A program made the translations under genes and the position numbers. Under the pieces are notes generated by a model, which had not been told where the DNA came from, did not search any database, and was given only the letters and a program-made list of their open reading frames with translations. Shown here one piece after another: positions 1 to 64,000 of a DNA stretch of 64,000 bases (positions within the stretch are counted from its first letter, which is position 1; the number at the start of each line of letters is the position of its first letter). The DNA comes from an uncultured Actinomycetes bacterium (lineage in GTDB: Bacteria; Actinomycetota; UBA4738; HRBIN12), in contig CAVVDF010000006.1 of the NCBI GenBank assembly GCA_963746995.1, forward strand, positions 100,993-164,992, read 5' to 3'.

Positions 1-581
1 CGTTCACCTTCCGGCTGAAGGTGTCGGTGAAGGGCTCGGTCGCGGGCCGGGTCGTGTCGACGCCGGCGGGGATCGACTGCCCGGGCACCTGCTCCGCTCC
101 CTTCGGTCTGGGCACGGTCACGCTCACGGCCACGACCGATCGCTGGTCCGGCGTCACGTGGTCGGGCGACTGCGCAGGCACCGACCCGCACGGGTGCACG
201 GTCACCATGGATCAAGCGCGGGCGGTCACGGCGACGTTCGGCGATCTCGGTCCAGGGCTCGCCACGATCACGGCGCCCGCCTCACGCACCGGTTCCGTCC
301 GCGTGTCGTTCGATCAGCCCGTCCACCACGTGAACCTCGACAACCTGTTGGTGCGGTCGCCCGGCGCCGCCAAGCTCCCCGCCCACCTCACCTGTCGCAC
401 GGGCCACGGAACCGTGACCTCCTGCGCGACCGGCAGTGTCCGCACGGCGATCCTCGACCCGATCGAGCCGCTTCGCCACTGGCAGGACTACATCGCGATC
501 GTGGATCCCGCGGGCGTGGCGCCTATCCGCGACGGCGTCGGGCGACCAACCCCTCGCACCAGTCTCTCGTTCCGGGTCTGA
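1..581 (+). CDS. 5'-partial (open to window edge) secreted repeat protein with a divergent InlB-B-repeat-like domain
   Basis: The frame of ORF 21..581 stays open back to nt 3. Motif 'GIDCPGTCSAPFxxGTxVTLTATxxxxSxxxWSGDCAGTxxxGCTVTMDQARAVTATF' matches the Cys-containing beta-repeat common in actinobacterial surface proteins. Confidence 0.5.
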   Translation, partial: FTFRLKVSVKGSVAGRVVSTPAGIDCPGTCSAPFGLGTVTLTATTDRWSGVTWSGDCAGTDPHGCTVTMDQARAVTATFGDLGPGLATITAPASRTGSVRVSFDQPVHHVNLDNLLVRSPGAAKLPAHLTCRTGHGTVTSCATGSVRTAILDPIEPLRHWQDYIAIVDPAGVAPIRDGVGRPTPRTSLSFRV

Positions 582-649
582 CCGAACCGCCTGCGGAAGG
601 CGGGACCTGCGGCGTTGCTGGACGTCTCGCGACTCGACACGATGGCGCC

Positions 650-1498
650 ATGGGCACTCCCGCACCCCACCCGATGCAGGGCATGGACGCCTTCGCGCCG
701 GCCGAGATCGCGCAGCTCGTGCGGACCCGCGGCGTCGCGAAAGCCCGCGCCTCGTTCGTGCCGACCTTCGTGCTCGGGGTCCTCGCCGGTGCCTTCATCG
801 CGCTCGGCGGCGTCTTCGCGACGCTCGTGGGAACGGACTCGGGGCTCGGATACGGCCCGACGCGATTGCTCGCCGGGATCGCGTTCTCGCTCGGACTGAT
901 CCTGGTCGTGATCGCTGGGGCGGAGCTGTTCACGGGGAACAACCTCATCGTGATGGCCGTCGCGAGCGGCCAGGCCTCGATCGGTCAGCTCCTGCGCAAC
1001 TGGGTCATCGTGTACATCGGGAACTTCGTCGGCGCGGTCTCGGTGGCCGTCATGGTCGTGTTCGCCGAGTGGTGGTCGCTCGACGATGGCGCCGTTGGCA
1101 CGACCGCGCTTGCGGCGGCTACGTCGAAGGCGGCGCTCTCGTTCTCCACGGCGTTCTGGCGGGGCGTGCTCGCCAACGCCCTCGTCTGCCTCGCGGTCTG
1201 GATCGCGACGGGCGGCCGCTCGGTGATGGACAAAGTGATCGCGATCGTGCCGCCGATCGCCGCGTTCGTGGCGAATTCGTTCGAGCACTCGGTCGCGAAC
1301 ATGTACGCACTGACCGTGGGGTTCCTGCTGAAGTCCCAAGACGCGTACGCGGCGTTCCCCGACGAGGCGCTCACGCCGGCCAACGCGCTTCGCAACCTCG
1401 CGGCCTCGACCCTCGGCAACATCGTCGGCGGTGCCCTGCTCGTCGGCGTCGTGTACTGGTTCGTCTATCTGCGACCCGCGGACACAGACGGCGAGTGA
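650..1498 (+). CDS. formate/nitrite transporter (FNT family channel)
   Basis: ATG at 650 inside ORF 158..1498. About 6 TM segments, 'AGAELFTGNN' and 'ANALVCLAVW' FNT signatures, and a conserved C-terminal 'NIVGGALLVGVVYW'. Confidence 0.85.
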   Translation: MGTPAPHPMQGMDAFAPAEIAQLVRTRGVAKARASFVPTFVLGVLAGAFIALGGVFATLVGTDSGLGYGPTRLLAGIAFSLGLILVVIAGAELFTGNNLIVMAVASGQASIGQLLRNWVIVYIGNFVGAVSVAVMVVFAEWWSLDDGAVGTTALAAATSKAALSFSTAFWRGVLANALVCLAVWIATGGRSVMDKVIAIVPPIAAFVANSFEHSVANMYALTVGFLLKSQDAYAAFPDEALTPANALRNLAASTLGNIVGGALLVGVVYWFVYLRPADTDGE

Positions 1499-1502
1499 AC
1501 CC

Positions 1503-2402
1503 GTGGCCGCCCCGGTCATCGTCGCCGATCACCTGACGAAGTCCTACGGCGCGAGCCGCGGCGTGATCGACCTTTCTTTCGAGGTCGACGCGGGCGAGGT
1601 GTTCGGGTTCCTCGGGCCCAACGGCGCCGGCAAGTCGACGACGATCCGAACGATGCTCGACTTCCTGCGACCGAACGGCGGCCAGGTCACCGTGTTCGGA
1701 CGCGTCCCGCGCGAGGATGCTCCGACGATCCACGCGCGCACTGGGTACGTGCCGGGCGAGTTCGGGCTGTACGAGCGGATGCACGTGCGGGCCTACCTCG
1801 AGGCCTTCACAGCGTTCCGCGCCGGCGCCGGTCGCGAGCAGGTCGATCCGTTGGCCGAACGGCTCGACGTCGACCTCGATCGGCCGATCCACGAGCTGTC
1901 GCACGGCAACAAGCAGAAGGTCGGCCTGATCCAGGCGTTCATGCATGAGCCCGAGCTACTCGTGCTCGACGAGCCTACCCAGGGCCTCGACCCGCTCGTG
2001 CAGCAGACCTTCTATGAACTGGTGGACGAGACGCGTGCGCGCGGAGGGACCGTCTTCTTGTCCTCGCACATCTTGCCCGAGGTCGAGCGAACGTGCGATC
2101 GCGTCGGCATCATCCGCGAGGGTCACTTGCTCACGGTCGACGATGTCGGTGACCTGAAGGCCAAAGCGTTGCGCAGCATCATCTTCCACTTCAGCATGCC
2201 AGTGGACCCGTCGACGTTCACGTCCCTCCCGTCGGTGGTCGCGGTGGAGCCGCGTGGAGACGCCCTTGCGCTCACGATCCAAGGGGAGCTCGACGAGGTG
2301 GTCAAGGAAGCGGCGCGTCACACGATCGTGAACGTCGAGACGCGCGAGCCGAGTCTCGAAGAGATCTTCCTGCGCGCCTACCGGGACGGGGAGTCCCGAT
2401 GA
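1503..2402 (+). CDS. ABC transporter ATP-binding protein (ABC-2 type exporter)
   Basis: GTG at 1503 immediately after the FNT stop. Walker A 'GPNGAGKST', ABC signature 'LSHGNKQKV', Walker B 'LLVLDEPT'. Confidence 0.85.
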   Translation: MAAPVIVADHLTKSYGASRGVIDLSFEVDAGEVFGFLGPNGAGKSTTIRTMLDFLRPNGGQVTVFGRVPREDAPTIHARTGYVPGEFGLYERMHVRAYLEAFTAFRAGAGREQVDPLAERLDVDLDRPIHELSHGNKQKVGLIQAFMHEPELLVLDEPTQGLDPLVQQTFYELVDETRARGGTVFLSSHILPEVERTCDRVGIIREGHLLTVDDVGDLKAKALRSIIFHFSMPVDPSTFTSLPSVVAVEPRGDALALTIQGELDEVVKEAARHTIVNVETREPSLEEIFLRAYRDGESR

Positions 2403-3190
2403 CCCCGCTGCTCCGTGTGTCGCTCGCGATGCAACGCCGAGCCGTGATCGGCTGGGGCATCGGCCTCGCCGCGGTTGCGGCCATGTACGCCGCCGTGTAC
2501 CCGTCGATCCAGCAGAGCGCGGGCGACTTGAACGCCTACTTGGACAAGATGCCAGACGCTTTCAAGAACGTGGTGGGTGCCAACTACACGTCGCCGGCCG
2601 GCTACCTTCGGGCGGAGCTGTTCGCGCTGCTCGGCCCGATCCTGTTCCTCGTCTACGCGGTCGGGGCGGGCGGGCGGGCGATCGCCGGGGAGGAAGAGGC
2701 GAGGTCGCTCGATCTGCTGCTGTCGACACCTATGCCGCGGGCACGAGTCGTGCGGGAGAAGGCGATCGCGATCGCGATCGCGATGACGGGGTTGACCTTC
2801 TTCCTGTTCGTCGTGGTGATCGCGATCGGGAGACCGTTCGACCTCGTCGTTCCCGTTGCCGACGTCGGGGCAGCGTGTTTGATGCTGCTGTTGATGGGGC
2901 TCACGTTCGCGGCGCTCGCACTCGCTGTTGGCTGCGCCACTGGCCGCAAGGCGTGGGCGTACGGGGTGACGGGGGTGATCGCGGTCACCACGTACGTGTT
3001 GAACGCCCTGGCGCCGAGCGTCGATGCACTTCACTGGACCCGGCCGCTCTCGCCCTTCCGCTGGTATCTCGAACCTGATCCGCTCACGACCGGGGTGCAT
3101 CCCGTGAATATTGCCGTGCTCATCGTCATCACCGGCGTGTGTACGGCCGCCGCGGTTTGGGCGTTCCGTCGGCGCGATCTCGCCGCCTAG
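2399..3190 (+). CDS. ABC-2 family transporter permease
   Basis: ATGA start/stop overlap with the upstream ATPase. The protein is polytopic and hydrophobic (6 predicted TM). Confidence 0.75.
   Translation: MTPLLRVSLAMQRRAVIGWGIGLAAVAAMYAAVYPSIQQSAGDLNAYLDKMPDAFKNVVGANYTSPAGYLRAELFALLGPILFLVYAVGAGGRAIAGEEEARSLDLLLSTPMPRARVVREKAIAIAIAMTGLTFFLFVVVIAIGRPFDLVVPVADVGAACLMLLLMGLTFAALALAVGCATGRKAWAYGVTGVIAVTTYVLNALAPSVDALHWTRPLSPFRWYLEPDPLTTGVHPVNIAVLIVITGVCTAAAVWAFRRRDLAA
2761..2784 (+). repeat. in-frame hexanucleotide microsatellite (GCGATC)3-4 encoding AIAIAIAM inside the permease gene
   Basis: Direct tandem repeat visible in the sequence. Confidence 0.6.
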
Positions 3191-3912
3191 TCGGGCATCG
3201 TTGCGACCAAGCGCAGACGATCTGCGGTCGCCTGGAAAGGCCGCAACTCCTCGTCGAGCGCCTGGAACGAGACGAATCCGACCTCTGACAGGAGTTCCAT
3301 CAGCTCGACGAGCGTGTAGACACGGACTGTCGAAGTCTGCCTCGTCGTCTCGCCCTCGCGCGCGAACGTCCACGTGGTCGCGATCCGGCGCTCGCGCTCG
3401 TCATAGCGCCTCGATTCCCGCACGTGGATATCGGCGACGTCCCACTCTGCTTCGGCCACGAACCTCGGCAAGATACTGTCGGCGACGAAGGTGTCGATCA
3501 GGTAGCGCCCCCCGGGGACCAACGACGCTGCCGCGGCATCCACCTGCGCCCGGTTGTCCTCCTCGTCGAAGTAGCCGAACGAGCCCCACCAGCACAGCGC
3601 CGCGTCGAACCCTCCCCGGGCCACGACCCGGGTGCGCATGTCGGCGCGAACCACGGGGACGCCCGCAGCGGCGGCCTCCACGAGGAATGCGGGGGTCGCG
3701 TCGATCCCGACGACCCGGCAGCCGCGAGCGCGCAGGCGCCGCGCAAGCCTGCCCGTGCCGCACGGCACATCGAGCACCCGGGCGCCTGGAGCCAGCGCAA
3801 GGGCACGCCACACCTGATCCGCGTCCACGTCGCCGTCGTCCGCGTCCTCCCATGCGAGCTGGAGGGCTTGCCACGCAGGCGATGCGAACATGTCCTGCCA
3901 CCACTCCATCAC
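3187..3912 (-). CDS. class I SAM-dependent methyltransferase
   Basis: Motif I 'VLDVPCGTGRLARRL' followed by an acidic motif II 'VGID'. Length is 241 aa. Confidence 0.75.
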   Translation of the reverse strand: MMEWWQDMFASPAWQALQLAWEDADDGDVDADQVWRALALAPGARVLDVPCGTGRLARRLRARGCRVVGIDATPAFLVEAAAAGVPVVRADMRTRVVARGGFDAALCWWGSFGYFDEEDNRAQVDAAAASLVPGGRYLIDTFVADSILPRFVAEAEWDVADIHVRESRRYDERERRIATTWTFAREGETTRQTSTVRVYTLVELMELLSEVGFVSFQALDEELRPFQATADRLRLVATMPD

Positions 3913-4010
3913 GTGAGGCTACCGACCATCGACCGATGGTCGCCACCGGGATCTGCTGGCATGCTTGGTGGCCGCGCCGCACAGAATGGCGTGGATAAGG
4001 GGGGATACCG

Positions 4011-4952
4011 ATGCGACGCATCACACGCCGTTTGGCACTGACTGCGCTGGCCGTCGCGATGGTCCTTGCCACCGCGGGGATCGCGCAGGCGCAGGGCGAG
4101 CTCGATCGTGGCCACAGCGGGATCGCCACCGTTCGCGGGGTCAAGCCGCGGTTCTTCGGGGCGAGCAACTCGGTCCTGCACTACCACGGCGGCGAGATCA
4201 TGCACACCAACACGACGTTCGCGATCTACTGGTCGCCATCCGGCAGTACCTGGCAGTCCGGCTACACCGGCGCGATCAACGACTACTTCCACGACGTGGC
4301 CGCCGCCAGCGGCGCGGGCGACAACGTCTATTCGCCGTTGTCGCAGTACTTCGGCACGAACGGCTACGTCGCCTATCGGTCGCACTTCGCCGGCTCCTAC
4401 ACAGACACACGACCGTTTCCCGCGAATGGATGCCCGACCTACGACGATCTCGACGTCTGCCTCACCGACGCGCAGATCATCGACGAGGTGCACCACGTCA
4501 CCGACCTGCTCGACCTGCCGGAGAACAACACGCACGGCTACTTCGTGTTCCTGCCGAAGTCGATCGGCACGTGCTTCGACGAGGCCGGCACCGTCTGCGC
4601 CTTCGACTACTTCTGCGCCTACCACGGCTGGGACGGCGACGCGATCTACGCGAACATGCCCTACGCCGCGACGATGCCGCAAGGCTGCGGCCTGACCGGT
4701 GCAACAGGCAGGGACGCCGACGCGACGATCAACGTCACGAGCCACGAGCACCGAGAGATGATCAACGACCCCTACGGCGAGGGCTGGTGGGACAACAAGG
4801 GGTACGAAGGCTCCGACAAGTGCGCGTGGACGTTCGGACCGGTCGTCACAAGCGCGAGCGGTCCGTACAACAACGTGATCAACGGCGAGTCGTACCTGCT
4901 GCAGCGAGAATGGTCCAACGCCACGAAACGCTGCGTCCAGCGCGGCGTCTGA
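4011..4952 (+). CDS. secreted Cys-rich protein, PHI-1/EXORDIUM-like (Pfam Phi_1-type) family
   Basis: Strong SD (AAGGGGGG) 6 nt before the ATG. Signal peptide 'MRRITRRLALTALAVAMVLATAGIAQA'. Family motifs 'LHYHGGEIMHTNTTFAIYWSP', 'KCAWTFGP' and 'YNNVINGESYLLQREW' resemble the YHGGP...NLIWYG / CAWPF / YLLP blocks of plant EXORDIUM proteins. The family call comes from recalled motifs, not from a search. Confidence 0.6.
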   Translation: MRRITRRLALTALAVAMVLATAGIAQAQGELDRGHSGIATVRGVKPRFFGASNSVLHYHGGEIMHTNTTFAIYWSPSGSTWQSGYTGAINDYFHDVAAASGAGDNVYSPLSQYFGTNGYVAYRSHFAGSYTDTRPFPANGCPTYDDLDVCLTDAQIIDEVHHVTDLLDLPENNTHGYFVFLPKSIGTCFDEAGTVCAFDYFCAYHGWDGDAIYANMPYAATMPQGCGLTGATGRDADATINVTSHEHREMINDPYGEGWWDNKGYEGSDKCAWTFGPVVTSASGPYNNVINGESYLLQREWSNATKRCVQRGV

Positions 4953-4960
4953 GCAGATCG

Positions 4961-4988
4961 GGCGAGGGAGCCGCTCGGCTCCCTCGCC
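4961..4988. terminator. bidirectional GC-rich hairpin terminator between convergent genes
   Basis: Perfect 12-bp inverted repeat ggcgagggagcc-gctc-ggctccctcgcc, placed exactly between the stop at 4952 (+) and the stop at 4989 (-). Confidence 0.55.
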
Positions 4989-5858
4989 TCATCCCAGGGC
5001 GATCAGCCCCACACCGACGAACGCCGTGACCACGCCGGCGGTTTGGAGCCGCGACAGCCGCTCGTGGAGGAAGCTGCGGGCGAGCAGAACCGTCGACACC
5101 GGGTAGAGCGACCCCAACACCGACACCAGGGCGAGCATCCCGGTCTGTGCCGCCAGCGCGAACGTAACGTTCGCCACGTTGTCGAAGGCGCCGATCCCGA
5201 CGAGGACACCGGCCTCGCGGAGGTTCGGCATCCGTTCGTGACGCCGCCACATCACGGCGACGACGATCAAGATCGGCACCGAGGTCAGCCGGACGACGAA
5301 GGCGGCCCACCAAGCGTTCCCATGACCGGCGGCGCTAAGCGACACCACCAGCAACCCCAGGAACACCGCAGCCACCAACGCAAGGAGGAACCCGGGCCCT
5401 CGCCAGCCTCGGCGCTCCGGCGGTTCCTCGCCGCCTTCGATGTCGGTGGGATCGGCCTCGCGCGCCGCCAGGATGATCCCCGTAATGGCACATGCCATCC
5501 CGACCCATTGCAGTGGGGCCGGGCGATCGCCCGTCGCGATCCCGATCAGCACAGGCACCATCACCGACAGCGACGCCGTTGGCGCGACCACGCTCATCGG
5601 CCCGATCGAGAGCCCTTGGTAGAGGGCTGCCAGCCCGATCGTGCCGGTCAGCCCGCCCAGGGCGCCGAACATCAGGTAGCGCGTCTCGGGCATCGGCTGG
5701 GCGAGGACAACGATCAGCAGGCCCGTAATCACGAGACCGGCGAACTGCGCGATCGCCATCACGAGAAGGACGCCGAGCCTGCGCGTCATCAGCCCGCCGA
5801 GGAAGTCCCCCGTTCCCCACGCGAGCCCGGAGACCAGTGCGAGCGCGAATGCACCCAC
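4989..5858 (-). CDS. EamA/DMT family transporter
   Basis: C-terminal 290 aa of ORF 4989..6437, about 10 TM. GTG start at 5858, 2 nt after the stop of the upstream amidohydrolase fragment. Confidence 0.7.
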   Translation of the reverse strand: MGAFALALVSGLAWGTGDFLGGLMTRRLGVLLVMAIAQFAGLVITGLLIVVLAQPMPETRYLMFGALGGLTGTIGLAALYQGLSIGPMSVVAPTASLSVMVPVLIGIATGDRPAPLQWVGMACAITGIILAAREADPTDIEGGEEPPERRGWRGPGFLLALVAAVFLGLLVVSLSAAGHGNAWWAAFVVRLTSVPILIVVAVMWRRHERMPNLREAGVLVGIGAFDNVANVTFALAAQTGMLALVSVLGSLYPVSTVLLARSFLHERLSRLQTAGVVTAFVGVGLIALG

Positions 5859-5860
5859 GC

Positions 5861-7062
5861 TTAGACGACCCGGACGCCGTCTTTCCAGACCTGATCGATG
5901 CGATCCTTCAGCGTCTCGAACGCGAACGGGTCGCCGTCGATCACGACCACGTCGGCGATCTTGCCTGGCTCGAGCGAGCCGAGTCGATCGGCCCAGCCCA
6001 TCAGCTCGGCGGCGGACAGCGTCGTCGCATGCAGCGCTTGTTCCGGCGTGAAGCCATTGTTCGCCATGTGCAGCGAGCTCGTTCAGGTTCCAGCCGTGCG
6101 GCATCACTGCGGCGTCGGTCCCCATCGCGACTTTGACCCCCGCCTCGGCTGCGAGCCGCATCGCGTCGAACTCCGGCCGACCGAGGCCTTTGAACTTCGC
6201 GCGGATCTCAGGTGCGAGCTTCTCGTCGTTGGCGAGCTCCTCGGTGGTGTCGCCGGCGGTGAGCGTCGGCACGAGCCAGGTGCCGCGCTCGACCATCATC
6301 TCGGCGGACTCCTGGTCGAGGTAGGTCCCGTGCTCGATCGAACGCACGCCGGCACGAACCGCGCGCTTGATGCCCTCGGGCCCGTGCGCGTGCGACATCA
6401 CCCACCGGTCGAGGTCGGCGGCGGTCTTCACGATCATGTCCAGCTCGTCCTGCGCGTAATGCGGGATGCATCGGATCGTCCGCCGGCGAGAAGAATCCGC
6501 CGCTCGAGGCGATCTTGATCACGTCGGCCCCGGCGCGGATCACCTCACGCACCTTCTGACGCACGCCGTCGATGCCGTCGCACACGCCGTCCGGGAATCC
6601 CGGGTAGGGTAGCCAGCCCGCCGTGACGCCGCCGCTCGTCAGCACCTCGTCGTTGTGGCCTGCGGTCTGGCTCAACATCGTCACCGCGATCTGCATCCGC
6701 GGACCCACCAGCACCCCGTCTTGGACCGCCTGACGGAGCCCAGCGTCGGCGCCACCGGCATCCCGCACGCTCGTGATCCCGAGCGCGATCGTCGTCAGGA
6801 GGTTCTTGGGTGTCTGGTAGAAGCCATAGCTGAACGGCCGGTGCTGGATCGTGAGCTCGTCGTCTTCGTAGGTCCCCGTCAGGTGCACGTGGCAATCGAA
6901 GAGTCCGGGCAGCACCGCCTTGCCCGTGCAGTCGACGCCCTCGTCGCCGTCCAGGCCCGGGCCGACCTCGACGATGCGCCCATCGTCGATCACCACGTCG
7001 GCCTCGGCGAGCGGCGCCATGGTCCCGTCGAAGACCTTCCCGCCGTGGAACACCCTCCTCAT
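5861..7062 (-). pseudogene. amidohydrolase family protein, paralog of the downstream copy, with two frame disruptions
   Basis: The N-terminal 190 aa (ORF 6208..7062, 'MRRVFHGGKVFDGTMAP...') align with the intact copy. Two further pieces ('VMSHAHGPEGIKRAVRAGVRSIEHG', and ORF 5861..6067 'TPEQALHATTLSAAELMG...WKDGVRVV') lie in other frames. Confidence 0.65.
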
Positions 7063-8276
7063 CGCAGCACCTTCCCGTTCTCGGCGACGAGCACGCCGTC
7101 TTTCCAGACCTGCCGGACACGTTCACGAAGGGTCGACACATCGAGCGCGTCGCCGTCGAGCACGACCAGATCGGCACGCAGTCCCGGCGCCAACGACCCC
7201 AGCTCGCCGTCGAGGCCCATGAGCTCCGCGCCGCTGCTGGTCGTCGCGACGAGCGCCTGCTGCGGAGTGAGTCCGCAGTCCACAAGCAGCGCGACCTCAC
7301 GCAGGTTCGCGCCGTGCGGAGCGACCCCGCTGTCGGTGCCCATCGCGATCCGCACGCCCGCATCGATCGCACGGCGGATCGCGTCGCGATGGGTGTCGAC
7401 CAGTTCGCGCGCCTTGGCGACCGACGACGCCGGGATCGACGCACCGGCGTCGGCGGCGTCGATCACCCCGCGTGGTGCGACCAAGGTTGGGACGAGCCAG
7501 GTGCCGCGTTCGAGCATCAGCGCGATGCCCTCCTCGTCGAGGAAGATGCCATGGTCGATCGAGCGCACCCCGGCACGCACCGCGTTCTTGATCCCCTCGG
7601 CGCCTTGCGCGTGCGCCATCACCCAGATGCCGGCGGCAGCCGCTTCGGCGACGATCTCGTCGAGCTCGTCGGGGCGGAAGTGCGGATGCCGCGGATCGTC
7701 GTCGGGCGACAGGACACCGCCCGAGGTGGCGACCTTGATCACGTCCGCCCCCGCGCGGATCATCTCCCGGACCTTGCGGCGCACCGCGTCGGGTCCATCG
7801 ACGATGCCGCTCGGCATGCCTGGCCACAGGACCTCGAGATCCGTTCCGCTGCGGAGCCATCCGTCCGCATGCCCGCCCGTCTGCGACAGCATCGTGACGC
7901 TGATCTGCATCCGGGGCCCCGGGACGAGGCCCTCGTCGACCGCTCGTTTGACACCCGCGTCGGCACCCATCGCGTCGCGGATCGTGGTGATGCCGGTGGC
8001 GAGCGTCGACGCGAGGTTCCGCTCCGCGTCGTAGAACATGAACGAGAAGGGCTTCACGAGCGCTTCGACCCAGTCGAGCGACGAGAACATCACGTGCGTG
8101 TGACAGTCGAACAGACCCGGCAGCAGCGTCGCGCCGTTGCACTCCACTGCCACGTCGCCGTCGAGGCCCGGCCCGACGTCCACGATCCGGCCGTCCTCGA
8201 TCGCCACATCGGCGTCGGTGATCGGCGCCATCGTGCCGTCGAAGACCTTCCCCCCGTGGAACACGGTGCGCGCCAT
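7059..8276 (-). CDS. metal-dependent amidohydrolase (imidazolonepropionase/prolidase-like superfamily)
   Basis: Intact 405 aa. 'LLPGLFDCHTHV' (HxH metal site), 'AHAQGAEG' and 'MGTDSGV'. ATGA overlap with the downstream paralog. Confidence 0.85.
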   Translation of the reverse strand: MARTVFHGGKVFDGTMAPITDADVAIEDGRIVDVGPGLDGDVAVECNGATLLPGLFDCHTHVMFSSLDWVEALVKPFSFMFYDAERNLASTLATGITTIRDAMGADAGVKRAVDEGLVPGPRMQISVTMLSQTGGHADGWLRSGTDLEVLWPGMPSGIVDGPDAVRRKVREMIRAGADVIKVATSGGVLSPDDDPRHPHFRPDELDEIVAEAAAAGIWVMAHAQGAEGIKNAVRAGVRSIDHGIFLDEEGIALMLERGTWLVPTLVAPRGVIDAADAGASIPASSVAKARELVDTHRDAIRRAIDAGVRIAMGTDSGVAPHGANLREVALLVDCGLTPQQALVATTSSGAELMGLDGELGSLAPGLRADLVVLDGDALDVSTLRERVRQVWKDGVLVAENGKVLR

Positions 8277-8343
8277 CGTTCACGCTCCCCCTGCGCTCGA
8301 CCCTAGACTGCCGCGCGAACCCTACCCGAAGGAGCGATCACCG

Positions 8344-9522
8344 GTGGACATGCGACTGACCGCGGCCGACGCCGAGCTCCAGGCGGCGGCCCGGCGCTTC
8401 GCCGACGAGGTGCTGCAGCCCCTCGAGGCCGAGTGCGAGGAGCACGACGGCCTCTCGCCGGCGAGCGCGGCGTCGGCCAAGCAGGCGGTGCTCGACCACG
8501 GGTTCGCCGCGATCAACCACACCGTCGCCGACGGCGGCCTGGGGTACGACACCTTCCAGGTGATGCTGATCGAGGAGCAGTGGGGGCGCGTGACGAACGC
8601 CCTGTGGGACATCCCGTGGCGCCCCTCGATCCCGCTCGCGGCCGGCACCGATGCGCAGAAGGAACGGTTCCTCCGGCCCGCGTGCCGCGGCGAGCGGCGC
8701 GACGCCTATGCGATCACGGAGGATGGCGCCGGTTCCGACGTCTCGATGGTCGCGACCACGGCGCGGCGCGACGGCGACGTGTGGGTGCTCGACGGCGAGA
8801 AGTGGCATGTGACGAGCGGCGACGTCGCCGACTTCTTCCTGGTCCACGCACACGTCGACGGCGACCCGGCGAAGGCGACGATCTTCCTGGTGGACAAGGA
8901 CACGCCCGGCGTCCGGCTGGTGCGGACGCCGAAGTACACGCACACGTTCGTGTTCGAGCACCCGATCTTCGCGTTCGAGGGCGTCCGCGTCGGGGACGAC
9001 CGCGTGCTCGGCCAGGTCGGACAAGGCTTCGACCTGACGAAGGACTGGTTCGTCGAGGAGCGGCTGATGATCGGCGCCCGCACGGTGGGCGCGTCACAGC
9101 GGTGTCTCGACGAGGCGCTCGCGTTCGCGGAAGGACGGCGCCAGTTCGGCCGGCCGATCGCCGACTTCCAGGCGATCTCGTTCATGCTCGCCGACATGGC
9201 GGTGGAGCTGATGGCCGCGAAGTCGCTGCTGTACCGCGTCTGCTGGGAGGCGGCCCGCGGAGGGATCGACCGCAAGCAACTGCACGCCGAGGCAAGCGCG
9301 GTGAAGCTCCTGTGTTCCGAGACCGCCGGGCGGATCGCCGATCGCGCGGTCCAGATCTTCGGCGGGCGCGGGTACATGCGCGAGCAGGCCGTCGAGCGGC
9401 ACTGGCGCGAGCTCCGCGTCGACCGCATCTGGGAGGGCACGAGCGAGATCCAGCGGCTGGTCGTGGCGAACGAGCTCCGCAAGCGGGGGCCGGGCGCCTA
9501 CGCCGGGTGGCCGGTCACTTGA
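8344..9522 (+). CDS. acyl-CoA dehydrogenase family protein
   Basis: SD GAAGGAG 9 nt upstream of GTG 8344 (alternative ATG at 8350). ACAD motifs 'YAITEDGAGSDV' and 'QIFGGRGYMRE'. Confidence 0.85.
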   Translation: MDMRLTAADAELQAAARRFADEVLQPLEAECEEHDGLSPASAASAKQAVLDHGFAAINHTVADGGLGYDTFQVMLIEEQWGRVTNALWDIPWRPSIPLAAGTDAQKERFLRPACRGERRDAYAITEDGAGSDVSMVATTARRDGDVWVLDGEKWHVTSGDVADFFLVHAHVDGDPAKATIFLVDKDTPGVRLVRTPKYTHTFVFEHPIFAFEGVRVGDDRVLGQVGQGFDLTKDWFVEERLMIGARTVGASQRCLDEALAFAEGRRQFGRPIADFQAISFMLADMAVELMAAKSLLYRVCWEAARGGIDRKQLHAEASAVKLLCSETAGRIADRAVQIFGGRGYMREQAVERHWRELRVDRIWEGTSEIQRLVVANELRKRGPGAYAGWPVT

Positions 9523-9884
9523 CCGGGTTCGGCACGTACCGCTCGATCACGTGCAGCGCGTTCAGGACGGGGTAGGACAGCGCGACGATGCCGAGGATGA
9601 TCGAGGCGATCGTGGAGCCGGTGCCGCGACCGCCGAGCCCACCGGCGATGCCGAGGGCGACCGCGATCAGACCGAACGTGACCGCGAGCGTGCGCGAGCT
9701 GGGTGTCGAGGGTCCCCCCTGGCAGCATCTGTGGCGAATAGGACCCGAGCAGCGTCGCCTCGGGGTTGAAGTGATAGATCCACAGCAGGACCGAAAACGC
9801 GGCGCCGATCGCGCCGACCAGTACACCGATCGTGCCGAGGGGGTTCGCGGTCTTGCCACTCGTGCCGAACATGCCAGACGTCAT
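9515..9884 (-). pseudogene. small membrane protein (2-3 TM), frame switch at a C6 homopolymer (~9714-9719)
   Basis: The N-terminal half is in ORF 9498..9920 and the C-terminal half in ORF 9515..9859. Both halves are hydrophobic. Confidence 0.4.
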
Positions 9885-9932
9885 CTGATGATGATGCCCG
9901 ACCGGATGGCTGACGGGCAACTGCCGTTGGTC

Positions 9933-10845
9933 TCAGCCGATCGCCGCCGCGACGTCCCGGATGTCGTCAGGCCCTGTGCCGCAGCACCCCCCGATCAGCG
10001 TGGCGCCCGCGTCGGCCAATCCTCGCGCCAGCGTGCCGAACCCGTCTGGCACGGCGTCGCCCGTCCAGGTCTTCGTCGACGCGTCCCACATCGCCCCCCG
10101 ATTGGGGTAGGCCACGAGGCGACGTTCGCGGTGCGCGTCGCCGCCCGCCGCAGCAGTCCGGGAACATGTGCCGGCGGGGTGCAGTTCACACCGATCGCGA
10201 TGACCTGTGGACTCGCGTCGATCACGTCGACCGCGTCCTCGATCGGCGAGCCGTCGCACAGATGCATGTCGTCGCGGCACGAGAAGCTCACCCATGCGGG
10301 CACGTCGCCGATCTCGTGCAACACCTGCACGAGCACATCCGCTTCGAGAAGCGACGGGATCGTCTCGACCGCGAACAGATCGGGAGATGCGGCGGCGAGC
10401 GCCTCGGCGCGCGGTCGGTGGAAGTCGTGCAGGGCAGCTCGTGCATGCTCGTCGTCGCCGAGTCCGTAGTCGCCGGTGTACTCGGCGCCGTTCGCCAGGA
10501 ACGCCCCGTACGGACCGATCGACGCCGCAACGAGCGCGCGGCCGGCCGCGCCCTCGCGTGCGAGCTCGACACTGGAGGCAAGCACCCGCTCGGCGGCCCG
10601 GCGATCGAAGCCCCGTCGCGCGAGTCCCTCGAAGCTCGCTTGATAGCTCGCGCCGATCACCACCTGCGCGCCGGCCTCGACGTAGGCGCGATGCACGTCG
10701 ACGACGCGCCCGGGCTCGTCCAGGAGCACCTTCGCCGACCAGAGCGGGTCACGGAGATCTGCGCCGTTCCGCTCGAGCTCGCTCGCCAGCCCACCGTCGA
10801 GGACGACCGAGCCGGGGAACGCTGCGAAAGGATCGTGCGCCATCG
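9933..10845 (-). pseudogene. homocysteine S-methyltransferase (MmuM/BHMT family), one frame disruption
   Basis: N-terminal 'SVVLDGGLASELERNGADLRDPLWSA' (ORF 9995..10903). C-terminal 'GGCCGTGPDDIRDVAAAI' (ORF 9933..10295) is in another frame. Confidence 0.7.
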
Positions 10846-10862
10846 AGCCAGCGTAGCCCGGC

Positions 10863-12946
10863 TCAGGCGGACGCAGACTCGACGAGCGCGTCGACGGCGA
10901 CACACCCGGACGGCCCGACGATGACTGGATTCACATCGAGCGCTCCGAGCAGGTCGCCGAGATCCGCCGCCAACACCGACAGCCGGGACAGCGTGCGCGC
11001 GAGCGCGTCGAGGTCGGACGCCGCGCCACCGCGGACGCCGCCGAGGATCGGACGGATCTGCAGCCCGTCGAGCAGTCGGTGTGCGCCGGCTACGTCGAGC
11101 GGCGGCAACGCGAGCGCCCGGTCGTGCAACAACTCGACCAGCACGCCGCCGGCCGCCGCGACCACCAGAGGGCCGAACGTCTCGTCGCGCACCACTCCGA
11201 GGGCGACCTCGATGCCCGCGGGGGCCATCGCGGCGACGATCGTGAGCGGACCCAGCCTGCCCGTGATGTGGTCGTACGCCGCACGCACAGCATCGGTATC
11301 GGCGAGGCCCAGTCGCACTCCGTCGACGTCGGATTTGTGGCTGATGCCCGGCATCGCTGTCTTCAGCACGACGGGGAACCCGATCGCGGCGGCTGCCGCT
11401 GCAGCGTCCTCGACCGTCGCGGCCGCCCGCGCCTCGACGACCGGCACGCCGTAGTCGGCGAGCATGGCAAGGCCCTCCAACTCGCCGACCGGCTCACTGG
11501 AGCGAGGCGCGAGCGCCAGCGTTCTCGCACGTCGTCGGCGACGGGGGCAGGCGCGACCGGAGGCGGCAACGCTCGCCACGCGGCGTCATCGAGCAGATGG
11601 CCGAGCGCCCGCAACGCGCTGTCGGTGCCTTCCAAGACCGGGATCCCCAGATCCCGCAGGTGGTGTGCCTCGGCCGCCGACACAGCGCTCGCGAGGTTCG
11701 ACAGCACACAGAAGGGCTTGTCGGTTCCCGCGAACGAGTCCCGCGCGATCTGCAGATAGCCCTCGTTGAAGGGCTCCCCCTGCGTGGTCATGTCGATGCA
11801 GAAGATGCTCGCGCTCACCTCGGGATCGCGCGCGAACGCCGCGAAGGACTCCAGGAAGATCCGATCGGCGTCGATCCCCGTTCCCCACGCGTCGAGCGGG
11901 TTCGCCGCGATCATGCCGGGGTCGAGCTCCGCCTGGATCGCCGCGAGGGTTTCGTCGCCCACGGCGGCGAACGGTACGCCGAGATCCTCCGCGAGGTCGA
12001 CGAACATCGCCCGCTCGCCGCCGCTGTCGTGGATCGATGCGATCCCGCTGCCCCCGTGCACCCGCCGTGTCGAGGAGAACAGCTCCATCGTGTCGGCCAT
12101 CTCGTCCAGCGTGCGGCATTCGTGTACGCCATAGGCGGCAAACAACGCCTCGTAGGCCCCGTGCTCCCCGGCGAGCGCGCCCGAATGCGCGGTGACCATC
12201 TCGTGCGACGCTGCGCTGCGGCCGACCTTGAGGGCCAACACCGCGACGCCGAGCTCCGCCGCGTGCGCGAGCTCCGCGCGGAACGCCTCGGGATCGCGCA
12301 CCGTCTCGAGCAACAGCGCGAGCACGCGTGTCGAGGGGAGCGACAACGAGTAGGCCATGTAGTCGGCCATCGTCGTGACGACCTCCTGCCCGCTCGAGAC
12401 GAGCAGGTTGAACCCGATGCCGCGATCGTTGAACGCGAGCGCCGAGAAGGCCGACCCGCTGTGCGACACGAACGTCACCGGCCCGTGCCGAAGATGCTCC
12501 GGCGTCAGGAACCCCGTCGCGCGCGTCTTCGACCCGATGTTCATGAACCCCATGCCGTTGCCGCCGCAGATCGCCATACCGTGCGCGACAGCGATCTCGT
12601 GGAGCCGGTCGCGCAGCCCCGGCTCGATCCCCTCGTCGTCGTTCAGGGACGAGAACGTCACGGCGCCGCCGACACCGGCCGCCGCGGCATCGCGAAGCGC
12701 CTGCTCAACCCGGACGTTCGCGACGCCGAGGATCGCCATGTCGACCGGCTCGGGCACCTCGCCGATCGAGGGGTAGCAGCGGTAGCCGTCGACCTCGTCG
12801 TAGCCGGGGTTCACCGGGTAGACAACGCCCTCGAACCCGCCACGGCGGAGCTCGGACATCATCGAGGCGCCGAGTGAGCCCGGCTTGACGGATGCGCCGA
12901 CGACCGCGACCGAGCGCGGCTCGAGCATCCGGCGGATCGCCGGCAT
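10863..12946 (-). pseudogene. acetate--CoA ligase (ADP-forming) / NDP-forming acyl-CoA synthetase, fused CoA-binding + ATP-grasp, one frame disruption
   Basis: 'RSVAVVGASVKPGSLG' CoA-binding N-terminus (ORF 11363..13054). The ATP-grasp C-terminus 'GFPVVLKTAMPGISHKSDVDGVRLGL' lies in ORF 10863..11579. Confidence 0.7.
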
Positions 12947-12960
12947 CACCGGATCGCTCA

Positions 12961-14581
12961 CTACTTCTTCCCGAGCGCCTTGTCCTTCTTGGCCATGTTG
13001 AAGGCCTGCCAGCCCGGGATCCCGTTCACGCCGCCGCCGGCGTGCGTCGCGCACGACCCGTGGTACAGGCCTCGGAGCGGCGTTCGGTAATCGGCGTAGC
13101 CGGGCGCCGGGCGCATGTGGAACAGCTGATCGACCGAGAGCTCGCCGTGGAAGATGTTCCCGCCGATCAGCCCGAGATCCTGCTCCATGTCGTAGGGCCC
13201 GATCACCTGGTAGTCGATGATCGAGTCCTTGAAGTTCGGCGCCAGCTCGTTGTAGCCGTCGAAGATCCGCTGGGCGTAGGCGTCGAGCTCATCGCGATGG
13301 GGCTCGAGGTTCCAGTCGTCGGGTACCCACTGGCTGAACATCGAGAACACGTGCGTGCCCTCGGGCGCGAGCTTCTTGTCGAGCGTGGTCGGGATCGTGC
13401 CGTCGACGAACGGCGCGGTGGATGCCTTGCGCTCCATGTGCGCGTCCTGGAACGCGCGCTCCGCATACTGCGGCGACAGGCAGAGCTCGACCGACCCGGT
13501 GTGGTGCGGCTGCTGCGTCGTGCCGGGCATCGCCGTGAAACTCGGCAGCTCGCTGATCGCGACGTTCATTTTCACGACACCGCTCCGCGTCTTCCAGCGC
13601 TCGATGTCCCACACGAAGTCGGCGGGCAACTCGTGGCGCTCGATCAGATCGAGGAACGCGATCTTCGGGTGGATGGTCGTCACGACGACCGGTGCACGGA
13701 GCTCGGTGCCGTCCTCGAGCGCGACCCCGACCGCGCGGCCGCCGCGCACGAGGATCTGCTTGACCTTCGCGTTCGTGCGGATCTCGGCGCCGAATGCCTC
13801 GGCGGAGGCTCGGATCGAGTCACTCACCGCGCCCATCCCGCCCTGCTGGAAGCCCCACGAGCCGAGGTGGCCGTCGCCGACGTCGCCGATCGAGTGGTGC
13901 AGCATCACGTAGGCCGTGCCGGGCTCGTCGGGGCCGGCCCACGTGCCGATCACGCCGTTCACCGTGAGCATCGCCTTGATCGCGTCGGACTCGAACCAGT
14001 CGTTCAGCAGGTCGCTCACCGACATCGTGAACAAGCGGGTGACGTCGCCGACGCCGCGCTCGCCGAGCTTCCGCATCTTCCACGCGGTCTGCACGGTCGA
14101 GAGCAGGTCGCATCGGGCTCATCGAACCGACGGCTGGCGGCACTTGCAGCAACAGCGGCCCGAGCACGTCGGAGACGCCCTTCAGCCACTCCTCCCACTT
14201 CGGCAGCGTGTCGGCGTCCTTCTTGGAGAACTGCGCGATCGAGTCGTAGCTCTTCTGGTGGTCGTCGGCGTAGACCGTGATCGCGCGCCCGTCGGGGAAC
14301 GCCTGGAAGTACGGGCCGAACGGCGTCACGTCGTAGCCGAACTGCTTGAGCTTCAGCTCGCGGATGATCGTCGGCGGCATCAGCGACATCACGTAGGAGT
14401 AGGTGGTGACGTTGATCTCCGGGTGGTCGGCGAACGGGGCGCTCGTGTCGGCGGCGCCACCGGTCTTGTTGCGCGCCTCCAGCACCACCGTCCGCGCGCC
14501 CTCGCGGGCGAAGTAGGCGGCGCTCGTGAGGCCGTTGTGGCCGCCACCGATGACGATCGCGTCGTAGACGTTCGAAGACAT
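12961..14581 (-). pseudogene. phytoene desaturase-family NAD(P)/FAD oxidoreductase (CrtI-like), one frame disruption
   Basis: 'YDAIVIGGGHNGL' dinucleotide-binding N-terminus (ORF 13820..14581). The remainder is in ORF 12961..14094. Confidence 0.7.
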
Positions 14582-14629
14582 GCGAGGAACCGATCCTTCC
14601 GCTCGACGAAGAGCCCCATCATAGCGGGC

Positions 14630-14689
14630 TGACTGAATGGCGAGTCAAATCGGATATGGCCAGTTGGTTGGGTTGACGCCGCAGGTCAA
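14630..14689. promoter_or_regulatory. candidate TetR operator palindromes in a divergent promoter region
   Basis: TGACT-N8-AGTCA at 14630..14647 and TTGAC-N7-GTCAA at 14673..14689, between the crtI-like gene (-) and the tetR gene (+). Confidence 0.35.
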
Positions 14690-14767
14690 ACGGGTACAGT
14701 GCTTTGAACGATGAGTCAAGAGCCCGATATCCGGCCCGCGAGTGTTTGCGGACCGTTCAGGAGCCCG

Positions 14768-15392
14768 ATGAGCACGAAGACCCGGCAGAAGCCGCAGCGC
14801 GATCGCCATCAGGAGATCCTGGAGGCCGCGTCGCGCGTGATCACCGACCGGGGCCTCGCCGAGACGCGGATCCAGGACATCGCCGACGAGTGCGGCGTCT
14901 CGCCGGGCCTGATCCTCTACTACTTCGAATCCAAGGACCGGCTGCTGGTCGAGGCGCTGACCTACGCCAACGACCAGTTCTATCTGCAGACCGCGCGGGA
15001 GCTTCGGAAGATGCCGGCGGCGCGCGACCGGCTCGCAGCGGGTGATCGAGCTGTCGGTGCCGGGCTACCTGCCCGAGTACAACCTGCTCGACGAATGGGC
15101 GCTGTGGCTCGAGATCTGGGTGCGGGCGCTCCGCGACCCGGAGATGGCGAAGGAGCGCGAAGGCCTCGACCGCCGATGGGCGCAGTTCATCGCCGAGGTG
15201 ATCCGCTACGGCCGGCAGACCGGCGAGTTCCCGCCCGAGGGGCACGACGCCGACGAGCTCGGCGTGCAGTTCAGCGCGATGACCGACGGCCTGGCGATCC
15301 AGGTGCTGCTGAACGACACCGTGATGACCCCGCAGCGGATGTTCGACATCTGCACCGAGTGGGCGAACATGCTGATCGGCCTCGAGAACTAG
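14768..15392 (+). pseudogene. TetR/AcrR family transcriptional regulator, one frame disruption near 15040
   Basis: HTH 'ETRIQDIADECGVSPGLILYYFESKDRL'. The C-terminal ligand domain is in ORF 15042..15392. Confidence 0.7.
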
Positions 15393-15395
15393 CAC

Positions 15396-16154
15396 TCAGC
15401 CGGCCGCCAGCCGGTACATGACGTACGCGGCGCCGCAGACGCTCAGGAACCAGCCGAACGCACGGCGGATACGCGGGCCCTCCACGACGTGGGCGAAACG
15501 GCCCGCGAAGAAGGCCGCCGGGATCGCGCCGAGCGCGAAGGCGCCCGCCACCACCCAGTCGACATGTCCGAGCGACCAGTGGACGGCGAGCGTCGGAACC
15601 GCGAGGACGATGATCACGAGCAGGCTCGTCCCGGCGGCTTGCCGCATCGTGAGCCCGAACACCAACAGGTACGCGGGCACGAGCAGGAACCCACCGCCGT
15701 TCGCGAGCAATCCCGTCAGGAAGCCGATCCCCGCCGAGATCGCGACGAGCATCGGACGGTTCCGCCGGCGGGTCGATCCGCGACCCCGCATCGCCGGATC
15801 GATCGGGCGCAGGACACGCTGGCCAACGACGACGAGCACGACCCCGGACAGGATCAACAATGTCGGGCCGCCGATCCTCTTGGAGAGGTACGCCCCGACG
15901 ATCGCCGCCGGGATGCCCCCGATGATGGTCCAGGCCGCGGCCCGAGGACGCGCTTCTCCCTCTCGCACGTAGGGGATCGCGGCAACGCCCGCCGCGGGGA
16001 TCGTGGACGGCAACGGCGAGGCGATCGCCAACAGCGGCGGCACGCCCAGCAACGAGAGCAACGGGGTCGCGATGGACGAACCCCCGACGCCGAAGAGCCC
16101 CGTGAGGCAGCCGATCGCGGCACCGGCCACGATGAAGACAGGCCAGGGCGCCAC
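15396..16154 (-). CDS. sulfite exporter TauE/SafE family membrane protein
   Basis: 252 aa with two internally repeated 4-TM halves and 'GGGFLLVP' / 'GVGGSSIATPLL' motifs. Confidence 0.8.
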   Translation of the reverse strand: MAPWPVFIVAGAAIGCLTGLFGVGGSSIATPLLSLLGVPPLLAIASPLPSTIPAAGVAAIPYVREGEARPRAAAWTIIGGIPAAIVGAYLSKRIGGPTLLILSGVVLVVVGQRVLRPIDPAMRGRGSTRRRNRPMLVAISAGIGFLTGLLANGGGFLLVPAYLLVFGLTMRQAAGTSLLVIIVLAVPTLAVHWSLGHVDWVVAGAFALGAIPAAFFAGRFAHVVEGPRIRRAFGWFLSVCGAAYVMYRLAAG

Positions 16155-16217
16155 GAGCCGAGTCTAGGTCGCTCCCGCCGACGCTCGCCCGTATCATCCA
16201 GCCGTGACCGAGCGTTG

Positions 16218-16763
16218 ATGGATCGGGACGCCGCGCACGCGTTCGCGCGCGAGAAGTGCCTGAAGGAGACGACCTACCGACACCTCGTCTCGGTCGAAGG
16301 GGTGATGCGCTCGCTCGCCCGCCGCTTCGACGAGGACCAGGAACTCTGGGGGCTCACCGGGCTGTTCCACGACCTCGACCAGGATCACACCGGTGACGAG
16401 GGCGAGCGACATGCACGGCTCGCCGCCGAGTGGCTCCGCGAGGCCGGCGTCGATGAACGCGTCGTGAACGGCGTCCTCGCCCACGCCTACGCGGAGTACC
16501 GAACCGACCTGATGTCCACGGCAGTCGTGCATGCCGACGCGGTCGCGGGGTTGCTCGTCGCCGCCGCGCTCGTCCGGCCCGAGAAGGCCACCGGCATGAA
16601 GGTCTCGAGCGTGAAGAAGAAGCTCAAGGAGAAGTCGTTCGCGCCCGGCGTCAACCGCGACGAGGTCTACGACGTCGAGGAGAGCATCGGGCTGCCGCTC
16701 GACGAGTTCATCGCCGTCTCGATCGAGGGCCTCCAAGAGGTCGCGCCCGAGATCGAGCTGTAG
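16218..16763 (+). CDS. HD domain-containing protein
   Basis: 'LFHDLD' metal-binding motif. 181 aa, ATG at 16218. Confidence 0.65.
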   Translation: MDRDAAHAFAREKCLKETTYRHLVSVEGVMRSLARRFDEDQELWGLTGLFHDLDQDHTGDEGERHARLAAEWLREAGVDERVVNGVLAHAYAEYRTDLMSTAVVHADAVAGLLVAAALVRPEKATGMKVSSVKKKLKEKSFAPGVNRDEVYDVEESIGLPLDEFIAVSIEGLQEVAPEIEL

Positions 16764-16784
16764 CACGCGACTCGGCCTCGCGTG
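16764..16784 (+). terminator. GC hairpin (cacgcg-N9-cgcgtg) immediately after the HD-gene stop
   Basis: Inverted repeat seen in the sequence. There is no U-tract, as is usual in high-GC genomes. Confidence 0.3.
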
Positions 16785-16797
16785 CCATCATCGCGGC

Positions 16798-18183
16798 GTG
16801 ACCGAGTTCCGCACGATCATCGAGCCGTTCCGGATCCACTCGGTCGAGCCGCTGCGGTTCCTCACCGAGGACGAGCGGCGCGCCAAGGTCCGCGACGCCG
16901 GCTACAACCTGTTCAACCTGCACGCCGACGACGTGCTGATCGATCTGCTCACCGACTCGGGCACCGGCGCGATGAGCCGCGACCAATGGGCGGCGATCCA
17001 GCACGGCGACGAGTCCTACGCGGGCTCGCCCTCATGGTTCGCGTTCCTCGAGGCGGTGCAGGAGCTGTTCCCGTTCCCGCACGTGATCCCGACGCACCAG
17101 GGGCGCGCGGCGGAGAAGATCCTGTTCTCGGCGATCGCCGGGCCGGGCAAGGTCGTGCCCGAACAACACGCACTTCGACACGACGCGGGCGAACGTCGAG
17201 TACACGGGCGCCGAGGCGGTCGACCTCGTGATCCCGGAGGGCCGCGACCCCGCCGCCGAGCACCCGTTCAAGGGGAACATGGACCTCGAGGCGCTCGAGG
17301 AGTTGCTCGCGACACGCGCCGCCGACGTGCCGGTCGTGTTCGTCACGATCACGAACAACTCCGGCGGCGGGCAGCCGGTCTCGCTCGAGAATCTACGCGG
17401 GCGTGCGCGCGCTGTGCGACCGGTTCGGCGTGCCGCTGTTCCTGGACGCGTGCCGGTTCGCCGAGAACGCCTGGTTCATCAAGACGCGCGAGCAGGGGCA
17501 GGCCGATCGCACCGTGCGCCGACATCGTGCGCGAGATGGCCTCGCTCGCCGACGGCATGACGATGAGCGCCAAGAAGGACCCGATGGCCAACATCGGCGG
17601 CTGGCTCGCGCTGCGCGACGACGGATGGGCCGAGCAGTGCCGGAACCTCCTGATCCTGACCGAGGGGTTCCCGACCTACGGCGGGCTCGCCGGCCGCGAC
17701 CTCGAGGCGATCGCCCAGGGCCTGCGCGAGTGCGTCGAGCGAGCACTACCTGCGCTACCGGATCCGCTCGACCGCGTACCTCGCGGACGCGCTGATCGGC
17801 GCCGGCGTGCCGATCGTTCGGCCGGCGGGCGGCCACGCCGTCTACCTCGACGCGCGGGCGCTGCTGCCGCACATGGCAGCCGCTCGACGTACCCGGGGCA
17901 GGCGCTCGCCGTCGCCCTCTACGAAGCGGGCGGGATCCGCGGCTGCGAGATCGGCACGGTGATGTTCGGGCTGCAGCCCGACGGCACGGAGGAACCGGCT
18001 GCGATGGATCTCGTCCGGCTGGCGATCCCGCGGCGGACCTACACGCAGAGCCACATCGACTACGTGATCGAGGTGGTGACGTCGCGTCGCGGCCGGCGCG
18101 GCTGGCCTCCCCGGCTACCGGATCGTCGAGCAGCCGGCGCAGCTCCGGCACTTCACCGCGCGGTTCGAGCCGATTCGGTTAGC
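16798..18183 (+). pseudogene. tryptophanase / tyrosine phenol-lyase (beta-eliminating lyase family), at least 4 frame disruptions
   Basis: Pieces in three frames: 'FRIHSVEPLRFLTEDER', '[17 protein letters not shown]', 'MSAKKDPMANIGGWLALRDD' and a C-terminal '...QLRHFTARFEPI'. Confidence 0.7.
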
Positions 18184-18512
18184 CGATCGCGGAACCCGTG
18201 CTCGACGTCGCGGTCGGGCTGCAGCAGCACGACGCCGTGGTTGTCGGAGTACGCGCCGAGCACGAGGACCTCGCTCTTGAACCCGGCGATGCGCTTCGGC
18301 TCGAACCCGAGCACGCAGACGACCTGCCGGCCGAGCAGCGACGTCTTCTCGTAGTGGGTTGCTTGCGCGCTCGACCGGCGGGTGCCGACCTCGGGGCCGA
18401 AGTCGACCGTCAGCTTGTACGCCGGGTTCCGAGCCTCGGGGAACTCCTCGACCTCGGTGACCATGCCGACGCGGAGCTGGAGCCGCTCGAACTCGTCCCA
18501 GGTGGCGGTCAC
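18153..18512 (-). CDS. tRNA-binding protein (CsaA/EMAP-domain)
   Basis: 'LQLRVGMVTEVEEFPEARNPAYKLTVDFG...LLGRQVVCVLGFEPKRIAGFKSEVLVLGA' matches the CsaA OB-fold. Confidence 0.6.
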   Translation of the reverse strand: MTATWDEFERLQLRVGMVTEVEEFPEARNPAYKLTVDFGPEVGTRRSSAQATHYEKTSLLGRQVVCVLGFEPKRIAGFKSEVLVLGAYSDNHGVVLLQPDRDVEHGFRDRLTESARTAR

Positions 18513-18516
18513 GACG

Positions 18517-21027
18517 TCAGCCTCGGAGCCGTTCGCCCGTCGGGTCGTAGAACGGCTCGCGCTGCGTGATCGCGCGGGGACCCGCTCGCCGCGGACCTCG
18601 ACCGACATCGGCACCTCGGCCGGGCAGGTCGCCGTGGACCCACGCGAGACCGACGGCGGCGCCGAGCGTGTGGCCGTACGCGCCGCTCGTGACGTGCCCG
18701 ATCCGCTCGTCGGCCGAGCACGACGGTTCGCCGTGCCAGAGCATCGGCGCGCGGTCCTCGAGCCGCACGCTGACGAGCTCCCGCTCGCGCGGCGCGCTGC
18801 GCGAGCTCGATCAGCGCTTCGCGGCCGAGGAAGTCACCCTTCTTCAGATGGACCGCGAAGCCGAGGCCGACGGCATACGGGTCGTCGAGCACGCCCATGT
18901 CGTGGCCCCACGACCGGAAGCCGCGCTCGAGCGCGCAGCCCGTCGAAGGCGAATGCGCCGGCGTGGCGAAGGCCGTGCTCGGCTCGCCGGCGGCGACGAT
19001 CTTGTCGTAGACGTCGGCGGCGAACTCCGTCGGCGACGAGCAGCTCCCAGCCGAGCTCGCCCGTGAACGACAGCCGGAGCGCCGCTGGCCTTCGCCCACC
19101 CAGGTCGATCTCGCGCGCCGATGAGGAACGGGAACCGCTCGTTCGAGAGGTCGTGGTCGGTCAGCGCGCGAGCACCGTCGCGGCTCTCGGGCCCGGCGAC
19201 GTGCAGCGTCGCGAAAGCCGCTCGTCACGTCGGTCACCGTCGCACCCGCGCGGAAGACCGTTGCGCAGCAGCATCTCGGTTCGGCGCTGATACAGCGTCG
19301 GCGCGAGCACGAGGAACCGGTCCTCGTCGAGGCGCGTGACGGTCGGGTCCATCTCGATTCCGCCGCGCTCGTTGCACAGCAGCGTGTAGACGACCTTGCC
19401 GACGGGCACGTCGACGTTCGGACGGTGCACAGCCGCTGCAGCCCGGCCGACCGCCTCGGGTCCCTGCACGATGAACTTGGCGTACGTCGAGAGGTCGAAC
19501 AGCGCGACGCCCTCGCGCGTCGCGCGCATCTCCTCGCCGACCGGGCTCGAACCACGACGGCCGGTCGAAGTCGTAGATCCACTGCGGCTCGTGCTCGGCG
19601 ACGAGGCTCGAACCAGGCGGCGCGCTCCCAGCCCGGCCGCCTCGCCGACGGCCGCGCCGGCGTCGCGCAGCTGCGGCAACAGACGGCGAGCGGCGAACGC
19701 CCCGGCCGCAGTCCGGACTGCAGTGCCGGCCAATGCATCGCGTAAAGGCGGCCGAGCGTCTCGTGCGTCTTGTCGTGCAGCCACGCGCGGTTGTTCGCCC
19801 AGCGGCCCATCCGCGCGACGTCGACCTCGGTCAGATCCATCGTCGGGTGGCCCTCGACGATCCACTCGGCGAGCGCGATTCCCGACCCCGGGCCCGTAGA
19901 TGATGCCCTGCGAGTTCATCCCGGCCGCGACGAAGAGGTTGCGCACCTCCGGGAACTCGCCGAGCTGGAAGTTGGCGTCGGGCGTGAAGCTCTCCGGCGC
20001 GCGAAGAACTGATGGAACCCGATCTCGCGCAGGACCGGCAGGCGTTCGCGCGCCGCGGCGAGCACCGGCGCGAAGTGATCCCAGTCCTCGCCGAACTCGG
20101 CGAAGCCGTCGCGCGGCACGTCCACCGGCGCCTTCGGCTTGCCGTTCGGCTCGAACGCACCGACGACGAGCCGGCCGCCGTGGTGCCGCGCATAGAAGTA
20201 GCCGTCGAGGTCGCGCAGGAATCGGGAAGCGACTCCTCCGCGCCGTCGACCGGATCGGTCATCACCCAGACGTGCTCCGCCGGGTACAGCGACACCGACG
20301 TGCCGGCCATCCGGGCGAGCTCGGAGGTCCACAGGCCGGCGGCCAGCACGACGGTCTCGGCCTCGATGCTGCCCGCGTCCGTCTGGACGCCGGTGACGGT
20401 GTCGCCCCGCGTCCGGAACCCGGTGACGGTCGACGCCGAAGACGAACCGCGCGCCGCGGTCCGCGGCGCCCTTGGCAAGCGCGAGCGCCGCGTCGCCCGG
20501 GTTCACGGTGGCGTCGCTCGGCGCGACGATCGCCCCCACGAGATCCTCGGTGTCGGCGATCGGCCACCAGTCGCGCACCTGCGCGGGCTCGAGCACCTGA
20601 CACTCGACGTCGAACTCCCGGTGCATGTCGGCGCGCAGCACAGGATCTCCTGCATGCGCCCGGGCGTGCGCGCGACGGTGAGCGCACCGACCCGGCGAAG
20701 CCCGTCTCGACGCCCGTCTCCTCGGCAACGCCTCGAATAGGTCGGCGTTGATCCGCGACAGCTCGCTCGAGCGCATGGGTGCCGCGCACCTGCGCGACGA
20801 GCCCGGCCGCGTGCCAGGTCGTGCCGCCGGTGAGGCGCGTGCGCTCGAGCACGAGGACGTCGGTGACGCCGAGCTTGGTCAGGTGGTAGGCGATCGAGCT
20901 GCCGATGATCCCGCCGCCGACGATCGACGACCTGGCGTGCCCGGAGTCGGCGAGCGTCGGACGTAGGCTCGAGCAGGATCGAAGTCGTCGAGGGCGCGGT
21001 TCGCGAGCGTTCTCGGGCGATCGGCAT
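18517..21027 (-). pseudogene. dimethylglycine oxidase / sarcosine dehydrogenase-family protein (FAD oxidoreductase + GcvT-like aminomethyltransferase domain), at least 5 frame disruptions
   Basis: 'SSIVGGGIIGSSIAYHL...ERTRLTGGTTWHAAGL' N-terminus. GcvT-fold pieces 'FDLSTYAKFIVQGPEA' and 'VTSGAYGHTLGAAVGLAWV...FYDPTGERLRG' are spread over ORFs 18517..18768, 18509..19840, 19161..19946, 19831..20478, 19916..20776 and 20262..20852. Confidence 0.7.
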
Positions 21028-21154
21028 GCGGCCCCGGCCCAGCGCTCCTGGCTAGCTAGCGCGTCGCAGCTGAACGCGCGCGAGGCTCGGAGCCGCGCTG
21101 GTCTCGTCGTAGTGATCGAACGTCTCGCCGTCGCGAACGTTCACTGCGAGCGCT

Positions 21155-21567
21155 TCAGGCGCCGGTGAACGCGCGGATCTCCGCGTGCTCGGTGTAGTGC
21201 CGAAGGTCTCGCCCGCGAACTCGACGGCCTCGTCGGTGATCGTCGCCGGTGCCGAGCTCGAGCACGCATGCGATCTGCTCGGACTGCGGATCACGTCTCG
21301 AGCATCCCGCGACCGACCTCGACGCAACGCGTTGAAGGCATCCCAATCCTGGTCGTCGTCGGCGGGCTCGCCACGGCCGATCTTCTCGAGCTCGGAAGCC
21401 GACGAAGCCCGCCCAGTACCCGCAGTGCCAGACCATGTCCTTGACGGTCCACCCCGGGCACGACGCCTTCGACGTCGCGGCGGTCCTCCGGGATCGGAGG
21501 CGAACGCGTCGACGAACTCGGACCAGGCCGCGTCTTCCTTCTGCAGCAGTTCCTCGTGTGTCGTCAT
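21155..21567 (-). pseudogene. ClbS/DfsB (DUF1706)-like four-helix-bundle protein, frame-disrupted
   Basis: '[22 protein letters not shown]...DWDAFNA' in one frame and '...[11 protein letters not shown]...[14 protein letters not shown]' in ORF 21155..21436. Family assignment is tentative. Confidence 0.4.
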
Positions 21568-21592
21568 GCGCAGCATCCTAGCCGACGACCGG

Positions 21593-23094
21593 TCACCGCG
21601 TGCGCGGGAACCCCAGGTCGACGCGCGAGGTGGACGGATCGGGCCAGCGCTCGGTGACGACCTTGCCGCGGGTGTAGAAGGCGATGCCCTCCGGGCCGTA
21701 CATGTGGTTGTCGCCGAACAGCGACGCCTTCCAGCCGCCGAACGAGTAGTAGGCGACCGGGACCGGGATCGGCACGTTGATCCCGACCATCCCGGCCTCG
21801 CACCTCGAACTGGAACCGGCGCGCCGCGCCGCCGTCGCGCGTGAACAGCGCGACGCCGTTGCCGTACGGGTTCTCGTTCACCATGCGGACCGCATCGTCG
21901 TAGGTCTCCGTACGGACCACCGACAGCACGGGGCCGAAGATCTCGTCGCGGTAGGCGTCCATGTCCGTCGGTGACGTGATCGAGCAGCGACACGCCGAGG
22001 AAGAATCCGTCGCGCCGGTAGACGTCGTCCTCGCGGCCGTCGCGCACGACCGTCGCGCCCTGCTGCTGCGCCGCTGTCGAGGTAGCCCGCCACCTTGTCG
22101 CGATGCTCGCGCGTGACGAGCGGACCCATCTCGGCCTCGGGCTCGTCTCCGGCGCCGACCACGACCTTCGGCAGGCGCTCCGCGATCTTCGCGACGAGCT
22201 CGTCGCCGATACCGCCGACCGCGACCACGACCGAGACCGCCATGCACCGCTCGCCCGCGCTGCCGTAGCCCGGCGCTGACCGCTGCGTCGGCCGCCATGT
22301 CGAGGTCGGCGTCGGGCAGCACGATCATGTGGTTCTTGGCGCCGCCGAGCGCCTGCACGCGCTTCCCGTTCGCCGTGCCGGTCGCGTAGATGTACGTCGC
22401 GATCGGGGTCGAGCCGACGAACGAGACCGCCTGGATGTCGGGGTGCTCGAGGATCGCGTCCACCGCCACCTTGTCGCCGTGCACCACGTTGAACACGCCG
22501 TCGGGAACGCCCGCGTCCTGCAAGACCTCGGCGACAAACATCGACGCGCTCGGGTCCTTCTCGGAGGGCTTGAGCACGAACGTGTTCCCGCACGCGATCG
22601 CGTTGGCGAACATCCACATGGGCACCATCGCCGGGAAGTTGAACGGGCGTGATCCCGGCCACCACGCCGAGCGGCTGGCGGATCGAGAACACGTCGACCC
22701 CCGTCGAGACCTGCTCGGAGAAGCCGCCCTTCAACAGGTTGGGGATCGCCGTCGCGAACTCGACGTTCTCGATGCCGCGCTGGACCTCGCCCGCGGCGTC
22801 GGAGATCACCTTGCCGTGCTGCGAGCGAGACGATCCGCGCGAGCTCCGGCTTGCGCTGGTCGAGCAGCTCTCGCAGCCGGAAGAAGATGTCGGCGCGCTT
22901 GCGAGAGCGACGTCGACGCGCCAGCCCCAGAACGCTTCCTTCGCGGCCTGCACGCGCGGCGTCGAGATCCGCGACGCGTCGCGAAGTCGACCTCGTGCGT
23001 CTGCTCGCCCGTCGCCGGGTTGTAGACGGGGCCGGTGCGGCCCGGACGTGCCCGCGACCTCCTTGCCGCCGATCCAGTGGCTGATGCGCTCCAT
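21593..23094 (-). pseudogene. mmsA: CoA-acylating methylmalonate-semialdehyde dehydrogenase, at least 3 frame disruptions
   Basis: N-terminus '[15 protein letters not shown]', mid '[14 protein letters not shown]...VSFVGST', C-terminus '[31 protein letters not shown]'. Confidence 0.75.
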
Positions 23095-23265
23095 CGGTAT
23101 CAACTCCCGGTCAGCGAGGCTGGGTGCGCCGCCCTCACGGACCACCCGGCCGCGCGGTCAGCAAGCCGAGCGCCGCACATGTCAGCGGGAGACGGGTGCA
23201 AACGCAACGGCTGTCGCGCGACGTCGGGCGGCGCGCAACCGCCTAGACCGGAGACGTCCAGGACT

Positions 23266-23743
23266 ATGCTCGCGCCGTGGAGTGCACGGACGGAACTGGT
23301 GCTGTTCGGGCGCATCGCGCTCGGGCCGCCCTGTTCGGATTCATGATCGGGCTCGAGCGTGAGTACCGCGGGAAGAGCGCGGGAGATCGAACGTTCGCGC
23401 TGCTCGCGATGGGCGCGGCCGCGTTCGTCGGCGATCGCGATGGCAGCTCTTCCCGCTGACCGCGGACCGCGTGATCCAGGGCGTGGCCGCCGGCGTCGGA
23501 TTCCTCGGCGCGGGCATCATCTTCCGGGGGGATCGCCAGGAAGGGGAGCCCGCACGGGCTCACCACCGCCGCGGCGGCCTGGACGGCGGCCGCGGTCGGC
23601 GTTCTGGCGGGCGCCGGCGCCAACCTGACCGCCTGGCTCGACCGACGCTGCTCGTGGTCGTGGCTGCTCGAGACGCAGTACATGCCGTACGTGCGACGCA
23701 CTCGAAGGCCTCAAACAGACCGTCGCCGCCGAACGCCGGCTGA
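23266..23743 (+). pseudogene. MgtC/SapB family membrane protein, frame-disrupted
   Basis: 'LFGFMIGLEREYRGKSAGDRTFALLAMGAAAF' and 'IQGVAAGVGFLGAGIIFRG' lie in different frames. Confidence 0.55.
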
Positions 23744-23749
23744 GCGGCA

Positions 23750-24865
23750 TCAGACCGGCAGCGGCGAGACGGCGCGATCGCCTGTCGCCTCCGCGACGCC
23801 GGCGTTGGTGAGCGCCCCGTCCCAGGTGTTCACGCCCAGCGCGAGCGCGGGGTCGCGCGCGGACAGCCTGCTCGACGCCGGCGTTCGCGATCGCCGACGA
23901 CGTACGGGCAGCGTCACGTTCGTGAGCGCGTACGTCGACGTGCGGGGCACGGCGCCGGGCATGTTCCCGACGGCGTAGTGCACGACGTCGTCGACCACGT
24001 AGACCGGATCGTCGTGCGTCGTCACGTGCGAGGTCTCGAAGCATCCGCCCTGGTCGATCGAGATGTCGACGAGCACGGCGCCGGCGCGCATCGCCGCGAC
24101 GTGTTCGGCCGTCACGAGGTGCGGCGCCTTCGCGCCGGGGACAAGCACGGCGCCGATCACCAGGTCGGCGGCGAGCACGAGCTGCTCGATCGCGAGCGCG
24201 CGACGACATCACCGTCTGGATCCGGCCGCGCCAGATCCGGTCGATCTCGCGCAGCCGGTCGACGTTCTTGTCGACGACGACCACCTCGGCCTGCATGCCG
24301 GCGGCGATCTCGGCGGCGTTCCAGCCGGCCATGCCGCCGCCGAGCACGACGACCTGCGCCGGCCGCACCCCGCTCGCGCCGCCCATCAGCACGCCGCGAC
24401 CGCCGAGCGGACGCTCGAGGTACTTCGCGCCCTCCTGCGGCGCCATCCGGCCGGCGATCTCCGACATCGGCGCGAGCAGCGGCAGCCGACCGTCGGGCGT
24501 CTGCACCGTCTCGTAGGCGATCGCGCGCACGCCCGCGCTCGACCAGGAACCGGGTCAGCCGCTCGTCGGCCGCGAGGTGCAGGTAGGTGAACAACACGTG
24601 ATCGGACCGGAACCGCTCGTACTCCTCCGGCTGCGGCTCCTTGACCTTCACGATCAACGTCGGCGGCGGCGAACACCGCGTCGGCGTCGGGCACGATCCG
24701 GGCGCCGGCAGCGACGTACTCGTCGTCGGCGATCGCCGAGCCGATGCCCGCGCCCGGCCTGCACGACGACGTCGTGGCCCGCTGCACGAGCTCGCGGACG
24801 CCCTCCGGCGTCGCCGCGACGCGGTACTCGTGGTTCTTGACCTCGGTCGGGATGCCGACGATCAC
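23750..24865 (-). pseudogene. ald: alanine dehydrogenase, at least 3 frame disruptions
   Basis: 'VIVGIPTEVKNHEYRVAATPEGVRELV', 'MIVKVKEPQPEEY', 'VVVLGGGMAGWNAAEIAAGMQAEVVVVDKN', 'VLVDISIDQGGCFETSH'. Confidence 0.75.
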
Positions 24866-26101
24866 GTCACGCCTCCAGCTCGTCGAGGGCGGCGCGCGAG
24901 GCCGTCGCACCAACTCCTGCAGCTTCGCGTCCGGTCAGCATCGAGCGGCGGCGAGATCTGGAGCGCGCCCGTCGCGAGCGCCCGCGTCATGATGCCCTGT
25001 TCGCGGGCATGCCGGCACGAGCCGTGCCGAGCAGCGACGGATCGGCCGCAGCGCGCGCGGGGTCGATCTGCACCGCCGCGAGCACGCCGACGCCGCCGCG
25101 CACCTCGCTCACCAGGTCGTGCTCCGCGAGCGGCCCGAGCGCCTCGGCGAGCGGCCCTCGAGCTCGACGGCGCGAGCCAGCAGTCCCTCGCGCTCGATGA
25201 TGTCGAGGTTCGCGAGCGCGGCCGCGCGACACGGCCGCGTGCCCGCTGTAGGTGTAGCCGTGCCGGAACATCCCGGCGCCCGTCGCGCCAGAACGGCTCC
25301 CACACGCTCGGCGCGGCGATCACCGCGCCGAGCGGCAGGTATCCGCTCGTGATGCCCTTCGCACACGTGATCAGGTCGGGCTCGAGCCCGAAGCGCCCGC
25401 TCGCGAACCAGTCGCCGCACCGGCCGAACCCGGTGATCACCTCGTCGGCGACGAACAGCACGCCGGCTTCGCCGGCAGACGTCCCGGGCGGCCTCGAGGT
25501 ACCCCGGCGGCGGCGGGAACACGCCGCCCGCCCCGAGCACCGGCTCGCAGAAGAACGCCGCCACCCGATCGGCCCCGAGCTGATCGATCATCGGCGTTCG
25601 GACGCCGTCGCGTCGTCCCAGGCGACCTCGACCACGTCGGCGAGCAGTCCGCCGTAGCCCTCGGCGTTGGCCGGGATGCCGGCGAGCGACGTGCCCGCGG
25701 TGTGCATCCCGTGGTAGGCGCGCTCACGGCGGATCAGCACGGTGCGCTCTGGCTCTCCGGCAGAGCGACCAATACCGGCGCACCATCTTGGTGGCGGTGT
25801 CGATCGAGTCCGACCCCCCGCTCGTGAAGAACACCTTGGCGTCGGCCATCGGCGCGAGCTCGGCGACGCGGTCGGCGAGCGCGGCCGTGGGCGGGTTCGT
25901 CAGATCGCCGAACGGTGAGTACGCCGCCAGCTCGCGCATCTGCGCCGCAACCGCGTCGGCGATCTCCGCGCGCCCGTGTCCGACGTTCGCGAACCAAAGG
26001 CCCGCGGTCGCATCCAGATAGCGGCTCCCCTGCGTATCCCACACGTGCGAGCCCTCGCCGCGCACGAGGGTGAGCTCACCGGCGGCCTCGATCGCGGCCA
26101 T
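24862..26101 (-). pseudogene. class-III (omega) aminotransferase, PLP-dependent, at least 3 frame disruptions
   Basis: 'FFTSGGSDSIDTATKM' and 'LFVADEVITGFGRCGDWFA' (the catalytic Lys region 'ITCAKGITSGYLPLGAV'). Confidence 0.7.
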
Positions 26102-26239
26102 GTCTGCGAAGGGTGCCAGAAGGTCGTCATGGTGCGGAGATGTTCCCACGCGGCGCCGCTGCCGGTGCGGCGGAACGCGGGGTTGCGCGGACTGGACCGA
26201 CCGGACCATCATCCGCGGGTCGAGGACAGGAGGTAGGGG

Positions 26240-27391
26240 ATGAGCCAGTTCGATGCGAGTGCTCGGCAACCCGGCCTCACGGCGGACATTCCTGAAGGGC
26301 GTCGGGCGTCCTCGGCGCGAGCGGCGTTGCTTGCCGCCTGCCGCAAGAGCGTGGACGCCACCGGCGCCGGCGGCAGCGCCACGCGTCGCTCGTCCCGATC
26401 GAGGACGAGCCCGGCGTGCTGCACGCGCACGAGTGGGCGGGCTACGACACGAAGTGGCTCTACGCGGACTACACGAAGGCGGGCTACCCGGACCCGAAGT
26501 TCAGCTTCCTCGTGAACACGGAGGGGGCGCTCGCCAAGACGGCCGCCGGGTTCGAGTGGGACGTCACCCACCCGGAGAGCGGCTACATCCAGGACTACCT
26601 CAATATGGGCGCGATCCAGCCGTGGGACACGAGCACTGATCCCGAACTTCGCGCAACTGAACCCGGTGCTCGAAGCAGCCGGCCAGATCGACGGCAAGCA
26701 GTACGAGATCGCGCTGGACTGGGGCTACTCGGCACCGCTGATCCGCAGCCGACAAGCTCGACCCGACCATCGACTCCTACGAGTACCTGTTCACCGACGA
26801 GGCGGCCGGGCACATCTCGTGGTTCGACACGCCGTGGATCCTGCAGATGGCGGCGATCAGCCAGGGCATGGACCCGAGCCACTCGTTCGAGATGACGCCG
26901 ACCGAGCTCGAGGACATGAAGAACTACTGCATCGAGAAGAGGCAAGAACCTCTACAACATCTGGGTCAACTATCAGGACATGTGGGACGACGTGCAGACG
27001 GGCAACGTCTGGTCGACCTACGCGTGGCCCGACGCGTACGTCGCGCTGAAGGACAAGGTCGACGTGACGTACATCCGCCCGAGCACGGGCACGCTTGCGT
27101 GGGTCGAGGGGCTTGTGCTTCGGGCGAACACGCCGAACTACCACCACGCGCACGCGTTCGCCGACGCTTGGGCGGACGCGAAGGTCGGCGAGCGGCTGAT
27201 CAGCACGTGGGGCTACGGCCACTCGAACCTCGAGATCGATCTGGCGAAGATCGACCCCGACGTCGTGAAGGTCTTCGGCCTGGACGACCCGCGAGAAGAA
27301 CCTCTCGGAGCCGATCAGCTACCTCGACCGGTACCAGCCCCAGCGCAACGCGTACAACCGCGCCTGGAACGAGGTCAAGGCCTCGCTGTAG
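26240..27391 (+). pseudogene. ABC transporter substrate-binding protein (spermidine/putrescine PotD/PotF-like) with Tat-type signal, at least 4 frame disruptions
   Basis: 'RRTFLKGVG' twin-arginine motif. Pieces are in ORFs 26240.., 26416..26895, 26666..27049 and 26980..27489. Confidence 0.65.
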
Positions 27392-27439
27392 ACGCCGATC
27401 GATGGCGATCGACCCGCCCGGCGAGCTACGCCGACGCCG

Positions 27440-28337
27440 ACGAGAAAAGCCGCGCCGCCGTGGGACCGCGAAGGTCAACCTCGGGCTGATCTCGGTGCCG
27501 ATGCTGTGGTCGCTCCTGTTCTTCCTGATCCCGGTCGTGCTCGTCGCGGTGTACAGCGTCGGCGTGCTCACGCTGATCAGCTACGACCAGTACCTGTCGC
27601 TCCAGCCGTGGCGGGACTTCCTCCACAGCTCGACGTACCTCGGAAGCCCGCTCGGCCGCGGCCTGTTCTGGAAGTCGATGAAGATGTCGCTCGGCGTGTC
27701 GATCACCTGCGTGATCCTCGCCTACCCGGTCGCGTACATGCTGGCGCTGGTCGCCGGGCGCCGGAAGTACACGCTGCTGCTGGTCATCATCACGCCGTTC
27801 CTCACGTCGTACCTGCTGCGGGTGCTGGCGTGGCGGGTGCTGCTGAACCCCGCAGGGCGTGATCCAGGCTGGGCTCCGCAACGTGCCGGCTTCCACGGCG
27901 AGCAGAACCAGGTCCCGTGGATGTACAACTCGATCGTTCGCGGTGTACCTGGTGCTGGCCTACGCGTGGGTGCCGTTCGTGGCGCTGCCGATCTTCGTGT
28001 CGCTCGAGAGCCTCGACCTGCAGATGCTCGAGGCCTCGAGCGACCTGGGCGCGAGCCGGTGGACGACGTTCCGGCAAGGTCACGCTGCCGATGTCGATGC
28101 CGGGCGTGATCGCGGCGTTCGTCTTCGTGTTCATCCCGACGATCGGCGAGTACGTCACGCCGCAGATCGTCGGCGGGCAAGAGCGGCTACCTGTTCGGCA
28201 ACGTGATCCAGAGCTCGTTCCCGGCGAGCTTCGACTGGCAGCTCGGCTCGGCGATGTCGGTGTTCCTGCTGGTGGCGGTCGCCATCCTGCTCGCGATCTT
28301 CGGGCGCTACCTGAACGTGCGGACGGTGGCGGAGTGA
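27440..28337 (+). pseudogene. ABC transporter permease (PotB-like), frame-disrupted
   Basis: 'ISVPMLWSLLFFLIPVVLVAVYS...' and 'DLQMLEASSDLGASRWTTF' (EAA-like loop). Confidence 0.6.
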
Positions 28338-29150
28338 ACCCGGCGATCTCGAAGAACGGCCGGCGCACTCTCTGGTTCGTGTTCTGGTTCCTGGTGGTGT
28401 TCCTCTACGCGCCGATCGTGATCTTGATCGTCTTCTCGTTCAACGACAGCGAGATCGTGTCGTTCCCGTGGCTCGGGTTCACGACCAAGTGGTACCACCA
28501 GTTCATCGCAGAACCCGGCGATCCTCAGCGCGCTGAAGACGCAGCCTGCACGTCGCGACGCTGACCGCGATCATCGCGACGTCCCTCGCGATCCCGGCGG
28601 CGATCGCGCTCGTCCGCCGCCGGTTCTTCGCGAAGGGCCTCGTCTCGGGCGTGATGCTCGCCCCGCTCGTGATCCCGCTGGTCGTTCTCGGGATCTCCCT
28701 GCTGATCCTGTTCAACGCGATCGGGCGTGCCGCTGTCGCCCTACACCGCGGCGATCGGGCACGTGGTGATCGCGATGCCGTTCGCGATCCTGACGATGGT
28801 GCCGCGGCTCGAGCGGATCCCCGCGGCGCTCGAGGAGGCCTCGCGCGACCTCGGCGCCTCGGCGATGCAGACGTTCCGGATGATCACGTTCCCGCTGCTC
28901 GTGCCGGCGCTGATCTCGGCGTTCCTGATCTCGTTCACGATCTCGTTCGACGAGCTCGTGATCGCGTCGTTCATCGCCGGCGAGCAGGCCACGTTCCCCG
29001 TCTACCTCTACTCGCAGCTGCGGCTGCCGGAGCGACTGCCCTCGGTGATCGCCGTCGCCGTCGTGATCCTCGTCGTGTCCGTGATCGTCGTGGTGGCCTC
29101 CGAGGTCGGCCGATTCGTGGCGGAGCGGCGGCTGGAGGCGCAGACCGGGC
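28334..29150 (+). pseudogene. ABC transporter permease (PotC-like), frame-disrupted
   Basis: GTGA overlap with the upstream permease. 'WFVFWFLVVFLYAPIVILIVFSF' and the EAA loop 'EEASRDLGASAMQTFRMITFPLL'. Confidence 0.6.
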
Positions 29151-29202
29151 ATGGCCGCCGACGAGTACGGCTCGTTGCGCGGCGGGAAAGGATGACCCAC
29201 CG

Positions 29203-30314
29203 ATGAGCGACATAACCCCTGCGATCAGCATCCGCGGCGTGACGAAACGGTTCGGCGACGTGACCGCCGTCGACGACTCTGACGATCGACATCCGCGAGG
29301 GCGAGTTCCTGACCCTGCTCGGACCCTCGGGCTGCGGCAAGACGACCACGATGCGGATGGTCGCCGGGTTCGAGGAGCCCGACGCCGGGCGACATCCTGC
29401 TCCGCGGCGAGGACGTCGTCGGCGTGCCGCCGAACAAGCGTCACGTGAACATGTGCTTCCAGAACTACGCGCTGTTCCCGCACATGGACGTGCAGCAGAA
29501 CATCGAGTACGGCCTGAAGCTGAAGAAGGTCGGCAAGGAGGAGCGCGCCCGCAAGGTCGACGGAGATGCTCGCGATCGTGCGCGCTCGAGGGCTACGAGC
29601 ACCGTCGGCCCGGGCAGCTCTCGGGCGGCCAGCAGCAGCGCGTCGCGCTCGCGCGCGCGCTCGTGAACGAACCGCGCGGCGCTGCTGCTCGACGAGCCGC
29701 TCGGCGCGCTCGACGTGAAGCTCCGCAAGCAGATGCAGCTCGAGCTCAAGCGGATCCAGCACGAGCTGAAGACCACGTTCGTCTACGTCACCCACGACCA
29801 GGAAGAGGCCCTGTCGATGTCGGACCGCATCGCGGTGATGAACGCCGGCGTGGTCGAGCACCTGGGTCGCCGCGCGAGGTGTACGAGCGGCCGGCGACGC
29901 CGTTCGTCGCGGATTTCGTCGGCGTGCTGAACGCTGCGGAGCTGACGGTGACGTCGGTGAACGGCGATCGCGCGGTGCTGCGCCTCAACGACCGCGACCG
30001 GTTCGTCGGTCCGTCGAAGGGCTCGACGTCGCAGCCGGGACGGACGTCCTCGCCGCGGTGCGGCCGGAGCGCGTCACGATCCGAAGGGCGACGCCGAGGC
30101 GGGCGACGGATCGCGTCTGTCGGGCACGGTGGCGCAGGTCGTCTACCTCGGGACGCTGCACGCAGTTCTTCGTCGACACGGCGACCGGCAGGCCGTTCGT
30201 GGTGCACGTGCTGTCGACGGAGGGGGCGACACGGTCGAGCCCGGCGACCACGTCACGATGACCTGGCCTGTCGACGACACCTCGATCCTCCGCGTCGGCG
30301 CCCAGCCCGATTAG
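29203..30314 (+). pseudogene. ABC transporter ATP-binding protein (PotA-like), about 4 frame disruptions
   Basis: '[23 protein letters not shown]' Walker A, '[15 protein letters not shown]' signature, Walker B and a TOBE-like C-terminus. Confidence 0.7.
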
Positions 30315-30323
30315 CATCGAGCG

Positions 30324-31778
30324 ATGGGGTTCCCCGGCCTCGGGTCATGGGTCGAGCGTCGAGCGGCGCGCGCGCCGGACGACACGGCACTCATCACTGA
30401 AGAGGGTGCTCGTTCCTATCGAGAACTCGCGGGCGAGATCCGCCGCATCGCGGATCTCTTACAGCGTGCGGGTGTCGTTCGTGGCGACCGGGTCGCGTTC
30501 CACGGGCACAACCATCCGGCCGCGCTGACCTCATTGTTCGCAAGCGCCGCGATCGGCGCGGTCTGGGTGCCGATCCATCCAGCGAGACCTGCGGACGAGG
30601 TACGGGTCGTGCTGGACGATGCGGAGCCGCGCGATGCTGATCAGAGCGTCACCGGCGACGCGACCGGTCACCGACGTGCCCGTGGTCGATGCCGGCGAGC
30701 TCGACCTCGCCCGCACCGACCCAGCACCGCTCCCGACGTCGGACGTGTCAGCGGCACGATCTCGCGATCCTTGCGTACACGTCGGGAACGACTGGCGCGC
30801 CGAAGGGCGTGATGCTCTCGCAGGCGAACATCCTGTGGAACGTGGTGCAGATGGTGACGGCCTGTTCGTTCGGTCCTGCCGACGTCACGCTCGGCTCGGT
30901 GCCGTTCACACGGATGGAGGGCTCGGGGTCGCCGTTCTTCCCGACGTTGTTCGCCGGCGGGACGGTCGTCGTGCCACCATTTCCCGACGGCGACGTCGGT
31001 GCTCGACACGATCGAACGCGAGCGCGTCACGGTGTTGTTCGCCAACCCCGACCTGCTCGCAGAGATGGCGCTCGCGACCGGCTGGGAGCGACGCCGATCT
31101 CTCGAGCGTCCGTACCGGCGTTGTCGGGGGCGACCTCGTGCCGGAGGGCTGTTGCAGCGCTACCTGGATCGGGGGTGCCGCTGCGCCACGGATACGGCCT
31201 GACGGAGGCGAGTCCGGTCGTCTCGCTCGTGGACGATCGGGACACCGTCGCCCGGATGGGCTCCGTCGGGAAGCCGTTGCCCATTCGTAGACGTTCGATG
31301 CGTTCGCCCGGACGGCACCCGCTGCGACATCGGCGGAAGACAGGCGACTGGTGGATCCGCGGTCCGAACGTCGCCGACGGCTACTGGCACCACCCACCTG
31401 TGCGAGATGCGGACGGGATGGTTCCCCACCGGCGACGTCGGTTCGATCGATGCCGACGGCTACCTGTACTTCGTCGACCGAGCGTCTGCCGCGATGCACG
31501 TCAACGGCGCAGTGGTCTACCCGGCGACCATCGAACGGGCCATACGCGGCATCGCGGGGCTCACGGATGCGGCCGCGGTCGACGTCCACGACAGGATCGT
31601 CGCCGCGATCGTCGCTTCGGAACCCCCCGATACGGATCGGATCATCGAAACACTGCGCTCACGGCTGGAGCCACACGAGGTACCGAGTGAGATCCGCGTG
31701 CTCACGAAGATCCCACGCAACGCCGCAGGGAAGGTCCGCCGCGACGACCTGCGCGACGCCCTCGAAGCGGCACGCTGA
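30324..31778 (+). pseudogene. AMP-dependent synthetase/ligase (acyl-CoA ligase), about 4 frame disruptions
   Basis: 'LAYTSGTTGAPKGVMLSQANI' AMP-binding motif and 'WFPTGDVGSIDADGYLYFVDR...IPRNAAGKVRRDDL'. Confidence 0.7.
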
Positions 31779-32027
31779 TCCTTCTCGGTTCCGCGTTGCC
31801 GAGGCATCGCGACAGTTGGGCGCAGACCTGCGCATACTCGGAGCAGGACACGGGCCCGTCAGTGACGGGAGAAGAGATTGCCCACGGGTTCGCCGTCCTT
31901 CGGACCGGTCCCGACCGTCCCTCTCGAGTTCTCACGAGCCGACACGCCGGAGCGCAACCCAAGCTCTCGGCCCGACTCGCCGCTCGCCTCGGTCGCATCA
32001 GGGACACCTCATCGAAGGAGCACACCG

Positions 32028-32333
32028 ATGCAAGCATTACGAATCGCGAACTACGAGATCACCAACGGCACGTTCCCCGAGCTCGCCGAAGAGGCGAAGA
32101 GCGGGATGCTCCGAACCTTCAAGGACCAGCCCGGCTTCCTCCGCTACGGGCTCGCCAAGACCGGTGAGAGGCATGCGTGTCGATCAGCGTGTGGGAGACC
32201 CACGAGCAGGCCGAAGCGTCGGCACCGCTTGCTGCCACCTGGGTGCGCGAGCACCTGGCGGACAAGGTCGAGCTGCGGTCGAGCCGATATCGGCGACCTC
32301 GCCTTCTTCGAAGGCGTACCCACGACGGTCTGA
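32028..32333 (+). pseudogene. ABM (antibiotic-biosynthesis-monooxygenase-like) domain protein, one frame disruption
   Basis: SD GAAGGAG 7 nt upstream of ATG 32028. 'MQALRIANYEITNGTFPELAEEAKSGMLRTFKDQPGFLRYGLAKTGE' then 'ISVWETHEQAEAS' is shifted. Confidence 0.5.
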
Positions 32334-32452
32334 CCGACCGTTCCGACCCTCGCGGGGAGCCCACGAGATGGGCTCCCCGACCCGGGGTGATCGCCAAGCA
32401 ACGGGATGGCTGCGAGATGTGGCCCGCCCGCACGTACGGAAGGAACGACACC

Positions 32453-32788
32453 ATGGCCACCACGCTGCAAGACACGACCCTGGAGCGCAACCCTGCGTCT
32501 CCGCACGCGTTTCCTGAGCTGAAGAACGAGGTGGACCTGCGAGCGCGTCGCACGCTCGCCGAGGATCTCCAAGCCGAGTTCATGGCTGGCGGCGCGGTTG
32601 CAACCTCGGAGACGTCGTTCGTCATCGCATCCCGCGGAGGCTACGCGCGGACGGTCACGGGAACGATCGCGTATCTCGATGCCGAAGCCGAGACGTTCAT
32701 GGTGGGCGCGCCCGACGGCGAACTGATCCGCGTGCCGCTGCGCGACGTCCGCTCTGCTCGCCAAAGCGTCGCTCGATCGGACCACTGA
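32453..32788 (+). CDS. hypothetical small protein (111 aa)
   Basis: ATG 32453 with GGAAGG about 9 nt upstream. No family recognised. Confidence 0.45.
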   Translation: MATTLQDTTLERNPASPHAFPELKNEVDLRARRTLAEDLQAEFMAGGAVATSETSFVIASRGGYARTVTGTIAYLDAEAETFMVGAPDGELIRVPLRDVRSARQSVARSDH

Positions 32789-32803
32789 GCAACGCGCGCC
32801 CAA

Positions 32804-33982
32804 TCAACCGACGAGCGTCTGCGCGCCTCGCTTGACCAGCTGGTCGGCGACGATCTCGCGCTGGATCTCGCTGGTGCCCTCCCAGATGCGATCGACCCGT
32901 AGCTCGCGCCAGAACCGCTCTGCGACGTTCTCGCGCATGTAGCCGCGGCCGCCGAAGATCTGCACGGCACGGTCGGCGACGCGCCCGGCCATCTCGCTCG
33001 CGTACAGCTTCGCCATCGAGCACTGCGCATGCTGGACCTTCACGTCCACGCCCGCATCGATGTTCTCGGCCAGCCGGTAGGTCATCAGCCGCGCGGCCCA
33101 CAGCTCCGTCAGCGAGTCGGCGAGCATGTGCGAGATCGCCTGGTTCTCGATGATCGGCTTCCCGAACTGCACCCGCTCCTGCGCGAACGCGCTCGCCTCC
33201 TCGATCAGTCGCTCGGCGGCGCCGCAGCACCGCGCCGCGATCATCAGCCGCTCGTACCGGAACCACGCGTAGGTGAACGTCATGCCGTCGCCCTCGGCGC
33301 CGATCAGCTGCGAGGCAGGCACCCGAACGTCGTCGAACGCCACGACCGCGTGCGTGTCGGGGTAGGTGTGCGTGTACCGGGGCTCGCGCACGAGCCGCAC
33401 GCCCGGCGTGTCCTTGTCGACGACGAACATCGCGTGCTCCCCGTCGTGCTCGCCCCCGACGAGCTTCGCCTGGAAGAAGAGGTGGTCCGCGGTGTTGTAC
33501 GACGTCACGTGCATCTTCTCGCCCGTCAGGACGTACTCGTCGCCGTCACGGCGAGCGGTCGCCTCGATCGCGTCGACGTCGGAGCCGGCGCCCGCCTCGG
33601 TGATCGCGTAGCACTCGTGGCGCTCGCCACGGATGGTCGGCTTCAGCCATCGCTCGATCTGCGCGTCGGTCATCACCTCGGGCGCCCACGCCGCCGGCGT
33701 GTGCACACACCAGCCCAGGGCGTTCGTCACTCGGCCGATCTGCTCGCTCACCAGCACCTGCTGCAGGGTCGTGTAGCCGCCGCCGCCCAGGTCGGTCGGC
33801 AGGTTCATCCCGTAGAACCCGAGCTCGATCGCCAGGTCGTGATGGCGTTGCTTCGTCTCCGGCGGGATCTGGCCCTCGTGCTCCTCGGCGTGCTGCTCCC
33901 ACGGGATCAGCTCCTCGTCGACGAAGCGACGGGCGCGGTCCTGGATCTCACGGTCGGCTTCGGACAGCGGGTAGGTGGTCAT
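32804..33982 (-). CDS. acyl-CoA dehydrogenase family protein (paralog of 8344..9522)
   Basis: ATG 33982 'MTTYPLSEADREIQDRARRFVDEE'. 'YAITEAGAGSDV' and 'QIFGGRGYMRE'. The long N-terminal extension of ORF 32804..34951 is rejected. Confidence 0.85.
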   Translation of the reverse strand: MTTYPLSEADREIQDRARRFVDEELIPWEQHAEEHEGQIPPETKQRHHDLAIELGFYGMNLPTDLGGGGYTTLQQVLVSEQIGRVTNALGWCVHTPAAWAPEVMTDAQIERWLKPTIRGERHECYAITEAGAGSDVDAIEATARRDGDEYVLTGEKMHVTSYNTADHLFFQAKLVGGEHDGEHAMFVVDKDTPGVRLVREPRYTHTYPDTHAVVAFDDVRVPASQLIGAEGDGMTFTYAWFRYERLMIAARCCGAAERLIEEASAFAQERVQFGKPIIENQAISHMLADSLTELWAARLMTYRLAENIDAGVDVKVQHAQCSMAKLYASEMAGRVADRAVQIFGGRGYMRENVAERFWRELRVDRIWEGTSEIQREIVADQLVKRGAQTLVG

Positions 33983-34032
33983 GCCCGGGAGCATAGGCGC
34001 GGCGCCTGCTCGACTCGTGACATCCGCGCGGT

Positions 34033-34497
34033 TCACGCCAGATCGCTGACCTCGATCGTCACGTCGTCGTCCGGGATCGAGCTGTCCCAGTCGATGTCGA
34101 GCGCGGCCGGGTAGCCGAGCGTCGGGTCGTACCCGATCTCCGACCGATCCGACGAACGCTCTGCCTCGGCGGCGTAGTCGAACAGGGCGTCGATCGTGAT
34201 CGGGTAGGCCGTGAGGCGCCGGTCGCCGGGTTTCAGTTCGGTGCCGTCGGCCGTGACGATCGACGCCAACTGACCGTCGCGGACCGTGACGGTGAGGGGC
34301 CCGAGCAGCTCGCAGAAACAGCTGCGCTCGATCGTGTACGTGTAGCTCGACGGGTGCGCTGCGTCCCAGATCGCCTGGTATGCAGCTGCGGTGCTCGCCG
34401 ACGGCGACGGGGCGTTCAGAGCTGGCGCGCACGCCGGCAGCACCGTTGCAACGAGAACCACCCACCAGGTCGTGCGCCGCCATCCTCGCCGCTTCAT
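34033..34497 (-). CDS. secreted/lipoprotein-like hypothetical protein
   Basis: Signal 'MKRRGWRRTTWWVVLVATVLPACAPA' with a lipobox-like LPAC, then a soluble domain. Confidence 0.55.
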   Translation of the reverse strand: MKRRGWRRTTWWVVLVATVLPACAPALNAPSPSASTAAAYQAIWDAAHPSSYTYTIERSCFCELLGPLTVTVRDGQLASIVTADGTELKPGDRRLTAYPITIDALFDYAAEAERSSDRSEIGYDPTLGYPAALDIDWDSSIPDDDVTIEVSDLA

Positions 34498-34637
34498 CCG
34501 TTCCACCGACGGTACAGCGAGACTCGACGGGCCCGGGCTGAACGAGACGCGTTTCCGATGTAGGCTCGGAGGGTTCGATCCTGTGGATCTCGAACCGAGA
34601 TGCGCGGCCGATGCATCTGGGACGGAAGGAGCACCGC

Positions 34638-34769
34638 GTGGCGAACAAGGACAAGGGTGGCGCCAAGAACAAGAAGGTTGCTACCAAGAGCCTCAAGGAG
34701 AAGCGCGAGGCCAAGAAGGCGAAGGCCAGCGACCGCCGCGGATCCAGCGGCTCGCTCGGCTCGAGCTGA
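34638..34769 (+). CDS. small highly basic protein (43 aa, Lys-rich)
   Basis: GGAAGGAG SD 6-8 nt before GTG 34638. 'VANKDKGGAKNKKVATKSLKEKREAKKAKASDRRGSSGSLGSS'. Below the 60-aa cutoff of the ORF track. Confidence 0.35.
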   Translation: MANKDKGGAKNKKVATKSLKEKREAKKAKASDRRGSSGSLGSS

Positions 34770-34964
34770 CCTCGTGACGGGCGCGGAAGCGAGCGAACCC
34801 CACAACCAGCGAACCTGCGCCCCCGGTCCGGCTCGCATGCCCGTCGTGCGGGTCCCCACATACGCAACCGTTCACCCACGCCGGGCCGGCTGCGCGCGTC
34901 AACATGCAGTGCATCGACTGCGGTCACTTGTTCAAGGATCGCGCGCTGCACGCCTAAGCGTTCG

Positions 34965-36190
34965 CTACCGACCGGTCACCCGTCCGCGCCGGGAGAGCGC
35001 GTCGATCGTCACCGCCACGAGCAAGACCAGCGCCGTGACCATGTATTTCGATGCAGCGCTGAAGCTCGCGAGCCCCATCCCGTTGTCGATCGCGGCGATC
35101 ACGATCCCGCCGAGCACACCGTGCAGGGGTTTGCCCCGACCACCGAAGAGGCTCGTACCGCCGATGACGGCCGCCGCGACCGCATACAGCACGAGCGTGC
35201 CGCCGTCGATCGCCGTCGAGATCGAGCGCAGCCTCGAAGCGTAGATGATCCCCCCGATGCCGGCGGTGATCGAGCAGAGCATGAAGCAGATCGTTCTGAT
35301 CCTCGCGAGGTTCACGCCGGCACGCCGCGCGGCCTCCGCATTGCCGCCGATCGCGTAGACGTATCGACCGAACCGGGTTCTCCCAAGCAGGAACGTCCAG
35401 AGCCCGAGGACCGCGAGGACCACCAGGACCACCCACGGGACGCCGGTGATCGGCTTGAGCTGTCCGCGGTCGATGTTGCAGATGAAGACGATGACGACGC
35501 CGCCCGCAAGCCCGGCACCGATCTTCGCGAGGGTCACACTCGGCGGCGGCGCCACGAGGCCCGCGGCCCGGCGTCGAGCGTCCCGCCGCCATGCGAGCAC
35601 CCCGAAGACCCCGACGATCGCGAGCATCACGATCCACCCGACGATGGGCCGAAGGTTCGCGCTGGCGATGTTGTTGATCATGGTCACGCTGATCAGGATC
35701 GAACCCCCGTTGCCCAGGATCTTCAGCATCACGCCCTCCCAGAACAGGAGACCGGCGAGCGTGACGATGAACGACGGCAAACCGATGCGCGTGATGATCG
35801 AGCCCTGCAGGAGTCCGATGGCCGCGCACATCACGAGGGCGAGCGCGATGGCTGCCCACCACGGCCATCCCATGGACGTGGCAACCAACTCGCCCATCAC
35901 GACCCCAGCGAGACCGCTCACATAGCCGACGGACAGGTCGATCTCCCCGAGCAGCAGCGCGAACACCTCGCCCATCGCGAGCACGCTGAAGACGGCCGCC
36001 TGCACGAGCAGGTTGACGAGGTTTCCTGCCGTGAGGAAGTGGCCGTTCAGGGTCTGGAACAGGGCGGAAACGAGCAGTAGTCCGCCGACGAGGGCCAGAT
36101 GCCGGTCTCGCCGCCGCGGATCCGCGACAGCGAGATCCGAACGTATTCCGGGAACGAGGTTGCGATGATCTCGGGCGCGACGGCGACGTC
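34965..36190 (-). pseudogene. sugar ABC transporter permease (CUT2, xylose/ribose/fructose type), frame disruption near 36100
   Basis: 'LVGGLLLVSALFQTLNGHFLTAGNLVNLL' and about 10 TM. The N-terminus is in another frame. Confidence 0.65.
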
Positions 36191-36255
36191 GACCGTCACG
36201 TCCGACGCTGCATCGTTCGGGGCGTTGGCCGGCTCGTCCAGCTCGCGCCATCGTC

Positions 36256-37065
36256 CTAGCCCTCTCCCGTCGGCGGCGCCATCCGCGAGGACGCGCCGGT
36301 CGTCATCAGGTCGACCGCGATCTGGCGGTCGAGTTCCGTGATGGGGTGCACGCCGACCATCCGGCCGAGGTAGAGCACGGCGATACGATCGGCGACCTCG
36401 AACACGTCGTTCATGTTGTGGGACACGATCAACACGGCGTGACCGCGGTCTGCCAGACGCCGAACGAGTTCGAGGACCATGGCCGTCTGACTCACACCGA
36501 GCGCCGCCGTCGGCTCGTCCATGATCACAAGCTTCGCGTCCCACAGGACCGCCTTCGCGATCGCGACCGACTGGCGCTGCCCGCCCGACAGCGACGCCAC
36601 CGGCTGCCGGATCGATCGCACCGTCGTCACGGCGAGACTCCGGAGCGTGTCGGCCGCCGCCCCTTCCATGTCCTCTTCGTCAAGCGTGACGCCGCGCGTC
36701 CGCTCCCGTCCGAGGAACATGTTCTGCACGATGTCGAGGTTGTCGCAAAGGGCAAGGTCCTGATACACGGTCTCGATCCCCAATGCAGCCGCATCGCGCG
36801 GCGTGTGGATCGTGACCGGTCGCCCGTCCCAGGAGATCTGTCCCCCGTCGGGGCTGTGGATGCCGGCGATGCATTTGATCAGGACCGACTTGCCCGCGCC
36901 GTTGTCGCCGGCGAGGGCCGTGACCTGACCGGCGGGAACATCGAGGTCGACCGCCGTCAAGGCATTGACTGGACCGAACCGCTTGTCGATCGCTCGCAGA
37001 CGAAGGAGCGGCTCGTCGGCGCTCGACGGGGGTTCGGACACAGGACCAGTGCCGATATCGGTCAT
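36256..37065 (-). CDS. ABC transporter ATP-binding protein (single-domain, FrcA-like)
   Basis: 'LAGDNGAGKSVL', 'LSGGQRQSVAIAKAV', 'LVIMDEPTAAL'. 269 aa. Confidence 0.85.
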   Translation of the reverse strand: MTDIGTGPVSEPPSSADEPLLRLRAIDKRFGPVNALTAVDLDVPAGQVTALAGDNGAGKSVLIKCIAGIHSPDGGQISWDGRPVTIHTPRDAAALGIETVYQDLALCDNLDIVQNMFLGRERTRGVTLDEEDMEGAAADTLRSLAVTTVRSIRQPVASLSGGQRQSVAIAKAVLWDAKLVIMDEPTAALGVSQTAMVLELVRRLADRGHAVLIVSHNMNDVFEVADRIAVLYLGRMVGVHPITELDRQIAVDLMTTGASSRMAPPTGEG

Positions 37066-37156
37066 CGCGGTGCCCGTGGCCGTGCTCCTTCCCCTCCGAG
37101 GAGTGGTGCCTGCCGGGCCGCATCCGCTCTCGCGGATGCAGCCCGGCGGTTACCGG

Positions 37157-38377
37157 CTAGCTTATGCCAGCGGCAGAGCACGCGCTCTTCAACGCGGCAT
37201 CCGTGCAGAGATCGGCCGCGGTGGGCCCGACGCCGGTCTCGTTGGAGTCGGCGACGACGTCCTTCACCTGATCCGTCATGACCCACACCGGGACGGTGTA
37301 GACCGACGGGATGTCTGCGCCGATCTCGTCGTCCTTCGTGGTCGAGTTGACCAACGAAGCGGGCGGGGTCAGGCCTGCCCGAAGGTACAGGGCGAGCGCC
37401 GCAGCCGCCTGCGTCTCGGCGTGGAACGGCTTATAGACGGTGCCGCACTGGTACCCCTTCAGGATGTTCTGCAACCCCGGCGGTGAAGCGTCCTGCCCGG
37501 TCGTCGGGAAGGTGTTCGCCGGGACATTGTCCTTCTGCAGCACCGAGATGACGGCGTTGGCGTTGTCGTCGTTCGGGGTGATCGCGGCGTTGATCTCGGG
37601 GTGCGCCGTGTACTGCTGCTCGAAGGTGGTCTGCGTTTCCGACGCCGTCCACGAGCCGGGTGGCTCGCCGACCTTCGTGTAGGTGCCATCATCGAAGTAC
37701 GGCTGGAGAACGCCGTTGTAGCCCTGTGCGAACAGTTTCGCGTTGTTGTCCGTCGCGGCGCCGTCGAGCACCAGCACCTGGGGGTCACTGACCTTCCATG
37801 CGTCGATGCAGTCCACGAGGCCCTGGCCCATCAACTCGCCGACCTGGACGTTGTTGAAGCTGACGTAGTAGCGATCCTGCGGACCACCCGTGACGAGGCG
37901 GTCGTAATCGATGACTGCCACACCCTGGGAAACGGCCTTCTGCTCGATCGCAGCGCCGCTGCCCGGGTCGATCGGGTCGATCAACAGGACCGACGCGCCC
38001 GCGTTGATGTCCGCCTCGGCCTGCGTCTGCATCGTCTGCACGCTGCCCTGGGCGTTGTCGATCTTGAACTGATCGGCCGAGAGCCCTGCGGCCTCGAAGG
38101 CCTTCTTGAGGAACGGCGCGTCGTACTGCACGTAGCGCGTCGAGGTCTCCGTGTCGGGCAACAACACGCCGATCATGCCGGACCCCTGGGCAGCAAGTCC
38201 TTTCAGCTGCTCCATCACCGCGAAGTCAGCCGTGAAGTCGCCCGCGGCGATCTGCGGGACCTCGCTGGCGGAGCCTGCGGGTGGTGCTGTGGAACTCGAT
38301 GAGTCATTGCTGCACGCCGCGAGCGCGACGAGCAACACGGCGGCCGACATGACCACCAATACGCGTGGAACGCGCAT
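37157..38377 (-). CDS. sugar ABC transporter substrate-binding lipoprotein (periplasmic-binding-protein type I)
   Basis: Signal plus lipobox 'LVALAAC'. Intact 406 aa. Confidence 0.85.
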   Translation of the reverse strand: MRVPRVLVVMSAAVLLVALAACSNDSSSSTAPPAGSASEVPQIAAGDFTADFAVMEQLKGLAAQGSGMIGVLLPDTETSTRYVQYDAPFLKKAFEAAGLSADQFKIDNAQGSVQTMQTQAEADINAGASVLLIDPIDPGSGAAIEQKAVSQGVAVIDYDRLVTGGPQDRYYVSFNNVQVGELMGQGLVDCIDAWKVSDPQVLVLDGAATDNNAKLFAQGYNGVLQPYFDDGTYTKVGEPPGSWTASETQTTFEQQYTAHPEINAAITPNDDNANAVISVLQKDNVPANTFPTTGQDASPPGLQNILKGYQCGTVYKPFHAETQAAAALALYLRAGLTPPASLVNSTTKDDEIGADIPSVYTVPVWVMTDQVKDVVADSNETGVGPTAADLCTDAALKSACSAAGIS

Positions 38378-38403
38378 CGTGTCCTCCCTTCCTTCCCGGT
38401 GCC

Positions 38404-38424
38404 GAAACGGCCACCGATCGTTTC
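38404..38424. promoter_or_regulatory. inverted repeat gaaacg-N9-cgtttc between the ROK stop and the SBP start
   Basis: Visible in the sequence. Could be a terminator of the ROK gene or an operator of the sugar ABC operon. Confidence 0.25.
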
Positions 38425-38439
38425 GTTGTCTCTACTTGT

Positions 38440-39714
38440 TCATACGGAGCGCGACCGTTGCTGCGGTTCGGATGTCACCGGAACCGCCGGTGCCCTGATC
38501 CGTGACATCGACGACGGGGGAGCCGATACCGACCCGGGCTCCGGCGGGTCGGCCTGGCGGAACACTAGCGCGGACGCGCCGAGCACCGTGGCGCGATGAC
38601 CCAACTCGCCGACGACGACGTCCGCGGTTGCGGCAGCCGCCGGAAGCGCGCTGCGGGCAAGCGAGCTCCGGATGGGCTCAAGCAGGAGGTCTCCCGCGGC
38701 GCTCAGCGACCCACCGATGATCACGCGTTGGGGGTTCAGCAGATTGCACAGGTTGCCGATCTGCACGCCGAGCAAGCGGCCCGCGTCAGCGATCACGCGC
38801 CGACACCCCACGTCGCCCGAAGCGGCGAGGTGCAGCACCTCGTTGATCGTCAGATCGCCGTGACTGCCGCGCAAACTGCTCAGCAAGGCGGGCGTGCCGA
38901 CGAAGCGCTCGAGGCATCCACGGTTCCCGCATCGGCACACCGGCCCGTCCTCGTCGATCGTCGAGTGGCCGATCTCGCCAGCGGTCCCGAGCGCGCCACG
39001 GTACGGCTGCCCGTGCACGATCAGTGCGGCTCCCACGCCCGTGTCGGCCCAGACATACGCGGCTTCGCTCGCGCCCCGGGCCGCGCCGAACATGAGCTCG
39101 GCGAGGGCGCCGAGGTTCGCATCGTTGTCGATCAGCACCGGATAGCCCAGACGCGACGTCATCTCGCTCGCGACATCGAGACCGACCCAGCTCGGCGAGA
39201 TACTCGACGGGTTCGCCTTCCCCGTTACCAGATCAACCGGCCCCGCGAGTCCGACGCCCACGCCGAGCACAGTCGCTGCATCGATCGACGCGTCGTCGAT
39301 CGATACGCGAACCATCTCTGCCGCGAGGGACATCACGGCGTGCGCGTCGTGGTCGATCTCGAGCGGTCGCTCGGCCTCCGCCAAAACGGAGTAGGTCCGG
39401 TCCGCGAGCATCACGCGGAGGCAATCGTGGTCGACGTCGATGCCCACCGCTGCACCGCTGGCGGGATCGAGGGTCAGGATCGCGCCAGGGCGCCCGACCT
39501 TGCCGGCACCGTCCGTCGCCTCGGTCTCGCGGATAAGGCCCTCGTCCAACAACTCCGAGACGATCGTCGAGACCGTTGCGCGGGAGATGCCCGTCGCGCG
39601 GGCGAGGTCGGCTCTCGTCGAACCGCCCTGCTCTTGCAGGGAACCAAGGACCCGCCGACGGTTCCGGTCTCGCGACACCAACACCAGCGTTGTTCGTCGG
39701 GATGAAACTGTCAA
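38440..39714 (-). CDS. ROK family transcriptional regulator (NagC/XylR-like)
   Basis: N-terminal wHTH 'RADLARATGISRATVSTIVSELLDEG'. Sugar-kinase-like domain with Zn motif 'CRCGNRGCLE'. The start at 39714 is TTG; GTG alternatives lie at 39678 and 39684. Confidence 0.8.
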   Translation of the reverse strand: MTVSSRRTTLVLVSRDRNRRRVLGSLQEQGGSTRADLARATGISRATVSTIVSELLDEGLIRETEATDGAGKVGRPGAILTLDPASGAAVGIDVDHDCLRVMLADRTYSVLAEAERPLEIDHDAHAVMSLAAEMVRVSIDDASIDAATVLGVGVGLAGPVDLVTGKANPSSISPSWVGLDVASEMTSRLGYPVLIDNDANLGALAELMFGAARGASEAAYVWADTGVGAALIVHGQPYRGALGTAGEIGHSTIDEDGPVCRCGNRGCLERFVGTPALLSSLRGSHGDLTINEVLHLAASGDVGCRRVIADAGRLLGVQIGNLCNLLNPQRVIIGGSLSAAGDLLLEPIRSSLARSALPAAAATADVVVGELGHRATVLGASALVFRQADPPEPGSVSAPPSSMSRIRAPAVPVTSEPQQRSRSV

Positions 39715-39734
39715 ATGCGCGCCTTAAGTGCATT
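39714..39734. promoter_or_regulatory. imperfect palindrome AATGC-N11-GCATT in the divergent ROK / gcvT-family intergenic region
   Basis: Visible in the sequence, in the only relatively AT-rich stretch (39700-39850). Confidence 0.25.
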
Positions 39735-39850
39735 AGGAATCCCCACTATTACGTCAGAACTGAACCAAGATCCCTGGGACAACACCGCCGGGCGATCGTT
39801 CGACTCGGCTCGATTGGCGTCCCCGATCGACCGCCCGCTAGCATCCGGGA

Positions 39851-40996
39851 ATGAGCGACGTCACCAGCACTACCCTCAACTTCGGCCCTTGGTACCGCCG
39901 TTCGCCCTTCTTCGAGGCGACCCTCCGCGCCGGATGCTCCGCGTACGACGTGTATCAGCACATGCTGCACCCCAACACCTACGGCGATGTGTCCGAGGAG
40001 TACTGGGCGCTCGTCAACGACGTGACCCTCTGGGATGTCAGCGTCGAGCGCATCGTCGAGATCACGGGGCCCGACGCGACCGCGTTCACGAACCTGCTCA
40101 CCTGCCGCGACCTCACGAAGTGCGCCGTGAAGCAGGGCAAGTACATGTTGGTCACCGCGGACGACGGCGGCATCGTCAACGACCCGGTGCTGCTTCGGGT
40201 CGAGGAGAACCGGTGGTGGCTCGCGCTGGCGGACTCCGACGCCGGTCTGTACGCGATGGGCGTCGCGGTCAACTCGGGCCTCGACGTCCACGTCGGCCAC
40301 CCCGAGGTCTACCCCGTGCAGGTGCAAGGGCCGAAAGCCAAAGACGTGATGCGCGACCTGTTCGGCGACTGGGTTCTCGACATGAAGTACTACTGGTGCG
40401 ACGAGGCAGACCTCGACGGCATCCCGGTCGTGATCAGCCGCACCGGGTGGACGGCCGTCGTCGGCTTCGAGATCTACCTGCGCGATCCAAGCCGCGGCGA
40501 CGATCTCTGGGAGCGGATCTTGGACGCCGGCAAGCCGTACAACATCCGCGTCACGCCTTCATCGGACATCCGACGCATCGAGGCAGGCATCTTCGACTGG
40601 GGCTCCGACTTCGGGCTCGAGACGAATCCGTTCGAGGTGACCGGCCTCGAGCGCCTCGTCGAGCCGCAGGACGCCGACTACATCGGCAAAGAGGCGCTCG
40701 AGCGGATCCGGCGCGAGGGCGTGTCACGCAAGCTCGTGGGGATCGAGCTCGACGGCGGACCCGTGGACCAGCCAACGCAGCACTGGCCGGCATCTCACGA
40801 CGGCGATCCGGTCGGATACGTCACCGACGCCTGCTGGTCCCCGCGTCTGGAGAAGAACATCGGCTACGTCTGGGTGCCGATCGGTCTGGCCGAGCCGGGG
40901 ACGCGCCTCGACGTCGAGGCGGACGACGGGGATCGGACGGGTACGACGGCCGCGATCCCGTTCGTCGACCCCCAGAAGAAGGTCCCGGCCGCGTAG
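39851..40996 (+). CDS. aminomethyltransferase (GcvT/DmdA-like) family protein, stand-alone
   Basis: Intact 381 aa. 'LWDVSVERIVEITGPDA' folate-binding GcvT fold. Confidence 0.8.
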   Translation: MSDVTSTTLNFGPWYRRSPFFEATLRAGCSAYDVYQHMLHPNTYGDVSEEYWALVNDVTLWDVSVERIVEITGPDATAFTNLLTCRDLTKCAVKQGKYMLVTADDGGIVNDPVLLRVEENRWWLALADSDAGLYAMGVAVNSGLDVHVGHPEVYPVQVQGPKAKDVMRDLFGDWVLDMKYYWCDEADLDGIPVVISRTGWTAVVGFEIYLRDPSRGDDLWERILDAGKPYNIRVTPSSDIRRIEAGIFDWGSDFGLETNPFEVTGLERLVEPQDADYIGKEALERIRREGVSRKLVGIELDGGPVDQPTQHWPASHDGDPVGYVTDACWSPRLEKNIGYVWVPIGLAEPGTRLDVEADDGDRTGTTAAIPFVDPQKKVPAA

Positions 40997-41006
40997 GCGG
41001 CCGCGA

Positions 41007-42425
41007 TCAGACGCCGAACGGCATCGTCGTCGTCGGCCAGGGCCGTACGCGCTCAAGCGCAGCCCCGATCCTGAACGCCGTGACGTCGTCATAGGTTCGC
41101 GCGACGATCTGGATGCCGGTTGGCACGCCGTTGGACGCGATCCCGCTCGGGACGGCGAGCACCGGACACGGCGATAACACGTTGAACGGCGTCGTCATGA
41201 AGCAGGTGAACTGCCGGTCGTTGTCGCCGCCGTCCGGGAAGAGCGTTCCCAGGATGCTGTCCCCGGCGGGGATGCCCGTCACTGCCCACGTCGGGCAGAG
41301 CAACGCGTCGAACGACTCGAACAGCTCGCCGATCGGCACCCAGAACTCCTGCTCCAGCTCGAGCCCTCGCAGGAACGAGCGCGGTTCATCGCGGAGCCGA
41401 GCGGCCTCCTCCGCCCAGGCGACGACGTAGTCGTTCACGAGGTCCGGGAACGCCTCAGCGGCGGAGCCGATCTCGGCACCGAAGATCGCAGCGAAGTGGC
41501 GCCGCGCGGCGGCCATGAACCCCTCGATCGTCCACGGGATCTCGACCTCCTCGACGACGGCGCCCGCTTCTTCGAGCGCCGCGGCGGCCGCGCGAGTGTT
41601 CGCCACGATCTCCGGGTCGACGTCCCAGCCGCCCAGGTCCGTCGATACCGCAATCCGCATCCCATCGATCCCATCGAGCGACGCCGGGATCTCGAGCTTC
41701 GGACGAAGGCTGGCGACGTCGAGCTTGTGCGGTCCCGCGATCACGTTCTCGAACAGCGCGCAGTCCGCAACCGTGCGGGCCAGCGGTCCGTCGTGGCAAT
41801 AGCGGTCGAGGTTGAACGGCGCGCCCGTCGGCACACGGCCGTGCGGTGGCTTGAAGCCGACGACCCCGTTGATCGACGCCGGGATCCGGATCGACCCGCC
41901 GATGTCGGAACCGCTCGCGAGGAGCGACGTGCCCGACGCGAGCGACGCGCCCGCCCCGCCGCTCGAACCGCCGACGGCGACCTCCGGGTTCCACGGGTTG
42001 CGCGTCACGCCCCAGAGCTTCGAATGCGTGTAGCCCGCGCACGAGAACTCCGGCGTCGTCGTGCGCGCGTGCACCACCGCGCCGGCACCGATGATCCGTT
42101 CGCCGATCGGCGCTGTCTCGGTCGCGACCTCGTCGACCGCGAGCGAGCCGTAGCGCATGCGGTACCCCTCGACGGGCACCTCCTCTTTGAGCGAGACCGG
42201 AAGCCCCTCGAGCGTGCGGATGCCCTCGCCGCTCGCGTACCGTTCGGCCGAGGCCTTCGCGGCGACCTCCGCCTCGTCGTACCGGCGTTCGGCGAAGGCG
42301 TTCACCGTCGGTTCGACCGCCTCGGCACGGGCGATCACCGACGCCAACAGCTCGCTCGGCGAGAGCTCCTTCGCGCGCATCCGTATCAGCGCGTCGGTCG
42401 CGGTCAGTTCCCAGGGCTCGCTCAT
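41007..42425 (-). CDS. amidase (amidase-signature family)
   Basis: 'GGSSGGAGASLASGTSLLASGSDIGGSIRIPAS' AS signature with the Ser-cisSer-Lys triad. Confidence 0.85.
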   Translation of the reverse strand: MSEPWELTATDALIRMRAKELSPSELLASVIARAEAVEPTVNAFAERRYDEAEVAAKASAERYASGEGIRTLEGLPVSLKEEVPVEGYRMRYGSLAVDEVATETAPIGERIIGAGAVVHARTTTPEFSCAGYTHSKLWGVTRNPWNPEVAVGGSSGGAGASLASGTSLLASGSDIGGSIRIPASINGVVGFKPPHGRVPTGAPFNLDRYCHDGPLARTVADCALFENVIAGPHKLDVASLRPKLEIPASLDGIDGMRIAVSTDLGGWDVDPEIVANTRAAAAALEEAGAVVEEVEIPWTIEGFMAAARRHFAAIFGAEIGSAAEAFPDLVNDYVVAWAEEAARLRDEPRSFLRGLELEQEFWVPIGELFESFDALLCPTWAVTGIPAGDSILGTLFPDGGDNDRQFTCFMTTPFNVLSPCPVLAVPSGIASNGVPTGIQIVARTYDDVTAFRIGAALERVRPWPTTTMPFGV

Positions 42426-42449
42426 GCCGCGCAGCCTACCCAACGCCTG

Positions 42450-43489
42450 CTACGCGATGAACTCGAGGCGGTCGCGGTGCGCGGCCACCTGCTCCAGGAT
42501 GTCCGCGTCTGGTGTGTGATCGCGCTCGGGCTCCTCGACGTCGACCCGCTCACCGAACAACTCCCCCGATAGGTACCGCTGTCCGGTGTCCGGCGCGACC
42601 GTGACGATGCGCCGCAGCTCCGGGTGCTTGGTTGCGACCTTCAGCGCGGCGACGACGTTCATGCCGCTGGAGGGCCCGCACAACAGGCCTTCCTCACGCG
42701 CCATCCGGCGCGCCATCTCGAGCGACTCGGCGGTGCTGACCGTCACGATGCCATCGATCGCGGCCAGATCGAGGTTCCGGGGGATGATGCCGTCGCCGAT
42801 GCCCGGCACGCCGTGTGTGCCCCAGCGCTGGTCGCTGATCAGCGGGCACTCGGCGGGTTCGACCGCGTACGCCACGCACCGCTCGGTTCGTTCCGCTTGA
42901 GCACGTGCGTGACGCCGGTGATCCACCCGCCGGTGCCCTGCGCGGCGACGACCGCGTCAACGCTGCCGCCCAGCTGCTCCCAGATCTCCCGCCCGGAGGC
43001 TTCCTGCGCCTCGGGGTTATCCGGGTTGTCGAACTCTCCGGGGAAGAAGTAGCGGTCGGGGTCGGTCGCGACGATCTCGCGCATCCGCGCGAGCGCGAGG
43101 TCGATGTCGGTCCCGGCGCCCGGCGTGAGCTCCAACGTCGCGCCGTAGGCCTCGATCATGCGCTTGCGCTCCGGGCTCATGCCCTCGGGCATGACGATCG
43201 TGCAGTCGTACCCCTTGATCGCGGCGACCGCCGAGCATGCGATCCCTGCGTTGCCCGTGGTGCATTCGATGATGGTCATCCCCGGGCGCAACCTGCCCTC
43301 GGCCTCGGCCTTGCCGAGCATGTGCGCATAGATCCGATCCTTCACCGACCCTGTCGGGCCGTACCACTCGACCTTAGCGAACAACTCCAGGTCGGACGCG
43401 ACGCGCGCCAGCCGGACGAGCGGCGTTGCTCCGACCGCGTCCAGCAACGAGGCCACCGGACGCCTGCGCGCGTCCCACTCGACCGTCAC
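42450..43489 (-). pseudogene. cysteine synthase (PLP-dependent, CysK/CysM family), one frame disruption near 42900
   Basis: SD GGGAGGTGG 4 nt before GTG 43489. 'GPTGSVKDRI' PLP lysine motif and 'ECTTGNAGIA'. C-terminus in ORF 42450..42926. Confidence 0.75.
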
Positions 43490-43502
43490 GACGCCACCTC
43501 CC

Positions 43503-44288
43503 TCATCCCGTCGCACTCCCGCGCTCCAGGTACCCCAACTGTCTCGACACCGCCTGCGCGGCCTCGGCGGTCAGCACACCGAGCCTCGGGATATCCACCG
43601 CGTGCATCCGGAACGCCGGACCCGAGACGCCGAGCGAGGCGATCACGCGGCCATCGGCTTGGCGCACTGGTGCGGCCACCGCGTTGAGGCCCACTTCGAG
43701 CTCCTCGAGCGCCTGGGCAAAGCCTCGCGTGCGGATCGCGCGCAACTCCGTGCGAAGCGTGTCGGGGTCGGTGACCGTGTGCGGGGTGTAGGTCGCCAGC
43801 GGTCCCGCGAGCACCCGCTCACGATCCTGCTCGTCAGCCCACGCGAGCAAGACCTTGCCGTTGGACGTGCAGTGCAGCTGCGTGCGTCGCCCGACCCAGC
43901 TCACCGTCACGATCGAGCGCGATCCCGCGATCTGGTCGACGTAGACGACGTCGTCGCCGCTGCGCACCCCGAGGTTGCTCGCCTCACGGGATCGCTCGGC
44001 CAGCGTTTCGAGGATCGGGCGAGCAAGCCGCACCAGATCGAGCCCGCTCATCGCCGCGCCCGCGAGACGCACGAGACCGAACCCGATCCGATAGCGGTCG
44101 GTGGTCGGATCACGCTCTAACAGGCCACGCTCCGCCAGCACTGCGGCGAGTCGCGAGGCCGTGGCTTTGTGGACGCCGAGCTGGCGTCCGAGCTCGCTCA
44201 CACCGAGCTCGCCTGCGTCGGCCACGAGTTCCAGCGCGGTCATCGCGCGATTCACGGACTGCAGCGAACCGCTCTTTTCGTCGCGCAC
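43503..44288 (-). CDS. IclR family transcriptional regulator
   Basis: Intact 261 aa with an HTH '[22 protein letters not shown]' and an IclR effector domain. Confidence 0.85.
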
Positions 44289-44416
44289 CCAGCAACCCTC
44301 CCGGTCGAGGGCGGAATCGTAGCCCCGACTGCGTTGCGGAGTCGAATCGAGTGTTGCGCTGCACGCATCACGGCGTTGCCGCCGCGCGAGGGGTCGGGCA
44401 GACTTCCGCCCACGCG

Positions 44417-45627
44417 ATGAGCGACGAACCGCAGCGCTACTGGCGTAACGCCGAGCCGAAGGATGCCTACGACGTGGTCATCGTGGGCGGCGGCGGGCAC
44501 GGCCTTGCGACGGCCTACTACCTCGCCAAGAACCACGGCATCACGGACGTCTGCATCGTCGAGAAGGGTTGGCTCGCCGGCGGCAACGTCGCCCGCAACA
44601 CGACGGTGATCCGCTCGAACTACCTGTGGGACGCATCCGCCGCGATCTACGAGCACTCCCTGAAACTGTGGGAGGGCCTCGAGGACGACCTCGACTGGGA
44701 TCTCCAGTTCGACCAGAAGGGCGTGCTGAACGTCTTGCACCACATCGGCGAGATGCGGAGCTCGAACCGGCGCGTCGAGGCGAACCACCTGCAAGGGGTC
44801 GACGCCGAGATGCTCGACGCGCAGCAGGTGAAGGAGTTCTGCCCGATCATCAACATCTCGCCCGACGTGCGCTACCCGGTGATGGGCGGCGCGCTGCAAC
44901 GGCGGGGCGGCACTGCCCGCCACGACCGGATCGCGTGGGCGCTCGCGACCCGCGCCAGCGAGCGCGGCGTGGACATCGTCGAACACGCGGAAGTCACGGG
45001 GTTCCTGCGCGGCGCGGGCGGATCTGTCACCGGTGTCGAGACAACGCGCGGCGCGATACGCGCAAACAAGGTCGCGCTCGTCGCGGCCGGCCATACGAGC
45101 GTTCTGGCGTCGATGGTCGGGCTTGCGGCTGCCCGTGCAATCGCACCCGCTGCAGGCTCTCGTGAGCGCGCTCTACGAGCCGGTCCTGAACTGCGTCGTG
45201 ATGTCGAACGCCGTGCACGTCTACGTCTCGCAGGCGGACAAGGGCGAGTTCGTGATGGGCGCAGGCATCGACAGCTACAACGGCTACGCACAGCGCGGCT
45301 CGTTCCACGTGATCGAGCACCAGATGGCGGCCGCCTGCGAGCTCTTCCCGATCTTCAAGCACGCGGCGCTGCTGCGCACGTGGGGCGGCATCGTCGACAT
45401 CTGCCCCGACGCGTCGCCGATCATCGATGTCGACACCGGTGCCGGGCTTGTTCCTCAACTGCGGCTGGGGCACCGGGGGCTTCAAGGCGACGCCCGGCAG
45501 CGGCTGGGCGTTCGCCGAGACCGTCGCGACCGGTGAGCAAGCCGAGCTCGCGAAGCCGTATGCGCTGGAGCGTTTCACGACCGGCGCGCTTATCGACGAG
45601 CACGGAGCGGCGGGGGTCGCCCACTGA
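44417..45627 (+). pseudogene. soxB: sarcosine oxidase beta subunit, two frame disruptions
   Basis: '[50 protein letters not shown]' and C-terminal '[20 protein letters not shown]'. Confidence 0.8.
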
Positions 45628-45968
45628 TGCGCGCCGCCACCGTCCGCACGTTCGCGCTGTCGCTGCCCGAGGCGGAGGAGCGCGAGACCTGGGGCAATGC
45701 GACGTTCCGCGTCAACTCGAAGATCTTCGCGATGTTCGGCGAGTCCGAGCGACATCTGTGGATCAAGTCCATGCACGACGAACAGCGCGCCTTGATCGCG
45801 ATGGATCCCGAGGCGTTCTTCGTGCCCTCCTACGTCGGGTCGAAGGGCTGGGTCGGCGTCGTGGTGTCGAAAGCCGATCGCGGCGAGGTCGAGGAACTGA
45901 TCACCGAAGCCTGGCGGCTCACCGCACCGAAGCGGCTCGTCGCGGCCTTCGACGAAGGGAGCCGCCTG
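45627..45968 (+). CDS. YjbR/MmcQ-family-like small protein inserted between soxB and soxD
   Basis: '[17 protein letters not shown]...[17 protein letters not shown]'. Reads through in frame into the soxD ATG. A TGA at 45967-45969 in the +1 frame overlaps that ATG. Confidence 0.45.
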
Positions 45969-46239
45969 ATGCTGCTGATCCGCTGCCCGTGGTGCGGCCC
46001 GCGCGACGAGATCGAGTTCCGCTACGGCGGCCAGGCGCATCTCGTCTATCCCGCCGACCCCGAGGCATTGTAGCGACGAGGAGTGGGCGGACTTCCTGTT
46101 CATGCGCGACAACCCGAAGGGCGAGTGGGCCGAGCGGTGGGTGCACAGCGCCGGCTGTCGGCGGTGGTTCAATGCGGTCCGCGATACGTCGACGCATCGA
46201 GTGGTCGCGACGTATCGGATCGGCGAGGAGCGGCCGTGA
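45969..46239 (+). pseudogene. soxD: sarcosine oxidase delta subunit, one frame disruption
   Basis: '[24 protein letters not shown]' then '[42 protein letters not shown]' in the +1 frame. Confidence 0.7.
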
Positions 46240-48846
46240 GCGGACGTCTCGTGACGCGGCGGCACCTGGCTCGACCGGTCGCGGCCGGTGACGTTCTCGT
46301 TCGACGGGCGGGACGTCGAGGCGTTCGCGGGCGATACCGTCGCGAGCGCATTCCTCGCTGCGGGCGAGCGCGGCGGGTTCGCGTCGCCGATCGCGGGGCG
46401 ACCACGCGGTGTGTTCTCGGCGGGCGTCGAGGAGCCGCACGCGTTCGTCGAGATCTCCGAACCGTGGTTCGAGCCCATCCGGCCCGCGACGATGGTCAAT
46501 GTCGTTGACGATATGGTCCTGCAGAGTCGCGCGGGCGTCGGCGTGCTGCCCGCCGACGACGACACGCCGCGCCCGTCGAGGCATACCTACCGGCACGTCG
46601 AGACACTGGTGATCGGCGCGGGCGCGGCCGGACGCGCGGCGGCCGTGGCGGCGAGCGGCCGCGTGCTGCTGGTCGACGAGCAGCCGGTCGTGTCGATTCG
46701 GCGCCCGACGGCGTCGAGACCCTCGCCGACACGACCGCGACCGGCATCTACGACGAGGGCTACGTCGTGTGCTACCAGCGGCGACGGCGAGCAGCGACGT
46801 GGTGCACCACGTGCGGGCGGAGCGCGTCGTGCTCGCGACCGGCGCGCACGAGCGGCCGATCGCGTTCGCGGGGAACGACCGACCGGGCGTGATGCTCGCG
46901 TCCGCGGCTCGCGCCTTCCTCGATCGGTTCGGCGTGCTCGTCGGCGAGCGGATCGTCGTCTTCTCGACGAACCACGCCGGGCACGAGGCGGCCGAAGCGC
47001 TCGCGGACTGCCGGCGCGCAGGTCGTGGTCGTCGACCCTTCAACCGGCGGGGGCGCGACCGAGCGGCTGCGCGCCGCCGGTGTCGAGGTGCGGACCGACG
47101 CCAGCGTCGTCGCGACGACGGCGACCCGGCGCTCGTGGGAGTGACGATCGCCTCGGCCCGACGGCTGGAGGACACGATCGAGGCGGACGTGCTCGCGGTG
47201 AGCGGCGGCTGGAATCCGACGGTCCAGCTCGCCCGCGGGATCGGTATCGGGCTCGCCTACGACGACGACAAGGCGTGCTTCGTCCACGACGGCACCGGGC
47301 CCGACGTGGCTCGAGGTCGTGGGCGGCGCGGCCGGCGACGTGCCGGCCTCGTTCCCGCTGTGGGTGGTGGACGAGGGGGATGACGCCGAGAAGTACGTCG
47401 AGCCCTTGCGTGACCAGACCGTCGCCGACGTCGCGCGCGCCGTTGCGGGCGGCCTGACGAGCGCCGAGCACGTGAAGCGGGCGACGTACATCGGCACGAC
47501 GATCGATCAAGGGCGCACGAGCGGGGTCCTGACCGCCGAGATCGTGAACACGCTGCTCGGCTGGGCCCCCGGCGCGCAGGGCCCGTCGAACGCGCGGCCC
47601 CCGTACACGCCGGTGCCGTTCTCGGCCCTCGCGGGACCGGACAGCGGACCGACCTGCTCGATCCGATCCGGGTCACGCCGCTCCATGCCTGGCACGAGGC
47701 CAACGGAGCCGTCTACGAGAACGTCGGGCAATGGAAGCGGCCGCGCTACTTCCCGGTGGGCGACGAGGATATGGATGCGGCCGTGGCTCGGGAGAGACGG
47801 GCCCTGCGCACGAGCGTCGGGGTCCTCGACGCGAGCACGCTCGGGAAGATCGAGGTCGTCGGTCCGGACGCCGGCGCCTTCCTCGACCGGATGTACACGA
47901 ACCGGATGTCGAACCTCGCCGTCGGCTCGATCCGCTACGGGCTGATGCTCGGGCTCGACGGGATGGTCTTCGACGACGGCGTCGCGATGCGCCTGGCCGA
48001 GGACCGATACCTCGTGTCGACGACGACGGGCGGCGCGGCCGCCGTCCTCGACCGGTTCGAGGAATGGCTCCAGTGCGAGTGGACCGACCTGCGGGTGTAT
48101 TGCACGAGCGTGACGGAGCAGTGGGCGGTCATCGCGGTCGGCGGCCCGAACGCCCGCGAGGTGCTGACCGCCGCCGGAACCGACATCGATCTCGACGAAC
48201 GACGCGTTCCCGTTCATGACGTTCCGGGAAGGGATCGGTCGCCGGCGTCCCGGCCCGTGTCTGCCGCGTCAGCTTCACCGGAGATCTGAGCTACGAGGTG
48301 CACGTCTCGCCGTGGCACGCGCTCGCCGTGTGGGAGGTGATGACCGAGCGGGCGCGCCGTTCGGCATCACGCCCTACGGGACCGAGGCGATGCACGTGCT
48401 GCGCGCCGAGAAAGGGTTCGTGATCGTCGGCCAGGAGACGGACGGCACCCAGACGCCCGACGACCTCGGGATGTCGTGGATCGTGAACACCGGCAAGGGC
48501 GACTTCATCGGCAAGCGTTCGCTCGTGCGCAGCGACACCCTTCGCGAGGATCGCAAGCAGCTCGTCGGTCTGCTGACCGAGGAACCCGCGTTCGTGCTTC
48601 CGGAGGGGACGCAACTGCTCGCGGCAGCCGCAGATCCCGTCGCCGCCGGCGCACATGCTCGGCTGGGTCAGGTCGTCGTATGCCAGCGAAGCCGCCGGTC
48701 GCAGCATCGCGCTCGCGCTCGTCGAGCGCGGGAGCGCGCGGTCGCGGCGAGACGATCTTCGCCGAGCTCGACGGCGGGACCACGGCCGGTCACGGTCACC
48801 GACCCGGTCTTCTACGACCCCGAGGGCGGCGAGCCGCGATGGCTGA
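46236..48846 (+). pseudogene. soxA: sarcosine oxidase alpha subunit, at least 6 frame disruptions
   Basis: GTGA overlap with soxD. 'TFSFDGRDVEAFAGDTVASAFLAAG', 'HVETLVIGAGAAG', GcvT-like '[27 protein letters not shown]' and '[11 protein letters not shown]'. Confidence 0.8.
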
Positions 48847-49356
48847 ACCACGGTCGCCCTTGGCCGGTCGCAGTGCGGACCTCGCATCACTCGAGGCGGT
48901 CGAGGTGCCGTTCCTGGCGCACGTCGACGTTCGGTGTGCGGAAGAGGATGCATCGCGTCTCAGCCTGCCGCTCGTGCCGAACACGGTCCAGGGCGACATG
49001 ACTCGCGGCATGTTGTGGCTGGGTCCCGACGAGTGGCTCGTCGTGGGCGTGCCGGGCACCGCCGAAGCGACCGTTGCCGAGTTCGAGTCCGCGCTCTGGG
49101 GTCGCATCATGCGGTCGTCGACGTGAGCGCGAATCGAGCGGTGATGGAGCTGCGCGGTGAGGGCCGGCTGGCGCTGCTGGCGACCGGGTGCTCACTCGAC
49201 CTGGATCCGCGCGGCGGGTGGGTGCCCGGGGTATGCGCGCAGACGCTGTTCGCGCGGGCGCAGGTGATCCTGCAGGAGCTGGAGGGTGCGACGCGCGTGT
49301 TCGTTCGGCCGTCGTTCGCCGGCTACGTCGTTGATCGACTCCTGGCCGCTCGCTAG
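48839..49356 (+). pseudogene. soxG: sarcosine oxidase gamma subunit, one frame disruption
   Basis: ATGGCTGA overlap with the soxA stop. '[22 protein letters not shown]' and 'VVDVSANRAVMELRGEG'. Confidence 0.65.
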
Positions 49357-49427
49357 CGCCCAAAGCAGCGTTGGATCTGCGATCTCCTCCTACGCGCTCT
49401 CCCGGGTTACATACGCCCCGTGTTCGA

Positions 49428-49967
49428 TCAGGGCGAGCGGACCATCCGGTAGTCGGCGAGCAGCGTCCACGAACGACCGTCATCGGTGGAACGCTCGCCG
49501 CGCCACGTGAACGAGTCGTCACGGACATCGTGGAACGACCACCGCCGTCGAGAGCCATCCGCGTTGACACCCTCCAGCACGATGCGACCGTCGACCTCTC
49601 CTCCGGACACGGTCACCACGGCAGCTGCCTCGGGAAGGATCCACACCACGGTCCACATGTCCGCGCTCGGATCGAAGAATCGGACGGAGGTGCCGACCTG
49701 CCATTCACCGCGGCCGTCACCTTTGTCGCCGGTCCACACGTCCTGGAGCGCTTGGCCTTGAAGGATCCATCCGAACGTCAGGTGCCCCGGATAGCGTTCC
49801 TTCACGGTGCCGTCCTCATTGAAATGCGTGTAGTCGCAGTGCCACGTGCCCACGAACCCGTCGAAGATGTGGGCCTGTGTCCCTACCGCAGATCTTGGTC
49901 CGTCGGCATGGAGAACATCACGGCGCGGTACGGCTGCTGTCAGCGTCTGTGCTTGTCGGTCTCCCAT
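49428..49967 (-). CDS. hypothetical protein (DUF1579/lipocalin-like)
   Basis: About 180 aa with 'FDGFVGTWHCDY' and 'WSFHDVRDDSFTWRGERSTDDGRSW'. Confidence 0.45.
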   Translation of the reverse strand: MGDRQAQTLTAAVPRRDVLHADGPRSAVGTQAHIFDGFVGTWHCDYTHFNEDGTVKERYPGHLTFGWILQGQALQDVWTGDKGDGRGEWQVGTSVRFFDPSADMWTVVWILPEAAAVVTVSGGEVDGRIVLEGVNADGSRRRWSFHDVRDDSFTWRGERSTDDGRSWTLLADYRMVRSP

Positions 49968-49977
49968 GTCGATGAGC

Positions 49978-50844
49978 CTAGGAGGCGGTGATGCCATCCG
50001 CTGTTACGAGCCTGCGCAGTTCGGCAACCTCCCCGGATGTGAATACCCCCCGAACGGCCCTGGGTGGCACCCCGAACACAGAGCGGAAACGCGCGCTGAA
50101 GTGGCTGTGATTCGCGAACCCGAGGTCTGCCGCTAACGCGGCGAGATCATCGGCGCCCTCCGCGAGCCGTTCGCACGCCAGGGCGAGCCGGAGGCGAAGG
50201 AGATAGCCGGACACCGACATCCCGGTGATCGTGCGGAACTGCCGAGCGAGGTGAAACGGCGAGCAATGCACACCCCTCGCAAGCTCGTCGAGCCGCCACC
50301 GCCGCGCCGGCTCGGTTGCGAGCAGCGCACGAGCATCTTCGATCCGTGCGAGCTGATGGTCGTTCGGTTGACGAAAACCTTGGGTCCGTCCGAGCTCGTT
50401 CGAGACTCGTGCGAGCAGGCTCAATGCGAACTCCTCCGCTTCCATCGCGTTCAGGCCGTCGCGCCGGAGGCCCACCGCCAATGCGCGCGCGCCGAGCGTG
50501 GTCGCGGGCGCCACAGGGCCACTGAACAGCGAGCCGGGCTCGAACGCGTCCGCGAGCGTCTCCGGCGGATAGACGAGAACGAGGCATCGATCACCGCGAT
50601 CCGTGGGATGCCCGACGCGATGATCCGCACCTTCGTCGAAGATCACGGCGGAAGACGCATCGAGGATCGCACGCTCGCCAGCACGATGAACCTCGAAGAC
50701 ACCATCGAGCAGGAGGATGACCTGGGTCACGTTGGAATGTTCCTCGGGCCCGGGTTCGTCGAGCGCTGCTGTGCAAGACACGTCCCAAACTTGCACGGCT
50801 GGGTCGGACATGAGCTGGACGCTTTGCCGCTGGCTCATCGGCAC
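49978..50844 (-). CDS. AraC family transcriptional regulator
   Basis: C-terminal double HTH 'LDELARGVHCSPFHLARQFRTITGMSVSGY' and 'NHSHFSARFRSVFGVPP'. Confidence 0.8.
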   Translation of the reverse strand: MPMSQRQSVQLMSDPAVQVWDVSCTAALDEPGPEEHSNVTQVILLLDGVFEVHRAGERAILDASSAVIFDEGADHRVGHPTDRGDRCLVLVYPPETLADAFEPGSLFSGPVAPATTLGARALAVGLRRDGLNAMEAEEFALSLLARVSNELGRTQGFRQPNDHQLARIEDARALLATEPARRWRLDELARGVHCSPFHLARQFRTITGMSVSGYLLRLRLALACERLAEGADDLAALAADLGFANHSHFSARFRSVFGVPPRAVRGVFTSGEVAELRRLVTADGITAS

Positions 50845-50981
50845 ATGGTAGGGCGGATATCCCGATCGCGTTCTCGATCGACCTCGCGGACATTGCGCGA
50901 GCCGAGGGCTCCAGCTGTCGCGAGATAGATGGGCTGTCGGTCTTGTCCTAGAGTCGAATGCATGTGCGGGGAGGCGTCGCT

Positions 50982-51359
50982 ATGGCTGAGAAGGGGTTGT
51001 TGGGATGGCCGACATGGGTCGGGGTCGTCGTTGCAGACCTGCAAGTGCAGCGGCGATTCTGGGTGGAGCTCCTAGGCGAACCCAGTTATGTGGGACCTGA
51101 CTACGTGCAGTTCGACATGGGTGAAGGGCGGACGTTCGAGTTGCTCGAAAGGTCGACCGAGCCGCAATACGATCGTCCCCGCTTCCAAGTTGGCTTCGAG
51201 GTCGAGGACATCGGAAGCGCCCGCGACGAACTGATCGGGCGTGGCATCGAACCGATCACTGAGATTCCCGAAGAAGCAGAGTCACCGTGGGCCTACTTCC
51301 GTGACGCTGAAGGCAACGTGTTCGAGATCAAGCAGGGCCGCGACGGGGTCGAGTCCTAG
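50982..51359 (+). CDS. VOC (glyoxalase/bleomycin-resistance/dioxygenase) family protein
   Basis: 125 aa. 'FEVEDIGSARDEL...FRDAEGNVFEI'. Confidence 0.7.
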   Translation: MAEKGLLGWPTWVGVVVADLQVQRRFWVELLGEPSYVGPDYVQFDMGEGRTFELLERSTEPQYDRPRFQVGFEVEDIGSARDELIGRGIEPITEIPEEAESPWAYFRDAEGNVFEIKQGRDGVES

Positions 51360-51473
51360 GATGCGCCCCTCGCATTGCGGTCGGCGTCCGCACACGCGGT
51401 ATCGCTCGCGGGCCATCGGAGAGTTCTCAGTTGGGGCGGGCTGCGTCCGACGGTTCCCGCTCACCCACCCTCC

Positions 51474-53434
51474 GCCTTTCCGTCAAGCCGCGCCGGCGAC
51501 GACGGTCAGCACCTCTTCGCCGTACCGTTCGAGCTTCGCGGGACCGATCCCGTCGATCTCGAGCAATGCCGCCGACGACTCGGCTTGGCGTCGGCGATCG
51601 CCGCAAGCGTCTTGTCGTGGAAAACCACGTACGGCGGGACGCCGTCGCTCGCTCGCGCGGTCTCGCGGCGCCAGTGCGCAGCCGCTCGTACAACGGCTCG
51701 TCGCCCGTCCGGCACCGCGACCGTGCTTCTTCGGCTTGCTGGCATCGCCCTTGCTTCGGCACGTGGCCCGTCGCCTCGGCGACGAAGCCGACTCACCGGC
51801 GCGCGCGAGTCAGTCGGCCACGTGATCGCGAGCCAGTGCCGCGCTCGCGTGATGCCCGACGTAGAACAGCCGACGCTCCTCCTGCGGGTCGGCGACGCTC
51901 CGGCCGCTCTTGTACGGAAGCTCGCCCTCGAGCAGCCGCGGCAGGAACACGACGTCGAACTCGAGACCCTTGGCCCGGTGGTAAGTGAGCAGCTGCACGC
52001 CGCGTCCCGACTGCTCGACCGAGAACCGCCTCGGCAGCTCCTCGAGGAACCCCGCCATCGTGGCGTCGTCGCCGTGCGCGGCTCGCGTACTCGGCGGCCA
52101 TCGCGCGCAGGCGCCCGAGGTCGGACTGCCGCGTGACCTCCTCCTCGGCGTCGGGCGTGCGGTCGGGTCGTAGCCGAGCGCGCGGTGATCGCCTCGACCA
52201 CGCCCGTCGACCCGGCCTTCGGCCGCACGACGGAGCCGCGCCAGTACCGCTCGGGCGGCCGGCCGTTGCAGGAACGCACCGGTCCGCACCTGATACGGGA
52301 TGCCTGTCGCGGCGAACGCCTCCTCGAACGGCTCCGTCCGGGCGTTCATCCGCAGCAGGATCGCGAGACCCTCCCAGGCGCACGCCCTGCTCGTGCACGG
52401 CCGCGCTCTGGTGCCACGATCCAGGCGACCTCGGCCTCCTGCGACGCGAACGGCTTTGCGATCGGCGCGGGCCCGTCCGGCCGCGTCGCTCGCAGCTCCT
52501 TGCGGAAGCCCCCGAGCTTCGGCGGCGAGTCGGTTCGCCAGCGCCAGGACCTGCGGCGTCGAGCGGTAGTTCTCCTCGAGGCGAACGACCCGCGCCTTCG
52601 GAAATCGGTCGGGGAAGGCCAGCAGGTGCGACGGTGACGCGCCGGTGAACGCGAAGATCGTCTGGTAGTCGTCGCCGACGACGCACAGCTCGTCGCGGCC
52701 GCCGAGCCAGCGGTCGAGCAACGCCGACTGCAGCGGGTTCACATCCTGGAACTCGTCGACGGTGAACGCCGCGAACCGCTCGCGCACGAGCTGCGCGGCC
52801 TCCGGAGTGGTCGTCGAGCATGCCGGACCGCCAGCCCGAGCATGTCCTCGAAGTCGAGCACGCCGCTGCGCGTCCTTCCGGCGCTCGTAGTTCCGGAAGA
52901 GCGCCGTCCATCAGCTCGGCCGGGATCGGCGGCTCGTGCTCCTCGGTCGTCGAGCGCGGCGAGGTACGTCGTCGGGCGCGATCATCCGGTTCTTCGCCCA
53001 CTCGATCTCGCCGGCGAGCTCGCGGCGCGGCAGGAACTTGTGCGGCGGCGGAAGCGCGTTCGCGAGCGGCGTCGAGCAGCCGGGCCTTGTGGTCGAGCAC
53101 CTCGGGCAAGCGGCTCGCCGCGCGAACCGCTCGTAGAGGCCGCTCAGCTGTGCGAGCGCCGCGGCGTGGAACGTCCGCGCCTCGACGCCTTCGACACCGA
53201 GGGCGGCAAGGCGTTCGCGAAGCTCGCCCGCCGCCTTCTGCGTGTAGGTGACCGCCAGGATCTGCTCGGGCGGGAAGGTGCCGCTCGCGACCTGCCACGC
53301 GATGCGATGCGTGATGGTGGTGGTCTTGCCGGTGCCGGCGCCGGCGAGGATCGCGACCGGGCCCGCGGACGGCCTCGGCCGCCTCGCGCTGGGCAGGGTT
53401 CAAACCCTCGAGGATCGCGGTCGGCGTCGGTCAT
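51474..53434 (-). pseudogene. UvrD/PcrA-type ATP-dependent DNA helicase with C-terminal HRDC-like region, at least 5 frame disruptions
   Basis: '[12 protein letters not shown]', Walker A '[17 protein letters not shown]', 'FTVDEFQDVNPLQ' (DExx), 'LTYHRAKGLEFDVVFLP', HRDC-like 'VPPYVVFHDKTLAAIA...IDGIGPAKLERYGEEVL'. Confidence 0.7.
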
Positions 53435-53475
53435 GCGCCGCGAGGCTAGCAACGACCTCGGACAGGCCGCAGGCG

Positions 53476-53696
53476 CTACTCGGTGCCGGCGATCTCTTTG
53501 TCCATCTGCGCGAGTTCTTCCGCGTCGGGAAGGAATTCCGCCTGCTCGGCGGGGCCGATCGGCACGCCCTTCTCGATCAGGCCGGCTTCGCGGTCCTTGT
53601 TGCGCTGGGCACGCTCTTCACGGCGGGCCTCGTCGGGCCGCCTGCTTCTTCGCGTTCGCATCGCGACGCGCGCGCTTGCCATAGGAGTCGGGCATG
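53476..53696 (-). pseudogene. small Arg/Lys-rich conserved hypothetical protein (~72 aa), one frame disruption
   Basis: 'MPDSYGKRARRDANAKKQAA' then, after a shift, 'ARREERAQRNKDREAGLIEKGVPIGPAEQAEFLPDAEELAQMDKE'. Confidence 0.35.
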
Positions 53697-53736
53697 CGCC
53701 CAGTGTACGCGACGGGAACAGCAGCGCCCGGAACGG

Positions 53737-54617
53737 TCAGGCTGAAGTTCGTCGCCGAGCATGCGGCGCTGCCAGTCGGCGGTGTTCGGCACCTGGTTGA
53801 ACGTGAAGACGTGCAGCGCCTGCACGTCGGCGACGCGGGTCGGCGAGCGTCGGCGCGAGCGCCTCGAGGAACGCGTCCGGTCCGAACGAGCCCCTCTTCA
53901 TCAGGTGGCCGACCATGCTCTTGTTCTTCTTGAGGTAGCGGGCCGAGTCGGCGACGCCGATCCGGGCGCTGATCGTCATGAGCTTGGTGAGCTCCGCCAC
54001 GCCGGGCACGCCGAGGTGCAACGGGAGCGTGATGCCGTCGGCGCGCATCCGGGCGAGCCACGACGACGACGGCGCGCGGGTTGAAGCACATCTGCGTCGT
54101 CATCGCGGTGGCGTATCGCTGCTTGTCCTTCAGCGCCTGCAGCAGGACGTCGTCGGCGATGTCGGGGTGGCCCTCGGGGTAGCTCGGCACGCCGATCTCG
54201 GTGAACGGGTGGCCGAGCTCGTCCATCGCCTGCAGCAGGTGCAGCCCGTCGTGGAACATGCCGTTGTCCTTCGCGTCGCCGCCGACCACGAAGACCTTCG
54301 TGATACTGCGCCGCGCGCGCGCGGTCGAGCAGCTCCTGCAGATGCGCCCGGTCGCGGGTCATGTGTGCGGACAGGTGCGGCGTCACGTCGTGGCCGCGGG
54401 CGGCGAGCGCCTCGCAGAGGTCGAAGGTCGCCTCGATCCCGTGGCTCGGCGAGGCGGTCACGGTCACCGCGGCGCCGGGCGGCAGCGCCTCGCACTTGGC
54501 CATGACCGAGTCCAGCGGGATCAGCTCGTACTTGGCGTCGGCGACCAGCCGCTTGAGCGCGGCGCGCTGATCCTCCGTCAGCTCGGCCTTCGCCTTCTTC
54601 CAGAACATCCAGCTCAT
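53737..54617 (-). pseudogene. methylenetetrahydrofolate reductase (MetF/MTHFR family), at least 3 frame disruptions
   Basis: 'VTVTASPSHG', 'VPSYPEGHP', 'TQMCFNP', 'HVFTFNQV' (matching the FHFYTLN block). Confidence 0.65.
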
Positions 54618-54705
54618 CGCACGTGTCCCTCGGTCCGGAACCGGCGGTCATGATGCCGTATCGGCAGCGCACGCGACCGTGCAACCGGCCAACGGAACTC
54701 CGAGG

Positions 54706-56254
54706 TCAGGCGTTCGAGTCCGGGAAGCTCGCCTTCTTGCGGTCGATCCACTCGCGGAGCTCCTCGTCCTTCGCCTCGTCCAGCGGCGGGGCGACGTACT
54801 CGGCGAGCATCTGCTTCCAGATCGCGTTCGCGCGCTGGGCGGCGTCGAGCGAGCCATCGAGCTCCCACTGCTCGAAGGAGTTGTTGTCCGCGACGCTCGA
54901 CCGGTAGAAGGCGGTCTCGAAGTTGGCGAGGGTGTGCGCCGTGCCGAGGAAGTGCGTGCCCGGCTCGTTCGCGAGGATCGCATCGAGCGCCTGGCCGTTC
55001 TCCGACAGGTCCATGCCCTTGGCGAACTCGTGCATCTGGCCGCACTGGTCGAGGTCGAGGATGAACTTCTCGTAGCCCATCGCGAGGCCGCCCTCGAGCC
55101 AGCCCGGCGGCGTGCAGCACGAAGTTCACGCCGGCGAGGATCGTCGGCTGCAGCGTGTTGGCGCACTCGTAGGCGGCCTGGGCGTCGGCGACCTTCGATG
55201 CGGTGAGCGACCCGCCGCTGCGGAACGGCACGCCGAGCCGCCGGGCGCACGCGGCGAGCGCGTAGAGGATCAGCGCGGGCTCGGGCGTGCCGAACGTCGG
55301 CGCGCCGGACTGCATCGACATCGACGACGCGAACGAGCCGAACACGACCGGCGCGCCGGGCCGGACGAGCTGGACGTAGGCCATGCCCGCCATCGCTTCG
55401 GCGAGCGTCTGCGCGGCGGCGCCGGCCGGCGGTCGCGGGCGACATCGCGCCGGCGAGGATGAACGGGGTCATCAGCACCGCCTGGTTCGCCTCGGCGTAG
55501 GCCTTCGCCGCGCCGAGCATGATCGAGTCCCACACGAGCGGGCTGTTCGCGTTGCACAGGCTCAGGATGTACGTGCGCTCCTCGAGCGCGTCGGCGCCGA
55601 ACAGGATCCGCGCCATGTCGACGGTGTCGCGCGCGCGGAGCGGATGCGTGACCGAGCCCATGAACGGCTTGTCCGAGTACTTCATGTGCGCGTAGACCAT
55701 GTCGTAGTGCCGCTTGTTCACGGGCAGGTCGACCGGCTCGCACACCGTGCCGCCGGAGTGGTGCAGGAACGGCGTCACGTACGCGAGCTTCACGAAGTTC
55801 CGGAAGTCCTCGATCGTGCCGTAGCGGCGGCCGCCGTCGAGGTCGCGCACGAACGGCGATCCGTAGGCCGGCGCGAGCACGGTCGCGTTGCCGCCGAGGT
55901 GCACGGTGTTCGCCGGGTTGCGCGCGAACTGGTCGAACTCGCGCGGGGCGGTCGCCTGGATCAGCTGGCCGCGCCAGCCCGCGCGGGAACCGCACCCGCT
56001 CGCCGTCGACGTCGCAGCCCGGCCTCCGCAGGAGCGTGAGCGCGTCGGGCACCCCGCGGAAGTCGATGCCGACCGTCTCGAGGATCGTGTCGGCGTTGTG
56101 CTCGATCGTCGCGAGACCCTCCTCGGAGAGGATCTCGACCGGGGTCAGCGTGCGGGTGATGAACGGAACCTTCTCGGCCACCTCGGCGAGGCGGGCGGCG
56201 CGGCGGCCCTCGCGGCCGCCGGTACGGCGGCCGCGAGCTCTGGGTGTCGCTCAT
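54706..56254 (-). pseudogene. MttB-superfamily (trimethylamine-methyltransferase-like) corrinoid-dependent methyltransferase, probably a quaternary-amine (glycine-betaine type) member; at least 5 frame disruptions
   Basis: 'KVPFITRTLTPVEILSEEGLATIEHNADTILETVGIDF', 'YAHMKYSDKPFMGSVT', 'NANSPLVWDSIMLGAAKAYAEANQAVLMTPFILAGAMSP', C-terminus 'FILDLDQCGQMHEF...ELREWIDRKKASF'. Confidence 0.7.
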
Positions 56255-58249
56255 GCGGTGCTCCTTCCTCGGGTGGAACGACGGCGGCGGCCGCCTCCGG
56301 CGGCCGCCGCCTCACGGGCGGGAAGCTCGACGTGCGCGCCGAGGCGCGGGAACGGATCGGTGGCGTGCGGGATCCCCATCGCGCCGACGAAGTGCTCCTG
56401 GAACCGCGGCTCGGTGGCGGTCTCGATCTTCTCGACGCGCCGGACGACCTCCTCGATCTCCTCGCGGGCGGCGCGGTTGAGCAACGCGATCCGGGCGCCG
56501 GTGCCGGCGGCGTTGCCGGCGCTCGTCACGTTCGCGGGCTCGCAGTCCGGGACCAAGCCGAGCACCATCGCGTGCACCGGGTCGATATGCGCGCCGAACG
56601 CGCCGGCGAGCCGGATCCGATCGACGGTCTCGATGCCGTAGTGGTCCATCAGCAGGCGGCAGCCCGCGTAGAGGGCCCCCTTCGCCAGCTGGATCTGGCG
56701 GACGTCGTTCTGGGTGAGCACGAGGCGCGGCTCGGCCTCGTGGATCACGTAGGCGTACGTGCGGCCGTCCTCGATGACGCGGTCGGTGCGTTCGGCCGCG
56801 GCGGCATCGATCACGCCGTCGGTGGTGAGGACGCCGGCGAGGTAGAGCTCGGCGATCAGCTCGATGATGCCGGAGCCCGCGACGCCGGTCGGTGTCGGCG
56901 CGCCCGGCTCGTCGGACCAGACGTCGCTGCCGATCGTGCGGTAGCGCAGCGCGAGCGTGTCGCGGTCGATGCGCACGCGCTCGATCGCCCCCGGCGCCGC
57001 CCGCTGCCCGCTCGAGATCTGCGCGCCCTCGAACGCAGGGCCGGTGGGGCTCGACGCGGCGAGCAGCCGATCGCGGTTCCCGAGCACGATCTCGGCGTTC
57101 GTGCCGACGTCGACGATGAGGTTGACGGCGTCCTGATCGTGCGGCGCCTCCGACAGGATCACGCCCGCCGTGTCGGCGCCGACGTGGCCGGCGATCAGCG
57201 GCAACGCGTACACGCGCGCGCCGGGGTTCGCCGTCGACGCCGAGATCGCGCGCCGGCACGGTCAGCGCCTCGTCGGTCACGAGCGCGAACGGCGCGCCGC
57301 CGAGCTCGGTCGGGTCGAACCCGAACACGAGGTGATGCATGATCGGGTTCCCGACGACGACGAGCTCGAGGATGTCGTCGCGCGACGCGTCGGCCTGCTC
57401 GCAGAGCTCTCCCACCAGCTGGTCGAGGCAGCTCCCGCACGGCCGCGGTCAGCTCGACCTCGCCGCCCGGGTGCATCATCACGTAGCTCACCCGGCTCAT
57501 CAGGTCCTCGCCGAACCGGATCTGCGGGTTCATCGCGCCGGCGCTCGCGAGCACGTCGCCGGTGTGCAGATCGCACAGGTGCCCCGCCACCGTCGTCGAG
57601 CCGACGTCGAACGCCACCCCCAGCGCGACATCGTGGAACCCGGGGAACACCGCGGTGATCAGCGAGCCGTCGCGCACTGCCACCGTGGCGGTCCAGGCGC
57701 CGGCGCGGAGGGTCTGCTGCAGTCCGGGCAGCACGACTGGGTTCGACTGCAAGCCGGTCAGCGCCCAGTCGCGCTCGAGCGCCGCGAACAGGCGCTGGAG
57801 GTCGCCGCTCGGCGTCTCGAGCGACGGCTCATCGACCTCGACGTAGTGCAGCCGCACCACCGGGTCGACCTCGATCGGGTGCGCGTCGGCCTCCTTGCGC
57901 ACGACCTGCCGGTGGATCTGCGACTCCGGCGGCACGTCGATCACGAGATCGCCGCAGATCTTGGCGTGGCAGCCGAGGCGGCGATCGGCCGCCAGCCCGT
58001 CGCGCTCTCGGTAGCGCTCCTCGGGCTCGGTGAACGCGATCAGGTGGTCGGCCGCGCTCGTGATGCCGTGCTTCGGGAACGAGCCCTCCATCGGCACGAC
58101 CTGGCAGCGGCCGCAGATCCCGCGTCCGCCGCAGACGGAGTCGAGGTCGACGCCGAGGGAACGAGCCGCGTCCAGCACGCTCGCGCCGTCGGCGACCTCG
58201 CCGCGGCGGCCCGACGGCGTGAAGACGATCGTGTGGCGGGCGCGCTCAC
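56251..58249 (-). pseudogene. RACo-type reductive activator of corrinoid protein (N-terminal 2Fe-2S ferredoxin + ASKHA ATPase domain), at least 3 frame disruptions
   Basis: 'DLDSVCGGRGICGRCQV' plant-type ferredoxin motif. 'VAFDVGSTTVAGHLCDL' ASKHA phosphate-1. 'LIVDVGTNAEIVLGN'. ATGA overlap with the mttB-like start. Confidence 0.65.
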
Positions 58250-59173
58250 GACTCCGCCTGCGTGCCCAGCCGTGCTGCGCGGCCGCCGCGGCGGCGGCCA
58301 GCCACCCTCGGCGGCTGTCGGCGGCCGCGCGATCCGCGTACCGGCGGATCCACGCCTCCGCGTGCGCGTCGGTTCCCATCAGCACGTCGGCGGCCATCGT
58401 CGCCTGCTTCACCTCCTCATGCAGCGGCGACGTGATCGCGCTCGTCATGCCGCACGCGATCGCCATCGACAGGAACGCGCCGTTGATCCCGTTGCGGTTC
58501 GGCAAGCCCGAACGACACGTTCGAGGCGCCGCAGGTCGTGTTCACGCCGAGCTCGTCCTGCAGCCGCCGCACCAAGCGGAACACCTGCTGGCCCGCCGTG
58601 CGCATCGCGCCGATCGGCATCACGAGCGGGTCGACGACGACGTCGTGCGCGGGGATGCCGTGGTCGGCCGCCGCGTGCACGATCTTCTCCGCGATCCCGA
58701 ACCGCACGTCGGGGTCCTCGCTGATGCCGGTCTCGTCGTTCGTGATCGCGACGACCGCGGCGCCGTACTTCGCGACGAGCGGCAAGCACGCTCTCGATCC
58801 GCTCGTCCTCACCGGTCACCGAGTTGACGAGCGGCTTGCCCTGATAGACGGCGAGCCCCGCCTCGAGCGCGGCGACGATCGAGGAGTCGATCGACAGCGG
58901 CAGGTCGGTGAGCGACTGCACGAGCTTGACGGTCTCGGCGAGGATGCCGGGCTCGTCGGCGAGCGGGATACCGGCGTTCACGTCGAGCATGTGCGCGCCC
59001 GCGCGCACCTGCGCGTCGACGTCGGCGATCACGGTCGAGAAGTCGCCGGCGGCCATCTCGGCGGCGAGCTTCTTCCGGCCGGTCGGGTTGATCCGCTCCC
59101 CGATGATCGTGAACGGCCGGTCCGAACCGATCACGTGCTCCCGGGTCGCGGAGGAGACGAGCGTGTCGGCCAT
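58246..59173 (-). pseudogene. pterin-binding methyltransferase (methylcorrinoid:tetrahydrofolate methyltransferase, MtgA/MtrH-like), at least 2 frame disruptions
   Basis: 'FTIIGERINPTGRKK', 'GAHMLDVNAG', 'VNSVTGE', 'GLPNRNGINGAFLSMAIACGMTSAI'. Confidence 0.65.
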
Positions 59174-59362
59174 CAGGTGGAGCACCCGTGTCGCATACGA
59201 GTGATGATGGCGTCTGGCGTTGCGCCTTCAACGCGCACGTTGCGCATCCGGCAACGGCAGGTCGGACGGCACCTCGGAACGTCGGCTGCCAGCCCCGCGT
59301 GATGAGCAAAGCGAACCATCGTCAGATACTGATGGCAGCGTTCGACCGAGGGAGGCACGAAG

Positions 59363-60273
59363 ATGGATCAGACGCCGATCCCGACGGACGGCTCGCCCTC
59401 CGCATGCACGCGCCCGGTGACCCGCCGGTCTCGCTCTGGACGCACTGCCGGTGCCGCCGTTGGACCGGGCGAGGCGCTCGTCCGGGTCCGGGCGGCCGCC
59501 ATCACGCGCGACGAACTCAGCTGGCCGGTGGACCGTCTTCCCGCGATCCCGTCCTACGAGGTGTCCGGCGTCGTGGTCGCGGTCGCGCCCGATGTCCGGA
59601 CCTGCGCGGTCGGCGACGCGGTATTCGCGCTGACGCCGTTCGACCGCGACGGCGTGGCCACGACGTACGCCTCCGTACCGCCGCATGCCCTCGCGCCCAA
59701 ACCGGCCGCACTCGACGACGTTCGAGAGCGCCGCCGTGCCGATGGCGGGGCTCACCGCGTGGCAAGGGCTCTTCGCGATCGGGGAGCTGCAGCGGGGGAA
59801 CGGGTGCTGATCCACGGCGCTGCCGGCGGGGTCGGACACATCGCGACCCAACTTGCCATCTGGCGGGGCGCGTACGTGATCGGGTCCGCAACGGGCGCCG
59901 GGGTGGAGGCAGCGCGCGCGCTGGGTGCCCACGAAGCGATCGATCGAGCCACTTGGCGGTTGGACGACGTCGCGCCGGTCGACCTCGTGTTCGACACCGT
60001 CGGCGGCGACATGCTCGCTCGCTCCCCCGAGATCCTCGCGAAGACCGGCAGGCTCGTGTCGATCGCCGAGGAGATGCCCGAGGGTGTCGCCGGGTCCTAT
60101 TTCATCGTCGAGCCCGATCACGAACAACTCCTGGAGCTCGGCAGGCTCGCCGACGCTGGGGCGATCGCGCCGCGATCGACTCGGTGTTCCCGCTCGCCGA
60201 CGCCGAGAAGGCGTTCGAACGCGTCATGTCCCCGGGCAAACAGGGGAAGGTCGTCTTGGAGGTCCAGGCGATG
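59363..60273 (+). pseudogene. zinc-binding alcohol dehydrogenase / NADPH:quinone reductase family oxidoreductase, at least 3 frame disruptions
   Basis: 'GPGEALVRVRAAAI', 'RVLIHGAAGGVGHIATQLA', C-terminus 'KAFERVMSPGKQGKVVLEV'. Confidence 0.6.
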
Positions 60274-61056
60274 ACGACACAGGCAGAGAAAGGTGCCGCC
60301 TTCCGGGCGCTCCACCTGAGCGAACCGTTCGTGATCCCGAACCCGTGGGACGCGGGGTCCGCCCGCGTGCTCAAGGGCTGGGCTTCCGTGCACTCGCCAC
60401 GACGAGCTCAGGGGCCGCGTTCACCCTCGGCAAACCCGACGGCGCCATGACGATCCGACGAGATGGCCGCGCACGTAGCCGCGATCGCCAGCGGCGACCG
60501 ACATCCCGTTGTCCGTGGACCTCGAGAACGGCTACGGACCGTCTCCGCACGATGCGGCCACCGCGATCGTCCAGGCTGCTGCGGCCGGCGCCGTCGGCGG
60601 GTCGATCGAGGACTGGGACCGCGAGGGATACCTCTACCCGATCGAGCACGCGACCGAGCGGATCGCAGCCGCCGCGGAGGCAGCTCGCGGATCGTCGGTG
60701 CCGTTCGTGTTGACGGCTCGAGCCGAGAACCACATCCGCGGCAACCACAGACCTGGATGACACCATCCAGCGGCTGACACTCCTATGCGGCCGCCGGAGC
60801 CGACGTGCTGTTCGCGCCGGGTCTTCGAGGCATGGACGATATCCGTCGGCTGTGTGCGGCCGTCGACAAGCCCGTGAACGTCCTCGCGCAGCCGGGGATG
60901 TCGATGGCGGAGATCGTGGCTGCGGGGGCGCAACGTGTAAGTGTGGGCGGCGGGCTCACCTGGACGGCGGCGACGGCGATGATGGAAGCCGCGACCGCGA
61001 TCCGCGACCGAGGCGACTTCTCGGGGCTCGGCCGCAGGTCCTCGCTCCCCGAGTAG
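60271..61056 (+). pseudogene. isocitrate lyase / PEP mutase family protein (2-methylisocitrate-lyase-like), at least 3 frame disruptions
   Basis: 'FRALHLSEPFVIPNPWDAGSARVL', 'DLENGYG', C-terminus 'MLFAPGLRGMDDIRRLCAAVDKPVNVL'. Confidence 0.6.
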
Positions 61057-61104
61057 CGAGGGCCCTGCCAGACCGCACGAACGGGGTGACGCGATACGTT
61101 GCCC

Positions 61105-61452
61105 TCAGTCCGCGCTCGGACGGATCGCCTCGACCTCACCTGCCACGTCCTCGCCGCCCTTGTAGCCGCCGGCTCGGATCGCCTGTTTGAGCGCGTCCTC
61201 GGTCCACTCGGCAAGCACCGCTTCCTCGGCCGCGCTCGCCTCGGCCTCGAGGTCCTCGCCGACCGCGCTGCGGTCCATCGCCATCTGCTCGGTGTAGTCG
61301 TCGGAGCCGATCAGGCCCGCCACCATCGCAGCCGCGTCGACGGCCTCCTGGAACCGCTCGGGCAGCAGCCGACGCGCCGAGCCGCCCGCGTCGTCGCGCA
61401 CGACGATCTGCATCGGGATGTCGCGCCACTTGATCACCGTGAGCTCGGCCAT
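61105..61452 (-). CDS. hypothetical small protein (115 aa) immediately downstream of the corrinoid protein gene
   Basis: ATG 61452 lies 2 nt after the corrinoid-protein stop. 'MAELTVIKWRDIPMQIVVRDD...'. Confidence 0.45.
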   Translation of the reverse strand: MAELTVIKWRDIPMQIVVRDDAGGSARRLLPERFQEAVDAAAMVAGLIGSDDYTEQMAMDRSAVGEDLEAEASAAEEAVLAEWTEDALKQAIRAGGYKGGEDVAGEVEAIRPSAD

Positions 61453-61454
61453 CC

Positions 61455-62153
61455 CTAGGCCACCCCCGCAGCGGCGCGCTTGGCCATCACGAGCGCCTGC
61501 GCCGTCTCGGCCGCCACCGCCGCATCGCGGCAATACGCGTCGGCGCCGACCGCCTTGCCGAACTCCTCGTTCAGCGGCGCCCCACCGACCATGACGATGT
61601 ACTTCTCGCGAAGACCCTTCGCCTCGAGCTCGTCGATCACGACCTTCATGTACGGCATCGTCGTGGTGAGCAGGGCGCTCATCCCCAGGATGTCGGGCTG
61701 ATGTTCCTCGAGCGCCGCCAAGTAGTTCTCGACCGGGTTGTTGATGCCGAGGTCGACGACCTCGAACCCGGCGCCCTCGAGCATCATCGCGACGAGGTTC
61801 TTGCCGATGTCGTGGATGTCGCCCTTCACGGTGCCGATCACGACGGTGCCCACCCGCTCGGCGCCCGTCTCCGCGAGCAACGGCCGCAGCAGGGCCATGC
61901 CCGCCTTCATCGCGTTCGCCGCGAGCAGCACCTCCGGCACGAACAAGATGCCGTCGCGGAAGTCGATGCCGACGATCCGCATGCCCTCGACCAGCGCGTC
62001 GTTCAAGACGCGGTCCGCCGCCCAATCCCGGTCGAGCAGGATCTGCGTGCCCTCTGCGATCTCGTCGGCCAATCCGTCGTAGAGGTCGTCGTGCATCTGC
62101 TTCACGAGGTCCTCGTCGGACAACGCGGACAGCACGATCTCGTCGTCGCTCAT
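61455..62153 (-). CDS. cobalamin (corrinoid)-binding protein, MtgC/MttC-like
   Basis: Intact 232 aa. B12-binding 'GTVKGDIHDIGKNLV' (DxHxxG) and an N-terminal cap helix domain. Confidence 0.85.
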   Translation of the reverse strand: MSDDEIVLSALSDEDLVKQMHDDLYDGLADEIAEGTQILLDRDWAADRVLNDALVEGMRIVGIDFRDGILFVPEVLLAANAMKAGMALLRPLLAETGAERVGTVVIGTVKGDIHDIGKNLVAMMLEGAGFEVVDLGINNPVENYLAALEEHQPDILGMSALLTTTMPYMKVVIDELEAKGLREKYIVMVGGAPLNEEFGKAVGADAYCRDAAVAAETAQALVMAKRAAAGVA

Positions 62154-62158
62154 GTTCC

Positions 62159-64000
62159 TCAGCCCTTCAGTCGTTCACCCTTGGGATCGAACAGCGGATC
62201 GGCCGTGACCGTCGCGGCGTACCGCACGCCGAAGTACTCGACCTCGACCGGCGTGGCCTCTACCGCGATCGCGGCCGGCAGATAGCCATAGACGATGCCT
62301 CGCCCGATCGAGAACCCGTAGTTCGCGCTCGTCACGTAGCTCACGACCCGGCCGTCGTGCCAGATCGGCTCCTTGCCCAGCACCACCGTCCGCGGGTCGT
62401 CGAACGTCATCGCGACCAGCCGCTTCGCCGGTCCCTCGTCGCGGATCCGCTCCAATGCCGGCTTGCCCTGGAAGTCCTTGTCCCACTTCATCGCGAAGCC
62501 GAGACCCGCGCTGATCGGGTCGTACTCGGGGTTGATGTCCTGTCCCCACAGGCGATAGCCCTTCTCCAGCCGAAGCGAGTCGAAGGCGCCGAGCCCCGCA
62601 GCGATCAGCCCGTGCTCGCGTCCGGCCTCCCACACCGTGTCCCAGAGCCGTTGACCCATCTCGACCTGCCCGTACAGCTCCCAGCCGAGCTCGCCGACGT
62701 AGCTGATCCGCTGGGCATAGATCGGGGTCTCGCCGACGTTGATCTTGCGCCACGTCATATACGGGAACGCATCGTTCGACAGGTCGTCGTCGGTCGACCG
62801 CTTGCACGATGTCGCGTGCTCGCGGTCCCCAGATCCCGAGCGTGAAGGACTGGCCCGTCCGGTCCTCGATCGTCGACCCGCTCGTCGTCGCGTTGCTGCG
62901 CCCGGATCCACGCTTGGTCGTGCATGCCGGAGCCGCCGCCGGTGACCAGCTGGAACGCGTCGTCGTCGAGCCGCGCGATCACCACGTCGCAGCGGATCCC
63001 GCCGTGCGCGGTCAGCACACTCGTGTACACGAGCGAGCCCACCGCGCGATCCATCCTGTTCGTACAGAGACGCTCGAGGAACGACAGAGCGTCGGGGCCA
63101 TGGATCAGGAGCTTCACGTACGGCGTGATGTCGAACAGCCCGGCGCGCTCGCGGACCGCAAGGTGTTCACCGCCCTCGATCGGCGACCATTCCCTGGCTG
63201 CCCAGCCGCCGCGGCGCGCCCACTCGTGCGTCACGCCCTCCACGTCCTCGCGGTTCGCATCGAACCACTGCGGACGCTCCCAACCGGCGCCGGTGACGAA
63301 GTGAGCCCCGAGCTCCGCGTGTCGCGCGTGGAACGGCGTCAGCCGAAGGCCACGCGGTTTCGCCGGCTGTTGCCGCGGGTGCAGGATGTCGTAGACCTCG
63401 CGGTACTGCTGCTTCCCTCGCTCGATCACGTACGGCGCCGTCGTTTGGAACGGATAGAACCGGTTCGCGTCGGCCTCGGCCAGGTCGTAGCTCGGCTCGC
63501 CGTTCACCATCCATTCGACCGCTTGCCGAGCCATGCCGCCGGCGTGCGTGACCCAGACCGCCTCGCAGACCCAGATGCCGCGCGTGGTTGCGCTCTCCCC
63601 GACAACCGAGCCGGCATCCGGCGTGAACGAGAACATCCCGTTGAGGGTGCGCTCCGGGTCGCTCGGCCGGGTCGTCCCCGCGAGCGCGGGGAACATCCGC
63701 AACGTCTCCGCCTCGCACAGATCGAAGTCATCGGGTGTGAACGGCATCAGCGAGGGCTGCATCGCGGCGCCGGGTGCCCGGATGTCACCCTGCGGGGTGA
63801 CGATCGGCTCGTGCCGGTAGTTGCCGACGCCGAAGTGGTCGTCGCGCTGGCGGAAGTAGAGCGACATGTCCTGGTGGCGCACGACCGGCTGCTCCGCCCA
63901 GTCGAGCCCGCCAAGTACGGGTACGGGGTCGGTCCACACGAGCTGGTGCTGCACCGCGACGAGCGGGATCGGCACGTCCGCCATCGCGCCGACGGTCGGA
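62159..64000 (-). pseudogene. second dimethylglycine oxidase/dehydrogenase-family gene (FAD + GcvT-like domains), 5'-truncated by the window edge, one frame disruption near 62900
   Basis: 'GLFDITPYVKLLIHGPDALSFLERLCTNRMD' and C-terminus 'FGVRYAATVTADPLFDPKGERLKG'. The ORF is still open at 63984. Confidence 0.7.

Follow-up and report, generated by a model that had tools for sequence, protein, structure and literature searches.

A probable cobalamin-dependent glycine betaine demethylation system of aerobic type in an uncultured actinobacterium

The window, meaning the whole 64,000-nucleotide stretch of DNA from an uncultured Actinomycetes bacterium analysed here, probably encodes an aerobic-type cobalamin-dependent system for the demethylation of glycine betaine, together with the enzymes of the next two demethylations, in genes whose frameshifts are best taken as long-read insertion errors. 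The proposed parts, as judged from sequence, are MtgB, MtgC, MtgD/MtgA, an activase and a methylenetetrahydrofolate reductase (MTHFR)-like enzyme. The first-pass annotation had recognized MttB-type, RACo, pterin-binding, DxHxxG corrinoid, MTHFR-like and dimethylglycine dehydrogenase (DMGDH)-like genes, and Pfam searches of frame-joined fragments recover all of them on the minus strand; the soxB-D-A-G genes and the second DMGDH-like gene that it placed upstream in the window are also present (tblastn; Pfam).

9518-10849: homocysteine S-methyltransferase, PF02574 (Pfam)
18168..21153, minus strand: second DMGDH-like gene (Pfam DAO, FAO_M, GCV_T, GCV_T_C), in at least 11 pieces, 30-47% identical to L001 DMGDH (tblastn)
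42456-43489, minus strand: PALP-fold enzyme, one frameshift, 77-81% identical to L001 PALP (tblastn)
43503-44288, minus strand: IclR-family regulator, intact, 70% identical to L001 IclR (tblastn)
44417..49350, plus strand: heterotetrameric sarcosine oxidase operon soxB, yjbR-like, soxD, soxA, soxG (tblastn)
53737..54617, minus strand: MTHFR-like gene, MetF2-like, proposed to oxidize methyl-THF to methylene-THF (PF02219, 36 bits, cut-off 24)
54706..56254, minus strand: MttB-superfamily non-pyrrolysine methyltransferase, MtgB-like, proposed glycine betaine:corrinoid methyltransferase (PF06253, 713 bits)
about 56251..58249, minus strand: RACo-type reductive activator of the corrinoid protein (Pfam RACo_linker 78, Raco_middle 150, RACo_C_ter 297 bits)
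about 58246..59173, minus strand: pterin-binding methylcorrinoid:tetrahydrofolate methyltransferase, MtgA/MtgD-like (Pfam Pterin_bind, 97 bits)
61105..61452, minus strand: small PF13769 ('Virulence_fact') protein, intact ORF (Pfam, 53 bits)
61455..62153, minus strand: corrinoid (cobalamin-binding) protein, MtgC-like, intact, 232 aa (Pfam B12-binding_2 and B12-binding)
62162..64000, minus strand, running off the window: DMGDH/DMGO-like flavoprotein (Pfam DAO, FAO_M, GCV_T, GCV_T_C)

In the proposed pathway, the non-pyrrolysine MttB-family protein would demethylate glycine betaine to dimethylglycine by transferring one N-methyl group to the DxHxxG corrinoid protein in its Co(I) form. The methyl group would pass from the corrinoid protein to tetrahydrofolate (THF) via the pterin-binding methyltransferase, and the resulting methyl-THF would be oxidized to methylene-THF by the MTHFR-like enzyme; the RACo-type 2Fe-2S/ASKHA protein would use ATP to re-reduce adventitiously oxidized Co(II). 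The DMGDH-like flavoprotein would then convert dimethylglycine to sarcosine and SoxBDAG sarcosine to glycine, both handing the C1 unit to THF through GCV_T folate domains. This corrinoid-dependent route, with its methyl groups delivered to THF, had been put forward at first pass and stands as the best reading because the methyltransferase carries leucine at the pyrrolysine position, resembles MtgB and has orthologs in glycine betaine or choline contexts; moreover, DMGDH, sox and MTHFR genes lie next to the module in the nearest relatives. Gene identities, synteny, orthology to a Sinorhizobium meliloti cluster and the leucine at the pyrrolysine position come directly from the sequence comparisons; the substrate, the flux direction and oxygen tolerance we infer from genomic context and published roseobacter genetics.

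In the methyltransferase gene, removal of four window-specific 1-bp insertions (near 56242, 55969, 55429 and 55102; unique against six to seven relatives) gives a frame with no in-frame stop that is 92.6% identical to its L002 counterpart, and leucine occupies the pyrrolysine position in the alignment, which bears out the earlier non-pyrrolysine assignment. The start ATG lies at 56254-56252, with GGAAGGAG upstream, then an extra C. Alignment places the protein far closer to MtgB (2QNE/9YCE, 394 bits; 44% identity to the Desulfitobacterium hafniense enzyme) than to pyrrolysine MttB (7XCL, 88 bits), and its PDB matches also include 4YYC at 665 bits. At 223 bits it falls below the 525-bit cut-off of the pyrrolysine MttB equivalog, and no NCBIfam equivalog model is passed.

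The stop codon of the pterin-binding gene overlaps the RACo start (GTGA) and that of RACo the methyltransferase start (ATGA), both junctions having been read directly. RACo displays an N-terminal 2Fe-2S-like cysteine motif, a linker, a middle domain and an ASKHA domain; its corrected ORF of 665 aa is 89% identical to that of L002, and its NCBIfam scores (AcsV-like 347 bits, RamA subfamily 118 bits) are both below cut-off. The pterin-binding protein exceeds the cut-off of NF005719 (351 vs 259 bits). The corrinoid protein bears the DxHxxG motif as GDIHDIG, and among NCBIfam models it comes closest to 'glycine betaine-specific corrinoid protein MtgC', scoring 207 bits vs a cut-off of 370; its exact sequence is recorded on a 621,606-bp NCBI/ENA contig. 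The neighbouring PF13769 gene, which alone shares with the corrinoid gene the status of an intact ORF in the module, is an accessory gene conserved with the module: of the 56 long loci, 34 have it beside the corrinoid gene, and it is also present on the P0001 and P0016 contigs. A PDB search returned no relative of its product and a literature search no publication on it.

A cluster of the same kind exists in Sinorhizobium meliloti, where it was named by Mausz et al. Identity of its orthologs to the window proteins is 78% for the cobalamin-binding protein MtgC, 63% for the methyl-THF:cobalamin methyltransferase MtgD, 61% for MtgB and 56% for the ASKHA protein, and a PF13769 gene (38%) is present as well; S. 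meliloti MTHFR gives no blastp match to the window MTHFR-like protein at E<=1e-3. In 2025, genetic work on roseobacters demonstrated the aerobic MtgBCD system. In Ruegeria pomeroyi, knockouts of mtgC and mtgD and the induction of MtgB and MetF2 by glycine betaine established an aerobic system of MtgBCD, MetF2 and RamA (PMC12478193), and in Phaeobacter inhibens mtgB1 has been knocked out, the mtgB1 gbcAB double mutant failing to grow on glycine betaine (bioRxiv 10.64898/2025.12.19.695462). In view of these studies and of the size of the family (see below), the first-pass description of a largely uncharacterised setting is outdated.

It is unlikely that the methyltransferase acts on a different methylated amine, such as choline, proline betaine, carnitine, gamma-butyrobetaine or another quaternary amine, in which case proximity to DMGDH and sox would reflect general C1 and osmolyte catabolism and the enzyme would not be the one that initiates glycine betaine breakdown. 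Four glycine betaine-binding residues have been defined experimentally in D. hafniense MtgB, where an F356L variant raises the Km about 800-fold. Y97, R312 and H348 are conserved in the clade of the window protein, but F356 aligns to glycine in all 81 clade members, so it is replaced clade-wide; a conserved tryptophan four residues upstream of this glycine may or may not take its place, and the aromatic pair is known to differ among MttB-family enzymes of different substrates. The absence of an equivalog-level family match leans the same way, as does the adjacency of DMGDH in only 9 of the 56 long loci and of sox in about 8-10. In addition, up to seven MttB paralogs of unassigned substrate occur in roseobacters, which makes specificity at the level of the clade provisional. 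Against this, DMGDH lies directly upstream of the corrinoid gene in the nearest Actinomycetota relatives, the Azoarcus ortholog (68% identity) is flanked by betA and betB, which make glycine betaine, and by folD and a choline-binding protein, and the S. meliloti ortholog sits near bmt and a glycine betaine ABC transporter. The MtgC model nearest to the corrinoid protein is likewise specific for glycine betaine.

About as improbable is the proposal that the main or an additional role of the corrinoid and pterin-binding proteins is that of a split cobalamin-dependent methionine synthase (MtgC, MtgD, MtgE), as in roseobacters, in which case the module would have an anabolic function besides its catabolic one. 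In R. pomeroyi and P. inhibens neither methionine synthesis nor glycine betaine catabolism proceeds without MtgC and MtgD, and the window does contain a PF02574 protein. This protein, however, shares only 24.5% identity with S. meliloti Bmt/MtgE, its gene lies 45 kb from the module and is found in none of the 56 related loci, and the module itself is set among catabolic genes (DMGDH, sox and MTHFR-like).

The glycine betaine module is split in the window, as the first-pass annotation had pointed out in calling the layout unusual: two opposite-strand genes separate the corrinoid gene from the methyltransferase, RACo and pterin-binding genes, and both are found on the plus strand (59364-61057).

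59173..61127, plus strand: lineage-specific insertion relative to L002, splitting the ancestral operon (blastn)
about 59364-60285, plus strand: zinc-type dehydrogenase/QOR, frameshifted (Pfam ADH_N, ADH_zinc_N_2)
about 60286-61057, plus strand: PEP-mutase/isocitrate-lyase-family gene, frameshifted (Pfam PEP_mutase)

The split is real, but it is accounted for by a 1.95-kb insertion peculiar to this lineage, which none of the 56 long related loci contains. On either side of it L002 aligns co-linearly with the window, its positions 3599 and 3634 bordering the gap (blastn), and the junction is a variable one, holding a toxin-antitoxin pair in another relative. The insertion shows no flanking repeats above chance and no match to a promoter or terminator consensus.

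Almost every module gene is frameshifted, with some 13 events in 5.4 kb, a point that the first-pass annotation touched on only through the word 'reconstructed'. In RACo there are two 1-bp insertions (near 57431 and 57234) and, right after the GTG start, what looks like a 1-bp deletion (near 58242); the pterin-binding gene has 1-bp insertions near 58784 and 58504 and a 19-nt window-specific insertion (net +1) near 58308, in its variable C-terminal tail. The MTHFR-like gene, read in frames -3, -1, -2 and -3 (tblastn with L001 MTHFR), is shifted by +1 three times (near 54300-54309, 54068 and 53827-53830); three 1-bp deletions yield a stop-free ORF, and amino-acid identity to the partial L002 ortholog is 88.7% (dN/dS 0.12). 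The DMGDH/DMGO-like gene at 62162, of which the C-terminal ~610 of ~840 aa lie inside the window, spans frames -2, -3 and -1 (tblastn) with +1 shifts near 62872 and 62795, and two 1-bp deletions restore it; its product and the L002 ortholog share 79% identity (dN/dS 0.17). The sox genes, 47-80% identical to L001 SoxB, YjbR, SoxD, SoxA and SoxG, each extend over 2-4 frames (tblastn), and similar shifts occur in the gene for a UvrD-type helicase and in many other, unrelated genes of the window.

These frameshifts are most likely an assembly error, namely single-base insertions of a long-read metagenome assembly, and probably do not represent biological inactivation. Across the alignable cluster and soxA genes there are 15 window-specific 1-bp insertions and 2 deletions, each unique against 4-7 relatives, and every net frame change between 54.0 and 59.2 kb is +1; at least one event, at the RACo 5' end, has the appearance of a deletion and counts against an artefact. 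Twelve base deletions restore five full-length ORFs, two further corrections being needed at the RACo start and the pterin-binding tail. In the same three genes, frame changes occur in 7 of 31 long-read-style relatives vs 0 of 22 short-read-style ones, and the length of the source contig (621.6 kb) also counts for an artefact. The distribution is patchy, however: frameshifts are concentrated at 16.7-32, 45-49.4 and 51.5-59.5 kb but nearly lacking at 32.8-44.3 kb, where transporter, ROK, amidase, GcvT-like and IclR genes are intact. A uniform error process does not predict such patchiness, which therefore counts against an artefact, and selective decay would. It is nonetheless very improbable that the glycine betaine, dimethylglycine and sarcosine genes and other operons are recently inactivated pseudogenes of a genome that is losing genes while needed neighbours stay intact: the patches roughly follow operons, and at a mean of about one event per 0.6 kb a uniform error rate would be very unlikely to leave 9.6 kb untouched, but the lesions are nearly all single-base insertions, whereas natural bacterial indels, as Mira, Ochman and Moran are said to have reported in 2001, are deletion-biased and of varied length. 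Furthermore, there are no genuine nonsense codons in ~7 kb, GC3 remains at 0.93-1.0, dN/dS ranges from 0.06 (corrinoid protein vs L002) to 0.29 across the module genes, and the window branch is not accelerated (47 window-specific vs 51 L002-specific amino-acid changes, p = 0.76).

The gene arrangement is not due to chance, since the module recurs in about 40 of the 56 long related loci and on the contigs of the nearest homologs. DMGDH, sox, IclR and PALP genes flank it in the nearest relatives, the last two being syntenic with the cluster, and an OpuAC-type binding protein adjoins it on the closest relative's contig. A protein search gave at least 8000 candidates for the family and a genome scan confirmed at least 587 relatives; a literature search found no biochemical or genetic data on Actinomycetota members of the MttB clade. 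The cluster is common in soil metagenome-assembled genomes of several phyla. The window thus holds an actinobacterial copy of a kind already known, the recently described and widespread vitamin-B12-dependent cluster for the demethylation of glycine betaine.

The minus-strand cluster between 53737 and 64000 probably functions as a cobalamin-dependent system for glycine betaine (GB) demethylation, a reading built on gene identities, synteny, orthology and the non-pyrrolysine character of its MttB homolog. The GC content of the window is ~69%, and raw ORF lists are therefore made up mostly of spurious frames. Coding frames were located by third-position GC analysis, and the frame pieces were joined and then scanned against Pfam. 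By this analysis most of the real coding frames between 53.7 and 64 kb belong to the minus strand, with a change of phase every 300-500 bp.

Features of the window (position, strand, gene or product, basis)
9518-10849, minus: homocysteine S-methyltransferase, PF02574, 232 bits (Pfam); frameshifted
16194-18196, plus: HD-domain gene and beta-eliminating lyase (tryptophanase-like); heavily frameshifted
18.2-21.2 kb, minus: second DMGDH-like gene (Pfam)
21490-22676, minus: aldehyde dehydrogenase; heavily frameshifted
23891-25252, minus: alanine dehydrogenase; heavily frameshifted
26051-30117, plus: binding-protein-dependent ABC transporter, SBP_bac_8 and BPD_transp_1 (Pfam); heavily frameshifted
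39851-40996, plus: stand-alone GcvT-like aminomethyltransferase (Pfam); intact
41007-42443, minus: amidase; intact
42.5-44.3 kb, minus: IclR regulator and PALP enzyme (tblastn with proteins of a relative)
44417-49350, plus: soxB, yjbR-like gene, soxD, soxA, soxG (tblastn with proteins of L001, a long-read MAG relative)
53737-54617, minus: MTHFR-like protein, PF02219 (Pfam, joined fragments)
54706-56254, minus: MttB family, PF06253, 713 bits
~56251-58249, minus: RACo linker, middle and ASKHA domains (Pfam; 78, 150 and 297 bits)
~58246-59173, minus: Pterin_bind protein (Pfam)
59364-61057, plus: zinc-dehydrogenase/QOR gene and PEP-mutase-family gene (Pfam)
61105-61452, minus: small PF13769 protein (Pfam)
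61455-62153, minus: corrinoid protein, B12-binding_2 and B12-binding, GDIHDIG (Pfam)
from 62162, minus: flavoprotein DAO/FAO_M/GCV_T/GCV_T_C (DMGDH-like), continuing past the end of the window (Pfam)

All the components from which the first-pass annotation had drawn a complete route from GB to glycine were recovered by Pfam on the joined frame pieces, and the upstream soxBDAG genes and second DMGDH-like gene also lie where it had noted them (tblastn and Pfam, respectively). The four subunits of a heterotetrameric sarcosine oxidase, SoxB, SoxD, SoxA and SoxG, are encoded in one operon and all four genes are frameshifted. The DMGDH-like gene displays the full DAO, FAO_M, GCV_T and GCV_T_C architecture, with a predicted specificity for dimethylglycine (DMG). 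The HD-domain, lyase, aldehyde dehydrogenase, alanine dehydrogenase and ABC transporter genes form an amine and amino-acid catabolic neighbourhood round the second DMGDH-like gene. The GcvT-like gene, the third of folate-dependent demethylase type in the window, is flanked, together with the amidase, by a sugar ABC transporter/ROK unit on one side and the PALP/IclR/sox block on the other. ARAGORN detected no tRNA gene in the 64-kb window, tRNA-Pyl included, and no Rfam family was found there, with no cobalamin, glycine or THF riboswitch.

The MttB homolog was placed by pairwise scores against MtgB, the GB methyltransferase of Desulfitobacterium hafniense, the solved structure 4YYC, the orthologs of Sinorhizobium meliloti and Azoarcus, and the pyrrolysine-containing (Pyl) MttB of Methanosarcina barkeri. 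Its match to PF06253 (cut-off 25 bits) spans profile positions 3-500 of 500. Among solved structures, 4YYC is closest at 665 bits (residues 3-495), followed by MtgB (2QNE/9YCE) at 394 bits and Pyl-MttB (7XCL) at 88 bits. 4YYC, deposited by structural genomics as a ‘putative trimethylamine methyltransferase’, shares the HAAGWLEGGL motif with the window protein and serves as a fold template, not as a functional assignment. Pyl-MttB has PF06253 and the logic of a corrinoid partner in common with the homolog; the 88-bit match, however, is confined to the C-terminal half. At the position of the Pyl of 7XCL the homolog, like D. hafniense MtgB, has Leu; its 223 bits on the Pyl-MttB equivalog TIGR02369 fall short of the 525-bit cut-off, and its reading frame is devoid of in-frame stops, amber included, once the 1-bp insertions are removed. 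As judged from sequence, the MttB homolog is not a pyrrolysine enzyme, in agreement with the first-pass annotation. NCBIfam provides no equivalog-level name for MtgB, MtgC (the corrinoid protein) or the activase.

Assignment to the GB-type subgroup, also proposed at first pass, holds in part. The homolog is 44% identical to D. hafniense MtgB, in which GB binding needs Y97 and F356 for cation-pi contacts and R312 and H348 for the carboxylate (Picking et al. JBC 2026, PMC13080624). The 9YCE/2QNE alignment shows the equivalents of R312, H348 and Y97 to be retained, and the first two are shared by all 81 clade members. F356 is replaced by Gly in the alignment, and a Trp stands four residues before it, within the motif H-x-AGWLEGGL; all 81 clade members carry this motif where D. 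hafniense MtgB has HTAGILQYFM. Because of this replacement the aromatic pair Y97/F356, a strict feature of the D. hafniense enzyme, is incomplete in the linear alignment. Across the 81 related loci, which range from Actinomycetota to Proteobacteria, the Y/R/H/W/G pattern at these sites does not vary, and by this comparison the F356 difference is a property of the clade and not a defect of the window copy. The retained Y, R and H residues, the similarity to MtgB and the contexts of the orthologs speak for the GB-type subgroup, and the change of F356 to Gly speaks against it. A different methylated amine as substrate is accordingly a reading to be weighed, but an unlikely one: orthology and genomic context support GB as the predicted substrate.

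THF likewise accepts the methyl group in the three-component system MtgB/MtgC/MtgA of D. hafniense (DSY3156), which works by the same logic. In the window, a methyl group of GB would be transferred to Co(I)-MtgC and from MtgC to THF, methyl-THF would be oxidised by the MTHFR-like enzyme, and the RACo-type protein would provide ATP-dependent reductive reactivation. DMG would be converted to sarcosine and then to glycine via DMGDH and SoxBDAG, with the C1 units delivered to THF. Whereas D. hafniense excretes DMG, the window is predicted to support its further degradation and the oxidation of methyl-THF through the MTHFR-like enzyme. The O2-dependent sarcosine oxidase suggests an aerobic lifestyle for the host, which would thus differ from the anaerobic D. 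hafniense system.

The first-pass annotation considered a high-GC, presumably aerobic actinobacterium a largely uncharacterised setting for this chemistry; as regards the aerobic setting, this view is superseded by recent work. An aerobic MtgBCD GB demethylase accompanied by the MTHFR paralog MetF2 and the activase RamA has been described in Ruegeria pomeroyi, together with a cluster in S. meliloti (Mausz et al. PNAS 2025, PMC12478193). Two PF06253 proteins are GB-induced, as are RamA and a MetF paralog; many Proteobacteria, S. meliloti among them, carry the corresponding genes alongside those for DMG and sarcosine demethylation, and ~5% of ocean mtgC reads belong to Actinomycetota (PMC12478193). 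In addition, a Phaeobacter inhibens mtgB1 gbcAB double mutant does not grow on GB (preprint, bioRxiv 10.64898/2025.12.19.695462). No paper describing the cluster specifically in Actinomycetota was found.

In common with the aerobic systems, the window cluster encodes methyltransferases of the PF06253 and pterin-binding types, a corrinoid protein, an MTHFR paralog and an ASKHA activase, and it co-locates with DMG and sarcosine demethylation genes; a PF13769 gene is shared with the S. meliloti cluster. A search of annotated replicons turned up MttB orthologs in Azoarcus, Paracoccus and Sinorhizobium, which share 60-68% identity with the window protein. The S. meliloti ortholog is surrounded by genes for a cobalamin-binding protein, a methyl-THF:cobalamin methyltransferase, MTHFR and an ASKHA protein, besides DUF1638, a PF13769 gene labelled ‘virulence factor’, bmt and a GB ABC transporter, and the Azoarcus ortholog adjoins folD, a choline-binding protein gene, betA and betB. 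Orthologs of MtgB, MtgC and MtgD (the pterin-binding methyltransferase) are encoded within 7.5 kb in the window, and identities to the S. meliloti proteins are 78% for MtgC (61455-62153, minus strand, against 10662-11360 of the S. meliloti locus), 63% for MtgD, 61% for MtgB, 56% for the ASKHA protein and 38% for PF13769 (7111-7413 of the same locus). In contrast to these systems, the window module is a single compact operon, split by a 1.95-kb insertion, in an uncultured high-GC Actinomycetes MAG; DUF1638 is absent from the cluster and from the neighbourhoods of its two closest relatives, no MtgE ortholog lies near the module, and the MTHFR-like protein is of a different lineage from S. meliloti MTHFR, with which it gives no blastp match. 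It is a family member by Pfam PF02219 only.

An additional anabolic role of the module as a split methionine synthase, which would be compatible with GB catabolism, appears improbable, as the sole PF02574 protein of the window shares no more than 24.5% identity with S. meliloti Bmt/MtgE. On this identity the protein, encoded at 9518-10849, was rejected as an MtgE ortholog; its gene is perhaps followed by one for a membrane protein.

The remaining proteins conform to their families to varying degrees. The corrinoid protein comprises a B12-binding_2 cap and a Rossmann B12-binding domain, with the DxHxxG motif present as GDIHDIG in the translation, and scores 171 bits on TIGR02370, under the 215-bit cut-off. 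In RACo the linker, middle and ASKHA C-terminal domains all exceed their cut-offs; the N-terminus, where such activators would have a 2Fe-2S ferredoxin domain, carries a CGGRGICGRC...C motif and reaches 27.7 bits on NCBIfam fdx_isc, below the cut-off, and the L001 ortholog has a weak precomputed Fer2 match. The PF13769 gene is found next to the corrinoid gene in most clusters of the clade and may encode an unrecognised accessory factor. No related solved structure and no literature linking PF13769 to corrinoid methyltransferases were found.

The module is widely conserved. The family of the MttB homolog is very large and highly conserved, with at least 8000 candidates in the protein search, the best of which are 80-90% identical and 512-516 aa long. 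A scan of species-representative genomes confirmed at least 587 relatives, and those listed include Actinomycetes, Gaiellales, Thermoleophilia, Chloroflexia, Limnocylindrales, Acidobacteriota and many Proteobacteria. In the contigs of the two best-documented relatives the genes are arranged in the order DMGDH, corrinoid protein, PF13769, Pterin_bind, RACo, MttB and MTHFR, with soxG-A-D-B, IclR and PALP close by in both and an OpuAC-type binding protein in one. Across 56 related loci at least 15 kb long, MttB has RACo in its vicinity in 45, Pterin_bind in 41, the corrinoid protein in 40, PF13769 in 34 and MTHFR in 27; DMGDH (9/56) and sox genes (about 8-10/56) adjoin it chiefly in the nearest actinobacterial relatives of the window.

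MttB orthologs are 68-77% identical across at least four phyla. The 78% identity between the MtgC proteins of an actinomycete and S. meliloti suggests that the module has spread between phyla by horizontal transfer; taken together, the inter-phylum identities of the two proteins suggest either such spread or unusually strong constraint. The MttB clade spans Actinomycetota, Chloroflexota, Acidobacteriota and Proteobacteria at 68-90% identity, with an invariant HxAGWLEGG motif. A bolder and rather doubtful proposition is that the clade consists of biochemically distinct, O2-tolerant betaine methyltransferases with a rebuilt pocket, in which Trp would stand in for F356, and a dedicated PF13769 factor, disseminated by horizontal transfer.

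The separation of the corrinoid gene from the rest of the module by two opposite-strand genes, which the first-pass annotation singled out as an unusual layout, is real but reflects a local insertion at a variable junction instead of a different architecture. The closest relative at the DNA level among those listed is a short-read MAG (L002; ~85% identity), which is co-linear with the window on either side of 59173-61127, so that the QOR and PEP-mutase genes constitute a 1.95-kb lineage-specific insertion. In L002 ~4 bp separate the stop of PF13769 from the start of Pterin_bind. QOR/PEP-mutase genes occupy the locus in none of the 56 long relatives; the same junction is free of inserted genes in L002 and L001, and on the contig of the closest protein relative it is filled by a toxin-antitoxin pair of the PhdYeFM/PIN type. 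Within the operon, the PF13769/Pterin_bind junction is a site of repeated insertion. Repeats at the insertion edges match at chance level only, which gives no hint of a transposon or target-site duplication, and a scan of the region for promoter and terminator consensus sequences was negative.

Nearly all the genes of the region are frame-broken. Candidate frame changes number roughly 100 in 64 kb, an overestimate as some are true gene boundaries, and are mostly single-base insertions. They are dense at 16.7-32, 45-49.4 and 51.5-59.5 kb and sparse at 32.8-44.3 kb, where acyl-CoA dehydrogenase, sugar ABC transporter, ROK, GcvT-like, amidase and IclR genes are intact. Between 54.0 and 59.2 kb each net frame change relative to L002 is +1 in the window. 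Alignments with 4-7 relatives located window-specific single-base insertions in MttB (55102, 55429, 55969), RACo (57431), Pterin_bind (58504, 58784) and DMGDH (62795). Further +1 shifts lie near 57234 in RACo, near 54309, 54068 and 53830 in MTHFR and near 62872 in DMGDH. A fourth MttB insertion, near 56242, was found by reading the gene start: the ATG at 56254-56252, with GGAAGGAG just upstream, overlaps the RACo stop (ATGA) and is followed by AGC GAC ACC [C] AGA, and removal of one C yields the N-terminus MSDTRARGRR, compared with MSETRARGRR in the closest homolog. One base seems to be missing at the 5' end of RACo, and 19 nt are inserted in the variable tail of Pterin_bind; over all alignable genes there are 15 single-base insertions and 2 single-base deletions. 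Twelve single-base deletions suffice to render MTHFR, MttB, RACo, Pterin_bind and DMGDH stop-free and co-linear with intact orthologs, with frame-corrected identities to L002 of 92.6% for MttB and 89% for RACo. The sox genes and many unrelated ones are shattered too, among them a UvrD/Rep-type helicase with an HRDC domain (51500-53600, minus strand), which is in many frame pieces; its syntenic counterpart in the contig of the closest relative is intact (646 aa). In L001 the RACo ortholog (8003-10004) is called as two ORFs of 231 and 427 aa, the same kind of frameshift.

The frameshifts look like those of an indel-rich long-read consensus, the sequencing platform being deduced. Indels in bacterial pseudogenes are deletion-biased and variable in length. 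Values of dN/dS to L002 are 0.06-0.29 with no genuine nonsense codon, GC3 is still 0.93-1.0, and a relative-rate test at sites where five outgroups agree counted 47 private amino-acid changes in the window and 51 in L002 (p = 0.76). Of the relatives' contigs, 7 of the 31 whose names are of long-read style have frame changes in Pterin_bind, RACo or MttB, as against 0 of the 22 named in short-read style. An exact copy of the corrinoid protein is recorded on one 621.6-kb NCBI/ENA contig, a finding counted toward a technical origin. Real pseudogenisation is therefore very unlikely, and was rejected as the main explanation on the almost pure single-base insertion spectrum, the want of nonsense codons, the low dN/dS, the relative rates and the read-type contrast, with retained GC3 and the damage to unrelated genes pointing the same way; it is kept as a rival because the uneven distribution of the frameshifts fits a simple error model poorly. 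This patchiness may stem from uneven polishing or from strain heterogeneity. As the assembly is indel-rich, gene calls and ‘pseudogene’ inferences from the window are unreliable.

The cluster is common in soil MAGs and does not represent a new kind of system. The replacement of F356, the PF13769 gene and the high inter-phylum identity of MtgC are points of interest at the level of the clade and not of this locus. If the assignment is correct, B12-dependent GB catabolism would extend from marine Proteobacteria to uncultured soil Actinomycetes, and these lineages would carry the whole pathway down to glycine in one compact, widely conserved cluster. This would be of use for estimates of soil cobalamin demand and for the annotation of soil metagenomes, in which the genes still bear the label ‘trimethylamine methyltransferase’.
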